From the NCBI RefSeq assembly GCF_046119375.1, contig NW_027362767.1, positions 51,460,001 through 51,524,000 on the forward strand: DNA of 64,000 nucleotides, read 5' to 3'. This DNA comes from Phyllobates terribilis. Its lineage: Eukaryota. The notes under the pieces were generated by a model. It made no database searches. It was not told the DNA's origin and saw only the letters and a program-made list of their open reading frames with translations. A program made the translations under genes and the position numbers. Positions 1-64,000 of the stretch are shown in pieces (the first letter of the stretch is position 1; each line of letters starts with the position of its first letter).

Positions 1-141
1 ATTGCCTTTATAGTGGATGGAGCTTTCCCATAATCACCCGCAGTTTTTTTTTTCTCCATCACAGAAATATCTTCATTATATTCTTGAATATTTTTTTTTT
101 TATAAAGTCTAATATATTCTATACATTTTCTTTATTTTCAG

Positions 142-3100
142 GATGATGTAGATCAAGATGCTGCAGGCTCCGAGGTTTGTATGTGCGGACTGCCTGACCG
201 CTGCACTCAGTGTCGCGATTCCCCTGTATTCCTGGTGACACTGGGTGGTCACATCGCCGCCTGCATCTTATTGTTAGAATGGGGATGTGCAGGATTTATG
301 TCTCTGTCTTGTCGTAGGACGCTGAAAATCTCTTGAATTCCTTGACTGGGCAACCAGACCAAGAAGACGTCCTGTTATTCTCTGTGCCAGTCTGTGCCCC
401 GTATACGGCCATGACCAGTTATAAGTAAGATCAGTAATGTTCTGGGCGACTGTACCATTCCTCTCCACCGGTGCCAGATTTGTCTTTTATGTGTAAATAA
501 TCCTAAGTTTAGTTTTAATCAGTAATTGGCAAATTCTGTAGATGTCTCACTAAGCCATGGAAGGAAATGCTGCTTTACTTTAAAGGTGTTGTCTCGTTAA
601 TGACAAAGCTTCTCCAAATGTGATTTTCCTAAAGAAAGCCGCAACTCCCCATGTAGCTAAGTATTCTCATTTACAGTGTAAATGGTCTCTCACCAATACT
701 TTCTTTTCTTTCTTCAGGTACAAAGTTAAATTAACTCCAGGAACACAAAAGAAAGGAAAAGGTAAAATCTAATTAACTTGCAGCAGAATGACCGTGGTCA
801 TGAAATTAAATATGGACGCAACGTAACGGTGCATGTACAACCCAGTAGGCTGTGGCCAAAAATATACATAGCAAAACTGCAACTGTTAGGACAGGTGGAT
901 AATATCTGCCAAAGACACTTGTCCTGTACATATTAGACGCGAGATCACAGGCTCCGCTCAACAGCTGATGCTAAAGCGCAGTCCACATCTGCCTTTATTT
1001 TACCCGCTCAATTACTAGAAATCTATAATAAAAAGAAATATCAGCTTATGAGGTTGCTCTCGCTCCATATTTTAATAACCAGGTGCAGAAAGCAATGAGG
1101 CACCATTATTACAGAATAGAAATACTTGGATTATTCTGCAGCTGTTTTTGCCATTTTTGGTGCTGAAGACTTTGACGCTCATTTTTTATTTCCACAGCTG
1201 CTAAAACCGCCCTGAACAGTTTCATGCATTCCAAGGAAACCTCCAGCCGAGAGAAGGATTTACTGCGAAGTGTTAAGGTACAACCCTACAATGTAGCGTC
1301 TGCAGCTCCTATATGAAATCAGACCTCCTCCGACTGATACCGAGCCGCACCATATACATCAACATCCACATAGAATAAGCCAAGCACTATGTAGATATCG
1401 ATGGTTTCCTAAAGAATCAGAAGGAAAAAGGAAAGCATGTTTTCTCTCTGCATAGTAGTAAGATATGAATATTCATAATGAACCTGTCAGGTCCGATGTG
1501 TCAATCATGAGAAATGTAGCATACATGTCATATGCAAATCAGACAGGAAAAGAGCCGTCCACGCCCTCAATGCACCACCAGCCTGATCTGCATGTGGCTT
1601 CTATGCTACATTTCTCATGACTGACATTTAATTCTATACAAAAAAATTATATAGATAGATCTATCTATCTTACGCCTTTTTCACATGTCCTGATATTTCC
1701 GTCACTATAAAAAAACAATACCGGAGATGTCCGTGTGTACCTGTGTTGCAACAGTCAGGCGAATCAGGATCACAAGCGCCGGGTGCTGAAGGCATCTCTC
1801 TTCATTGGCCCCCCTGCTGGCACTGCGATCAGCTCAAGCAGGGGACAATGTTGAGAGTAGTATTCTGCTCCTGATGTCTCCAAAACTTGTAAAAATAAGA
1901 ATAAAGTAAAATCATTATACTCACCTGACTTAAGGCGACCACACACGCTGAGGAGCAGAGGATAATGACGGGCTGCAGCGAGCGGGCCCCTGCGCTCAGC
2001 TCCCTGAGTGACAGGACACCGCTCACTGAACTCAGCGCAGGTCAGTCAATCTCTTCTGCTCCTCAGCGTGTGCGGTCACCTCAAGCCAGGTTAATATAAT
2101 TTTTTTTTTATTATTATTTTCTTATTTTTACAGGTTTTGAAGACAGCGGGAGCAGAATACTACTCTCAACATTGTCCCCTGCTGGCGCTGATCGTAGCGC
2201 CAGCAGGGGACAATGAAAGATTCCTTCAGCACCCGGGAACAGCACTAACTGTACCGCTGATTCCCATGCACCGGTATGTGTCACACTGATGAAACATGGA
2301 TGTCATCTGTGTGCACGTATGTTGGACGTTTTGCGGCATTCAAGACACGGACACATGGTCCGTGGAAACACACTGACATGTGCGCAGATCCATTCATTTG
2401 AATGGGTCTGCGTGTGTATGTGTCTCCAGTACGTGTGCAAACTGTCAACCCACGTACCAGAGACATTGACGTGTGAAAGAGGCCTTATAGGGGGACAAGC
2501 CCCTATCCAGCTACTTCCATAGGTAAAGACAGCCTGACAGGTTCCTTTTCAGGGTTTCCACCAGGATTGCAAGTTGATGATCTTTGGGTTTTTCCACTTC
2601 TTTAACCCTCGTTCTGATCCGAAGCTCCAGTGATGGTCTGTGGTCAGTTGCAATTCCTGCCCAACCCCTTTAAGTTTTAAATCATTTGCCAAATTTTACC
2701 TTTTAAGTTGAATGTTAAATAAAAAAAATTGGGCCTGATAAAGGGATGGATATTTGGTTACAAAGGCATCTAATTAAATGTTATAAAGTTATTAAACTCA
2801 CTAATACACTTTCAGAGGACTAGGAATGGCACAGCCCCGGAGACTGTTAGTAAATGCACTATCAATGCATATTAATAAATATAACGGGCCAAAAAAAGTC
2901 TTGTGTGCGTAATTAGAGGTCACAGCAGCTTCCGTGTCTATGGTCTGTACTAGAGAATTCAGTTCAGCTTCATTCCCATCTATGGGAATAAGTTTCAGTA
3001 CCAGACAAGGCCTGTGGGCAGAAGTGGTACTAGGTTCTGGATCGAGTTAGTAAATATGGTTAAACACTTAGAGGACTTTTAATCCAAGAATGTTGTATAA

Positions 3101-3494
3101 AACACCAGTACAGATAAAGTTCCCTCTAACGTTAAATGCATTTTTCAGGCTGTGCGCAAGAAACAGACTCCAGTCCTTAGCCGGAGTATACTTCTGCCTC
3201 TTTCTGGCATAACCTATAGTAAATCTGGCTGATTGAGGCCACCCCTCCCACAAATTTTGTTTTCCGACAAAGAAATATAAAAAATTGTGAGCCCCACTTT
3301 CTCATATGCCCACAGACAAGGGCCCATTTTTTTAGCAAGCCAAGTAACTTGTCCATGTCCGTAGATGCTGTATAAGGACCATATCCGGCTTTTTACTACA
3401 CTATTGTTTTCCATAGGACACCGACCTATCGAGAAACATGCCGGGGAAAGTAAAAGTGTCCGCACCGAATCTGCTGCATGCAAAGAAGAAATGA
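142..3494 (+). CDS. NEMF: Ribosome quality control complex subunit NEMF, 3' part (last five coding exons; gene begins upstream of the window)
   Basis: Exons 142-174, 318-424, 718-761, 1198-1277 and 3417-3494(TGA), all AG/GT bounded with compatible phases. They join to [113 protein letters not shown], matching the vertebrate NEMF C-terminus as I recall it. Tail-to-tail with KLHDC2, as in human. Confidence 0.96.
1480..2544. mobile_element. Non-autonomous foldback DNA element (T2/Kolobok-like termini) in the last NEMF intron, with a small MITE-like insert near 2280-2490
   Basis: Terminal inverted repeats GAACCTGTCAGG (1480-1491) / CCTGACAGGTTC (2533-2544). Internal inverted arms at about 1500-1630 and about 1850-1970 vs 2045-2175. 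TSD not clean. Confidence 0.5.
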
Positions 3495-3715
3495 TCTTTT
3501 CTACACTTCATACATGTAAATACGGAGCTAGAGATGATTTGCACCTATTGATTTTGGGTGGGGTTGGAAAAGTTGACTTTGTGGGGGTCAGACTCTCCGC
3601 TCTACATGGCTTTCCACAGCAGTCCATGTTTCCATGATGGAAATAGTAAATCCTGGGAACGTGGCTGGTTGTTGAATCGGGGGGGTTAAAACTAGAGTTG
3701 GTGCAAAACAATATG

Positions 3716-3963
3716 CACAACCTGGCCCATCGGTAACGGCAGTAATCTGTGGCTGTAGGACGGGAGCCGTGAGATCTGCCCGTTACCTGATGACATACTC
3801 AGCTCTGCTAGTGATTAGCTGGTCTTGTGTGATGTCGTCGCGCAATGATGATGTCATACAAAGCTGGCAAATCAAAACCGCCGCGGATTTCGTCAGCTAA
3901 GAGGCGGTACGGCTCCCGTCCTACAGCCTCAGATCACTGTTGAGTCTGACAGACCAGGTTGTG
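3716..3963. mobile_element. MITE-like inverted repeat in the inferred NEMF 3' UTR
   Basis: CACAACCTGG (3716-3725) / CCAGGTTGTG (3954-3963) termini, plus a perfect 20-bp arm pair GGCTGTAGGACGGGAGCCGT (3751-3770) / ACGGCTCCCGTCCTACAGCC (3909-3928). Confidence 0.6.
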
Positions 3964-4417
3964 TTAATCATTTTGCACAACAGCTGGAGTCTGGCAGGTC
4001 GCTGCTCTCTCTCATATTTTGGCCCCAGCTCAGTGGGGAGTCGTGTGACGTGAATTCATTGTAATATCCTGAACTGACAGCATCAGATGTGGCTATGACC
4101 TGCGCTTTGGTATTGTGGAGGTCAGGCTGGTGTCACCAGTTTCACCCATCTGTCAATCACGGTTCGGCTGTGAGTCTCCCGAATCAAACACAACGGCCTC
4201 AGATAGGACTATAGGGCTGCGGAGTTTGGAATCTGCTGCCGGAGAATGTCGGGATAAGATGGATGAGAGAATCCCACCCCAATATTGTCACGTGAATCTG
4301 CCCTACACCCATCTGCCTGTAAGAAGTATTGATTTGAAAAGTAATGTAATTACTATGTAATATTTTTGCGCTTTTAATGTGGGAAACCTATTCCTCCTTG
4401 CAAATAATTTGGTAAGA

Positions 4418-4455
4418 AATAAAACTAAGAAATTTTAACTCCATGGTTCTTTATT
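4418..4455. terminator. Convergent polyadenylation signals: NEMF AATAAA (+, 4418-4423) and KLHDC2 AATAAA (-, 4450-4455)
   Basis: Each is the first canonical hexamer I found downstream of its stop codon (NEMF TGA 3494; KLHDC2 TGA 4690). Confidence 0.5.
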
Positions 4456-4689
4456 TTCATTTTACAGAGGGGCTCATTTTAATTTGAGTCCAAATTGTAC
4501 ATTACAATAGGAGTGAACGGCGCCCCCTTAAGGCTGCAGGAAATGGAGCTAAATAACGGCTCCCACATAATGAACAAGAACGTGAATTCTCCACAAGTAT
4601 TAAACATATTTACAGTAAAATAAGATCCAACGGGAAAAAAAAATCCTAAAAAACACAAACAGTGACTTGTAAACAGCAGGGTCTGCGCT

Positions 4690-7600
4690 TCAGGACCCAC
4701 ATGTGTTCACGCTCGCAAACCTTTGATGCACGCAGTGGAGTAAGTGCTTAGGGAGACAATCCAGTGAGTCGGACAGGATGTCTTTAAGAGAAATCACAGT
4801 CTCTAGGGAAAGTCTGAGGAAGGAAAATACATATCAGATTAATAATTATTCCTAGAATTCACAAGTCCAAATCTGGACCATAAAGTCCAGACAGACTGCA
4901 GGTCTCCCACCCCAGACTGACGGCCTCTTATCTGCCTAGCAGGCTGGTAGTTCTGAGGTTGGTTTGAGAATTGTGGCATTTTTTCATAAAAACAAGCATT
5001 AATTGGCAGTTTTCCATTGCTTGGCCTCTTATGATGCTATTCTCAGCAGTGTGGTGCTGCTCACTCAACCTGCACCGGACAGGGCTGAGCCCATGGGGAC
5101 CCCACTGGTTGGACCCACAGTGAGTGGTGAGTAGTTTTTTTGTGTGGGATGTGTGGTTTTAAATTCTACCATTTAAATTTATATATTGGCACACATACTC
5201 TCCTGCCCAATACACAATCAGACATGGAGACAATTCATTGCAGTGTGAACAGGACGACTACCCGGTGAGTACTGCGCATAAATCAGAGGAGGGGTGAACA
5301 ATACTCACTGGGTATTAGACTGTTTGGTGCCTTGGCACCTATCTCCTCCAAGCCCAGTATCAGATTAGACCGGAGGGTGACCCCATAAACAGCACAGGGA
5401 CTTACCTAAGGAGAGACCTTGGTTGCACAGAGAACACCAGGACGGCATTACTATGAGCCTGTAACAGGAGAAAGAATAGATGAGCTCTGAATCCTGCAAA
5501 GTATTAGTTACAAGACACAACTCCGCTGGCGCTTTCCTCTATACAGAGTCGTTATTAATAGTGATCAATCATAAAACACAAGTTCTGTTATAGTAAAGGG
5601 CTTTTGTACTAACACGAAGCGTGAACAGAAAAGGAGCGAGCTGTCATTGATGCGAGGTTATTCCTGTACCGCGCACTCACAAAACCTTTTTAAAGGGCTA
5701 TTTCATCAAATGTCATCAGCTAAAATGGATTGTCCCATAACATCCTGAGGATAGATGATGAATGCACGCTCGCTGGGGGACGCCGAGACCACCCCAATCC
5801 ACATACACTGGTGTGAATGGAGCTGTAGTGAGCATGTCCGGCCACAGTTAATAGATAAGTGGTGGCACATGCTCATTATGGCTACAGTCACATTGGGGAC
5901 TTAAAACTTTTTTTTTTTTTTTTTTAAAGAAAACCATTGTCTCCTCCAAACCTGGGAATAAATCATGAATAGTTACCGCTTTGTGATGGGCGAGTAGATT
6001 GTTGGCACATCCTCCGAAGACAAATATCTCCCCCTCCTTACTGGCACACGCCGTATGCCACAACCTGCAACATCACACAGTATATCACCATCTGACCGGT
6101 ATGGCACCGCCTCAATGTCATCGATACGCCCATCACTCATCCTTCTACCTCGTAATTATTCCTCCATGTAACCAAGTTTTAAGATCAAGTGTTTTCAATT
6201 CTTCGGAAAGTTCCTCCACTATCCACTTTGTGTCATACACTTGTGCTTTTACATATTCTACATACTGTTCCGGGCTTAGAGCCGGGTGGCATTTTATGGG
6301 CTGTGGTGTGCTACTTACCCCCATGACTCAACACATTTTTGGGATTTTTCATTCATGTGGCTTAAACCGCTGTAAAATTTCATATTCGACAGTCAAATAA
6401 TTTTTCATCTATTTTTCGCGATACGTTGGGCTTCATTTTTCTGTTATTTGTATATTATTTTTAATACTGGTTATTTGTGGGAAAACTTAAAAAAAAAAGT
6501 TTTTCCAGATTTTTGTTTTTTTATGACCATAAAGGACCACTAAAATGCACTTTAAAATGTGAACCCTTGCTGTGAGGATTATTCTTACTTAGACTTTTTT
6601 TTTGTCCAATGGGGGCAGGGTTGGTAACTATTTGGATTGGCAGCGTTTTTTTTTCATTTATTTTACACACTGTGCCCTGTGTATCGGTCAGAAGACATTC
6701 AGGGGGCATTTTAATATTTAAAGGGAACCTTCACCTCAAAGCTCTATTTATCTACAGATATGGGGTTAACCTACAGGTAAATAGTACAGTGCTGCCCGGC
6801 CGCCATACAGTGCGGCTACAGGGAGAAATTGAACTTATTTCCTCCTGGAAACCCCCGACTTTCAGACGTGCAGTTCGGTCAGGGTCACTCTAGATCTCAA
6901 GCTAACCAACCATTTTGATAGTGTCTGGAGATTTCACACAATATTCTGCCATCAGTGGTTGTGTTTACAACAAGGAAACTTTGTCGTATGTTCACAATCC
7001 CATCAGCGATTCTTTAGATTTGCTGCAGGTTCTTTTCAACTCCATTTTGTCCAGCTTGGCCTCAGATCCGAGGGTCTTCTCCAAGGTCCTGGTGCCTCAT
7101 AATCTCAATGTCAGGCAAGTGACAATCCTCCCACACCAGGACGACCTTCAGATTTGACCAAGGAGCACGACCTGTCCAGCCTTCATATAACCCTCGATTC
7201 CCTGGAATACTTCAGATGGATCTTGACTCATTAGAAATGATGGTTCATTTGCTCTCGGCACATGGACTTTCTGGGGATGATATTCAATACTTGTGTGAGC
7301 CAAGTTTCTCTCCCCTCAGAGAATTCAGTCTGTGGAGTCTCTGGACCAAAGTCCCAGTTCCCCGATGGCCGTGCCACCCTTTGTTGTGCTCCTTGTTGAG
7401 TCTAACAAGAGGCCTGGCCTTCTTCAGTGACATCTCCCAAGGACTTCTAAGGCCCACTTGGACCTACCCGGGTGTCTGTGTACTGAAAATGTAATGTGTG
7501 CAGTGGCCGTTTGTTCGGAGTTGGCCAGCATCCAGTTTCTTTGTTGCCATAGTCTCCTCAGACTCCTGTGATTTCTACAGTTTCCACCTTATGCTCCACA

Positions 7601-10600
7601 AAACCTGCTGCTTAACCCATCAATTGCTGCAAGCATCACAAATTGAGTCTGTTCACATTACACTACAATCTGCTGTAAATTCTACAACCTACATCCAAGT
7701 CCTGCTTCAGACGGGCCAGTTTCCTCTTCATCTGGCCTCCTGGTCCTGTGGCTTCCAACATGTCCTGCTTAGCCTGCTATTCGGCCGATCAGCATAGCCT
7801 TCCTGATTCACTGGCTTTTCAGCCAGCTGTACCGACGCCCTGGATCCACATGTCCACCCTGACCTGGGGCTTTGCGAATCCACCTCAGCAGGTGAGTCCT
7901 AACCGTCCTATAATCCATTCACTTCTGTACGAGGGTCCTGGGCAGGATGGTCTTGAAGGGAATTATATCCTATAACCCACCAGCACTACCTCCCTGACCC
8001 AGGCGTCGTTCAATATGGTGCTACGTGCCCCAATATAGTTACCAAGAAAGTGATTTTACAATCAGTACAAATCTCCCATTGTTTATCCTTCTCTACAATT
8101 ACATTGGCTAAAATGATTAAAACTATTTTAAAAGAACGGCAACATGATTTTAGCTAAATTTGTAAGAGACTCTCAAGACAATGATTACCCTGGACGCAGG
8201 TTGTGCATTTACATATGTTGGATAAAATACCAACTAAAACCTCATGTATATCTTTGCCATACACAGCCTGGCCCTATACTATTGGGGGAACTAGGGCATT
8301 TGTCCTTTATAGGGTGCACTTATATATTGCTGGAGAGCCTGTCTGATCTAATAATACAGGTGTAACCAATAGGCTGTGACCCGGCAGGTTGCACTACATG
8401 GACCAGTGTGACTGGCACCTTACACAAGTCTTAATTATTAGAGGTCCTGCATATAAGTAAAAATGGCTCCTATCCAAGCCCAAAATCACTACAGATACTG
8501 GCCGGTGACGAGCTCCTGCAACCTTTATCTATCCCTCATCCCCTCCAGATGGCTGGACCATCCTTGTAAATAACCCCCTGTTCTTTGTATCACCCCCCAC
8601 CTCATTGTAGATTGTAAGCTCTTACGAGCAGGGTCGTGATTATTTTTGCTTTAATTATTGTATTATCTTTATCTATGTTACTTATGACGGTAGTATATGA
8701 ATCTCTGAATTGTTAAGCGCTGCGGAATATATTGGCGCTATATAAATAAAGATAATTATTATTATTATTATCCACTAACTGCATGCTGCTTGTCCGGCTT
8801 CTCACCTTGGTTTACCAGCATGGCAGCTCTGGAAGGGAATCCACTCGTTCGTTTTAATACTGTAGATCCAGGTGTCACCTGAAAACAGATCCCCGATTAA
8901 ACGTCATACACATCAGATTACTTATAGATAATCACCGCACTCAAATTCTTGGTTGCAAAGAGTGATAATTTTACTATAATACAACACCACACCGTAGAAA
9001 AAACGTGCTTAGTAGCGATACATGACGTTTCGACCTGGATAGGCCTTTTTCAAAAACATCGCTAAAAGAGAGAATTAAGATACATTAATAGGGGGTCATA
9101 GAAATTAAAGAAAAGTTTAATATTTACATATATACATAGTTACACCATTTGCAAGTAAATAATCGTTTGAGAGTACACAGCCAGACGCAAGTAGTAGTAG
9201 TAAAAAGGGGTACCAGGGATAGGGAAAAGGGTAGGGGATCCCTAGATGAAATCTATCACAATAGTAAAAATATGGCCACTCAATATCCAAACATACTAAC
9301 CTATATACTGCACCCAGAGGGGATAAATCTAAGTGGATACATGGAAACACTGGCTTGGAAAAGGCCTGGAGAAAAAATAAATAAGAGATCGCTGTTGAAG
9401 CACCAGTGGGATCTATAGGAGGCAAGACAAGTAGACTATACCTTGGTGGTGTGGTAGTGTAAACTTGCATTCCTGCTGCTTCTCCGGTGTGTGGGAGGCA
9501 TTAGCGGCAGTGGATCTTAAATATAGGTGCTGCTGAGAGCTTCCGGCGGAAGTGTTAATGAAATGGAGGCTTGGAACGCAGGGAAGATGGAGCGGACCTT
9601 TTTTTTTTTTTCCCTTCATTTTTTCCATTTTTTTTTAATCTTTATTCTTATTTTTCCTTTTTATTCATATACTAAACATTATCCATTCTATAGATTACTC
9701 TCCCCACTTTGTATCTGGAGTGTGATTCCTTTGGTGTTAGAAGGTATTGTCCTTCTCTCCCTATGCCCTATTATAATAGTTATTCACTGCTGCAAAGTTG
9801 CACAAGTGCCCCTTTCTTCTCTCTGCGCTCTATGGCCTGAATTAAGGTGTCCACCCTACAGCCACTCCATTTTAGACCCGCTCCACCTTTTAGCCCCTAC
9901 ATTTTAGGTCCGCTCCGTCTTCCCTGCGTTCCAAGCCTCCATTTCATTAACACTTCCGCCGGAAGCTCTCAGCAGCACCTATATTTAAGATCCACTGCCG
10001 CTAATGCCTCCCACACACCGGAAAAGCAGCAGGAACGCAAGTTTACACTACCACACCACCAAGGTATAGTCTACTTGTCTTGCCTCCTATAGATCCCACT
10101 GGTGCTTCAATAGCGATCTCTTATTTATTTTTTCTCCAGGCCTTTTCCAAGCCAGTGTTTCCATTTATCCACTTAGCTTTATCCCCTCTGGGTGCAGTAT
10201 ATAGGTTAGTATGTTTGGATATTGATTGCCCATATTTTTACTATTGTGATATATTTCATCAATGGACATATACGGATCCCCTACCCTTTTCCCTATCCCT
10301 GGTACCCTTTTTACTACTACTACTTGCGTCTGGCTGTGTACTCTCAAATGATTATTTACTTGCAAATGGTGTAACTATGTATATTGGTATATATGGAAAT
10401 ATAAAACTTTTCTTTAATTTCTATAACACCCTATTAATGTATCTTAATTCTCTCTTTTAGGGTATCTGCACACGATGCAGAAATGAAGCAGAAAATTTCT
10501 GCATCATTTCTGCATCTCCCTGGCAGAAAAAACGCATGCAGATTGTACATGCAGATTGTGCATGCGTTTTTCCTGCAGAATACATGCGGATCCACATGCA

Positions 10601-13600
10601 GATTCACATGCGTTTCCGCGTGCAGATTGACAAGCGCTTTCCAGGCGATTTTAGCATCACCTGGAAAGTGCTTGACAACTAGGTCACACTATATAAATCC
10701 ATGCAAACGGCATGGATTTATATAGTGTGATCCGAGAGAGTGTATATACTTACCTCCGATGGCCTGCGCTGTCCTGCTTTACAAAGTTCCCGGCTGCCAG
10801 CAACTTTGAATTGAAAGACCTGCCGACGTCAGCGTCACGTGACCCGTCACATGACTCTGACGTCAGCGCAGGTCCTACAACTCACTGCAAGTGCCGGGAA
10901 CCAAGCGGGAGCGCTGCGCGGGCCGACAGATGGTAAGTATATATATATTTTTTATTTTATTCTTTTTTTACAGCTTTTTTTAATGGTACCTGGGTGTGGA
11001 TGAGACTCTCCTCTCCTCCACACTCGGGTACCATCCGCATATTAGAACGCGCCAATAGCGCAAGTACAGATGCAGTCTTGCGGAATTGGCGCGTTCTAAT
11101 GCAAGTCAATGGCGGCGAAATCGCCGCGTTTCCGCAAAATTAATTGACATGCTGCGGATTTTTGACCGCAGCGTTAACGCTGCGGAAAAATCCGCATCAT
11201 GGGCACAGCACATGCGGATTTCCATTGCTTCCCTTCTACCATGCGTTTTTCATGCGTTTCCGCAACTGCAAAAACGCCGCGGAAACGCATGAAATACGCA
11301 TCGTGTGAACTCAGCCTTAGCGATGTTTTTGAAAAAGGCCTATCCAGGTCGAAACGTCATGTATCGCTACTAAGCACGTTTTTTCTACGGTGTGGTGTTG
11401 TATTATAGTAAAATTATCACTCTTTGCAACCAAGAGTTTGAGTGCGGCTATTATCTATAAGTGATTGCTTGGATCGCACCTCTTCAGTACTGTGGGCGCA
11501 TCTTTTTTTCATGAAATACACATCAGATTCACAGCTACACATAGAGACCTTTACTGGCGAGAATGGAAGGGTTAATCTATAGCTTCTATGCCGAAAGCAG
11601 GAGCGCTCTTGTTCACGATGCCGTCATGCTTTTCTAGAGTTACGTTTGTTCACGCTGTAAATGTATGATGTGTGGCCCTGGGATAAATACTTGGTCCATT
11701 GTAAATGGCACAGGTCTGATGTTTCTAGCAGGATGAGCGCACAGCTGTGGCTCCGAGAAGACCCAGGAGGCTGATGACTGCTTCTATCTTAGGAGGCAAG
11801 GAGCTTAATGCTTACAAGCCCTATGTTATAGAGCTTGTAAGGGCTGTTGTGAAGCGGTCCTGATCACTGGATGCGGGCAGCTTCAGTGCCCAGCGTTCCT
11901 CCGATGATAGAGGCAAAGCTGCCACTACTTGAAGCATCAGAGAGCAGAGTTTAAGCCGCTGGCTGAACGGTTAAACGGTGCGCTCTAGCAGGACAGTGAT
12001 GAGAGTAACCCTTTAATTTAAATTCTTTTTAACGGGGGAAGCGAAATGATTTTATGCTCAGCAGAGCTGTGCATGTTGCATCACGCTCATCATAGACTTA
12101 CTCAATGGTTGTTTGTCAGTTGTAAATCCACCGAAGAGAAACAGGGTGTCTTCTGAGGCTCGTGTTAATGAATGCCAGGATCTGCCCACTGGAATCACCC
12201 CCTGAGGAATTCTGCAATTAAAGAATGAAAGAAATGAGTGATTCAAATTAAACAGAATTTAGTTATACCTATCGTGATCAAGCGAATGGAAAAAAGTTCA
12301 GCCCGGTCAGCAGCTGCGGACGCAGGCGGTTGTAGGTGGCTAGGCGCGTGCGGACGCAGGCGGTTGTAGGTGGCTAGGCGCGTGCGGACGCAGGCGGTTG
12401 TAGGTGGCTAGGCGCGTGCGGACGCAGGCGGTTGTAGGTGGCTAGGCGCGTGCGGACACAGGCGGTTGTAGGCGGCTGGCGCATGCGGACGCTTTTTGCA
12501 GCCGAGTCATTATGTGAAAATCGGTACAAAATCTAATTGTGAGCGGCAGAGTAATTCGTCCATGCTTCTGAAGTCACACAGTGCCCAGTGTAATCAAACT
12601 CAGACATGACAGAGATCATCCGGATTCAGCAGACTCACTGACGGCACTCTAGTCCTGTTTCTGGTGAAGCAAGCATGGCCGACGTCAGTGTGCCCCTCAT
12701 AATTACAGTCCATATACTGTAACTGACTCCACTGTATTTTTATTGAGAAATATTTGATATTTTATTTTTGTTTTTCCATTTGTGCTCCCGGTGGAGTTGA
12801 CGTCTTCATGCTGTTAAAGGGCAGCATCATGTGACAGATCAGAAAAGGGCTGATATATTCCGAATTACTTACACTTCATGCCATTCCCAGGTGTCAAAAT
12901 TCAGATAATAGAGGTCATTCATTCTAGAGTCCTAGAATATAAAGGAAAATGGTTTACAGGAAACTCTTGCAATGTCACAAAGGCCGTGTAAGATACTCGG
13001 CTGTATAAAGTGGCACTCACCCTGTATCTACCACCAAACACATAGCCTCTATTCCCAACACTGGCGCAGGCGTGTGCGGCTCGAGGAGAGGGACTTTTAC
13101 CCTGTAGAGAAGATAGGCGATTGTGCAGGTTTTTTTTTTTTTTTTTGCACGGTTCATAAAGAGTTATTTCCTCCTATCGAAGTTGTGGATATAAGTAATT
13201 ATTACCGTGGTCACAATGCGATGCCAGGTGAAGCTGTCTAGATGAAGAGCATGGACGTGATTGTTCCAACCTCTGGGAAGTCCTATATTCTGGAGATTAC
13301 CAGACACAGACTAATTACAGGATCAGCGATAGATCAGTACATAAATCATCCTTATTACAGCGATGTACATAACTCCTTGTCCACACTGTACTCCATTGCC
13401 AAAGCAAAACATCTCACTCCTGTGCCAGCAGGAAAGCGCTGGGTCGTCTCACCCCTGTAGATGCATCACATACTGCTGACGCTTTATAGGGGTATGCCAA
13501 GGACATTTATGGCATAACCACGGAGTTTAATGGGATCTGTGCTGATGGTCTATCCTTAAGCTAGGTGATCAATATTGGATTGGTGGAGATCCCCATCCTC

Positions 13601-16600
13601 ATGACCCAAAAGGATAAAGTAACGGCTGCACTTGCTAAAGCGTCGTGGACACAGTAAGGTTTGTTGCAAACTGTCAGGCACATATGCTCAAGAGTATAGT
13701 CCGACAGTGGCCACAGTCCGCCCAACATAGAGAGCAAGTGTAAAAAAAATAAATAAAATTATATAATAATATATTATCACTACATTTTTTCTGCAAAGAC
13801 CACCTACATATGAAAGCATAGTCTGCTGCATTTCCCTATACAGTTACACAGCGCAAAAAGAGCACACGTGAATTGGGGCCAGGCGGGAAAACTGCCGATG
13901 TACACTGTCAATTAATGCACAAACGCAATGTGCACTTAGCCTTACATCCATAGTCAGCAAGTGCCACGGGTCAGACGCCCCTAGACCCCACACTGACAGA
14001 CTATCCTAATAACCCATCATCAATGTAATACCCCTTTACACCAGGGCTGTGGAGTCAGAGTCGGTGTCCATTTTGGTGGAGTCGGAATAAAATGGACCGA
14101 CTCCAACTCCTAAAATATATAATAAATTGGGTACAGTAGTTCAATGCAGTTTGTAGTGAATATTTTTTTTTATAAGAATTTGGGAAAGTTATGAAATGTC
14201 CTATAAATGTCTGTCCTATTCCTGATCTAAGGGTCTAGAACAGGGGTCCTCAAACTTTTTAAACAGGGGGCCAGTTCACTGTCTCTGACCATTGGAGGGC
14301 CGGAATATAGTTTTTTTTAAAAAAAAAACTATGAACAAATTCCTATGCACACTGCACATACAGTGCCTACAAGTAGTATTCAACCCCCTGCAGATTTAGC
14401 TGGTTTGATAAGATGTAAATAAGTTAGAGCCTTCAAACTGCATTCGAGAGTAGGTTTTATGAACAGAAGCATAAATCTTACAAACCAAAAAGTTATGTTG
14501 CTCAGTTGAATTTTATTAAATTTTAAACATAAAAGTGTTGGTCAATTATTATATAACCCCTATGTTTAATATTTTGTGGAATAACCCTTGTTTGCAATTG
14601 CAGCTAATAATCGTCTTTTATAAGACCTGATCAGGCCGGCACAGGTCTGTGGAGTTATCTTGGCCCACTCCTCCATGCAGATCTTCTCCAAGTTATCTAG
14701 GTTCTTTGGGTGTCTCATGTGGACTTTATTCTTGAGCTCCTTCCACAAGTTTTCAATTGGGTTAAGGTCAGGAGACTGACTAGGCCACTCCAACACCTTG
14801 ACTTTTTCCCTCTTGAACCAGGCCTTGGTTTTCTTGGCTGTGTGCTTTGGGTCGTTGTCTTGTTGGAAGATGAAATTATGACCCATCTTAAGATCCTTGA
14901 TGGAGGAGCGGAGGTTCTTGGCCAAAATCTCCAGGTAGGCCGTGCTTTCCATCTTCCCATGGATGCGGACCAGATGGCCAGGCCCCTTGGGTGAGAAACA
15001 GCCCCACAGCATGATGCTGCCAACACCATGCTTGACTGTAGGGATGGTATTCTTGGGGTGGTATGCAGTGCCATCCAGTCTCCAAAAGTCACTTGTGTGG
15101 TTGGCACCAAAGATCTCGATCTTGGTCTCATCAGACCATAGAACCTTGAACCAGTCTGTCTCAGAGTCCTCCAAGTGATCATGAGCAAACTGTAGACGAG
15201 CCTTGACATGACGCTTTGAAAGTAAAAGGTACCATACAGGCTCGTCTGGAACGGAGACCATTGCGGTGGAGTACGTTACTTATGGTATTGACTGAAACCA
15301 ATGTCCCCACTGCCATGAGATCTTCCCGGAGCTCCTTCCTTGTTGTCCTTGGGTTAGCCTTGACTCTTCAGACAAGCCTGGCCTCGGCACGGGAGGACAC
15401 TTTCAAAGGCTGTCCAGGCCGTGGAAGGCTAACAGTAGTTCCATAAGCCTTCCACTTACGGATGATGCTCCCAACAGTGGAGACAGGTAGGCCCAACTCC
15501 TTGGAAAGGGTTTTGTACCCCTTGCCAGCCTTGTGACCCTCCACGATCTTGTCTCTGATGGCCTTGGAATCCTCCTTTGTCTTTCCCATGTTGACCATGT
15601 CTGAGTGCTGTTCACAAGTTTGGGGAGGGTCTTAAATAGTCAGAAAAGGCTGGCAAAAGAGATCTTTAATCCACACATGTGAAGCTCATTATTCTTGGTG
15701 CCTGAACTACTTCTTAATACTTTAGGGGGACCAAACAGAATTCTTGTGGTTTGAGGGGTTGAATAATAAATGACACTCTGAATTAACTTTTTACGTTTTT
15801 AAAAAAAAAATAATAATTTGCTGCAGTGCATTTCCCACTTCCAGGCTGATCTACAGTACAAATGTCACAATGCCAAGTTAATTCCGCATGTGTCAACCAG
15901 CTAAATCTGCAGGGGGTTGAATACTACTTGTAGGCACTGTATCTTATTTTGAAGTGAAAAAAACAATACAGGAACAAATACAATATTTAAAATGAAGAAC
16001 AAGTAAAGTTAAATCAACCGGTATTTCAATAGGCAGCATACAGTCATGGCCAAAAGTTTTGAGAATGACACCAAAATTATATTTTCACATGATCTGCTGG
16101 CCTCTGGTTTTTATTAGTGTTTGTCTGATGTTTATATCACATACAGAAATATAATTGCAATCATATTATGAGTACCAATAGGTTATATTGACAGTTATAA
16201 TGAGTTAATGCAGCAAGTCAATATTTGCAGTGTTGCCCCTTCTTCTTCAAGACCTCTGTAATTCTCCCTGGCATGCTCTCAATCAACTTTTGGACCAAAT
16301 CCTGACTGATAGCAGTCCATTCTTGCATAATCAATGCTTGCATTTTGCCAGAATTTGTTGGTTTTTGTTTGTCCACTCGTCTCTTGATGATTGACCACAA
16401 GTTCTCAATGGGATTAAGATCTGGGGAGTTTCCAGGCCATGGACCCAAAATCTCTATGTTTTGTTCCATGAGCCATTTTGTTATCACCTTTGCTTTATGG
16501 CAAGGTGCTCCATCATGCTGGAAAAGGCATTGTTGGGCGCCAAACTGCTCTTGGACGGTTGGGAGAAGTTGCTCTTGGAGGACATTCTGGTACCATTCTT

Positions 16601-19600
16601 TATTCATGGCTGTGTTTTTAGGCAAGACTGTGAGTGAGCCGATTCCCTTGGCTGAGAAGCAACCCCACACATGAATGGTTTCAGGATGCTTTACAGTTGG
16701 CATGAGACAAGACTGGTGGTAGCGCTCACCTCTTCTTCTCCGAATAAGCTGTTTTCCAGATGTCCCAAACAATCGAAAAGGGGATTCATCAGAGAAAATG
16801 ACTTTGCCCCAGTCCTCAGCAGTCCACTCCCTGTACCTTTTGCAGAATATCAGTCGGTCCCTGATGTTTTTTTCTGGAGAGAAGTGGCTTCTTTGCTGCC
16901 CTCCTTGAAACCAGCCCTTGCTCAAAGAGTCTCCACCTCACAGTGCGTGCAGAAGCACTCACACCAGCCTGCTGCCATTCCTGAGCAAGCTCAGCACTGC
17001 TGGTAGTCCGATCCCGCAGCTGAAACAGTTTTAAGATACGGTCCTGGCGCTTGCTGGTCTTTCTTGGGCGCCCTGGAGCCTTTTTGACAACAATGGAAGC
17101 TCTCTCCTTGAAGTTCTTGATGATGCGATAGATTGTTGACTGAGGTGCAATCTTTGTAGCTGCGATACTCTTCCCTGTTAGGCCATTTTTGTTCAGTGCA
17201 ATGATGGCTGCACGTGTTTCTTTAGAGATAACCATGGTTAACTGAAGAGAAACAATGATACCAAGAACCAGCCTCCTTTTAAAGTGTCCAGTGATGTCAT
17301 TCTTACTTAATCATGACTGATTGATCGCCAGCCCTGTCCTCATCAACACCCACACCTGTGTTAATGGATCAATCGCTAAAACGATGTTAGCTGCTCCTTT
17401 TAAGGCAGGACTGCAATGATGTTGAAATGTACTTTGGGGGTTAAAGTTCATTTTCTGGGCAAATATTGACTTTGCAAGTACAGTAATTGCTGTTAAGCTG
17501 ATCACTCTTTGACATTCAGGAGTATATGCAAATTGCCATTACAAAAAATGAAGCAGTAAACTTTGGAAAAATTACTATTTGTCTCATTCTCAATACTTTT
17601 GTCCATGACTGTAGGTCCCCAATATTCAGGTAAATGTCCCCAATAGGCAGCATAGGTCCCCAATAGGCAGCATAGGTCCTCAATGGGCAGGTAAATGTCC
17701 CCAATAGGCAGAATAGGTCCTCAATAGGCAGGCTGTTCCCCCCTTATAATGCCCCATGCAGGATGTCCCTTTCTCCAACCATATAATGCCCCATGCAAGA
17801 TATCACTCCCCTGTCTTTATAATGCCCCATGCAGGATGTCACCCCCCCCCCATATAATGCCCCATGCAGGATGTCACCCCCCCCCATATAATGCCCCATG
17901 CTGGATGTCACCCCCCCCTATATAATGCCCCATGCAGCATGTCACCCCCCCCCAAATAATGCCCATGCCCCATTCAGGCTATCACTCCCCTGTTGTTATA
18001 ATGCCCCATGCAGGATGTCACCCCCTCCCCCCATATAATGCCCCATGCAGGATATCACTCCCCTGTCTTTATAATACCCCATTCAGGATGTCACCCCCCC
18101 ATATAATGCCCCTTGCTGGATGTCACCCCCCCATATAATGCCCCATGCTGGATGTCACCCCTCATAACGCCCGATGCACCATGTCACCCCCCATATTATG
18201 CCCCATGCAGGATATCACTCCCCTGTCGTTATAATGCACAATGCAGGATATCACCCCCCTCTCTTTATAATGCCCCATGCAGCATGTCACTCCCCCACAT
18301 AATGCCCCATGCAGGATGTCACCTCCCTCATATTATGCCCCATGCAGGATGTCACCCCCATATAATGCCCCATGCAAGATGTCCCTTTCTCCCACCATAT
18401 AATGCACCATGCAGGATATCACCCCCTCTCACCTGCTGCAGCTGCTCGGGTCCGGACTCCAGCGTCTTCCCGCTCGGCGCTGCCTGTGACGGCTCAGGGG
18501 AGGGTGCGGTGTAAAGCCGTCACCGCACCCTCTGACCTGAGACGTCACAGGGAGCGCACAGCAGGAAGACAGCGGATCTGCGGAGGCACGGGGAGAGGGA
18601 AGTATCCGGCTGCCAGGGCCCTGAGCAAGCGGGAGGGAGCGGGCGCTGACACCGCTCTCCTCCGCCCACAGCCCGGCGGGCCGCATAAAAATCCTCCACG
18701 GGCCAGATGTGGCCCGCGGGCCGTAGTTTAAGGACCCCTGGTCTAGACTTTTAGCTGAGAATCTGTGCTACAGTAAATTTATCACTTAAACATGAGCCAT
18801 GTATGAGGGAGTCGGAGGTGTGGAGTCAGTGTCATGGAAATTGAGGAGTCGGAGGTTGGGCTTACCGACTCCATGGTCCTGCTTTACACTATAATGACTT
18901 TAGGATAATACTGGATCCGATGGGTGCGCAGTTATCCGGGAACATAATTACACTAATCCACACGGATCACTGAAGCCAATATTCACCTGATGACTGCTCT
19001 GTTGCTGAGCACAAAACTAATTTGAGACTTTTTATACCCTCCAATAAAGAACCTTTATTCTGCAGCGTTCCCTGGATCCTGCATCACCCTAAAGTCGTTA
19101 CACTATCAAGATAATCAATTAACTTGGTCAGGACAGAAGTGCAGCAGTTATCCCAGAGAGCGACACCACCGGGAACTCTGAACTACACCCATAGTCCTTC
19201 CAACATTTCCCCATCATTAGTAGATGAACCATAACAGAGATAGATGTGCTCGTGTGTGGACCCCTCTCCCCATCATAAGCCAAATCCAGAAACAGTAGTG
19301 AATACTGATACACCTACTCCAAAAGAGGTTTCATCAAACTCAAATGTCCCGATTGGGTCGTCTTCATAATAACCGTATCCGCCAAAGTAGATAAGCCTGG
19401 AAGAAAGATAAGAGCCATGACAGCGTCTGCACAGACAGCGGCACTGGGCGAAGGTAACGCTGCAGTCACTCGTCCTTGTGACGTCCATTCATTTCTCACA
19501 CAGCACAAGGACCCACAGAGTTTCACTAAAAATGGATTTGTCTCCGGTCCATGAGGCTCAGAGCAGGTCCTATCCTCATCTGTTTTCTGGATCAGACCCG

Positions 19601-22600
19601 GCCATTAAAGTCTATGGGGATCGAAGTAAAACAGAAGACAGGCTGTGTACTACAGTTTTCCATCAGTTTTTTAACGGATCCATTGGAAAGAGTCAATGGA
19701 TAAAAAAAGCCTCAGACAGTTTATACCTGCTGCAGTGAATAAAACAGAGGAGGAACAAATGGATGCAACTAGGAAGACTCCAGAGGGGCAAAAAGACAAA
19801 AACAAAATTGTCCATTCCTCTAGGATGTGACACTCACATGTGTGAATGCAAGCGAAGACAGAAAAAAAAACACCCAAAACTTCTAGTTAAACGTCTTGTA
19901 TGGAGAAGGTAAAACTATGTGAAAAATAAGAGAAAAGAAGAAGTCGCATCCAAAATGAAATAATGACATTTAAAGCAATGCTGACACTCACTTGTACTGA
20001 TGTGCCCACACCCCCAGTTTATCCTTGGGAGATGGCGGAGGTCCTTTACACTCTATCATTTCCCAGAAAAGATCACCGTCTCTAGAGTTCAGGTTTAACA
20101 TGAAAAGCTGGAAAGAAACAGATAATAACAAAAATAATCCATATATAATCAAGTTAACTGTCCCACAATGCTCCAGGTTAAAGACTCACCATGTTTGTGT
20201 TCCCATGGGCATGGTGACCTCCGAACAGGTACAGCACGCCTTCCACGCAGGTGGCACAGCTGCCGGACATGGATGGGGGGATGCTTCCCTTGGTTTTCTT
20301 TCTTTGCCTGTAATATCATGGCACATTATAGAAGAACCACAGATAATATAAATTTAATTAAGGTAAAAAAAATGGAGAAATTAAGTACAACACTGGCTTG
20401 TTTTTGCACCATGAGTTGTAGTTTTGAATTACACCATTAAATTTTACCATAATCTACTGAAAGGAGAGGGTGGGGAAATTGAAGTGCGGTAAAATAGTGA
20501 AAAAAAACACATTCTGTCATTGATTGTTATAGGAGTTTGTGATTAAGGTATTCAATGTGCGGGAATAGGATCCTCCAGTTTATATATAATATGTTTTTTA
20601 TTAACATTTCACTTGAGCCTGAATCTGTATTGTATGCTGAATATAGTGAAAATCGTGGTCTTCTATCATGGCTGCTATGGTAATCCATCAGCACAACAAC
20701 TCCTTGCTGGGGAGCTGATGGGTCCCTGAGCTGACGCCAAAGCAGGACTTAGATGTCACTTAATCGCTGCTGCCAGTGGCATGTAAATGGTTAAACAGCA
20801 GCGATAGGAGCAAGATGTACAACACCCACCCTCGGCTCCTGAGCCCGCTCCATACGCCCAACCCCACTCCATGACATAATAGTACATTATGGAGCGTTAA
20901 GGTGTTAAAGGGGTTGTTAATCTGCAGCTGACACCTGCCTACAAACACCCCAAAAATAGATTTTTTTTTTTCATTATATAGGAAATTAAATGGCGTCATT
21001 AAAAACTACACAACAAAACAAGGCCTCCTGTGGCCTCACCTGTCGCTTTTGGAAGACTGAGAGCAAAAAAAATCTCACAAAATAAAGTTAAAAAATGAGA
21101 ACTGGAAAATGTTTCGAAACAACAATGAATCGAAATGGAAATCTAGTGTCAAATATCATTACACGGGGTCCTAGAAATACCCACCTTAACTCCTAGGGAC
21201 CAGGAGCCGCAGGAAAGAAGGTAACAAAGGTAGGGGCACCTCTATTCTACTGTGCCCCCAGCTCAAGTAAGGTGGCAGCAGGTCTATATGTGGCCATATA
21301 CATGCATGTTCTCAATGGGGAGAGGGGAGTAAGCCAACGTCAGACCTGCGTCCTATAGCCCCGTGGAAAATAAGATACCAAGCCCAATGCTTCAACATCC
21401 TCAACCACTGCTGTCCACCGACATCTGTCTTTTTACGGGTTTTCTAGTGTGGGTCATTTTTTCGCAGGAGGTAACTGGTGCCGACACCGTTACACAAGTC
21501 TCTGCAGCTTTGTTAGGTCGTATGATCATCAGGTATCGTGCACAGATCTATGTGGGGGTCTTAATGGCATTGGCTCCACTCGCCATCAATGTGAAGGTGA
21601 TCTGTACTAGACGACTCCCATAACGAGAGTCAGAACACACCTCACAGTCATCAGAACCAAAGACCGGGATAAAGTCCAACCGGGCAGACGGCCTCACTCC
21701 GCCCTCTACACCAATATACCTAAATATTTCTGGCAGCTAAAGGGTTGATTAAGATTTAAGATCACTATGCTTAGGAATAGTCACTAAAAACAGATTAGTT
21801 GGGGTCTGATACCTGGCAGCCCAGTGATCGGCTGGTAGCCGGATTACAGATTATAGCTGAACTCCGGTAACTCAGCTCCCATTACAGTTAATGGCAGCTG
21901 GGCTGCAGTACCAGAGAACGGCCACAACAGTGTATGGAGCGGAGCTTTCTGGCTTCCTACACTATATGTATACGACGGCTTTAGCAGCCCAGCTTACGAG
22001 TCGTGGCACAGATAGAAATCAAGTCACGAAAAAAACATTTAAGAGACTACAACTGGCAATACCAATTTATTTCACAGTTCTGATTTACACTCACCAGGTT
22101 ACTCCATTTACCATGTCGTAAATCCAGATCTCATCCCGCGGCAAGTAGAAATCATAAAATCCTCGAACAGGAGCATTCTGCAAAATAAAGAAATAAATGT
22201 GAATTCATTCATTATGGATACAGAATCAATGCCTACATTCTTTGCAGAATCCTGGGTGTGTGAATCAGGTCTTAACCTGTCAGCACACCGGCAGGTGACA
22301 CGGGGCCGAGACCGGAGGACCGCCGCCGATCCGGGAGCCGAGTGTAGAGTGTATTCATTTACACACGGGGTTTATTAAGGAGAATATGAAACCCTTTTAA
22401 CCCTTATATGCTGCTGTAAAATATGAAGCAGGACCTCAGGTCATGTAATTATGGCAGACCACCATGGGACCCTTGTGAGGTCCTCAGCTGTCATTGTAAA
22501 GGATTGCAACCAACGTCTGGGCATCCAGATTGTACAGCGCCCCGCAATGCAAACTTCTACTAAAGTGCTGCCATAGAAGGCAATACTAGAGAGGGATATC

Positions 22601-24342
22601 CGGATAATTCTCCTGGTGAAGAAGAAGGCGGCACTTTAGAATAAATCCCCTTAATGGCGGGCGTAAAAGCATGTACAGGCGGTCGTTAAGGGGTCAATTT
22701 AGTATGTGTGTTTTTGTAAAGGTGCCTAAATTAGTAGATCCCAGACCTGTAAACCGTGACGGACTGGGGTGCCAAGGGCCACAAGCAACCGACTCCACTT
22801 ATCAGCTACATGCAAATGAGACTTTATCCTCAATCACAAATGTGTATAACAATGATCTGGGTAGATTGTTACATGAATAAGATGCCGTCTTTATCTGTAC
22901 ATAGTGATTCAGTATACAGTGCCAAGTACTGCTCTTATAAGAGGGTGGTGGCCCACCGGAGGATTCTCCTGTTCTCCTGTCGGGCAGTCCAGGCCTGACT
23001 GTAAACCAAAACAGACGGTTTGGCCCAGAGTCTGAAGTGTTTATTTGGAATAAAAGAAAGGAAGTCAAAGCCCCAATATACAAAAGGGATGGTGTCTCAC
23101 TAGGGTATGTCATCACTTTATGACATTTGGGCTCCAGGGGTTGGTTCCTGTGAATAAGAATTTGCAGTACTGATCTAGTGCGGCATCCACCTTCACGGCC
23201 TTTCCCTGAGGAGCAGCAGGAGGGGCCGTGTGTAGTGAAGAGAATAGTGACGGGGTTGGGCTCATCTTCATAAATGGCTATTGTCGGATAGAGCTTATAC
23301 ATACAAGCAATCAGGCAATTTACTGCTTGTTAAAATTGTCAGCCGTTCTGTAGATAAACACTTTTCTTTTGTTAACAGTTTCTGGCCTTGGGAGACCGAC
23401 CACCGCTGCTAGACAGCAGGACAAGCGCAGCGCTTCCAGGCCCTTTTCTGTTCAGCTTGTAAGCACTATTGTGAAGCTGTTGGAGCGCGCTGTTACCACC
23501 TAATCCTGGCCAGCTTCCAGGCACAGCTTACAACCAAACAGCAGTGGTGGTCGGTCTCCTAGGCAACAAGCTATAAACAACAGACTTCAATATCTCAAGA
23601 ACGGCTGCAAATGTAAATAAGCTGTAAATTGCAAAAGTGCTTGTACAAACTCTGACTAGATTATTCTGTGGAGATGGAAAATCCCTTTAAGTAAGTCTCC
23701 TAAAATTCGATCAGGGGTATTAGGAGAAAGTAGGAGCGGGAAAAGGAATAACAGGCCATTTCTTTTTTTCTTGTAAACCTTTCCTGGCTGCCATTTTGAA
23801 TCCCCCCAAAAAATCGTCCTTGTCAATTAGAATGGAGTCAGTCATTTCCGGCGTGAGCACAAGGCTCATACAGGAACCATACATTTATTGTCATTAATAA
23901 GTCAGTTGGAGATAACCTGAGATGCCGCAGCTGGCGACCCGAGCTGAGCTCAAGCACCAGCACCAGCACCAGCACCGCCCAGTGCTGGGGAACTCCTGGG
24001 AAGTGAACAGGACAGGCCTCCTTTGTATAAAAAGCAGTAGCCCCTGGCAACCAATCAGCTCTCTTCTTTCATTTTTCAACTTGCCTTCAAAAAATGAGAG
24101 CAGGAATCTGATTGGTCGCTCTGGACAACAGCCCAGCTTTTGCCAGCTGTCACCTTGTATCCTCCCCACACAAACATTCGGATTCCGTCGGTGACAGCCA
24201 CGTGCCCGCTCCGCTCTGCCGGCAAACTGTTATCCACGCCGGCTCCCGCCTCCTCCATCTCCTCATCCTCGTCTTCTTCATCATCCTCGTCGATCTCTTC
24301 TTCCACTAGTTCAACAGGGGCATCTTCATTGCCGTCCGCCAT
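4690..24342 (-). CDS. KLHDC2: Kelch domain-containing protein 2 (CRL2 C-degron substrate receptor), complete, 13 exons, 418 aa
   Basis: Exons (minus strand) 24154-24342, 22095-22177, 20190-20307, 19992-20107, 19318-19396, 13206-13289, 13021-13101, 12873-12931, 12102-12211, 8806-8878, 5977-6064, 5406-5458, 4690-4813; total 1257 nt, open, all GT-AG. Starts MADGNED, has kelch GG-containing repeats (PAERSGH...[38 protein letters not shown]...[23 protein letters not shown]...FGGCANNLL) and ends [12 protein letters not shown]. Confidence 0.97.
9015..9062 (-). ncRNA. Candidate minimal type I hammerhead ribozyme (variant core), copy 1
   Basis: Minus strand reads GCGATGTTT-TTGAAAA-A-GGCCT(ATCC)AGGTC-GAAAC-GTC-ATGTATCGC. 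Stem I is GCGAT/ATCGC, stem II is 5 bp, stem III is the palindrome AC/GT (dimer type) and the cleavage triplet is GUC. The core deviates from CUGANGA (UUGAAAA). Confidence 0.4.
10460..11316. mobile_element. PIF/Harbinger-type MITE (857 bp) inserted in the right arm of the Penelope-like element
   Basis: TIRs GGGTATCTGCACACGATGC / GCATCGTGTGAACTCAGCC. 3-bp TSD TTA (10457-10459 and 11317-11319). The empty site is preserved in the left arm (9057-9072). Confidence 0.85.
11320..11367 (+). ncRNA. Candidate minimal type I hammerhead ribozyme (variant core), copy 2
   Basis: Identical 48-nt motif to the 9015-9062 copy, on the plus strand. Confidence 0.4.
12315..12490. repeat. 34-bp tandem repeat, about 5 copies, KLHDC2 intron 8
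   Basis: Unit TGCGGACGCAGGCGGTTGTAGGTGGCTAGGCGCG repeated head to tail. Confidence 0.95.
14361..15939 (-). mobile_element. Tc1/mariner DNA transposon, full length (1579 bp), copy 1
   Basis: About 40-bp perfect TIR CAGTGCCTACAAGTAGTATTCAACCCCCTGCAGATTTAGC at both ends, TA TSD (14359-60, 15940-41) and an internal transposase. Confidence 0.96.
14566..15589 (-). pseudogene. Tc1 DD34E transposase, disrupted
   Basis: MGKTKE...paired-like HTH N-terminus; catalytic [15 protein letters not shown] and [11 protein letters not shown] motifs. In-frame TGA at 15368-15370 and a frameshift near 15225. Confidence 0.93.
16041..17611 (-). mobile_element. Tc1/mariner DNA transposon, full length (1571 bp), copy 2 (different family)
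   Basis: TIR CAGTCATGGCCAAAAGTTTTGAGAATGA with a slightly diverged right copy (ends 17611). TA TSD (16039-40, 17612-13). It interrupts an AGGCAGCATAGGTCCCC motif that recurs intact at 17645 onward. Confidence 0.95.
16218..17235 (-). pseudogene. Tc1 DD34E transposase with a single +1 frameshift in an A7 run
   Basis: ORFs 16816-17235 ([14 protein letters not shown]...GRPRKTS...[10 protein letters not shown]) and 16218-16925 (NIRDRL...FSDESPF...FQHDGAPCH...[11 protein letters not shown]) join if one base of the T7 run at 16867-16873 is removed, giving 338 aa. Confidence 0.92.
17730..18430. repeat. Degenerate minisatellite of about 33-36 bp inside MITE B
   Basis: Repeats of ATAATGCCCCATGCAGGATGTCACCCCCCCC with variants. 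Confidence 0.9.
23325..23690. mobile_element. MITE-like foldback element in KLHDC2 intron 1 (same family as 49440-49790)
   Basis: Inverted arms CCTTGGGAGACCGACCACCGCTG / CAGTGGTGGTCGGTCTCCTAGG and outer CAGCCGTTCT / AGAACGGCTG. Confidence 0.6.
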
Positions 24343-24471
24343 CCCCAAAACTCGTCACAGCCTCGAGTCGCGGATGTTATGCGTAGAGGTCGCATGTAAA
24401 TAACAGAACTCAGAGCGCCATCTTTAATAAGGGCAGAGGAGTAAAAAGCCTCTGAGAGCCGAAAGAGGTCC

Positions 24472-24536
24472 AGCGCCCTCTGGCGGCAGCCGCTGTTACC
24501 ACTACGTAAGAGGTCTAGAGCCCTCTGGCGGCAGCT
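24472..24536 (-). promoter_or_regulatory. Two tandem CTCF-like motifs in the KLHDC2 promoter region
   Basis: Direct duplication of G(C/A)GCCCTCTGGCGGCAGC. The reverse complement GCCGCCAGAGGGCGC resembles the CTCF core CCGCNAGGGGGCGC. 130-195 bp upstream of the ATG at 24342. Confidence 0.45.
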
Positions 24537-24756
24537 GCTGTTACTGTTGAACTTTACCAGACGAGGAGACACCAAATATGTTTTTTTTTCTATGTTTTTC
24601 GTTTGTGTTCAGAAGTAAAAGAGGGGTTGAGTTAGTCTGATTGTTCTTAACATTTTTTAAAACATTTTATAACAGATGACTTGTGTCTGTCGTTTCCCTA
24701 GGGGACTTGAACTTGTGATCATTTGTACCATGTCCTAAAATAGTTCAGTATCGTAG

Positions 24757-25978
24757 TGTAGCACCCCGAGGACTCGGCTGCTGCAGGAGTGTTGCACCTC
24801 GAACCAGAGGTGTGATATTCCACTCCCGGGTAAGGATGGAGTGTGGAGCGGGGCTCAGTTAGCTGCATACACTACACTCACCCCATTTCCGGGGGACAGA
24901 TCTACGGTACTCCCACCAGATAGATGTGCAGGTACGACAGCGTCTGTCCCTGGCTGGAGTGGGAAGGGGGGAGGAATATCCCAGTGGTGTAGGAGCAGAG
25001 AGGGGAGGGACTCTGGGCATAGGTAGGAGCCCATTGGGTGCTAGTCACCTGGGCTCGGGTGTCAGAAGGAAGTATAAAAAGGTGGGCACCATCTAGGAGG
25101 AGGGGGGAGTTCAGTCTGGAGGAGAAGCAGAGAGAGTTCAGCCAGAGAGGGCTGACAGGGAGCTGTGGCTCAGTCCGGGCCCAGCTCCGGAACAGGAACA
25201 CAGGGAAAGGCCCAGAGACGCAAGTAAAGAGGGAACCCTAAGATCCCACGAGATAACGGGTGAAGGGTTGGCCGAGTAGGGTACCGGATCCCAAACTGGT
25301 GGAGGCCAATTATCCTTAGCCAGGAACCGGAGGTCGTGGTCAAGTCTTGGCGCGACCCCTCGCCATATCCACCAGGAAGGCACGCCATATAGGGTCAGGG
25401 AAATCGGGAGAGGTTTCGCCGCCAGAAGGCCTGAGGAAGCCGGACAGAGGTGGGTCCCTGGTGGGGACGGCCAGTAGAGAGGAAGAGAAGGGAGCTCTGA
25501 ACCACGCTCTGGAATTGCCTGGGAGTTGGCCGAGTCCCGCACCTGGTGGGCGCAGCACGGCTCGGGTGGTCACTCTCGGCCGAAGTGACCGGAGCAACAA
25601 CTGTGAGTAAAGCTTTGGAAACTGCACCACACGTCTCTGAGGTTCCTTGTCGCACCAGCACCATTAGTGCGGGAACTACCACAACACCACTATCATCATT
25701 ACCCGCTTCACCTGCTGCCCTGAGGCTATACCTCTCCCGTTGGGGGTTGTTCCAACTACGCTGCACAACCATACCACCGGCCTCAGCGGTCTGCCCTGCA
25801 GCGGCGGTTTCATAACCGCATTCAACGGGTGGCGTAGTCGAACACTATAACCTCTTATACTAAATTCTGCCACTTGGTTTGACACCCTGGGCACGGACCG
25901 GATCGTCGCCACGAGGACTACTACCCCTATCAGATCCGGCTCCGGGTATTCCCCGAGCATGGCCCAGGGGGCGCGTCA
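24757..25978 (+). repeat. 5' LTR
   Basis: Direct repeat of 28371-29592 with 4 C/T differences seen by eye. Contains ATTGG (25033-25037), TATAAAAA (25073-25080) and AGTAAA (25606-25611). Confidence 0.96.
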
Positions 25979-27749
25979 ACTTTGGCGTAGTCGGCAGGAT
26001 CTCGTGCCCGCAACCACCGGGTACTGCGTGCCTGAAGAAAAGTTCACATGTACCTCAAAAAGAAGTCTCCTGCCAATTCCAGAGGATTCCCGCCATCGGA
26101 CGCCATCTCGGGTCGTTTCCCGCCGTTTGCCCGCCATCCGCGGAGTTTCCCGCCATCAGGGGACGACTCCCGCCATCTTGGACGTTTTCCCGCCTTGGCA
26201 GAGCGGACGCCATTGTGGGGGTGCCAGAGGGTGGCAAGAGGCCACCTCCCATCGTGGGCATGGTCCCAGAGTGGCGCCAAAGGAGGAGACCGCCCCCACC
26301 AGCCGAGACTGCAACAATGGAGATGCCATCAGAGTGGGGGGGCTGCCCCTGAAACTGACTGTCGCTAAGTTGCCCCGGGGCCACTCCCAATGGGGGCGGA
26401 TGGGGAACAAAACTGAGGGGCTGGGCGCGGCCTGGATCAATCTGGACAGACCGCACCCGGAGATGGAGGAAGCATCGAGCAGTGCCGACCCCGTGGTCCG
26501 GAGCCTGCTGCAGGCCGCCACCCCAGACAGCCTGGTGGAGATCCTGGCACAGCTCCCCAGAGAACGGGAGCGGGCACAGGCTGCGCTGGAGGACTTGGCC
26601 CGGAAGATGGCCCGAGCGCAGCAGGAAGCGCTGGCCGAATGGAGAAGGGAGATGGCCCGGCAGGCTGGAACCCGCCAGCAGGGGGCGCTACCCGCAACGT
26701 GGAGCATGTCTGCCCCTGAGGATGGTGCAGGAGGGACGAAGGCCGGAGACGCCGCCGCGGAGGGAGCCGCAGGGATGGAAGCAGGTAATGGGGACGTCAT
26801 TACCCCGAGCCGAGTAGCCGTAAGCCTGCCCCAGCTCCCCGTCGCAGAGCCCGAAGTCCTACTCACCGCGCCCGTTGCCGCACCGCCACTGCCCCCAACT
26901 AGGCCTCAAGCGGCAGGAGCCGCGGTCACGCCCCCTTTCACGCCCCGCCCCTCGACCCTGAGCGCGGCAAAACAGGAAGTGCCACCGGCCTGGTCGCAAG
27001 GCCTGGTGAACCCGGGCGCCGCTGCCCCCACAGCGCCCTCCACCTCCACAGTGCCACCCCTGGGCGCAGATCTCTTCGCGCAACATACCAGCCCGGACGG
27101 GCTGCCCTTCGTGTGACCACCGGAGTACATCAACCCCCGACTCCGGAGGGAACGGCCCCTGTGTGAGCCTCTGATCCCGGCCCCGGCGCCCGCCAAAATT
27201 GCTCCGCTCCCGTTAGAGGACGCCCAATTTGAATGGGATCCGACCGGTGAGAACCTCATGGGGTTCACCCAGGAGACCCGGGCGGACGCAGCCCGGCGTG
27301 AGGAGTGCTGCCGTCAACAGCTGGAGGTCTTTGGAAGAGAACGGCGAGAGAGGCGGATCCGCGAGGAACAGCTGCAGGCCCGAAGCGCGGAACAGAAGCG
27401 TAGGGCCCGACAAAACCCCCGTACGGCCCACGGTCCCCGCGCCAACGGGACCGTAATAAAGTTCCAGCTAGAGCATGGCTGGGGCTTTATCCGGGACCAC
27501 CGAGCTCCCGGCGACGTCTTTGTTACCCGCAGGGATGTCGAGAGCCACCTACCTGAAGGACACCGTGGACGTGATCTCTACCCGGGTGACGTGGTCACCT
27601 TCACCCGGCATGAGTGTGCCAAGGGGCCGTACGCCCTTCACGTACACCGGCTAACTGAGGAGGAGTTGCAGTACGAGGAAAGCCAAGAGGACCCGGACGG
27701 GTCTGAAGACTACCCTCAGGAGGGAGCACAGAGAGGACATAGCTACTGA
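25959..27749 (+). CDS. LTR-element ORF: coiled-coil and Pro/Ala-rich region followed by a C-terminal cold-shock domain and acidic tail; one internal in-frame TGA at 27114-27116
   Basis: ORFs 25959-27116 and 27258-27749 share a frame, and 27117-27257 is open (47 codons). CSD at about 27441-27653: GTVIKFQLEHGWGFIRDHRAPGDVFVTRRDV...LYPGDVVTFTRHECAKGPYALHV, with RNP1 (GWGFI) and RNP2 (DVFV) like YBX1/CspA. The true start may be ATG 26400 or 26463. Confidence 0.75.
25983..26000 (+). promoter_or_regulatory. Primer-binding site complementary to the 3' end of tRNA-Ser
   Basis: TGGCGTAGTCGGCAGGAT, separated from the LTR terminal CA by a 4-nt spacer, is the reverse complement of ATCCTGCCGACTACGCCA, the 3' 18 nt of vertebrate tRNA-Ser(AGA/TGA) as I recall it. 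Confidence 0.9.
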
Positions 27750-28361
27750 AGGGAAGTAGCGTGAACGGAGGACTGTATATAGTTACCCGTTAGGGTACCC
27801 GACCTGCTGCCAATTGAACTGTGGTCCCCGTTGGGACTGTTTTGAAACTGTTGACTGGTTTGCCCTAATCCCTAACCTGGTTGGGGACTGAGAACAGCCA
27901 CCCTTTGTTTTATTGGGCCGAGGACTGTGAGCGGCCATATCCCTTGTACATAGTTGCGCTTCCTTAAGCGCCCCTTACTGGTTTTATAAGAACTGTTTTT
28001 CTACCTCGGAATTAGTGACTGTTGCACTTTACCTGGTCACAAGTTGCGCCGTGGCCAGAGATCAAGAATGTGTTTGTGAAGAACGTTTTATATGAGAATG
28101 TTTTACTTGAAAAAGTTTTATATTGAAAGTTTAAATGCTGCTAGAATAATAATGTAAAAGTTATCTGTGATGTTCTATAATGTGTTATATGCTAAAAGAG
28201 TTCCGGTAGTTTTGACCAGTAACGTTAAAGAGAAAAGGACCTCCCATCAAGGGATGATTGAAAAGTTGATATATCTTATATGTAAGTGTACACTTTAAAA
28301 TTTTTGTATGTTTACTATTGTCTTTGCTCTTTTCCAGCCCGAGGACGTGCTGTGATTTACC

Positions 28362-28370
28362 AGGGGGGAA
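28362..28370 (+). promoter_or_regulatory. Polypurine tract
   Basis: AGGGGGGAA immediately 5' of the TG of the 3' LTR. Confidence 0.9.
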
Positions 28371-29592
28371 TGTAGCACCCCGAGGACTCGGCTGCTGCAG
28401 GAGTGTCGCACCTCGAACCAGAGGTGTGATATTCCACTCCCGGGTAAGGATGGAGTGTGGAGCGGGGCTCAGTTAGCTGCATACACTACACTCACCCCAT
28501 TTCCGGGGGACAGATCTACGGTACTCCCACCAGATAGATGTGCAGGTACGACAGCGTCTGTCCCTGGCTGGAGTGGGAAGGGGGGAGGAATATCCCAGTG
28601 GTGTAGGAGCAGAGAGGGGAGGGACTCTGGGCATAGGTAGGAGCCCATTGGGTGCTAGTCACCTGGGTTCGGGTGTCAGAAGGAAGTATAAAAAGGTGGG
28701 CACCATCTAGGAGGAGGGGGGAGTTCAGTCTGGAGGAGAAGCAGAGAGAGTTCAGCCAGAGAGGGCTGACAGGGAGCTGTGGCTCAGTCCGGGCCCAGCT
28801 CCGGAACAGGAACACAGGGAAAGGCCCAGAGACGCAAGTAAAGAGGGAACCCTAAGATCCCACGAGATAACGGGTGAAGGGTTGGCCGAGCAGGGTACCG
28901 GATCCCAAACTGGTGGAGGCCAATTATCCTTAGCCAGGAACCGGAGGTCGTGGTCAAGTCTTGGCGCGACTCCTCGCCATATCCACCAGGAAGGCACGCC
29001 ATATAGGGTCAGGGAAATCGGGAGAGGTTTCGCCGCCAGAAGGCCTGAGGAAGCCGGACAGAGGTGGGTCCCTGGTGGGGACGGCCAGTAGAGAGGAAGA
29101 GAAGGGAGCTCTGAACCACGCTCTGGAATTGCCTGGGAGTTGGCCGAGTCCCGCACCTGGTGGGCGCAGCACGGCTCGGGTGGTCACTCTCGGCCGAAGT
29201 GACCGGAGCAACAACTGTGAGTAAAGCTTTGGAAACTGCACCACACGTCTCTGAGGTTCCTTGTCGCACCAGCACCATTAGTGCGGGAACTACCACAACA
29301 CCACTATCATCATTACCCGCTTCACCTGCTGCCCTGAGGCTATACCTCTCCCGTTGGGGGTTGTTCCAACTACGCTGCACAACCATACCACCGGCCTCAG
29401 CGGTCTGCCCTGCAGCGGCGGTTTCATAACCGCATTCAACGGGTGGCGTAGTCGAACACTATAACCTCTTATACTAAATTCTGCCACTTGGTTTGACACC
29501 CTGGGCACGGACCGGATCGTCGCCACGAGGACTACTACCCCTATCAGATCCGGCTCCGGGTATTCCCCGAGCATGGCCCAGGGGGCGCGTCA
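28371..29592 (+). repeat. 3' LTR
   Basis: Same length as the 5' LTR, ends GCGCGTCA and is followed by TSD GTAG. Confidence 0.96.
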
Positions 29593-29806
29593 GTAGTATA
29601 TGGGCACAATAACGTTCTCGTATAAAGCCTTTTATGCGGCTTTATAGGTGCATAAATACGGCAGCACCAGGGGTCCTCAGAATGCCCCCGGGGGCCACAT
29701 TTACACATCAGCGCTCTGTGACTGCGGGGGCATCTAAACGGTTAATCAGCAGTGATCAGCGCTTGCTCAGGTCGCTGCTTTTAGAGGCAGATGCTGGAAG
29801 TATTAG

Positions 29807-32167
29807 AGGAGTACAGGTAGAGGGGAGTACGAGTACAGGTAGAGGGGAGTACGAGTACAGGGGGAGTGCGTGTACAGGTAGAGGGGAGTGCGTGTACAGG
29901 TAGAGGGGAGTACGAGTACAGGTAGAGGGGGGAGGTGTACAGGTAGAGGGGAGTACGAGTACAGGGGGAGTGCGTGCACAGGTAGAGGGGAGGTGTACAG
30001 GTAGAGGGGGAGTACGAGTACAGGGGGAGTGCGTGTACAGGTAGAGAGGGGAGGTGTACAGGTAGAGGGGAGTACGAGTACAGGTAGAGGGGGAGGTGTA
30101 CAGGTAGAGGGGGAGTACGAGTACAGTGGGAGTGCGTGTACAGGCAGAGAGGGGAGGTGTACAGGTAGAGGGGGGGTACGAGTACAGGTAGAAGGGGGAG
30201 GTGTACAGGTAGAGGGGGAGTACGAGTACAGGTAGAGGGGAGAGGTGTACAGGTACAGGGGGAGTGCGTGTACAGGGGGAGTGCGTGTACAGGCAGAGAG
30301 GGGAGGTGTACAGGTAGAGGGGGGAGTACGAGTACAGGTAGAGGGGGGAGGTGTACAGGTAAAGGGGGAGTACGAGTACAGGTAGAAGGGGGAGGTGTAC
30401 AGGTAGAAGGGGGAGTACGAGTACAGGTAGAGGGGAGTACGAGTACAGGTAGAGGTGTACAGGTAGAGGGGGAGTACGAGTACAGGGGGAGTGCGTGTAC
30501 AGGTAGAGAGGGGAGGTGTACAGGTAGAGGGAGTACAAGTACAGGTAGAGGGGAGGAGGTGTACAGGTAGAGAGGGAGTACAAGTACAGGTAGAGGGGAG
30601 TACGAGTACAGGTAGAGGGGGAGGTGTACAGGTAGAGGGGGAGTACGAGTACAGGGGGAGTGCGTGTACAGGCAGAGAGGGGAGTACGAGTACAGGTAGA
30701 GGGGGAGTACGAGTACAGGTAGAGGGGGGAGGTGTACAGGTAGAGGGGGAGTACGAGTACAGGTAGAAGGGGAGGTGTACAGGTAGAGGGGGAGTACAAG
30801 TACAGGTAGAGGGGAGTACGAGTACAGGTAGAGGGGGGAGGTGTACAGGTAGAGAGGGAGTACAAGTACAGGTAGAGGGGGAGGTGTACAGGTAGAGAGG
30901 GAGTACAAGTACAGGTAGAGGGGGAGGTGTACAGGTAGAGGGGAGTACGAGTACAGCTAGAAGGGGGAGGTGTACAGGTAGAGGGGGAGTACGAGTACAG
31001 GGGGAGTGCGTGTACAGGTAGAGAGGGAGTACAAGTACAGGTAGAGGGGAGTACGAGTACAGGTAGAGGGGGAGGTGTACAGGTAGAGGGGGAGTACGAG
31101 TACAGGGGGAGTGCGTGTACAGGTAGAGAGGGAGTACAAGTACAGGTAGAGGGGAGTACGAGTACAGGTAGAGGGGGGAGGTGTACAGGTAGAGGGGGAG
31201 TACGAGTACAGGTAGAGGTGTACAGGTAGAGGGGGAGTACGAGTACAGGTAGAGGGGGAGGTGTACAGGTAGAGGGGGAGTACGAGTACAGGTAGAAGGG
31301 GAGGTGTACAGGTAGAGGGGGAGTACAAGTACAGGTAGAGGGGGGAGGTGTACAGGTAGAGAGGGAGTACAAGTACAGGTAGAGGGGGAGGTGTACAGGT
31401 AGAGGGGAGTACGAGTACAGGTAGAAGGGGGAGGTGTACAGGTAGAGTACGAGTACAGGTAGGGGGGGAGGTGTACAGGTAGAGGGGAGTACGAGTACAG
31501 GTAGAAGGGGGAGGTGTACAGGTAGAGGGGGAGTACGAGTACAGGTAGGGGGGGAGGTGTACAGGTAGAGTACGAGTACAGGGGGAGTGCGTGTACAGGT
31601 AGAGAGGGGAGGTGTACAGGTAGAGGTGTACAGGTAGAGGGGAGTACGTGTACAGGTAGAGGGGGGAGGTGTACAGGTAGAGGTGAGTACGAATACAGGT
31701 AGAGGAGAGGTGTACAGGTAGAGGGGAGTACGAGTACAGGTAGAGGGGAGTACGAGTACAGGTAGAGAGGAGTACATATACAGGTAGAGGGGGAGTACGA
31801 GTACAGGTAGAGGGGGAGTACGAGTACAGGTAGAGGGGGAGTACGAGTACAGGTAGAGGGGGAGTACGAGTACAGGGGGAATGCGTGTACAGGTAGAGAG
31901 GGGAGGTGTACAGGTAGAGGGGGAGTACGAGTACAGGGGGAGTGCGTGTACAGGTAGAGAGGGGAGGTGTACAGGTAGAGGGGAGTACGAGTACAGGTAG
32001 AGGGGAGTACGAGTACAGGTAGAGGGGAGTACGAGTACAGGTAGAGGGGAGTACGAGTACAGGTAGAGGGGGGTGTACAGGTAGAGAGGAGTATGAGTAC
32101 AGGTAGAGGGGAGGTGTACAGGTAGGTTGAGGGGAGGAGTACAGGTAGAGTGGAGGAGTACAGGTAG
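29807..32167. repeat. Purine-rich modular satellite, block 1
   Basis: Shuffled modules GTACAGGTAGAGGGG(G)A, GTACGA/GTACAA, GGT and GTGCGT. The plus strand is strongly G/A biased. Confidence 0.95.
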
Positions 32168-32545
32168 GCATTCAACGGGTGGCGTAGTCGAACACTATAA
32201 CCTCTTATACTAAATTCTGCCACTTGGTTTGACACCCTGGGCACGGACCGGATCGTCGCCACGAGGAGTACTACCCCTATCAGATCCGGCCAGGGTATTC
32301 CCCGAGCATGGCCCAGGGGGCGCGTCAGTAGTATATGGGCACAATAACGTTCTCGTATAAAGCCTTTTATGCGGCTTTATAGGTGCATAAATACGGCAGC
32401 ACCAGGGGTCCTCAGAATGCCCCCGGGGGCCACATTTACACATCAGCGCTCTGTGACTGTGGGGGCATCTAAACGGTTAATCAGCAGTGATCAGCGCTTG
32501 CTCAGGTCGCTGCTTTTAGAGGCAGATGCTGGAAGTATTAGAGGA
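32168..32545 (+). repeat. Tandem-duplicated copy of the 3' LTR tail (161 bp) plus about 215 bp of flank
   Basis: Matches 29432-29810 with about 3-4 differences. Repeats the LTR end GCGCGTCA (32327) and TSD GTAG. Confidence 0.93.
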
Positions 32546-35500
32546 GTACAGGTAGAGGGGAGTGCGTGTACAGGTAGAGGGGAGTGCGTGTACAGGTAGA
32601 GGGGAGTACAAGTACAGGTAGAGGGGAGTACAAGTACAGGTAGAGGGGAGTACGAGTACAGGTAGAGGGGAGTACGAGTACAGGTAGAGGGGAGTACAAG
32701 TACAGGTAGAGGGGGGAGGTGTACGAGTACAGGGGGAGTGCGTGCACAGGTAGAGGGGAGTACAAGTACAGGTAGAGGGGAGTACAAGTACAGGTAGAGG
32801 GGGAGTACGAGTACAGGGGGAGTGCGTGTACAGGTAGAGGGGAGTACGAGTACAGGGGGAGTGCGTGTACAGGTAGAGAGGGGAGGTGTACAGGTAGAGA
32901 GGGAGTACGAGTACAGGTAGAGGGGAGTACAAGTACAGGTAGAGGGGAGTACGAGTACAGGTAGAGGGGAGTACGAGTACAGGTAGAGGGGAGTACGAGT
33001 ACAGGGGGAGTGCGTGCACAGGTAGAGGGGAGGTGTACAGGTAGAGGGGAGTACGAGTACAGGTAGAGGTGTACAGGTAGAGGGGGAGTACGAGTACAGG
33101 TAGAGGGGGAGTACGAGTACAGGTAGAGGTGTACAGGTAGAGGGGGAGTACGAGTACAGGGGGAGTGCGTGTACAGGGGGAGTACGTGTACAGGCAGAGA
33201 GGGGAGGTGTACAGGTAGAGGGGGGAGTACGAGTACAGGTAGAGGGGGGAGGTGTACAGGTAGAGGGGGAGTACGAGTACAGGTAGAAGGGGGAGGTGTA
33301 CAGGTAGAGGGGGAGTACGAGTACAGGTAGAGGGGAGTACGAGTACAGGTAGAGGTGTACAGGTAGAGGGGGAGTACGAGTACAGGGGGAGTGCGTGTAC
33401 AGGTAGAGAGGGGAGGTGTACAGGTAGAGAGGGAGTACAAGTACAGGTAGAGGGGAGGAGGTGTACAGGTAGAGAGGGAGTACAAGTACAGGTAGAGGGG
33501 AGTACGAGTACAGGTAGAGGGGGAGGTGTACAGGTAGAGGGGGAGTACAGGCAGAGAGGGGAGGTGTACAGGTAGAGGGGGAGTACGAGTACAGGTAGAG
33601 GGGGAGTACGAGTACAGGTAGAAGGGGAGGTGTACAGGTAGAGGGGGAGTACAAGTACAGGTAGAGGGGAGTACGAGTACAGGTAGAGGGGGGAGGTGTA
33701 CAGGTAGAGAGGGAGTACAAGTACAGGTAGAGGGGAGTACAAGTACAGGTAGAGGGGAGTACGAGTACAGGTAGAGGGGGGAGGTGTACAGGTAGAGAGG
33801 GAGTACAGGCAGAGAGGGGAGGTGTACAGGTAGAGGGGGAGTACGAGTACAGGTAGAGGGGGAGTACGAGTACAGGTAGAAGGGGAGGTGTACAGGTAGA
33901 GGGGGAGTACAAGTACAGGTAGAGGGGAGTACGAGTACAGGTAGAGGGGGGAGGTGTACAGGTAGAGAGGGAGTACAAGTACAGGTAGAGGGGGAGGTGT
34001 ACAGGTAGAGAGGGAGTACAAGTACAGGTAGAGGGGGAGGTGTACAGGTAGAGGTGTACAGGTAGAGGGGAGTACGAGTACAGCTAGAAGGGGGAGGTGT
34101 ACAGGTAGAGGGGGAGTACGAGTACAGGGGGAGTGCGTGTACAGGTAGAGAGGGAGTACAAGTACAGGCAGAGAGGGGAGGTGTACAGGTAGAGGGGGAG
34201 TACGAGTACAGGTAGAGGTGGAGTACGAGTACAGGTAGGGGGGGAGGTGTACAGGTAGAGTGGGAGTACGAGTACAGGTAGAGGTGTACAGGTAGAGGGG
34301 GAGTACGAGTACAGGTAGAGGGGGAGTATGAGTACAGGTAGAAGGGGAGGTGTACAGGTAGAGGGGGAGTACAAGTACAGGTAGAGGGGGGAGGTGTACA
34401 GGTAGAGAGGGAGTACAAGTACAGGTAGAGGGGGGAGGTGTACAGGTAGAGAGGGAGTACAAGTACAGGTAGAGGGGGAGGTGTACAGGTAGAGGGGAGT
34501 ACGAGTACAGGTAGAAGGGGGAGGTGTACAGGTAGAGTACGAGTACAGGTAGGGGGGGAGGTGTACAGGTAGAGGGGAGTACGAGTACAGGTAGAAGGGG
34601 GAGGTGTACAGGTACAGGGGGAGTGCGTGTACAGGTAGAGAGGGGAGGTGTACAGGTAGAGGTGTACAGGTAGAGGGGAGTACGTGTACAGGTAGAGGGG
34701 GGAGGTGTACAGGTAGAGGTGAGTACGAATACAGGTAGAGGAGAGGTGTACAGGTAGAGGGGAGTACGAGTACAGGTAGAGAGGAGTACATATACAGGTA
34801 GAGGGGAGTACGAGTACAGGTAGAGTACGAGTACAGGTAGAGGGGGAGTACGAGTACAGGTAGAGGGGGAGTACGAGTACAGGGGGAGTGCGTGTACAGG
34901 TAGAGAGGGGAGGTGTACAGGTAGAGGGGAGTACGAGTACAGGTAGAGAGGAGGATGAGTATAGGTAGAGGGGAGGTGTACAGGTAGGTTGAGGGGAGGA
35001 GTACAGGTAGAGTGGAGGAGTACAGGTAGGTAGAGGGGAGGTGTACAGGTAGAGTGGAGTACAGGTAGATAGAGAGGAGGTGTACAGGTAGAGGGGGAGG
35101 TGTACAGGTAGGTAGAGGATTACAGGTAGAGGGGTACAGGTGGGTAGAGAGGTGTACAGGTAGAGTGGAGAGGAGGTGTACAGGTAGAGTGGAGGTGTAC
35201 AGGTAGGTAGAGGGGGAGGTGTACAGGTAGGTAGAAGGGAGGAGTACAGGTAGGTAGAGGGGAGGATTACAGGTAGAGGAGTACAGGTAGGTAGAGGGGA
35301 GGAGTACAGGTAGAGTGGAGGTGTACAGGTAGAAGGAAGGTGTACAGATAGGTAGATGGGAGGATTACAGGTAGAGGTGTACAGGTAGGTAGAAGGAAGG
35401 TGTACAGATAGGTAGAGGGGAGTAGGAGTACAGGTAGAGTGGAGGTGTACAGGTAGGTAGAGGGGAGGTGTGAAGGTAGAGGGGAGTATGAGTACAGGTA

Positions 35501-36230
35501 GAGGAGAGGTGTACAGGTAGAGGAGAGGTGTACAGGTAGGTAGAGGGGAGTACAGGTAGAGTGGAGGTGAACAGGAAGAAGGAAGGTGTACAGGTAGGTA
35601 GAGGGGTGGTGTACAGGTAGAGGTGTACAGGTAGATTGGAGGTGTACAGGTAGGTAGAGGGGAGGTGTACAGGTAGAGGGGAGTATGAGTACAGGTAGAG
35701 GTGTACAGGTAGGTAGAGGGGAGTACAGGTAGAGTGGAGCTGTACAGGTAGGTAGAGGTGTACAGGTAGAAGGAAGGTGTACAGGTAGGTAGAGGGGCGG
35801 TGTACAGGTAGAGGGGAGCTGTACAGGGGAGGTGTACAGGTAGAGGGGAGTATGAGTACAGGTAGAGGAGAGGTGTACAGGTAGAGTGGAGGTGTACAGG
35901 TAGGTAGAGGGGAGTACAGGTAGAGTGGAGCTGTACAGGTAGGTAGAGGGGAGGTGTACAGGTAGGTAGAGGGGAGGTGTACAGGTAGGTAGAGGGGAGG
36001 TGTACAGGTAGAAGGAAGGTGTACAGGTAGGTAGAGGGGTGGTGTACAGGTAGAAGGAAGGTGTACAGGTAGAAGGAAGGTGTACAGGTAGGTAGAGGGG
36101 TGGTGTACAGGTAGAAGGAAGGTGTACAGGTAGGTAGAGGGGTGGTGTACAGGGGGAGGTGTACAGGTAGAGGGGAGTATGAGTACAGGTAGAGGGGTGG
36201 TGTACAGGTAGGTAGAGAGGACATCTGCAC
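32545..36230. repeat. Purine-rich modular satellite, block 2
   Basis: Same modules as block 1, grading after about 35030 into GTACAGGTAGGTAGAGGGG / GAAGGAAGGT variants. Confidence 0.95.
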
Positions 36231-37224
36231 AGTAGACGGTAGGAGTACAGAGCCAGGAGGAGGCCTGGGTAGAGGGGTCTGTAGCTACACAGCCACATAT
36301 CTGACAGTCTGCAATTCACTGCGAGTGCCGAGGCCGTTCTATCAGAGACAGCATTAGAGTGTACCAGGTCCAGTATGGAGAACAATAAGTGGATGTTCAC
36401 ACTATACATTTTCATGGCATTTCTAGTTGTAATTTTCTAAAATCAGGATAACATCTTAGGAGTATAAATTGCTGCAAAACACCACATTTTTTACAGTGGA
36501 AAATAACGGGATGAAAAGAAAGTGCGACAAGACTGCGTAGTGTGAACATATCCTTATAGTGCAGGGAGTCTGGTGCTTTATTTCTCGGTGCACAGATCCG
36601 AGTGGCCGGCTGCTGCTATTCGCACAGAATCCGCTCGTGTCTCGGAAGTAGGAGGACGATCCTTCGCTTTTCTAAGATAGGAGACATAAACTTCTGATTT
36701 TCTGCGACTTTCTGGTGCGGGGACTTTGTGTATCTGCGACATGGTGGAAAGTCACGCCAATAGGTTTTCCTCCCTCCCTGCTGTCCTGCGGGACTACGTT
36801 TACCTACGTATCACACGTCTATCAGCCACCACAGCACCAATCATGGGGAGAGGACAGCGGTGGATGCTTCACACGTGGCGCCACCCTTCAATGTCTAAAT
36901 ATTTTTATTCATTATTGTACAATAAAAGTAACTAAACAGAAAACAACATTATCCCAGGGTGGAAATGTATCAGCAGTAACTCCGGGCGCTCTGCCAGAAA
37001 AACTCCTGTTAACCAAACAAGTCCTACTAGTCACGTCACCGCACCGCAGGGGTGGGCCGCTGACGTACGGCTGGGACACCCACCCGCCTGTAGGGGCCAA
37101 CTCCTGCTTATTATGGAGACCATTGTGGTCTCGCTGCAGGACCCCCAATGCTTCTATAACATATTTGATTTACATTTCTGAGACCACCCTTTACACAGCA
37201 GAGTGAACGCTTTATATCCTTAAA

Positions 37225-38156
37225 TTAGAAGACAATATATAAAAATATATGTTCATTTCTATTAACAAAACATTGAAAAATTAACAATATATAGAAAAGT
37301 CCCAAAAAAATCAGTGGCAGGATAATGTGCATGGGTTCATCTGTATCAATACGAAAAGGCCGAAGATAGACGGTGATTACTGGCGTCTGTGATAACGGCT
37401 CCGCGGCACCTTGTGGCCACGTGTAGGAACACTGGATTTCCTTGGTGACTTTTGTCGCAGGATAACACATTCACTGTCCGTAGATGCAATATAGCCGCAG
37501 ACATTACTGCAGAAGACATTTATCCTGGGGCCGGTGGCGCCTCTGGATGTCAGATTAGATGTAGATTTGACCCATCTCTGAGACACGGAGGATTTACCTA
37601 TAGGATATACCCAAGATAAGCAGCGGTGCGAATATTCTGGACTGAAGGTGACATCTGCCTAAAATGTAACTGATGACAATATATTTTTTATTGTCAGAAC
37701 AACATCAGAGGGGGCCGGTGAGCGCAGACCACCACCATTATATAGAAAGAAGGGGCCATTACGCTCCACAGAGCCCCAAACCTTTATTCCTGGATACAGA
37801 GGTGATTGCACAAAGTCCTTGTTCTGGTTCGTGTTGCCGCTCCTCCACTTTGTACATTGTGAGGGTCTGGCAGATGTGGCCCTCGCTGTGGGTTAGAAGG
37901 TGAGATGCAGAGTTCGGAGATACGCAGTTTTCTATAGATTGACTTCATGTAAATCCGTCCCGATTCTGAGCTCGTGTGAATATGGCGGCGATCACGTAAA
38001 AGATTTAGTCGTGTGATCGGCTGATATGTGCCGGGTAGGAGCCAGGTGCTGCCGGTAACAAGATACTCACAAGCCGAAATCAGCAAATACATTCAAAGCT
38101 TGCAAAGTCTGCTCCGCTGCTCCCTCAGAGAAACCGGCAAGGTCCATTTTCCCCAT
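37225..38156 (-). other. Candidate unannotated small spliced gene or lncRNA (4 putative exons)
   Basis: TATAAAG at 38243-38249(-). Putative exons: <38156-38071 (donor GTGAGT), 37885-37782 (acceptor TTCTAACCCACAG, donor GTTTGG), 37658-37598 (acceptor ATTTTAG, donor GTAAAT) and 37340-> (acceptor TTGATACAG). AATAAA at 36904-36909(-). No homology recognised. Confidence 0.25.
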
Positions 38157-38325
38157 GAAATCTGCTCATCGCTGTCCACTGAGGAAAGACAATGAACCGT
38201 CCCCGGCCTGATCATAGAGGAAGACTTTGAAAACAGCTTCCCCTTTATACTCCCGGCCCACCGAAAAAAACCCTGTCCACAAGCAATGATTGACAGAATT
38301 TAAGGAGAGACATCAATCCGAATAC

Positions 38326-40625
38326 AAGACTCCCAGGCTTTCCCTATGAATAGGGGAGGGGGGGGGGATGCAGGACTCCCAGGCTTTCCCTATGAATAGG
38401 GGAGGGGGGGGGATGCAGGACTCCCAGGCTTTCCCTATGAATAGGGGAGGGGGGGGGATGCAGGACTCCCAGGCTTTCCCTATGAATAGGGGAGGGGGGG
38501 GGATGCAGGACTCCCAGGCTTTCCCTATGAATAGGGGAGGGGGGGGGGGGGTGCTGGACTCCCAGGCTTTCCCTATGAATAGGGGAGGGGGGGGGGGGGT
38601 GCTGGACTCCCAGGCTTTCCCAATGAATAGGGGAGGGGGGGATGCAGGACTCCCAGGCTTTCCCAATGAATAGGGGAGGGGGGGATGCAGGACTCCCAGG
38701 CTTTCCCAATGAATAGGGGAGGGGGGGATGCTGGACTCCCAGGCCTTCCCTATGAATAGGGGAGGGGGGGATGCAGGACTCCCAGGCTTTCCCTATGAAT
38801 AGGGGAGGGGATGCAGGACTCCCAGGCTTTCTCTATGAGTAGTGGGGGGGGGGGGATGCAGGACTCCCAGGCTTTCCCTATGAATAGGGGAGGGGATGCA
38901 GGACTCCCAGGCTTTCTCTATGAGTAGTGGAGGGGATGCAGGACTCCCAGGCTTTCTCTATGAGTAGTGGGGGGGGGATGCAGGACTCCCAGGCTTTCCC
39001 TATGAATAGGGGAGGGGGGGGATGCAGGACTCCCAGGCTTTCCCTATGAATAGGGGAGGGGGGGATGCAGGACTCCCAGGCTTTCCCAATGAATAGGGGA
39101 GGGGGGGATGCAGGACTCCCAGGCTTTCCCAATGAATAGGGGAGGGGGGGATGCTGGACTCCCAGGCTTTCCCTATGAATAGGGGAGGGGGGGATGCAGG
39201 ACTCCCAGGCTTTCCCTATGAATAGGGGAGGGGATGCAGGACTCCCAGGCTTTCTCTATGAGTAGTGGGGGGGGGGGATGCAGGACTCCCAGGCTTTCCC
39301 TATGAATAGGGGAGGGGATGCAGGACTCCCAGGCTTTCTCTATGAGTAGTGGAGGGGATGCAGGACTCCCAGGCTTTCTCTATGAGTAGTGGGGGGGGGA
39401 TGCAGGACTCCCAGGCTTTCCCTATGAATAGGGGAGGGGGGGGATGCAGGACTCCCAGGCTTTCCCTATGAATAGGGGAGGGGGGGATGCAGGACTCCCA
39501 GGCTTTCCCTATGAGTAGTGGGGGGGGGGATGCAGGACTCCCAGGCTTTCCCTATGAATAGGGGAGGGGGGGGGATGCAGGACTCCCAGGCTTTCCCTAT
39601 GAATAGGGGACGGGATGCAGGACTCCCAGGCTTTCCCTATGAATAGGGGAGGGGATGCAGGACTCCCAGGCTTTCCCAATTAATAGGGGGATGGGTGCAG
39701 GGCTCCCAGGCTTTCCCAATGAGTAGGGGGGGGGATGCAGGACTCCCAGGCGGCTTTCCCTATGAGTAGGGGGATGGGGGGGATGCAGGGCTCCCAGGCG
39801 GCTTTCCCTATGAGTAGGGGGGGGGGGTTGCCGGACTCTCGGACTCTCAAGCTTTCCCTATGAGTGGGGTGGGGGGGGGGGGGGATGCAGGACTCCCAGG
39901 CTTTCTCTATGAGTAGTGGGGGGGAGGGGGAGATGCAGGACTCCCAGGCTTTCCCAATTAATAGGGGAGGGGATGCAGGACTCCCAGGCTTTCCCAATTA
40001 ATAGGGGAGGGGATGCAGGACTCCCAGGCTTTCCCAATTAATAGGGGAGGGGATGCAGGACTCCCAGGCTTTCCCAATTAATAGGGGAGGGGATGCAGGA
40101 CTCCCAGACTCTCCCTATGAATAGGGGAGGGGATGCAGGACTCCCAGGCTTTCCCAATGAATAGGGGGATGGGTGCAGGGCTCCCAGGCTTTCCCTATGA
40201 GTAGGGGGATGGGTGCAGGGCTCCCAGGCTTTCCCTATGAGTAGGGGGATGGGTGCAGGGCTCCCAGGCTTTCCCTATGAGTAGGGGGGTGGATGCAGGG
40301 CTCCCAGGCTTTCCCTATGAGTAGGGGGATGGGGGGGGGGATGCAGGGCTCCCAGGCTTTCTCTATGAGTAGTGGGGGGGGGGATGCAGGGCTCCCAGGC
40401 TTTCCCTATGAGTAGGGGGATGGGGGGGGGAATGCAGGGCTCCCAGGCTTTCCCTATGAGTAGTGGGGGGGGGGATGCAGGGCTCCCAGGCTTTCTCTAT
40501 GAGTAGTGGGGGGGGGATGCAGGGCTCCCAGGCTTTCCCTATGAGTAGTGTGGGGGGGGGGGGATGCAGGGCTCCCAGGCTTTCTCTATGAGTAGGGGGG
40601 GGGGATGCAGGACTCCCAGGCTTTC
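38326..40625. repeat. G-rich minisatellite of about 40 bp, about 55 copies
   Basis: Unit GGGATGCAGGACTCCCAGGCTTTCCCTATGAATAGGGGAGGG(G)n with variable G-run length. Confidence 0.96.
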
Positions 40626-40631
40626 TCTCTG

Positions 40632-40637
40632 TTTATT
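40632..40637 (-). terminator. Likely KLHDC1 polyadenylation signal
   Basis: First AATAAA I found on the minus strand downstream of the stop at 41371. Confidence 0.4.
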
Positions 40638-41164
40638 CTATGCTGGACTGAGACAGATCTGCTGGAGTAAGGCTATTGCACATATCCAGTAACGATCTGT
40701 TAGAATGGAGCCAGAAATCCGTTAAGAAAACAGTTGGGCTGACACAACGTTTTAGTTCGTTATTCTCTAACCGATCTCTGACGAATCAGTTTTTTTAACA
40801 CTAAAGTCAATGACCAACAGATCCGTTAATGTTGTCCATTTCTAACAGATCATTGCTGGACATGTGAACAGAGGCCAAGATGGATTCAGAGGGTTCACTT
40901 TTAAAAATGATTACAAATAACTAGTTTGTAAAACTTCTACATCTAACCAACCTGATGAGTTAAGTGGTTGTCCGGCACTGCGGACGTTGTTTCTGCACAT
41001 GTCTGCCGATCATGAACGCCTCCCGGTAGGAGTCACGCTCCCATTCGATCCATTAGGGCAAGAAACATGTCACATCAGTTATCTACCGAAAACAGCCCTG
41101 CACACCATGTACCCGGCGTCGCACTTCATGCTTCTCGTAACAATGAAAAAAACAGTGCAAATAA

Positions 41165-41352
41165 TCAGTATTCGGTCAGTATTTTTTCTCAGGAGTGGGA
41201 GCCAAAACCAGGTGAGGAACGATCAGAGAAAAGGTATAATAGAAACAAGTCACCAATTCTGCAGTTATCACCCACTCCTGGTTTTGGCTCCCACTCCTGA
41301 GAAAAAATACTGACCGAATACTGAGCAAATACTGATAGTGGGGCCGGGGCCT
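41165..41352. mobile_element. Harbinger-type MITE fragment with perfect 48-bp internal inverted repeat (related copy at about 42145-42295)
   Basis: Arms 41165-41212 and 41277-41324 are exact reverse complements. Ends GGGGCCGGGGCC followed by TTA. Confidence 0.75.
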
Positions 41353-41370
41353 TAGGGTGAGATGTCGCCA

Positions 41371-44300
41371 TCAGCTCTTGTGGTTGTTGATTTCATGACC
41401 TTCCCTTCTGATCTGGCGGAAGTGAGCCGCGGCCCAGAACGTGATCCTCTTCCTGACCTGCTCACGGAGCTTTTGGGGTAAGCAGGATAGTTGGTTTCTT
41501 AACTGGAAAGCGTTCTTCCCAATGCTGTCCAGACACAACCTAAAAAAAAAAAATCCAGGATCAATGCTATGCCGTACCAATACAGTATCTAGAACTGGCC
41601 TTGAGTGGGTTAATCAGAGACAATCAATGGGGAAAAATTGAAATATTTATCTTGCGTATCTCTAACTTTAGGGGACATATGCATCTAGTGAGGACGCAGC
41701 ACATTTCCGTCCATGGTAGGTGAGGCCATCAGCGTTTAATGGCAGACGCTCCGCGCAGGGTCAGGGCTGTCTTATTAATAAACAATAGAAGAGGATTGTT
41801 CTCACCTGAGGAGCGGGTATGGCTGTGTCTGGAAGATGAGCAAGTCATTACAATGACCCTGCAAGAAAGAAAGACATGTTCTCCCGAGTTATAACCAGTA
41901 ATGAAAAGGGGAAAACCTGTGAAATGATCTTACAAAGGTCACTGAAGTGAGTAACGACTGCTGGATGAACGGATTAGAAGAAACCCTCAGTCGCTTTGTA
42001 TCTGCTCAGAGATCGTCCTGTTGTGTCGTGTTCTCAGCAGTCTCAGAGTGCTGCCACCAGGGTTTGGTTTCTTTAGAGATCGCCCAGGTTGTGTCAGCCG
42101 AATCTCCATGCACCGTGAAGTCCGATGCTTGGATTCGGTCTCTTAGGCTGCGGCTCCACTATCAGTATTCGGTCAGTATTGTTTCTCAGGAGTGGGAGCC
42201 AAAACCACGAGTTAGTGATAAATGCAGAATTGGTGACTTCTTTCTATTATACCTTTTCTCTGATTGTTCCTGACCTGGTTTTGGGGCCGTGGCCTTATTC
42301 TACCTGTCTGCATTGACTCTTGTAAATTCTGTTCTCTCCTCATTTGTAATTCACATCTAGCATCTGCACTAGGAAAGCTCCTGACATGTACAAAATAAAA
42401 AATATATATCTATTTTCAGGACTGCCTTTATCCAGTATATGCCAAAGCCGTGTCATTTGTGGCACTTTCGGCAGGTTTACTTTATCTTTTTTTGTTTTCA
42501 ATGGCAGAACATTGGAAACTTCTGTCAGATATACATATATATATACATACATACATACATATACATATATATATATATTATATAATATACACACACATAC
42601 ATACATACAGCTATATATATCAGATAATACATCCGCACATGTCTGTTCACAGATAGCCCCTTCTGTGGGTACAATCATCAGTAGCCATGTTCTGCCTACT
42701 AACCGTGTCTAAGGAGAGCAGGTCGTCCTTGCTGCCACCAAACACCATCACTTCATGATCCGTCCCAGGACAGGCCGTGTGCCACAGTCTAGAAATCAAT
42801 GAAATACTAATTAGTGATCACATCTCTGCGGTCACATCCAGACGCATCCTGTGAAGATTAACCTTCCCGCAAATCAAAACCCAATCAGTCCTAACAATCC
42901 CGAAGCCCAAGACAAATAATGTTGATTTATAATGAAGACAGTGGTTATAGGGGGTTACACAGGAGTAGGAGAAGTCGTCATCTTGCTTCTGGAAACCTCA
43001 CTTTGTAGCTCAGCTCCATTGAAGTGAACGGGGGCGACTGCGATACAACACGACTTTCAGGAGCGTCAGAAGATGTGGCCGCAAAGATCTGTAGAAGGCA
43101 ACATGATGAAGACGCCATCTAGCACATCACAGGGCGTATGACTGGATTTAGTTTCGGTTATGGAGATTTAAGCACATATATTGGGATCAAGAAGAAAATA
43201 TTTCCATTTGAGGGCAGGGTGGTTTATGTCATGGATTACTAAGGGGAAACATTTACATCCCCTCCTATTCCCTTCTGTCAGCTATAGAATAGTCAGGTTT
43301 CTCCTCTATAACTGTGCGGTTTATATACGAGTTATATGGTGGATATAGAGATCAGTAAAGTCTATCCTGTCTATCCACGCTTTGCTTCCTAAAGTCTTGG
43401 CCACCATGGACATGAGATGTACTGACTAAGGCTAGCTTTAGACTCACCTATGAATTAATAGCCTTTGTAACCTTTAGTCTGGCTTTCGTGTGTCCAACAT
43501 TCTCAGTCCGAGTATGGATAATGATGTTCGGACTGGCCACGGGTCTCATGACCCAAACTCTACATCCTCATATATGCCTATGATGTTATGTTCGGGACAG
43601 GAGACCAGTGGCCAGTCTGGATATTGTGGTCCATTTTAGAAGAGTGAAACTGGCTTTAAATGGCACTTGTCAGGTGATTCACGCTGTCCGAATCACAGGC
43701 AGAATAAAGGCAATGGGCAAAAATCTATATATGCACCTGAAAAGCTGCGGAGCAGGAAACAGAGACAAGACATTCATGCGGGAGCCCACGAGCCTCCTCC
43801 ATCCTCTGGCTGAGATCAATAGACAGATCTCCTCCGAGTCCAATGTAGCCGAGTCAGGCTGAGTGAAACACAGACAACAGGGACTAGCCCAGATGAATGG
43901 GTGCCCATTCCCAGCTCCTATGTGAAGGTTCCCTTTAATAGTAATTTTGTTTTAATCACTCCTACTCCGGGAATGAACATGGGTTATAGTTTGCCTTCAG
44001 ACGTGCTGGGCGCTGTGCATTTTAGTTGCCGATGTTGCTCGGTTGCCTCTGCCCAGCATGTAGTTGTGTTTCTGCCGGCCTAATATCAGAGAGAACGGAA
44101 AAGTCGACCCAACAGTGCACTTTAGAGTATGAATAGCATTTTAGGATTTGTCAGTACTTATTAATGTGGCCTTAGACGCCTGTGGACGGATACCCTCTTC
44201 TTCCTCACCTCTTCCTCGCTGGTAGATCTGGCTACAGTGGGGCATCTCTCCTTTGGGCGTCTTTCTCCGGTGAGATGGGGGTGCCTGTCCTGACGTGGCT

Positions 44301-47300
44301 GGTATCTCAGCTCACTCACTCCTACATCGCCCTCATAGCTGCTCTAACTTAGCATCTAAACAGTCTGACAAAGCAGGTTATTCACAAGATATCCATTATT
44401 CTAGTCATGACTAGCATTCCCATCGGATCAAGTCGAGGATGGGCACTAAAGTTCTCTCAAATGCTCAATGGATCCTTTTCTGTACAAAATTAAAGTGTAA
44501 CCCTGACTCAAAACAGAGAAAAACAAGGTAAACTCTAGTGTTCCACTCTTCTAGGACTGACAAAGCAGATAAACGGGGAGATATTTTATGGGGTCCTCAC
44601 AATGGAGAGTTACCTTAATGGTCCTTACACCTATACTTGGCATGTAGGGAAGGGGAAAGCCATGAAGTATTATCCCATCAGGAAGAAAATAGGTCTTTGA
44701 CCTCAAAGTAGCTGTTGTTAAGACCCCTGTACATATTAGAGCAATAGTCCGGCTGACAACCAGAAGAATAAGAAGACCCCATACACATTAGATGGTAGGC
44801 CGACATTGGCGGTTTTGGCATACCAAGTGCATGGGGGCCTCTAATGTGAGAAGATCATCAAAGACCCTTCAAGAATAAAAAGGATCCCTAACAGCTCACC
44901 AGATCTCGGCTTCCTGAACACTTGTAAATGCAACATGGATGGTCAAATATATTGGGAGCTGTCATATCTAAGGATTAGAGTGGAGTTTTGCCGGTCATAC
45001 ACATTAGATGGCTCTCCGTTGAATGACTGGCTTCTCGCTATTTCAGCCGAGCGCTCCTGTACTCTCAGATGACATGTCTGGCGGCAGCTAGTCTCCGGGA
45101 GAACATATGATCGACAGTCTGAAAGTGGACATGCCCAATCGTCATCTCCCCCGCCGATCAGTCAGCTGTCGCCCCCAGACACAATACACTGCAAATTGCA
45201 ATAAATTTCATAGAGATTTCACAGAATTGGTGCAAAGAAGCAACAGAGCTGCTTCCCGACCAATCAGATGCAAGCTCTCATTTTCAGAGGCCCCTTTAAA
45301 AATTAAATAGGCAATCTGATTAGTCGCTGTGGAACACTACACCATTTTTTCCATAGCATCGCTTTTTCTAAATGTCTCCCACTCAGAATATTATACCAAC
45401 ATAGAGTAATAATGCGATTGGAGATAATGTATACACGACGGCATAGTGCGGAGATTCTGGAACGTCTTACCTTGGCTGATCTTTGGGGAGGTGTTTAAAC
45501 TCCGTCCATACATTGCTATTGAGGTTAAAAACCCATCCGTCACCTAAAAAAAAACAAATCACCCTTGGCACGTATGTTCTCTAATAAGTGGATTTAGCAG
45601 AAACTTACATTACTACATGATCCCCAGTGCAGACTGTCCAAGCTACAGGAAACACCTGTCAGGCATTACACCCGGGGATCTGCCAGGAATCACTCACTTA
45701 GAGGTACACTCTCCGCACTGAGACCTCCAAAAAGGAACAACTGATCGTCTCCCACTGGGGTTAATGTATGCCAGGATCTGCCATGGGGGGTTTCTCCAAT
45801 AATTCGGATCCTAAAGTGAGCAGAATACATTTGTATGAGTGATACGTATGCAAGGTGTATGCATGTACGGAGCATGTGCAGTCATTCGCCACCATATTCT
45901 TCCCTGGGAAAAAATTATTGAATTATACATGACTTTTTAAGTGAGTTTTTAGAATAAACTTTCAGCTGTGCACATAAAATTAAGAATATTTCTAGCCATT
46001 ATGTGTCTTAAGATCATATAGAAACAATGTGCGGACAGAGAACGAAGTATAAAATATGTATTTTTATTAATTAAACAATAAAAACAGAAACAGAGACGTG
46101 TAAATTGATGGATGGGTAATTGTGGCAATAGGCAAAAAATGGCACAGAATTATAGCCAGGTTTGTCTAGAGTCTATATACCATGCACAGAATTATATGAA
46201 AACCAAGGTAAAGCAGGGACTGATCAAATGTTATTCATGTTGGTGCAAGCAACATTCACAAAAAGATTGTCATTGATTTATACACTGCAATACCCAAAAC
46301 TCATCAAAGTGTTGTTTGGGCACGATGCCTCCTTGCCACATGAGGAACAAGTAAGAATATGCAATAAGCTATGTCCAGATAAAGTCAGATGATATGTCTT
46401 GGGTGCTGCATGTTGTCACTACTTTACCCTTCTGCATGGCTTCTCTCCAATTTCCAGTTGTCTCTGAGCTGACTGGTGGAGACTAGTTACTAGGATGTGA
46501 ATCATGAAAGCTCCAATGTCACATTCACTTCTAACCGTCTGTGACTGACCTTACACAATCATTTGGGTACACAAACACAGAATTTACCCTTTCTTTCTGC
46601 TTACTAATTAAACTTACCCTCCGGACCAAGTCCACGTGTCCAAGTTCAGAGAATGCAGATCATTCATCCTCGTTTGCTAGAAATAAACAAAACGCTAAAG
46701 TAGATATGAAGCCCAGTAGTTGTAATGAAGGAAATCCTATAGTAAAACAGCAGTGTAAGGTGAAGCTGACCAGAACGCGCCCACCAAACACGTATCCGTT
46801 ACTTCCAAGGAGGGCGCAGGAATGGGCGGCACGGGCTTGAGGGGGGGTGCTCTGTGAATAAGACAAGGGCAGGATATTAGAAGACCCTAAAAGAAAGAGG
46901 TGGCGACTCACGCCATGAAACTTACTTTTACCACAGGCTGTATCCAGGCTTGTTCCTCTGTGTCAAACACGTGGATGTCATTGTTCCATCCCCAAAACAT
47001 CAGACCTTCCTGGAAACAGTACAGTAGGTGAAGTCTAGCTGCAATCATACAGAGGACAGATAATGGTGCACTAAGGTTAGTCCTGCTCCGCTCACTTCCA
47101 CATGGAGAGGTGCATGGGACCGGTGACGTCACATATACCGTTATAAATATATATATATATATATTTATCTGCTAAACAGCCTAAATAGGTCATATGAGTC
47201 AGGGGAGGTATGAAAACATATGCAAAGCCTACAAAAATACACTCCCATACAACAAATAAATGAATAAATCCTTAATGAAAATTTCAGAACAGACACATTT

Positions 47301-50300
47301 AAAACCAGAATAAAAAGGAAATAGACTGCAGAATACATTATACTGGCAAGTAACAGTATATACAAGTGTGATTCACATGCAGTTGATAATAAATACTTAT
47401 ATATTCACATATTAGTCCACATGGAGAGAGATATATGCTCACAGAAGAAAACACCTTTGAGTATGCAGATAGAACACTAAGTAATATTCTGTCTCCACCT
47501 AGTGGTGTCCTAAAGGAATTTCCAGTTGTAAACATAGGCATATACAGCTAAACTCAAACTACTGTAGATCATGATGTAAGTAAGTGTGTCCATGCTTCAG
47601 GGGGATATGCAAGTGTTCACTTAAGAAATGATAATTAAAGTGCAAGTGCATGTTCAAATACTTTCCCCAAGGGAACAAAAAACACCCCCCCAGAGAGAGA
47701 TCGGACCACCAACCTGCATGTGAATAAAGTACACACAATAGCTATCAGCCTAGGCCCCCTTTCCTTTTTTATTCTGGTTTTAAATGTGTTTGTTCTGAAA
47801 TTTCCAATAAAGATGTATTAATTTATTTGTTGTATGGGAGTGTATTTCTGTAGGCTTTGCATATATATTTGCACTGAAGAGCGGCACTGACCGCTGTCTG
47901 TATCAGGTTTCATCTGTAGTTGCTGTGAAACGAAAACCTAGGAGGCAGAATGAACCACAACCGGTCCGTGCTGCCAAAATTGGCAATGCAAAAGGTTTGG
48001 AAAAATTATGTATTGTGCAAAATTAAAGGTTCATGTTAATAAACCCCTTGGACAAGCAGCTATTTTTCGCTTTAGAATGACATTATTTATTTTACCACGT
48101 TATGTACTGAAAACTCGGGAAAATAAGATTCCAAATAGGGTGGAATTGAAGAAGTAAAAAAACCAAAACTTAATTCTACTGTTGGGACTTGTTTTTATTA
48201 CATTCATGTTACGCTACAGGTCAGTAATGTGAATTTATAAACTTTCACACATCATAGAATAATATCTGATAGCCTGAGATACACGGGATAAACAGTACAG
48301 TCTCCTATCATGGATGGGAATAGCCACACCGGCTCAGATATGGCTGATTAGCCGCCCTATCTGACCCGTCAAGCTATACAGGTGCAGCGATACCAGCGAG
48401 AGCTGAGCGGTAACATTGCTGCCGATAGCGGCTCTGACAGCTGTGCACCACACCTGGAACCAGAGGGGCGTCCTACATGATTAGAAAAAAATGGTTTTTA
48501 GCCCAGAATATCTGTGTTTGACTTATAAAATAAAGAAATGCAGTTATATTACCCATGATGCATCATGAACATCAAAGCAGTCATTAAGTTCATGGTGTCT
48601 TCGGCTTCCATAGCCACCGAAATAGATCAACCTGCGTGACAAATGTTCAGGATTAGTGTTTGCAGTGGGACAGAGGAGGAGGAAGACGGATGGCTGCAGG
48701 TGGCTCTCGGAGGCAGACGTGGCGCTAGCTTTGGGTTTATAGCTCCTTTGCAGACATATGTGTCTCCACTTCTTGCTAAGCTATAAATCCCATCTTGATC
48801 GTTGTGGCTGCAGCAATCTAGCAGGAGGTCAGGTCCCTGACTGTCAGAGATGGCCGGAGACCTAGAAACAATGGCTATGCTTCTGCTGGACTTGGCCATC
48901 ATGTGTCCGCCGGGCAAAGCAGCTACATGTCAGAGGTATGAAGGGGTAGAACTGGGCATGTGTGGCCATCTCTGGTCACTGTGGCTGATGCACCAGTCGG
49001 GGACCCCCTTTTCTGAAGATGGGTGCAGGTCCAAGAGACGGCAACTTGGGACCCGCATCTATCAGACATATCCTTGTGGATCTGCCATAACTGTCAGTCA
49101 TCTGACCGCTCCTTTAAGGTCTATCCATCTGGACAGGTGTACAATTCCTGACAATTGTGCACGCGCTCTGATGGGTATAGGGCGATGCAACGTCATTGGC
49201 ACAGCTCAGCGCCCGATGTGGATGAGAGAGGAGCCAACACACTGTGTAAGCATAAGTTATCATACAGCAGACAACCACTACATGGAAAGCTAAACGCAGG
49301 ATGAGACACGAGTCCAGATTTGCTCTTTCCCTGTTATCATGGAGATGCACACGTCTGCATAGAAGCTGGACAAAGAAAGAAAGAAAAATTTAAAATGTCT
49401 TCATAGATGGATATTGTTGGATAGAGCTTGTAAAAATAACCAGTTTTGCAATTTACGGCTTTTAAAAACTTGCAGCCGTTCTTGAGGTTAAAGCTCTTCT
49501 TTTGTTTCCATCTCGGTGCCTAGGAGACCGACCACAACTGCTGTCTAGCAGCGGTGGCCGAACAAGCAGTTTTATATTGACCTTTTCAGTACAGATTTGT
49601 AGCTGGCGAGGGTCGCTGGAAAGCGCTGTTACCAGCTAACCCTGACCAGCTTCAGCACAGTGCTTATAAACCAGACCGCAGCGGTGGTCGGTCTCCTAGG
49701 CAACGAGCTGTAAACAAAAGTGTAATATCTCAAGAACGGCTACAAATTTTAATAGGCATTAATCTAGAAAAGCGCTTGTTTTTACAAACAATTTCCAACA
49801 AAGTCCATTAAAGAAGATCGGACGAACCTTTTAAATAAATGTATATTTATTTTTTTCTTTTTCAATTAGCCTACAGACATTAGAGCCATGTTAGCGCCTA
49901 TGATACAATATCGGACACCCGTGTAGGGCGGCCTGAAGGATTTATGGTTTCCGCTACTTACTGGCGTTTGTAAACCCAGCAGGAAAGTTTGTCCCGAGCT
50001 GTTGGTGGTTGACCCTTAAAATGTTTCACTTGCTTCCAGGTGAACTCCCCCATGCCGGGTCGCAGATCCACATAATACAGCTGTAGAAATATACAAATGG
50101 TCACGAAATGTAATGGCAGGAAAACACAGCGGTACAGATGTTCTTTATTCCGACACCAAGAATAAAGGTCCTACACATAACAGGGCTGTCCTTGTTATCT
50201 ATAGCTGGTTTTCTCTGCACTCCATAAAACTTTACTCTTTCCCCTTGCAAGTGCAGATCTGTGCACAACCCCCTTCACCTCCTGGTATCTCTAACATTGA

Positions 50301-53060
50301 GAAAAGGGAGAGGGGAAGCAGGGAGAGACATCAGAACCAGGAGCGAGACCTCTGATTGATTTTTAACACTTTTGTAGACAACTCAGCTAGATAAAGGACT
50401 GTCACAAAATTGCAGAAATTATTTAAAGAAGACTAACTAAAAAAGTTGCTTAAATTTCCATTTACGAATCTTGTTAAAGTTTTAAAATGGGGTCAGGATG
50501 GTAGGAAAAAAAATGAATGAAACAGCAATAAAACAAACTCTGGCAGCTCCTTGGTACGGCTGCCTCTCCCCTCCTGACGGTCTCCTTGCCCCTTTGGCGG
50601 CGGACATCATGTGGTTGCTGCAGCGGATACCTGTCGTCTGAGCTGTAACAAAGCGAGGAGACTGTATGCTCCAGCTCAGACAGCATTTCACTGCTCCAGC
50701 CCATCAGTGACTAGAGGATAAAGCAAGTAGACAGTCAGGGACTACAGGCGGCTGCAATACTGAGGGGCTTTCAAGGACCCATTAAAAAATAAATAAATAA
50801 AAAAAAAAAATGGGGTCAACTCCTTTAACACTCTGTCACAGAAAAGTACATAATTCTGTGCCTACCTGATTGCTGTAGCCCTTGTCGTCATATCCACCGA
50901 AAATATACAGTCTTCCATTCAAACAAGCCCCACAACTGCCGGACATGGCAGGGGGCAGGTCGCCGTCTGTCAGGTGCATTTCCCTAAAATTAGTATCAAG
51001 AATCTATAATAGCTAAGAAGGTAAAATAAACAGTAGTCTGAACTATGTATTACAAGACCGGACTCCGCAATGGAGATAGTACAGGATGACGTACCATAAG
51101 CCGCTCTCAGAGTCATACACCCAGATCTCATCATGGGGAAGGTAAACCTCATTCTCTTCAATCGTCTGGAAAGGGAAAAAAAATATATGGTGTAAGGAGA
51201 CAGGAGGNNNNNNNNNNNNNNNNNNNNNNNNNNNNNNNNNNNNNNNNNNNNNNNNNNNNNNNNNNNNNNNNNNNNNNNNNNNNNNNNNNNNNNNNNNNNN
51301 NNNNNNNNNNNNNNNNNNNNNNNNNNNNNNNNNNNNNNNNNNNNNNNNNNNNNNNNNNNNNNNNNNNNNNNNNNNNNNNNNNNNNNNNNNNNNNNAAGTA
51401 AGAAGAGAAAGAAAGAAAGAAGAGAAAGAAAGAAAGAAGAGAAAGAAAGAAAGAAGAGAAAGAAAGAAAGAAGAGAAAGAAAGAAAGTATGTGCCCACGA
51501 TGCAGAACATTTCTTCAGCATTTCTGCATGTTCTTGGCAGTCAAAAACGCTTGCGGATTTTACACGCGTTTAAGCGTTTTTACATGCGGATTTGACTTGC
51601 GTTTTTCAGATGCATTGGGACCTCAAATCCGCATGCGGAAACGCACAAATAATGGACATGCTGCGGATTTTTCCGCAAGGAAAATCCGCTGCGGAAAAAT
51701 CCGCAGCATGGGCACAGAACATGCAGATTTTCATTGGAGATCATGGGGCACGGATTACCGAGCGTTCTGCAAGCGTTTACGCTGCGAAAAATCCGCATAA
51801 AAAACGCATAGTGGGCACACAGCCAGAGGGAAGGGGAGACATGTTGGCTCTGAGGTATATGCTGTCATTTTTGCATCAAATTTTTCAAAATTGCACACAC
51901 TGTTCAAGAACGTGGCGCAAAAATCAAAAATACTCTTTATTTTTGTCTTTATCTGTTTTTTTTTTAAAGACTTTTTTTGCATCAAAAATTGCAAAGCAAA
52001 AGCAAAAATAAAATGCAGCAAATTGAAAACTCCTCTAGAAATCTTACTTCAGGCAGGGACTGGAGTTAGAAGCACCAAGACAGGAGACAGTTGTTAAGTC
52101 GCACTTCATTAATGTGTTTAAAACATGGATAAGCAACGTTTTCAGAAAAAAAAAAAAACATAAAGTGGTGCAAAACAGATTGAGAATAAGGTGCAGACAC
52201 TACAGCACAGAAAAGAGGAGAAACAACAAGGATAAATCTTGGGGACTGAGGTTTTTTGGAGATTTTTCTGGAGCAGATCCTCAGCTAAATTCATCTCAAA
52301 AACTCTTCCAATTAATTTCTAAGGGAAATCAACTTTTGCTTTTCATCATATGAGGAGGTTTTCGAGCTTTTTTGGGGAAAAAAAAGTTTCTATCTTGGAA
52401 GCGGATCCTGAAGGAAACCTCTCTAAAACAAGCTGCTGTCCAAACCTTCCAAAAACTCCTCAGTAAAGTAGCTCTTCTATTGCCATCTTGTCCCTATGCT
52501 GAGCCCCATGTTCCCATTTAGCCCACCAGTTGTGTTTTTTTTTCCTGCAGGACTTTGCACTAAAATATTCAATAGCAATCTGCTCTGATTATTGATACTT
52601 TTTTTTGCAGTTAACTTTATTTTCCCCTTTACATTGTATATGCGTTTTTCTTTATTGTAGAAAGGCTGCGATTCTGCACTTATAAATGCAATTGAATTTT
52701 ATTCAGATAACCTAGAAATAAAAAAAAAAAAATGCATAAAAAAACTCTGGTCTGATGAGATCACAGGCACGCTAATCTGGGTTACTTGCTGATTTTTACG
52801 CACACAATGAATGCAGCTCGCACGCTCTGGAGAAGCGGCTTCATTTCTACACAAGTCCCTAGATCCGCGTAAATGTCGATTTACGTCGCAGATTTTGGAC
52901 AGGACAGGAAGAAATGTGACAAATCAGCTGCAAAATCCGCGCACACGGTCCAGCCTCCTCTTACCACGTATCCGCCCCACACATACAGGCAGTGCCGGTC
53001 CATGGCAGCGCAGTGCCCGCTCCTCTCCTCCGCCACACAGAAGCGCTGTGCAGTGGCCAT
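41371..53060 (-). CDS. KLHDC1: Kelch domain-containing protein 1, complete, 13 exons, 399 aa
   Basis: Exons (minus strand) 52965-53060, 51095-51165, 50866-50983, 49962-50080, 48553-48631, 46926-47009, 46771-46851, 46618-46676, 45698-45810, 45471-45543, 42704-42788, 41806-41858, 41371-41539; total 1200 nt, open, all GT-AG. MATAQRFCVAEERSGHC...IEENEVYLPHDEIW...DCFDVHDASW...GHCNDLLIFQTQPY...ITFWAAAH is diagnostic of KLHDC1 rather than KLHDC2. Confidence 0.97.
49440..49790. mobile_element. MITE-like foldback element in KLHDC1 intron 4 (same family as 23325-23690)
   Basis: Arms GCAGCCGTTCTTGAG...CCTAGGAGACCGACCAC / GTGGTCGGTCTCCTAGG...CTCAAGAACGGCTAC. Confidence 0.65.
51208..51395. other. Assembly gap (188 N) in KLHDC1 intron 1, abutting an (AAGAGAAAGAAAG)n microsatellite at 51396-51486
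   Basis: Run of N in the sequence. Confidence 0.99.
51487..51824. mobile_element. Harbinger-type MITE related to 10460-11316
   Basis: Termini GTATGTGCCCACGATGC / GCATAGTGGGCACACAGCC. Shared internal ATGCTGCGGATTTT...AAAATCCGCA palindrome. Confidence 0.7.
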
Positions 53061-53431
53061 AGTCCGGTCTCAGGGGATACACAACTAATCCCGAACGTTC
53101 AGCATTGGCAGCAGGTATAACTACAACTGCACGGGTGGCAGAGAGGGACAAACCTCCAATCAGCGTTTACGATGAACGACCTTTTTGGACAGAGAACTAA
53201 ACCCTAATAAGCTTCTAATTCGTTCCTTGTGTTCAGGAGGTTTCAGCAAAGACGTATAGAAAACGCGACAGCTGAACAGTGCAAGAAGAACGTTACAGTC
53301 CAGCGAAGTTTGGTCTCCAACAAGATGGCGGCATCCCGCGGACATCAGAGCAGTGCGCCGGTGGAGCTCTGGCGTCAGTCTCGTGTGACGTCATCACAGC
53401 TGTCTGCGCGATTTGGCGCGAACGATTCGAG
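53061..53431. promoter_or_regulatory. Bidirectional KLHDC1/POLE2 promoter with YY1, CRE and E2F motifs
   Basis: 371 bp between divergent ATGs, CpG-rich. CAAGATGGCGGC (53321-53332, YY1), TGACGTCA (53386-53393, CRE) and TTTGGCGCG (53412-53420, E2F). The head-to-head arrangement is conserved in human. Confidence 0.8.
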
Positions 53432-56400
53432 ATGGCAGCTGACAGACTGAAGAGTAAAGTGTCCTCGGCTTTTAAAATGCACGGCCTCCTCCTGCGGGCG
53501 TGAGTAACCCGGACACGGCGGGTGTGCAGGGCGGGGGTGAGAGGTCATGTGGGGCTGTGTGTGCGCGCTCAGCTCTTCATTACAGGGGATCTTAACACTA
53601 AAGGAGCCGCGATGATGATTATTGTGTTATATGATCACTAATACATTATTAAATCTCCGATATTAACATTTTTTATGTATTATTTGTTCAGCAGCTGCTA
53701 TGTCTATCTGGTCTAAACACGTCATCTATATACTACACATACAGCAGCCCCTGAGCACGTCACCTATATACTACACATACAGCAGCCCCTGAGCACGTCA
53801 CCTATATACTACACATATAGCAGCCCCTGAGCATGTCAGCTATATACTACACATACAGCAGCCCCTGAGCACGTCACCTATATACTACACATATAGCAGC
53901 CCCTGAGCACGTCACCTATATACTACACATATAGCAGCCCCTGAGCACGTCACCTATATACAACACATATAGCAGCCCCTGAGCACGTCACCTATATACT
54001 ACACATACAGCAGCCCCTGAGCACGTCACCTATATACAACACATATGGCAGCCCCTGAGCACGTCACCTATATACTACACATACGGCAGCCCCTGAGCAC
54101 GTCACCTATATACTACACATACGGCAGCCCCTGAGCACGTCACCTATATACTACACATACGGCAGCCCCTGAGCACGTCACCTATATACTACACATATGG
54201 CAGCCCCTGAGCACGTCACCTATATACTACACATACGGCAGCCCCTGAGCACGTCACCTATATACTACACATACGGCAGCCCCTGAGCACGTCACCTATA
54301 TACTACACATACGGCAGCCCCTGAGCACGTCACCTATATACTACACATACGGCAGCCCCTGAGCACGTCACCTATATACAACACATATAGCAGCCCCTGA
54401 GCACGTCACCTATATACTACACATACAGCAGCCCCTGAGCACGTCACCTATATACTACACATATAGCAGCCCCTGAGCACGTCACCTATATACAACACAT
54501 ATAGCAGCCCCTGAGCACGTCACCTATATACAACACATATGGCAGCCCCTGAGCACGTCACCTGTATACTACACATATAGCAGCCCCTGAGCACGTCACC
54601 TATATACTACACATACGGCAGCCCCTGAGCACGTCACCTATATACTACACATACGGCAGCCCCTGAGCACGTCACCTATATACTACGCATAGGGCAGCCC
54701 CTGAGCGCGTCACCTATACACTATTCATACAACAGCCCCTGCGCACGTCACCTATATACTACACATACAGCAGCCCCCGAGCACGTCACCTATATGCTAC
54801 ACATACAGCAGCCCCCGAGCGCGTCACCTATATACTACACATACAGCAGCCCCTGAGCACATCACCTATACAATACACATACGGCAGCCCCTGAGCACAT
54901 CACCTATACAATACACATACGGCAGCCCCTGAGCACATCACCTATACAATACACATACGGCAGCCCCTGTGCACATCACCTATACAATACACATACGGCA
55001 GCCCCTGTGCACATCACCTATACAATACACATACGGCAGCCCCTGCGCACGCCACCTATACAATACACATACGGCAGCCCCTGAGCACATCACCTATACA
55101 ATACACATACGGCAGCCCCTGAGCACATCACCTATACAATACACATACGGCAGCCCCTGTGCACATCACCTATACAATACACATACGGCAGCCCCTGTGC
55201 ACATCACCTATACAATACACATACGGCAGCCCCTGTGCACATCACCTATACAATACACATACGGCAGCCCCTGAGCACATCACCTATACAATACACATAC
55301 GGCAGCCCCTGTGCACATCACCTATACAATACACATACGGCAGCCCCTGTGCACATCACCTATACAATACACATACGGCAGCCCCTGTGCACATCACCTA
55401 TACAATACACATACGGCAGCCCCTGCGCACATCACCTATACAATACACATACGGCAGCCCCTGCGCACGTCACCTATACAATACACATACGGCAGCCCCT
55501 GAGCACATCACCTATACAATACACATACGGCAGCCCCTGTGCACATCACCTATACAATACACATACGGCAGCCCCTGTGCACATCACCTATACAATACAC
55601 ATACGGCAGCCCCTGCGCACGTCACCTATACAATACACATACGGCAGCCCCTGAGCACGTCACCTATATACTACACATACGGCAGCCCCTGTGCACGTCA
55701 CCTATACAATACACATACGGCAGCCCCTGTGCACATCACCTATACAATACACATACGGCAGCCCCTGTGCACATCACCTATACAATACACATACGGCAGC
55801 CCCTGAGCACATCACCTATACAATACACATACGGCAGCCCCTGTGCACATCACCTATACAATACACATACGGCAGCCCCTGAGCACATCACCTATACAAT
55901 ACACATACGGCAGCCCCTGTGCACATCACCTATACAATACACATACGGCAGCCCCTGTGCACATCACCTATACAATACACATACGGCAGCCCCTGTGCAC
56001 ATCACCTATACAATACACATACGGCAGCCCCTGTGCACATCACCTATACACAGCACATACGGCGTCAAATGTTAGAGGCCGCTGCGGTGTACTGCAGATT
56101 CGCTTCCCATTCAATTGAATAGGAGGCGGATGTGCAGTACACTGCGGCGGCCACTACCACTTGACGGTGGAGCCCCGCAGGTGAGCAGTTCCGGCCGGCG
56201 ACCGCCGCCGCTGGCACTGATAACAGCTGATTGGCGGGAGTGCCGCGTGCAGGACCCCGGACGATCATACATTGATCCCCTATCCTATGGATAGGGCATC
56301 AATGTAAAAGTAGTGGACAACGTCTTTAACACTACACTAGGTTTCATGGCTCCCCCTAGTGTGGAAAATATTAAACCTTTTTAAATTATTTTTCATATTT

Positions 56401-57323
56401 TATACCATTAAAAAAAGTTGATTTTTTTAAATAAAACATTAATACTTTACATTTTGTTTCAATTGTTGGAAAAAAAAAGTGCTTTATGGCACATTCCCTT
56501 CAAGTGGTACATTGACTGATATTCACCTACTTCTCCTGGGGTGATGACCAGCGGCTTCCTGACGAGTGGGACAGAGTGGTCCTCAGGGTAAGAAATGGCT
56601 ACAGCAGAAAAGTAATTGGCCAACCTGAATGTCTGTATTTCAGGGAGGCCAGCAGGTACCTGAGTGAGGTGCTGAGGTCGGTCAATGAAGTGGAGCTGGA
56701 GGATGTCATCGACAGCGTCATCGATGCGGTGGAGAAGCAGCCATGTAGGTGTTTGCTTTTTCTTGCCTTTCTTCAGACCTCGTGTTCACATTCCTAATGC
56801 AGGAATGTGATGTCCAGAAGCTGCCAGTGGCTCATCTTGTCCCTCCGCTGCCCTCTGATTTTAGACATTTTTTTTCTTATTCAGACATTAAATGAATCTT
56901 GGTTAAAAAAAACAATTGATATGCTCCACAGAAGCCCAAAAGTATACAGCGGCACACAGACTATCCACCTCATATTAAATGCTTTGTGCAACTACATCCC
57001 AGGAACCTCTTGAATATTTTTGCGAAAACTATCCATCATTAGAAATCTCTGCAACAATATCTTTAGCAAAGGGCCATTCACAAGGGGATTGGGTAGAAGA
57101 ATAAGAGTAATCCATTTGTAACATTTATGTGCAGGTGGCCGGCAATCCACAAGCCTTTCTGTTATTTTCTGATTTCATGTGTATGTTGGATATCCTTGCT
57201 GTGATGATGATGCACTGTGGCTTTTACTGACTATAACAATATTTTAGTGTCTTCTAACATGATTGAGAAGAGCACGGTGGAGACGGCCGTCCAGGAGTGC
57301 AGCCGCACGTGTGATGAAACCAT
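53432..57323 (+). CDS. POLE2: DNA polymerase epsilon subunit 2, first three coding exons (continues beyond the window)
   Basis: Exons 53432-53499, 56644-56744 and 57248-57323 (68/101/76 nt, GT-AG) give [81 protein letters not shown], matching the POLE2 N-terminus as I recall it. Confidence 0.96.
53718..56062. repeat. 38-bp minisatellite, about 61 copies, POLE2 intron 1
   Basis: Unit CACGTCACCTATATACTACACATACAGCAGCCCCTGAG grading into CACATCACCTATACAATACACATACGGCAGCCCCTGTG after about 54860. Confidence 0.97.
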
Positions 57324-57487
57324 GTGAGTTTTATAAGGATTTATGTTCTCAAAATTTCTGGGGACAGTGGACCGATCTGTTTCAGAAGCATAATGACTGG
57401 TCCTTGGCATGGTATAGGTCCAGAAAGATAATGACTGACTGCATTCTCCTGATGGTGACAAAAATTATAATTAATTTTGCCTATACG

Positions 57488-60400
57488 GGACTGGTATATG
57501 TCCAGTCTGCTTTATGGACTGGTATATGTCCAGTCTGCTTTATGGACTGGTGTATGTCCAGTCTGCTTTATGGACTGGTATATGTCCAGTCTGCTTTATG
57601 GACTGGTATATGTCCAGTCTGCTTTATGGACAGGTATATGTCCAGCCTGCTCTATGGACTGGTGTATGTCCAGCCTGCTCTATGGACTGGTGTATGTCCA
57701 GCCTGCTCTATGGACTGGTATATGTCCAGTCCGCTCTATGGACTGGTGTATGTCCAGTCCGCTCTGTGGACTGGTGTATGTCCAGTCCGCTCTGTGGACT
57801 GGTGTATGTCCAGTCCGCTCTGTGGACTGGTGTATGTCCAGTCCGCTCTGTGGACTGGTGTATGTCCAGTCCGCTCTGTGGACTGGTGTATGTCCAGTCC
57901 GCTCTGTGGACTGGTGTATGTCCAGTCCGCTCTGTGGACTGGTGTATGTCCAGTCCGCTCTGTGGACTGGTGTATGTCCAGTCCGCTCTGTGGACTGGTG
58001 TATGTCCAGTCCGCTCTGTGGACTGGTGTATGTCCAGTCCGCTCTGTGGACTGGTGTATGTCCAGTCCGCTCTGTGGACTGGTGTATGTCCAGTCCGCTC
58101 TGTGGACTGGTGTATGTCCAGTCCGCTCTGTGGACTGGTGTATGTCCAGTCCGCTCTGTGGACTGGTGTATGTCCAGTCCGCTCTGTGGACTGGTGTATG
58201 TCCAGTCCGCTCTGTGGACTGGTGTATGTCCAGTCCGCTCTGTGGACTGGTGTATGTCCAGTCCGCTCTGTGGACTGGTGTATGTCCAGTCCGCTCTGTG
58301 GACTGGTGTATGTCCAGTCCGCTCTGTGGACTGGTGTATGTCCAGTCCGCTCTGTGGACTGGTGTATGTCCAGTCCGCTCTGTGGACTGGTGTATGTCCA
58401 GTCCGCTCTGTGGACTGGTGTATGTCCAGTCCGCTCTGTGGACTGGTGTATGTCCAGTCCGCTCTGTGGACTGGTGTATGTCCAGTCCGCTCTGTGGACT
58501 GGTGTATGTCCAGTCCGCTCTGTGGACTGGTGTATGTCCAGTCCGCTCTGTGGACTGGTGTATGTCCAGTCCGCTCTGTGGACTGGTGTATGTCCAGTCC
58601 GCTCTGTGGACTGGTGTATGTCCAGTCCGCTCTGTGGACTGGTGTATGTCCAGTCCGCTCTGTGGACTGGTGTATGTCCAGTCCGCTCTGTGGACTGGTG
58701 TATGTCCAGTCCGCTCTGTGGACTGGTGTATGTCCAGTCCGCTCTGTGGACTGGTGTATGTCCAGTCCGCTCTGTGGACTGGTGTATGTCCAGTCCGCTC
58801 TGTGGACTGGTGTATGTCCAGTCCGCTCTGTGGACTGGTGTATGTCCAGTCCGCTCTGTGGACTGGTGTATGTCCAGTCCGCTCTGTGGACTGGTGTATG
58901 TCCAGTCCGCTCTGTGGACTGGTGTATGTCCAGTCCGCTCTGTGGACTGGTGTATGTCCAGTCCGCTCTGTGGACTGGTGTATGTCCAGTCCGCTCTGTG
59001 GACTGGTGTATGTCCAGTCCGCTCTGTGGACTGGTGTATGTCCAGTCCGCTCTGTGGACTGGTGTATGTCCAGTCCGCTCTGTGGACTGGTGTATGTCCA
59101 GTCCGCTCTGTGGACTGGTGTATGTCCAGTCCGCTCTGTGGACTGGTGTATGTCCAGTCCGCTCTGTGGACTGGTGTATGTCCAGTCCGCTCTGTGGACT
59201 GGTGTATGTCCAGTCCGCTCTGTGGACTGGTGTATGTCCAGTCCGCTCTGTGGACTGGTGTATGTCCAGTCCGCTCTGTGGACTGGTGTATGTCCAGTCC
59301 GCTCTGTGGACTGGTGTATGTCCAGTCCGCTCTGTGGACTGGTGTATGTCCAGTCCGCTCTGTGGACTGGTGTATGTCCAGTCCGCTCTGTGGACTGGTG
59401 TATGTCCAGTCCGCTCTGTGGACTGGTGTATGTCCAGTCCGCTCTGTGGACTGGTGTATGTCCAGTCCGCTCTGTGGACTGGTGTATGTCCAGTCCGCTC
59501 TGTGGACTGGTGTATGTCCAGTCCGCTCTGTGGACTGGTGTATGTCCAGTCCGCTCTGTGGACTGGTGTATGTCCAGTCCGCTCTGTGGACTGGTGTATG
59601 TCCAGTCCGCTCTGTGGACTGGTGTATGTCCAGTCCGCTCTGTGGACTGGTGTATGTCCAGTCCGCTCTGTGGACTGGTGTATGTCCAGTCCGCTCTGTG
59701 GACTGGTGTATGTCCAGTCCGCTCTGTGGACTGGTGTATGTCCAGTCCGCTCTGTGGACTGGTGTATGTCCAGTCCGCTCTGTGGACTGGTGTATGTCCA
59801 GTCCGCTCTGTGGACTGGTGTATGTCCAGTCCGCTCTGTGGACTGGTGTATGTCCAGTCCGCTCTGTGGACTGGTGTATGTCCAGTCCGCTCTGTGGACT
59901 GGTGTATGTCCAGTCCGCTCTGTGGACTGGTGTATGTCCAGTCCGCTCTGTGGACTGGTGTATGTCCAGTCCGCTCTGTGGACTGGTGTATGTCCAGTCC
60001 GCTCTGTGGACTGGTGTATGTCCAGTCCGCTCTGTGGACTGGTGTATGTCCAGTCCGCTCTGTGGACTGGTGTATGTCCAGTCCGCTCTGTGGACTGGTG
60101 TATGTCCAGTCCGCTCTGTGGACTGGTGTATGTCCAGTCCGCTCTGTGGACTGGTGTATGTCCAGTCCGCTCTGTGGACTGGTGTATGTCCAGTCCGCTC
60201 TGTGGACTGGTGTATGTCCAGTCCGCTCTGTGGACTGGTGTATGTCCAGTCCGCTCTGTGGACTGGTGTATGTCCAGTCCGCTCTGTGGACTGGTGTATG
60301 TCCAGTCCGCTCTGTGGACTGGTGTATGTCCAGTCCGCTCTGTGGACTGGTGTATGTCCAGTCCGCTCTGTGGACTGGTGTATGTCCAGTCCGCTCTGTG

Positions 60401-63400
60401 GACTGGTGTATGTCCAGTCCGCTCTGTGGACTGGTGTATGTCCAGTCCGCTCTGTGGACTGGTGTATGTCCAGTCCGCTCTGTGGACTGGTGTATGTCCA
60501 GTCCGCTCTGTGGACTGGTGTATGTCCAGTCCGCTCTGTGGACTGGTGTATGTCCAGTCCGCTCTGTGGACTGGTGTATGTCCAGTCCGCTCTGTGGACT
60601 GGTGTATGTCCAGTCCGCTCTGTGGACTGGTGTATGTCCAGTCCGCTCTGTGGACTGGTGTATGTCCAGTCCGCTCTGTGGACTGGTGTATGTCCAGTCC
60701 GCTCTGTGGACTGGTGTATGTCCAGTCCGCTCTGTGGACTGGTGTATGTCCAGTCCGCTCTGTGGACTGGTGTATGTCCAGTCCGCTCTGTGGACTGGTG
60801 TATGTCCAGTCCGCTCTGTGGACTGGTGTATGTCCAGTCCGCTCTGTGGACTGGTGTATGTCCAGTCCGCTCTGTGGACTGGTGTATGTCCAGTCCGCTC
60901 TGTGGACTGGTGTATGTCCAGTCCGCTCTGTGGACTGGTGTATGTCCAGTCCGCTCTGTGGACTGGTGTATGTCCAGTCCGCTCTGTGGACTGGTGTATG
61001 TCCAGTCCGCTCTGTGGACTGGTGTATGTCCAGTCCGCTCTGTGGACTGGTGTATGTCCAGTCCGCTCTGTGGACTGGTGTATGTCCAGTCCGCTCTGTG
61101 GACTGGTGTATGTCCAGTCCGCTCTGTGGACTGGTGTATGTCCAGTCCGCTCTGTGGACTGGTGTATGTCCAGTCCGCTCTGTGGACTGGTGTATGTCCA
61201 GTCCGCTCTGTGGACTGGTGTATGTCCAGTCCGCTCTGTGGACTGGTGTATGTCCAGTCCGCTCTGTGGACTGGTGTATGTCCAGTCCGCTCTGTGGACT
61301 GGTGTATGTCCAGTCCGCTCTGTGGACTGGTGTATGTCCAGTCCGCTCTGTGGACTGGTGTATGTCCAGTCCGCTCTGTGGACTGGTGTATGTCCAGTCC
61401 GCTCTGTGGACTGGTGTATGTCCAGTCCGCTCTGTGGACTGGTGTATGTCCAGTCCGCTCTGTGGACTGGTGTATGTCCAGTCCGCTCTGTGGACTGGTG
61501 TATGTCCAGTCCGCTCTGTGGACTGGTGTATGTCCAGTCCGCTCTGTGGACTGGTGTATGTCCAGTCCGCTCTGTGGACTGGTGTATGTCCAGTCCGCTC
61601 TGTGGACTGGTGTATGTCCAGTCCGCTCTGTGGACTGGTGTATGTCCAGTCCGCTCTGTGGACTGGTGTATGTCCAGTCCGCTCTGTGGACTGGTGTATG
61701 TCCAGTCCGCTCTGTGGACTGGTGTATGTCCAGTCCGCTCTGTGGACTGGTGTATGTCCAGTCCGCTCTGTGGACTGGTGTATGTCCAGTCCGCTCTGTG
61801 GACTGGTGTATGTCCAGTCCGCTCTGTGGACTGGTGTATGTCCAGTCCGCTCTGTGGACTGGTGTATGTCCAGTCCGCTCTGTGGACTGGTGTATGTCCA
61901 GTCCGCTCTGTGGACTGGTGTATGTCCAGTCCGCTCTGTGGACTGGTGTATGTCCAGTCCGCTCTGTGGACTGGTGTATGTCCAGTCCGCTCTGTGGACT
62001 GGTGTATGTCCAGTCCGCTCTGTGGACTGGTGTATGTCCAGTCCGCTCTGTGGACTGGTGTATGTCCAGTCCGCTCTGTGGACTGGTGTATGTCCAGTCC
62101 GCTCTGTGGACTGGTGTATGTCCAGTCCGCTCTGTGGACTGGTGTATGTCCAGTCCGCTCTGTGGACTGGTGTATGTCCAGTCCGCTCTGTGGACTGGTG
62201 TATGTCCAGTCCGCTCTGTGGACTGGTGTATGTCCAGTCCGCTCTGTGGACTGGTGTATGTCCAGTCCGCTCTGTGGACTGGTGTATGTCCAGTCCGCTC
62301 TGTGGACTGGTGTATGTCCAGTCCGCTCTGTGGACTGGTGTATGTCCAGTCCGCTCTGTGGACTGGTGTATGTCCAGTCCGCTCTGTGGACTGGTGTATG
62401 TCCAGTCCGCTCTGTGGACTGGTGTATGTCCAGTCCGCTCTGTGGACTGGTGTATGTCCAGTCCGCTCTGTGGACTGGTGTATGTCCAGTCCGCTCTGTG
62501 GACTGGTGTATGTCCAGTCCGCTCTGTGGACTGGTGTATGTCCAGTCCGCTCTGTGGACTGGTGTATGTCCAGTCCGCTCTGTGGACTGGTGTATGTCCA
62601 GTCCGCTCTGTGGACTGGTGTATGTCCAGTCCGCTCTGTGGACTGGTGTATGTCCAGTCCGCTCTGTGGACTGGTGTATGTCCAGTCCGCTCTGTGGACT
62701 GGTGTATGTCCAGTCCGCTCTGTGGACTGGTGTATGTCCAGTCCGCTCTGTGGACTGGTGTATGTCCAGTCCGCTCTGTGGACTGGTGTATGTCCAGTCC
62801 GCTCTGTGGACTGGTGTATGTCCAGTCCGCTCTGTGGACTGGTGTATGTCCAGTCCGCTCTGTGGACTGGTGTATGTCCAGTCCGCTCTGTGGACTGGTG
62901 TATGTCCAGTCCGCTCTGTGGACTGGTGTATGTCCAGTCCGCTCTGTGGACTGGTGTATGTCCAGTCCGCTCTGTGGACTGGTGTATGTCCAGTCCGCTC
63001 TGTGGACTGGTGTATGTCCAGTCCGCTCTGTGGACTGGTGTATGTCCAGTCCGCTCTGTGGACTGGTGTATGTCCAGTCCGCTCTGTGGACTGGTGTATG
63101 TCCAGTCCGCTCTGTGGACTGGTGTATGTCCAGTCCGCTCTGTGGACTGGTGTATGTCCAGTCCGCTCTGTGGACTGGTGTATGTCCAGTCCGCTCTGTG
63201 GACTGGTGTATGTCCAGTCCGCTCTGTGGACTGGTGTATGTCCAGTCCGCTCTGTGGACTGGTGTATGTCCAGTCCGCTCTGTGGACTGGTGTATGTCCA
63301 GTCCGCTCTGTGGACTGGTGTATGTCCAGTCCGCTCTGTGGACTGGTGTATGTCCAGTCCGCTCTGTGGACTGGTGTATGTCCAGTCCGCTCTGTGGACT

Positions 63401-64000
63401 GGTGTATGTCCAGTCCGCTCTGTGGACTGGTGTATGTCCAGTCCGCTCTGTGGACTGGTGTATGTCCAGTCCGCTCTGTGGACTGGTGTATGTCCAGTCC
63501 GCTCTGTGGACTGGTGTATGTCCAGTCCGCTCTGTGGACTGGTGTATGTCCAGTCCGCTCTGTGGACTGGTGTATGTCCAGTCCGCTCTGTGGACTGGTG
63601 TATGTCCAGTCCGCTCTGTGGACTGGTGTATGTCCAGTCCGCTCTGTGGACTGGTGTATGTCCAGTCCGCTCTGTGGACTGGTGTATGTCCAGTCCGCTC
63701 TGTGGACTGGTGTATGTCCAGTCCGCTCTGTGGACTGGTGTATGTCCAGTCCGCTCTGTGGACTGGTGTATGTCCAGTCCGCTCTGTGGACTGGTGTATG
63801 TCCAGTCCGCTCTGTGGACTGGTGTATGTCCAGTCCGCTCTGTGGACTGGTGTATGTCCAGTCCGCTCTGTGGACTGGTGTATGTCCAGTCCGCTCTGTG
63901 GACTGGTGTATGTCCAGTCCGCTCTGTGGACTGGTGTATGTCCAGTCCGCTCTGTGGACTGGTGTATGTCCAGTCCGCTCTGTGGACTGGTGTATGTCCA
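57488..64000. repeat. 28-bp satellite, at least about 230 copies, POLE2 intron 3, running off the window end
   Basis: Unit GGACTGGTGTATGTCCAGTCCGCTCTGT. About 10 variant copies at the left edge, then apparently invariant from about 57760. Confidence 0.98.

Follow-up and report, generated by a model that had tools for sequence, protein, structure and literature searches.

A non-autonomous LTR retrotransposon family of frogs encoding a cold-shock-domain protein

As a rule, non-autonomous LTR elements lack coding capacity or retain only Gag. Of the Gag-only type, zebrafish BHIKHARI/crestin, chicken ENS-1/ERNI and Xenopus 1A11 and Xretpos are described as young, multi-copy and LTR-bounded, with one long ORF and no pol (PMC12067270, PMC4585706), and the plant TR-GAG is named as a further such element in PMC13570524. 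The latter source defines TRIM and LARD elements as non-coding; these are helper-dependent, keep the PBS, PPT and LTR ends, and give rise to tandem and deleted derivatives. Cold-shock domains (CSDs) have been reported inside LTR-bounded elements of birds, in 46 ERVs that are classed as retroviruses by their RT and that captured CSDs several times independently, at varied positions (PMC12287698).

Here we analyse an element within a 64,000-nucleotide stretch of the Phyllobates terribilis genome (the window) that has something in common with each of these systems. It resembles the Gag-only elements in its architecture, youth and multiplicity, but whereas the cited accounts give Bik-1, Bik-2 and ERNI a capsid fold and 1A11 a Gag-like protein, no capsid was found in the frog element, whose conserved core is a CSD. 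Its likely helper is a Gypsy element rather than a retrovirus, and its copy number is far larger than the 393 insertions given for Bik-2. In contrast to the bird ERVs, the frog family has a single diverged CSD clade, under selection, that pol-less elements carry as their main cargo. It is like TRIM and LARD elements in its apparent dependence on a helper, its termini and its derivatives (compare our locus L105), but it encodes a selected protein and so falls outside their definition. The literature searched, which did not extend to Repbase and Dfam, contained no description of such a family, and two papers on frog transposable elements make no mention of 'cold shock'.

The window copy, its likely helper and its family

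The LTRs, TSD, PBS and PPT, the lack of pol and many independent insertions identify the element as a non-autonomous (satellite) LTR retrotransposon of the frog, with one frame in place of gag-pol. All the cis-signals named in the original prediction were found again, the two TG..CA LTRs having exactly the four mismatches claimed (Table 1). The pol-less interior was likewise borne out, as six-frame translation of the 2392 bp together with Pfam revealed no protease, RT, RNase H, integrase, knuckle or capsid family; the Pfam scan that had been proposed returned the CSD (PF00313), and neither RT nor integrase.

Table 1. Features of the element copy, in window coordinates
Feature	Position	Strand	Remark
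Left TSD, GTAG	24753..24756	+	
5' LTR, 1222 bp, TG..CA	24757..25978	+	
Inner repeat of the first 11 nt of the PBS, within the 5' LTR	25830..25840	+	again at 29444
ATG opening the ~600-aa frame in sister copies	25959..25961	+	inside 5' LTR
PBS, tRNA-type primer	25983..26000	+	
Leader, homologous to helper leader	26001..26130	+	
N-terminal helical module	26487..26675	+	
10-nt direct repeat	27092..27101, partner 27692-27701	+	flanks coil and CSD
In-frame TGA, breaks window copy	27114..27116	+	
Arg-rich long helix	27273..27440	+	
Cold-shock domain	27441..27653	+	RNP1 and RNP2 aromatics kept
Acidic tail and stop	27654..27749	+	11 D/E in 31 aa
3' UTR, short patches homologous to helper 3' UTR	27750..28361	+	
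Polypurine tract	28362..28370	+	
3' LTR, 1222 bp, 4 mismatches to 5' LTR	28371..29592	+	
Right TSD, GTAG	29593..29596	+	

The 5' LTR has a TATA-like box at 25073, and no ATG occurs in 25080-25958, against a mean of 7.6 in dinucleotide shuffles, none of 1000 being as low. The primer isotype is taken to be serine. A tRNA primer is supported by two of five fetched loci, in which the LTR end and PBS continue into T-loop and variable-arm sequence; ARAGORN and Rfam recognized a tRNA gene for the primer in none of the five fetched matches, all of which resemble element junctions. Rfam gave no match within the element, and RNA structure at U5/PBS was not above that of shuffles (z -0.79). No sequencing run recorded as RNA was found to contain the stretch. 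Contigs of four runs, two of which were presumed to be RNA, span all 30 bins; contigs of this kind cannot show transcription.

An autonomous Gypsy partner had been postulated, and for family A one with shared LTR ends and PBS was found in the same genome. This likely helper (loci L146, L148, L150, L156 and L208) is a Gypsy/Ty3 element with a PNMA-like Gag bearing a CCHC motif, followed by PR-RT-RNase H-IN, the autonomous complement that the window element lacks; in Pfam, its RVT_1, RNase H and rve matches are above cut-off, and its PNMA, protease and knuckle matches below. The helper, a PNMA-type vertebrate Gypsy/Ty3 element (Metaviridae), differs from the satellite in having gag and pol and in lacking a CSD, for which the best match across its five loci had E 0.92. 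The two have in common the LTR ends, U5 (at its end, the window LTR is 70-73% identical to the helper LTR), the PBS with its inner copy, the leader, 3' UTR patches, PPT and 4-bp TSDs. Helper copies are numerous and recent: all of 150 RT matches have at least 94% identity, more than 30 of them, counted by eye, lie in a 1389-aa open frame, and the LTR parts of L208 are 99.6% alike. In none of the five loci examined were gag and pol both seen to be fully open. Judging from the shared termini, the window element is apparently mobilised by this helper, whose Gag and Pol would package, reverse-transcribe and integrate its RNA. For family B, no helper was present among 52 fetched loci.

The genome contains 32,301 exact LTR/PBS junctions. 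Among 20 junctions taken in order of position within the initial 5 Mb of C1, CSD copies outnumber likely helper copies 11 to 4, and four are family copies without a CSD. Extrapolated from these 11 of 20, about 18,000 CSD-bearing copies have the exact junction (95% interval 10,000-25,000), which by rough arithmetic puts the CSD family at ~1% of the 10.6-Gb genome. Perfect 4-bp TSDs at 25 of 28 distinct flanks agree with the original prediction of a recently mobile, multi-copy non-autonomous family; its scale, however, had been understated, as the family has radiated over several LTR backbones and a number of frog genera. The window element is one broken copy of this very abundant family.

The encoded protein and its cold-shock domain

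The window copy had been read as having a single frame beginning at 26400. The frames of sister copies, 601-702 aa long, begin instead at an ATG matching 25959 and cross the LTR end and PBS, and the window copy is interrupted not only by its TGA but also, relative to sisters L002 and L003, by two short deletions near 26126 and 26326. Five of the 11 sampled CSD copies are open from the PBS. The protein, which is mostly disordered, consists of the helical module, a Pro/Ala-rich linker, the Arg-rich helix (coil), the CSD and the acidic tail, in that order. In a low-confidence model (pLDDT about 45-72), the helical module is made up of one helix of 40 residues and three short ones; the Arg-rich helix has 17 K/R and 10 D/E in 56 aa and is preceded by a conserved FEWDP-type motif.

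N-terminal helices with a C-terminal nucleic-acid domain recall Gag, and the frame occupies the gag-pol position. The protein might co-assemble with helper Gag, or be a degenerate Gag whose CSD stands in for the zinc-knuckle nucleocapsid. In PNMA-type Gags an additional RNA-binding domain may be present (PMC11011659), and selection on the helical module is seen in CSD-less copies too (see below). However, no capsid signal emerged: Pfam gave no capsid match in 15 family members, profile comparison with helper Gag showed no similarity (probability 0.04%), a structure search with the whole protein returned matches to the CSD region only, with no capsid fold among them, and the ~75 helical residues of the low-confidence N-terminal model would be too few for a capsid domain. 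The mini-elements hold only the CSD. Computed binding scores of the helical module with helper Gag were 0.00 and 0.28 (mark 0.34), which we count neither for nor against. We regard this reading as improbable, and the original idea of the CSD as a nucleocapsid substitute is unsupported, there being no detected capsid for it to pair with and a CCHC knuckle already in the helper Gag.

The CSD itself is real, as predicted: PF00313 matches with E 1.4e-7 and 31.7 bits (cut-off 27), and the AlphaFold2 model is the five-stranded OB barrel with RNP1 and RNP2 that is typical of this family. Foldseek matches it best to CspA (E 4.5e-7), with YB-1/YBX2 within the top 11, and the protein atlas gave only bacterial CSD clusters, at 0.84-0.85. 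The domain shares with Y-box proteins (YBX1, YBX2/FRGY2) the fold, the RNP1/RNP2 aromatics and the long beta3-beta4 loop, which has 21-22 residues in 31/34 element and 9/10 Y-box-like rows, as against 1/12 bacterial-like and 0/4 CSDE1 rows. It differs from them in its C-terminal position, in its identity to known CSD proteins of only ~30%, and in its separate clade.

In YB-1, the RNP1 and RNP2 aromatic positions contact nucleic acid (PMC7498358). Among the 34 clade rows, which include the sequence P0125, the RNP1 Phe is kept in 30 and the RNP2 aromatic in all, but the position of YB-1 W65 is Trp in one and that of H87 is His in two, leaving two of the four main YB-1 aromatic contacts. Owing to loss at the W65 and H87 positions, the element CSD may bind weakly or in another manner; close to the last strand, 30/34 rows have a new aromatic, which may or may not compensate.

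The element CSDs form one clade with support of 99/100, on a long branch apart from other CSDs. Neither grouping with Y-box CSDs (p-AU 0.54) nor grouping with CSDE1 (0.51) is rejected, and loop length favours the Y-box. The clade occurs on at least three LTR backbones, in mini-elements (L092-L094) whose whole cargo is the CSD with its own ATG, and in other dendrobatoid and bufonid frogs. A quick tree placed P0125 and P0109 within the clade or beside it, which was judged to be a long-branch artefact; P0109 lies outside the clade in a later tree, from which P0125 was left out. Word-indexed protein searches yielded nothing beyond entries from frogs and CSD proteins of a general kind, and the CSD profile search covered the best 150 of 6990 matches, a set crowded by multi-CSD proteins that does not imply absence from Xenopus, ranid frogs or fish.

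Selection, derivatives and possible roles of the protein

In the junction sample, dN/dS is 0.07-0.08 for the CSD and 0.05-0.10 for the coil, with shifted frames at 1.2-3.8. Single pairs, including mini-elements and family B, give 0.03-0.22 for the CSD (p 1e-6 to 2e-18), and the coil ranges over 0.05-0.24. Passive carriage of the CSD was named in the original prediction as something that would count against it; purifying selection of this strength across copies speaks against such carriage. Values rise to 0.16-0.50 in the helical module between subfamilies and to 0.5-1.5 in the 5' third of the frame. The CSDs of L071 and L162 show no significant selection (0.64, p 0.2), and the window copy against L002 gives 0.62 (p 0.43). 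An interior of ~63% G+C, the relaxed 5' third and the repeated CSD capture reported for bird ERVs (PMC12287698) would suit a captured cargo with a frame kept open by nothing more than its high G+C or the avoidance of nonsense-mediated decay. However, amino acids of the CSD and coil are conserved while synonymous change is saturated, shifted-frame controls exceed 1, and one clade spans backbones and genera. This renders passive carriage scarcely credible overall: it is largely refuted for the CSD and coil, and is a possible account of the leader-derived N-terminus.

A widespread derivative that has lost the CSD in frame has its breakpoint at the 10-nt repeat in Table 1, and one CSD-less type was found at 39 or more further places. 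The spread of a CSD-less lineage means that the element can do without the CSD in cis; together with the four CSD-less junctions of the 20 sampled, this weakens the packaging-adaptor role that had been suggested. The residual frame of CSD-less copies looks selected (L190 versus L211, dN/dS 0.32, p 6e-4), which indicates a role of its own for the helical module.

We give a probability of roughly 0.55 to the satellite encoding an accessory protein that binds RNA and does so in favour of the element's own. The protein would act as an mRNP factor and Y-box-like mimic; Y-box proteins package mRNA in oocytes and stabilise it (PMC7226217), and YB-1 supports HIV RNA metabolism (PMC6040738). The CSD and basic helix would bind single-stranded RNA with partial preference for the RNA encoding them, and the helical parts would oligomerise. 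Coated in this way, element RNA could be stabilised in the germline and outcompete helper RNA for helper particles, and, the preference being only partial, CSD-less derivatives could spread as cheaters.

Alternatively, the protein might act mainly in trans against host control, by competing with the host Y-box or small-RNA machinery or by protecting every RNA of the clade, that of the helper too, against silencing or decay. The persistence of both CSD-less and CSD-only derivatives and the presence of the same CSD clade on unrelated LTR backbones are consistent with this, and the changed binding surface could be that of a decoy. However, a purely shared benefit would hardly keep dN/dS near 0.1 over many lineages, and we consider action in trans unlikely. 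More doubtful still is that a benefit to the frog maintains the protein, through addiction or cooperation, as with the zebrafish Bik-1 Gag, a precedent among young single-ORF elements (PMC12067270). Long persistence across frog families fits such a benefit, but selection is seen between transposing lineages while single copies decay, as in the window copy, in its dN/dS against L002 and in the sample with five of 11 CSD copies open from the PBS.

The family is distinct from the usual non-autonomous LTR elements in that the product retained under selection is a host-type RNA-binding domain. This points to an unrecognised limiting step, in RNA stability, storage or particle competition, that a parasite's own protein can win. 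As full, CSD-only and CSD-less versions all occur in nature, the reason why satellites are more numerous than helpers is open to direct testing. Surveys that count Ty3 pol frames, as in PMC12822217, would miss the family.

More tentatively, and with somewhat less confidence than in its opposite, we suggest that hyloid frogs harbour an old class of satellites whose sole conserved cargo is a captured and re-tuned CSD, the parasite's Y-box mimic. This CSD would have been passed between unrelated LTR backbones, its pol-less RNAs would outcompete the Gypsy helper in the germline, and, with CSD-less cheaters, a helper-satellite-cheater system would contribute to giant frog genomes. The clade also bears on annotation: Bufo bufo entries named 'Y-box-binding protein 2-A-like' belong to it, which explains their naming.

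Architecture of the element and its protein

The element at 24757–29592 is a real, non-autonomous LTR retrotransposon with a selected cold-shock domain (CSD), no pol and apparently no capsid; its structure, its homology to a helper, its multiplicity and the selection on its frame are all established. The LTRs, GTAG duplication, primer-binding site (PBS) and purine tract of the original prediction were all recovered, and Pfam scans matched no pol or gag family, as had been claimed. The further claim of a single frame fails for this copy, which is interrupted by an in-frame TGA at 27114–27116 and has lost two short segments, one near 26126 and one near 26326.

Features of the window
Feature	Position	Remarks
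5' LTR	24757–25978	1222 bp, 4 mismatches to 3' LTR
3' LTR	28371–29592	1222 bp
Target-site duplication		GTAG, both flanks of element
PBS	25983	
Purine tract		directly before 3' LTR
Inner PBS-start copy	25830–25840; 29444	seen also in L150, L156, L208, L160, L092, L094
Transposase frames	14566–15279; 16218–17310	
Tandem arrays	57376–64000; 29780–36400; 55085–56075	28-bp minisatellite (over 200 copies), purine-rich minisatellite, further arrays

In sister copies the natural open frame of 601–702 aa starts at the ATG matching window position 25959, inside the LTR end, and continues across the PBS, which is read in the same phase by the frames of family A (to which the window copy belongs), of family B, a second CSD-bearing type (L181, L182), and, judging from the protein entry alone, of Anomaloglossus protein P0108. 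This ATG is the first after a TATA-like box in the window copy, with none in 879 nt against a shuffled mean of 7.6; elsewhere in the family a few ATGs at most precede it, and the helper LTR is likewise ATG-poor. The family B frame is open from deep inside its LTR, but dN/dS there is 0.81. At 32168–32420, within the purine-rich minisatellite, the window repeats the terminal 161 bp of the 3' LTR together with the right flank, a local duplication later than the insertion.

The domain first aligned by eye is indeed a CSD: it scores 31.7 bits in Pfam (cut-off 27), and solved cold-shock and Y-box domains were matched by sequence and fold (CspA, E 4.5e-7; CRHSP-24, Z 10.8, rmsd 2.8, 86 aligned). The nearest database protein (84% identity over the CSD) is labelled Phyllobates terribilis, probably derives from the same genome and is hence not independent. 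The other named relatives are frogs as well, so that the host is an anuran. An AlphaFold2 model of a natural sister frame (mean pLDDT 46) is confident only in a long helix (448–492) and the CSD (501–571), with helices at 174–249 modelled at moderate confidence and the remainder disordered. Measured against the YB-1 nucleic-acid contacts described in PMC7498358, the RNP1 Phe is kept in 30 of 34 CSD rows, the RNP2 aromatic in all 34 and a basic residue equivalent to K118 in 27; W65 and H87 are not retained, and an aromatic is gained close to the last strand.

Copy number, helper and primer

Within the 10.57-Gb genome, the element interior gave 14,542 first-look candidates (40 scored places are 85–100% identical), and 32,301 exact copies of the LTR-end/PBS junction were counted, against 0 for the reversed control. 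The first 20 exact junctions along contig C1, a small and local sample, comprise 11 with CSD, four with helper Gag, four family copies whose CSD is deleted, and one unassigned; scaling from these 20 gives about 18,000 CSD copies (95% interval 10,000–25,000) and 6,500 helpers (1,900–14,000) with an exact junction. For 27 loci among the first 30, the two LTRs are 97.6–99.8% identical (median 99.1%); in L098 they are 100% identical. Independent target-site duplications, as predicted, were found: a perfect 4-bp duplication borders 25 of 28 distinct flanks (46 loci tried, 39 with both ends; five poorly placed dropped, seven sharing one flank merged). Those seven (L023–L027, L029, L030), on small contigs and C37, are a segmental amplification of one insertion. 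Head-to-tail arrays with a common middle LTR (LTR-interior-LTR-interior-LTR) occur in families A and B (L105, L103, C1:582.55 Mb).

Among 20 loci fetched around integrase matches with long frames, four (L146, L148, L150, L156) form one Gypsy family, the autonomous partner that had been anticipated, sharing LTR ends and PBS and also matching U5 (70–73%), leader, 3' UTR patches and purine tract. Its RT, RNase H and integrase match above cut-off; its Gag reaches 23.5 bits for PNMA (cut-off 25), and a CCHC knuckle is also below cut-off. No CSD was found in this helper, and the element's frame occupies the position of gag-pol. All 150 helper RT matches have at least 94% identity, over 30 (by eye) lying in 1389-aa open frames; in none of the five copies examined were gag and pol both seen to be fully open. 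These homologies make it very probable that the helper mobilises the element.

Of the predicted tRNA-Ser PBS, the tRNA-type primer is supported, and the isotype is presumably serine. At junctions L212–L216, two of which have the family LTR end, the PBS runs on for 15–30 nt into T-loop and variable-arm sequence, as expected from tRNA-primed reverse transcription, which suggests read-through into the primer; the pattern has 71 and 24 matches genome-wide. In family A and in the helper, the PBS start recurs within every LTR, about 150 nt upstream of the LTR end. In the element of L160 and the mini-elements L092 and L094 it is of the other PBS type, so the inner copy tends to change with the PBS; family B lacks it, and in mini-element L093 it is degenerate. 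It may offer the primer an additional contact or act as a decoy for tRNA fragments. L152, another LTR element, carries gag, pol and env-like frames and has a PBS identical to that of family A. Young endogenous retrovirus families also occur in the genome (L141–L145, L147, L149, L153, L155, L157, L158); their gag, pol and env-like frames are long, and their LTR parts are 98–100% alike.

Selection and radiation of the cold-shock domain

Were the CSD a passively carried fragment, neutral dN/dS would be expected; instead its between-subfamily dN/dS (Nei-Gojobori, 17 of 18 loci, L014 dropped) is 0.06–0.20, against 1.3–8.6 in shifted frames, and passive carriage is very improbable. Corresponding values are 0.08–0.24 for the FEWDP motif and coil, 0.16–0.50 for the helical module, 0.56–0.68 for the linker and mostly 0.5–1.5 for the leader-derived N-terminus. 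In these and the following comparisons the pairs have a common history, and deep dS values lie close to saturation. Because the first loci were partly chosen by CSD similarity, the analysis was repeated on 11 position-ordered copies (CSD 0.07–0.08, coil 0.05–0.10, shifted frames 1.2–3.8). Single CSD pairs give 0.03–0.22 (p 1e-6 to 2e-18), including mini-elements at 0.14–0.15 and family B at 0.09; selection was not significant for L071 versus L162 (0.64) or the window copy versus L002 (0.62).

Searches with PF00313 and a divergent CSD reveal a radiation of more than one family. Family A comprises several subfamilies (65–90% DNA identity); family B, with 486 exact junctions, has the same PBS and 4-bp target-site duplication and an LTR of 1032 bp that is unrelated. 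The mini-elements L092–L094 encode only ATG-CSD-tail and differ in PBS, and older types include L184, with its own LTR of about 620 bp, and L183, L186, L187 and L161, without recognised LTRs. Relatives among the database matches listed belong to Ranitomeya variabilis, R. imitator, Anomaloglossus baeobatrachus, Bufo bufo and further assemblies; P0014, from its protein entry alone, also has the helical module and coil. In a tree of 61 rows and 76 columns, with rows picked by similarity to the element clade, the 26 element-type CSDs group together in a single clade (99/100), separate from Y-box, CSDE1 and other CSDs. Loop length favours a putative Y-box source. A cluster of intronless copies (L061–L068; C1 734.44 Mb, C2 702.8 Mb), presumably CSDE1/UNR-like, and a decayed, presumably Y-box-like fragment (L081) indicate that host CSD genes get retrocopied here. 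Gene models P0037 (R. imitator) and P0159 (B. bufo) join an element CSD to protease domains of the host; the annotation has probably run through an element insertion in each.

Role of the encoded protein

The CSD is missing from four of the 20 sampled copies, with differing breakpoints at short direct repeats, and at least 39 further places have matches running across the L190-type deletion junction. L190 and L211 share 96.5% identity, whereas neither exceeds 90.4% with any CSD-bearing copy compared, and L209 and L210, which may be one duplicated locus, show the same in-frame join. The remaining frame is open and appears to be under selection (L190 versus L211, dN/dS 0.32, p 6e-4). In cis, the element can thus do without the CSD, and the helical module serves a separate role that is itself selected, which argues against a simple cis-adaptor. 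By analogy, we favour, at a probability of roughly 0.55, an accessory RNA-binding factor that would coat element RNA and stabilise it, with partial preference for RNA in cis; the models are Y-box proteins, which package oocyte mRNA (PMC7226217), and YB-1, which supports HIV RNA (PMC6040738). A trans-acting anti-silencing factor is conceivable and clearly less probable. Co-assembly with Gag, or substitution for nucleocapsid, is unlikely, profile comparison finding no likeness between helper Gag and the element protein (probability 0.04%), and a benefit to the host is more doubtful still.

BHIKHARI, ENS-1, 1A11 and Xretpos are likewise single-ORF and pol-less, but encode Gag where characterised (PMC12067270, PMC4585706), and a captured CSD is also present in 46 bird endogenous retroviruses (PMC12287698). 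In the accessible portions of the literature searched, frog transposon papers included and subscription journals, Repbase and Dfam lying outside, no family was found that is pol-less, apparently lacks a capsid and has a selected CSD at its core. The family may be present but unnamed in repeat libraries.

The window's two transposase frames are, from their motifs, presumably of Tc1/mariner type, and many MITE-like inverted repeats lie elsewhere in it.
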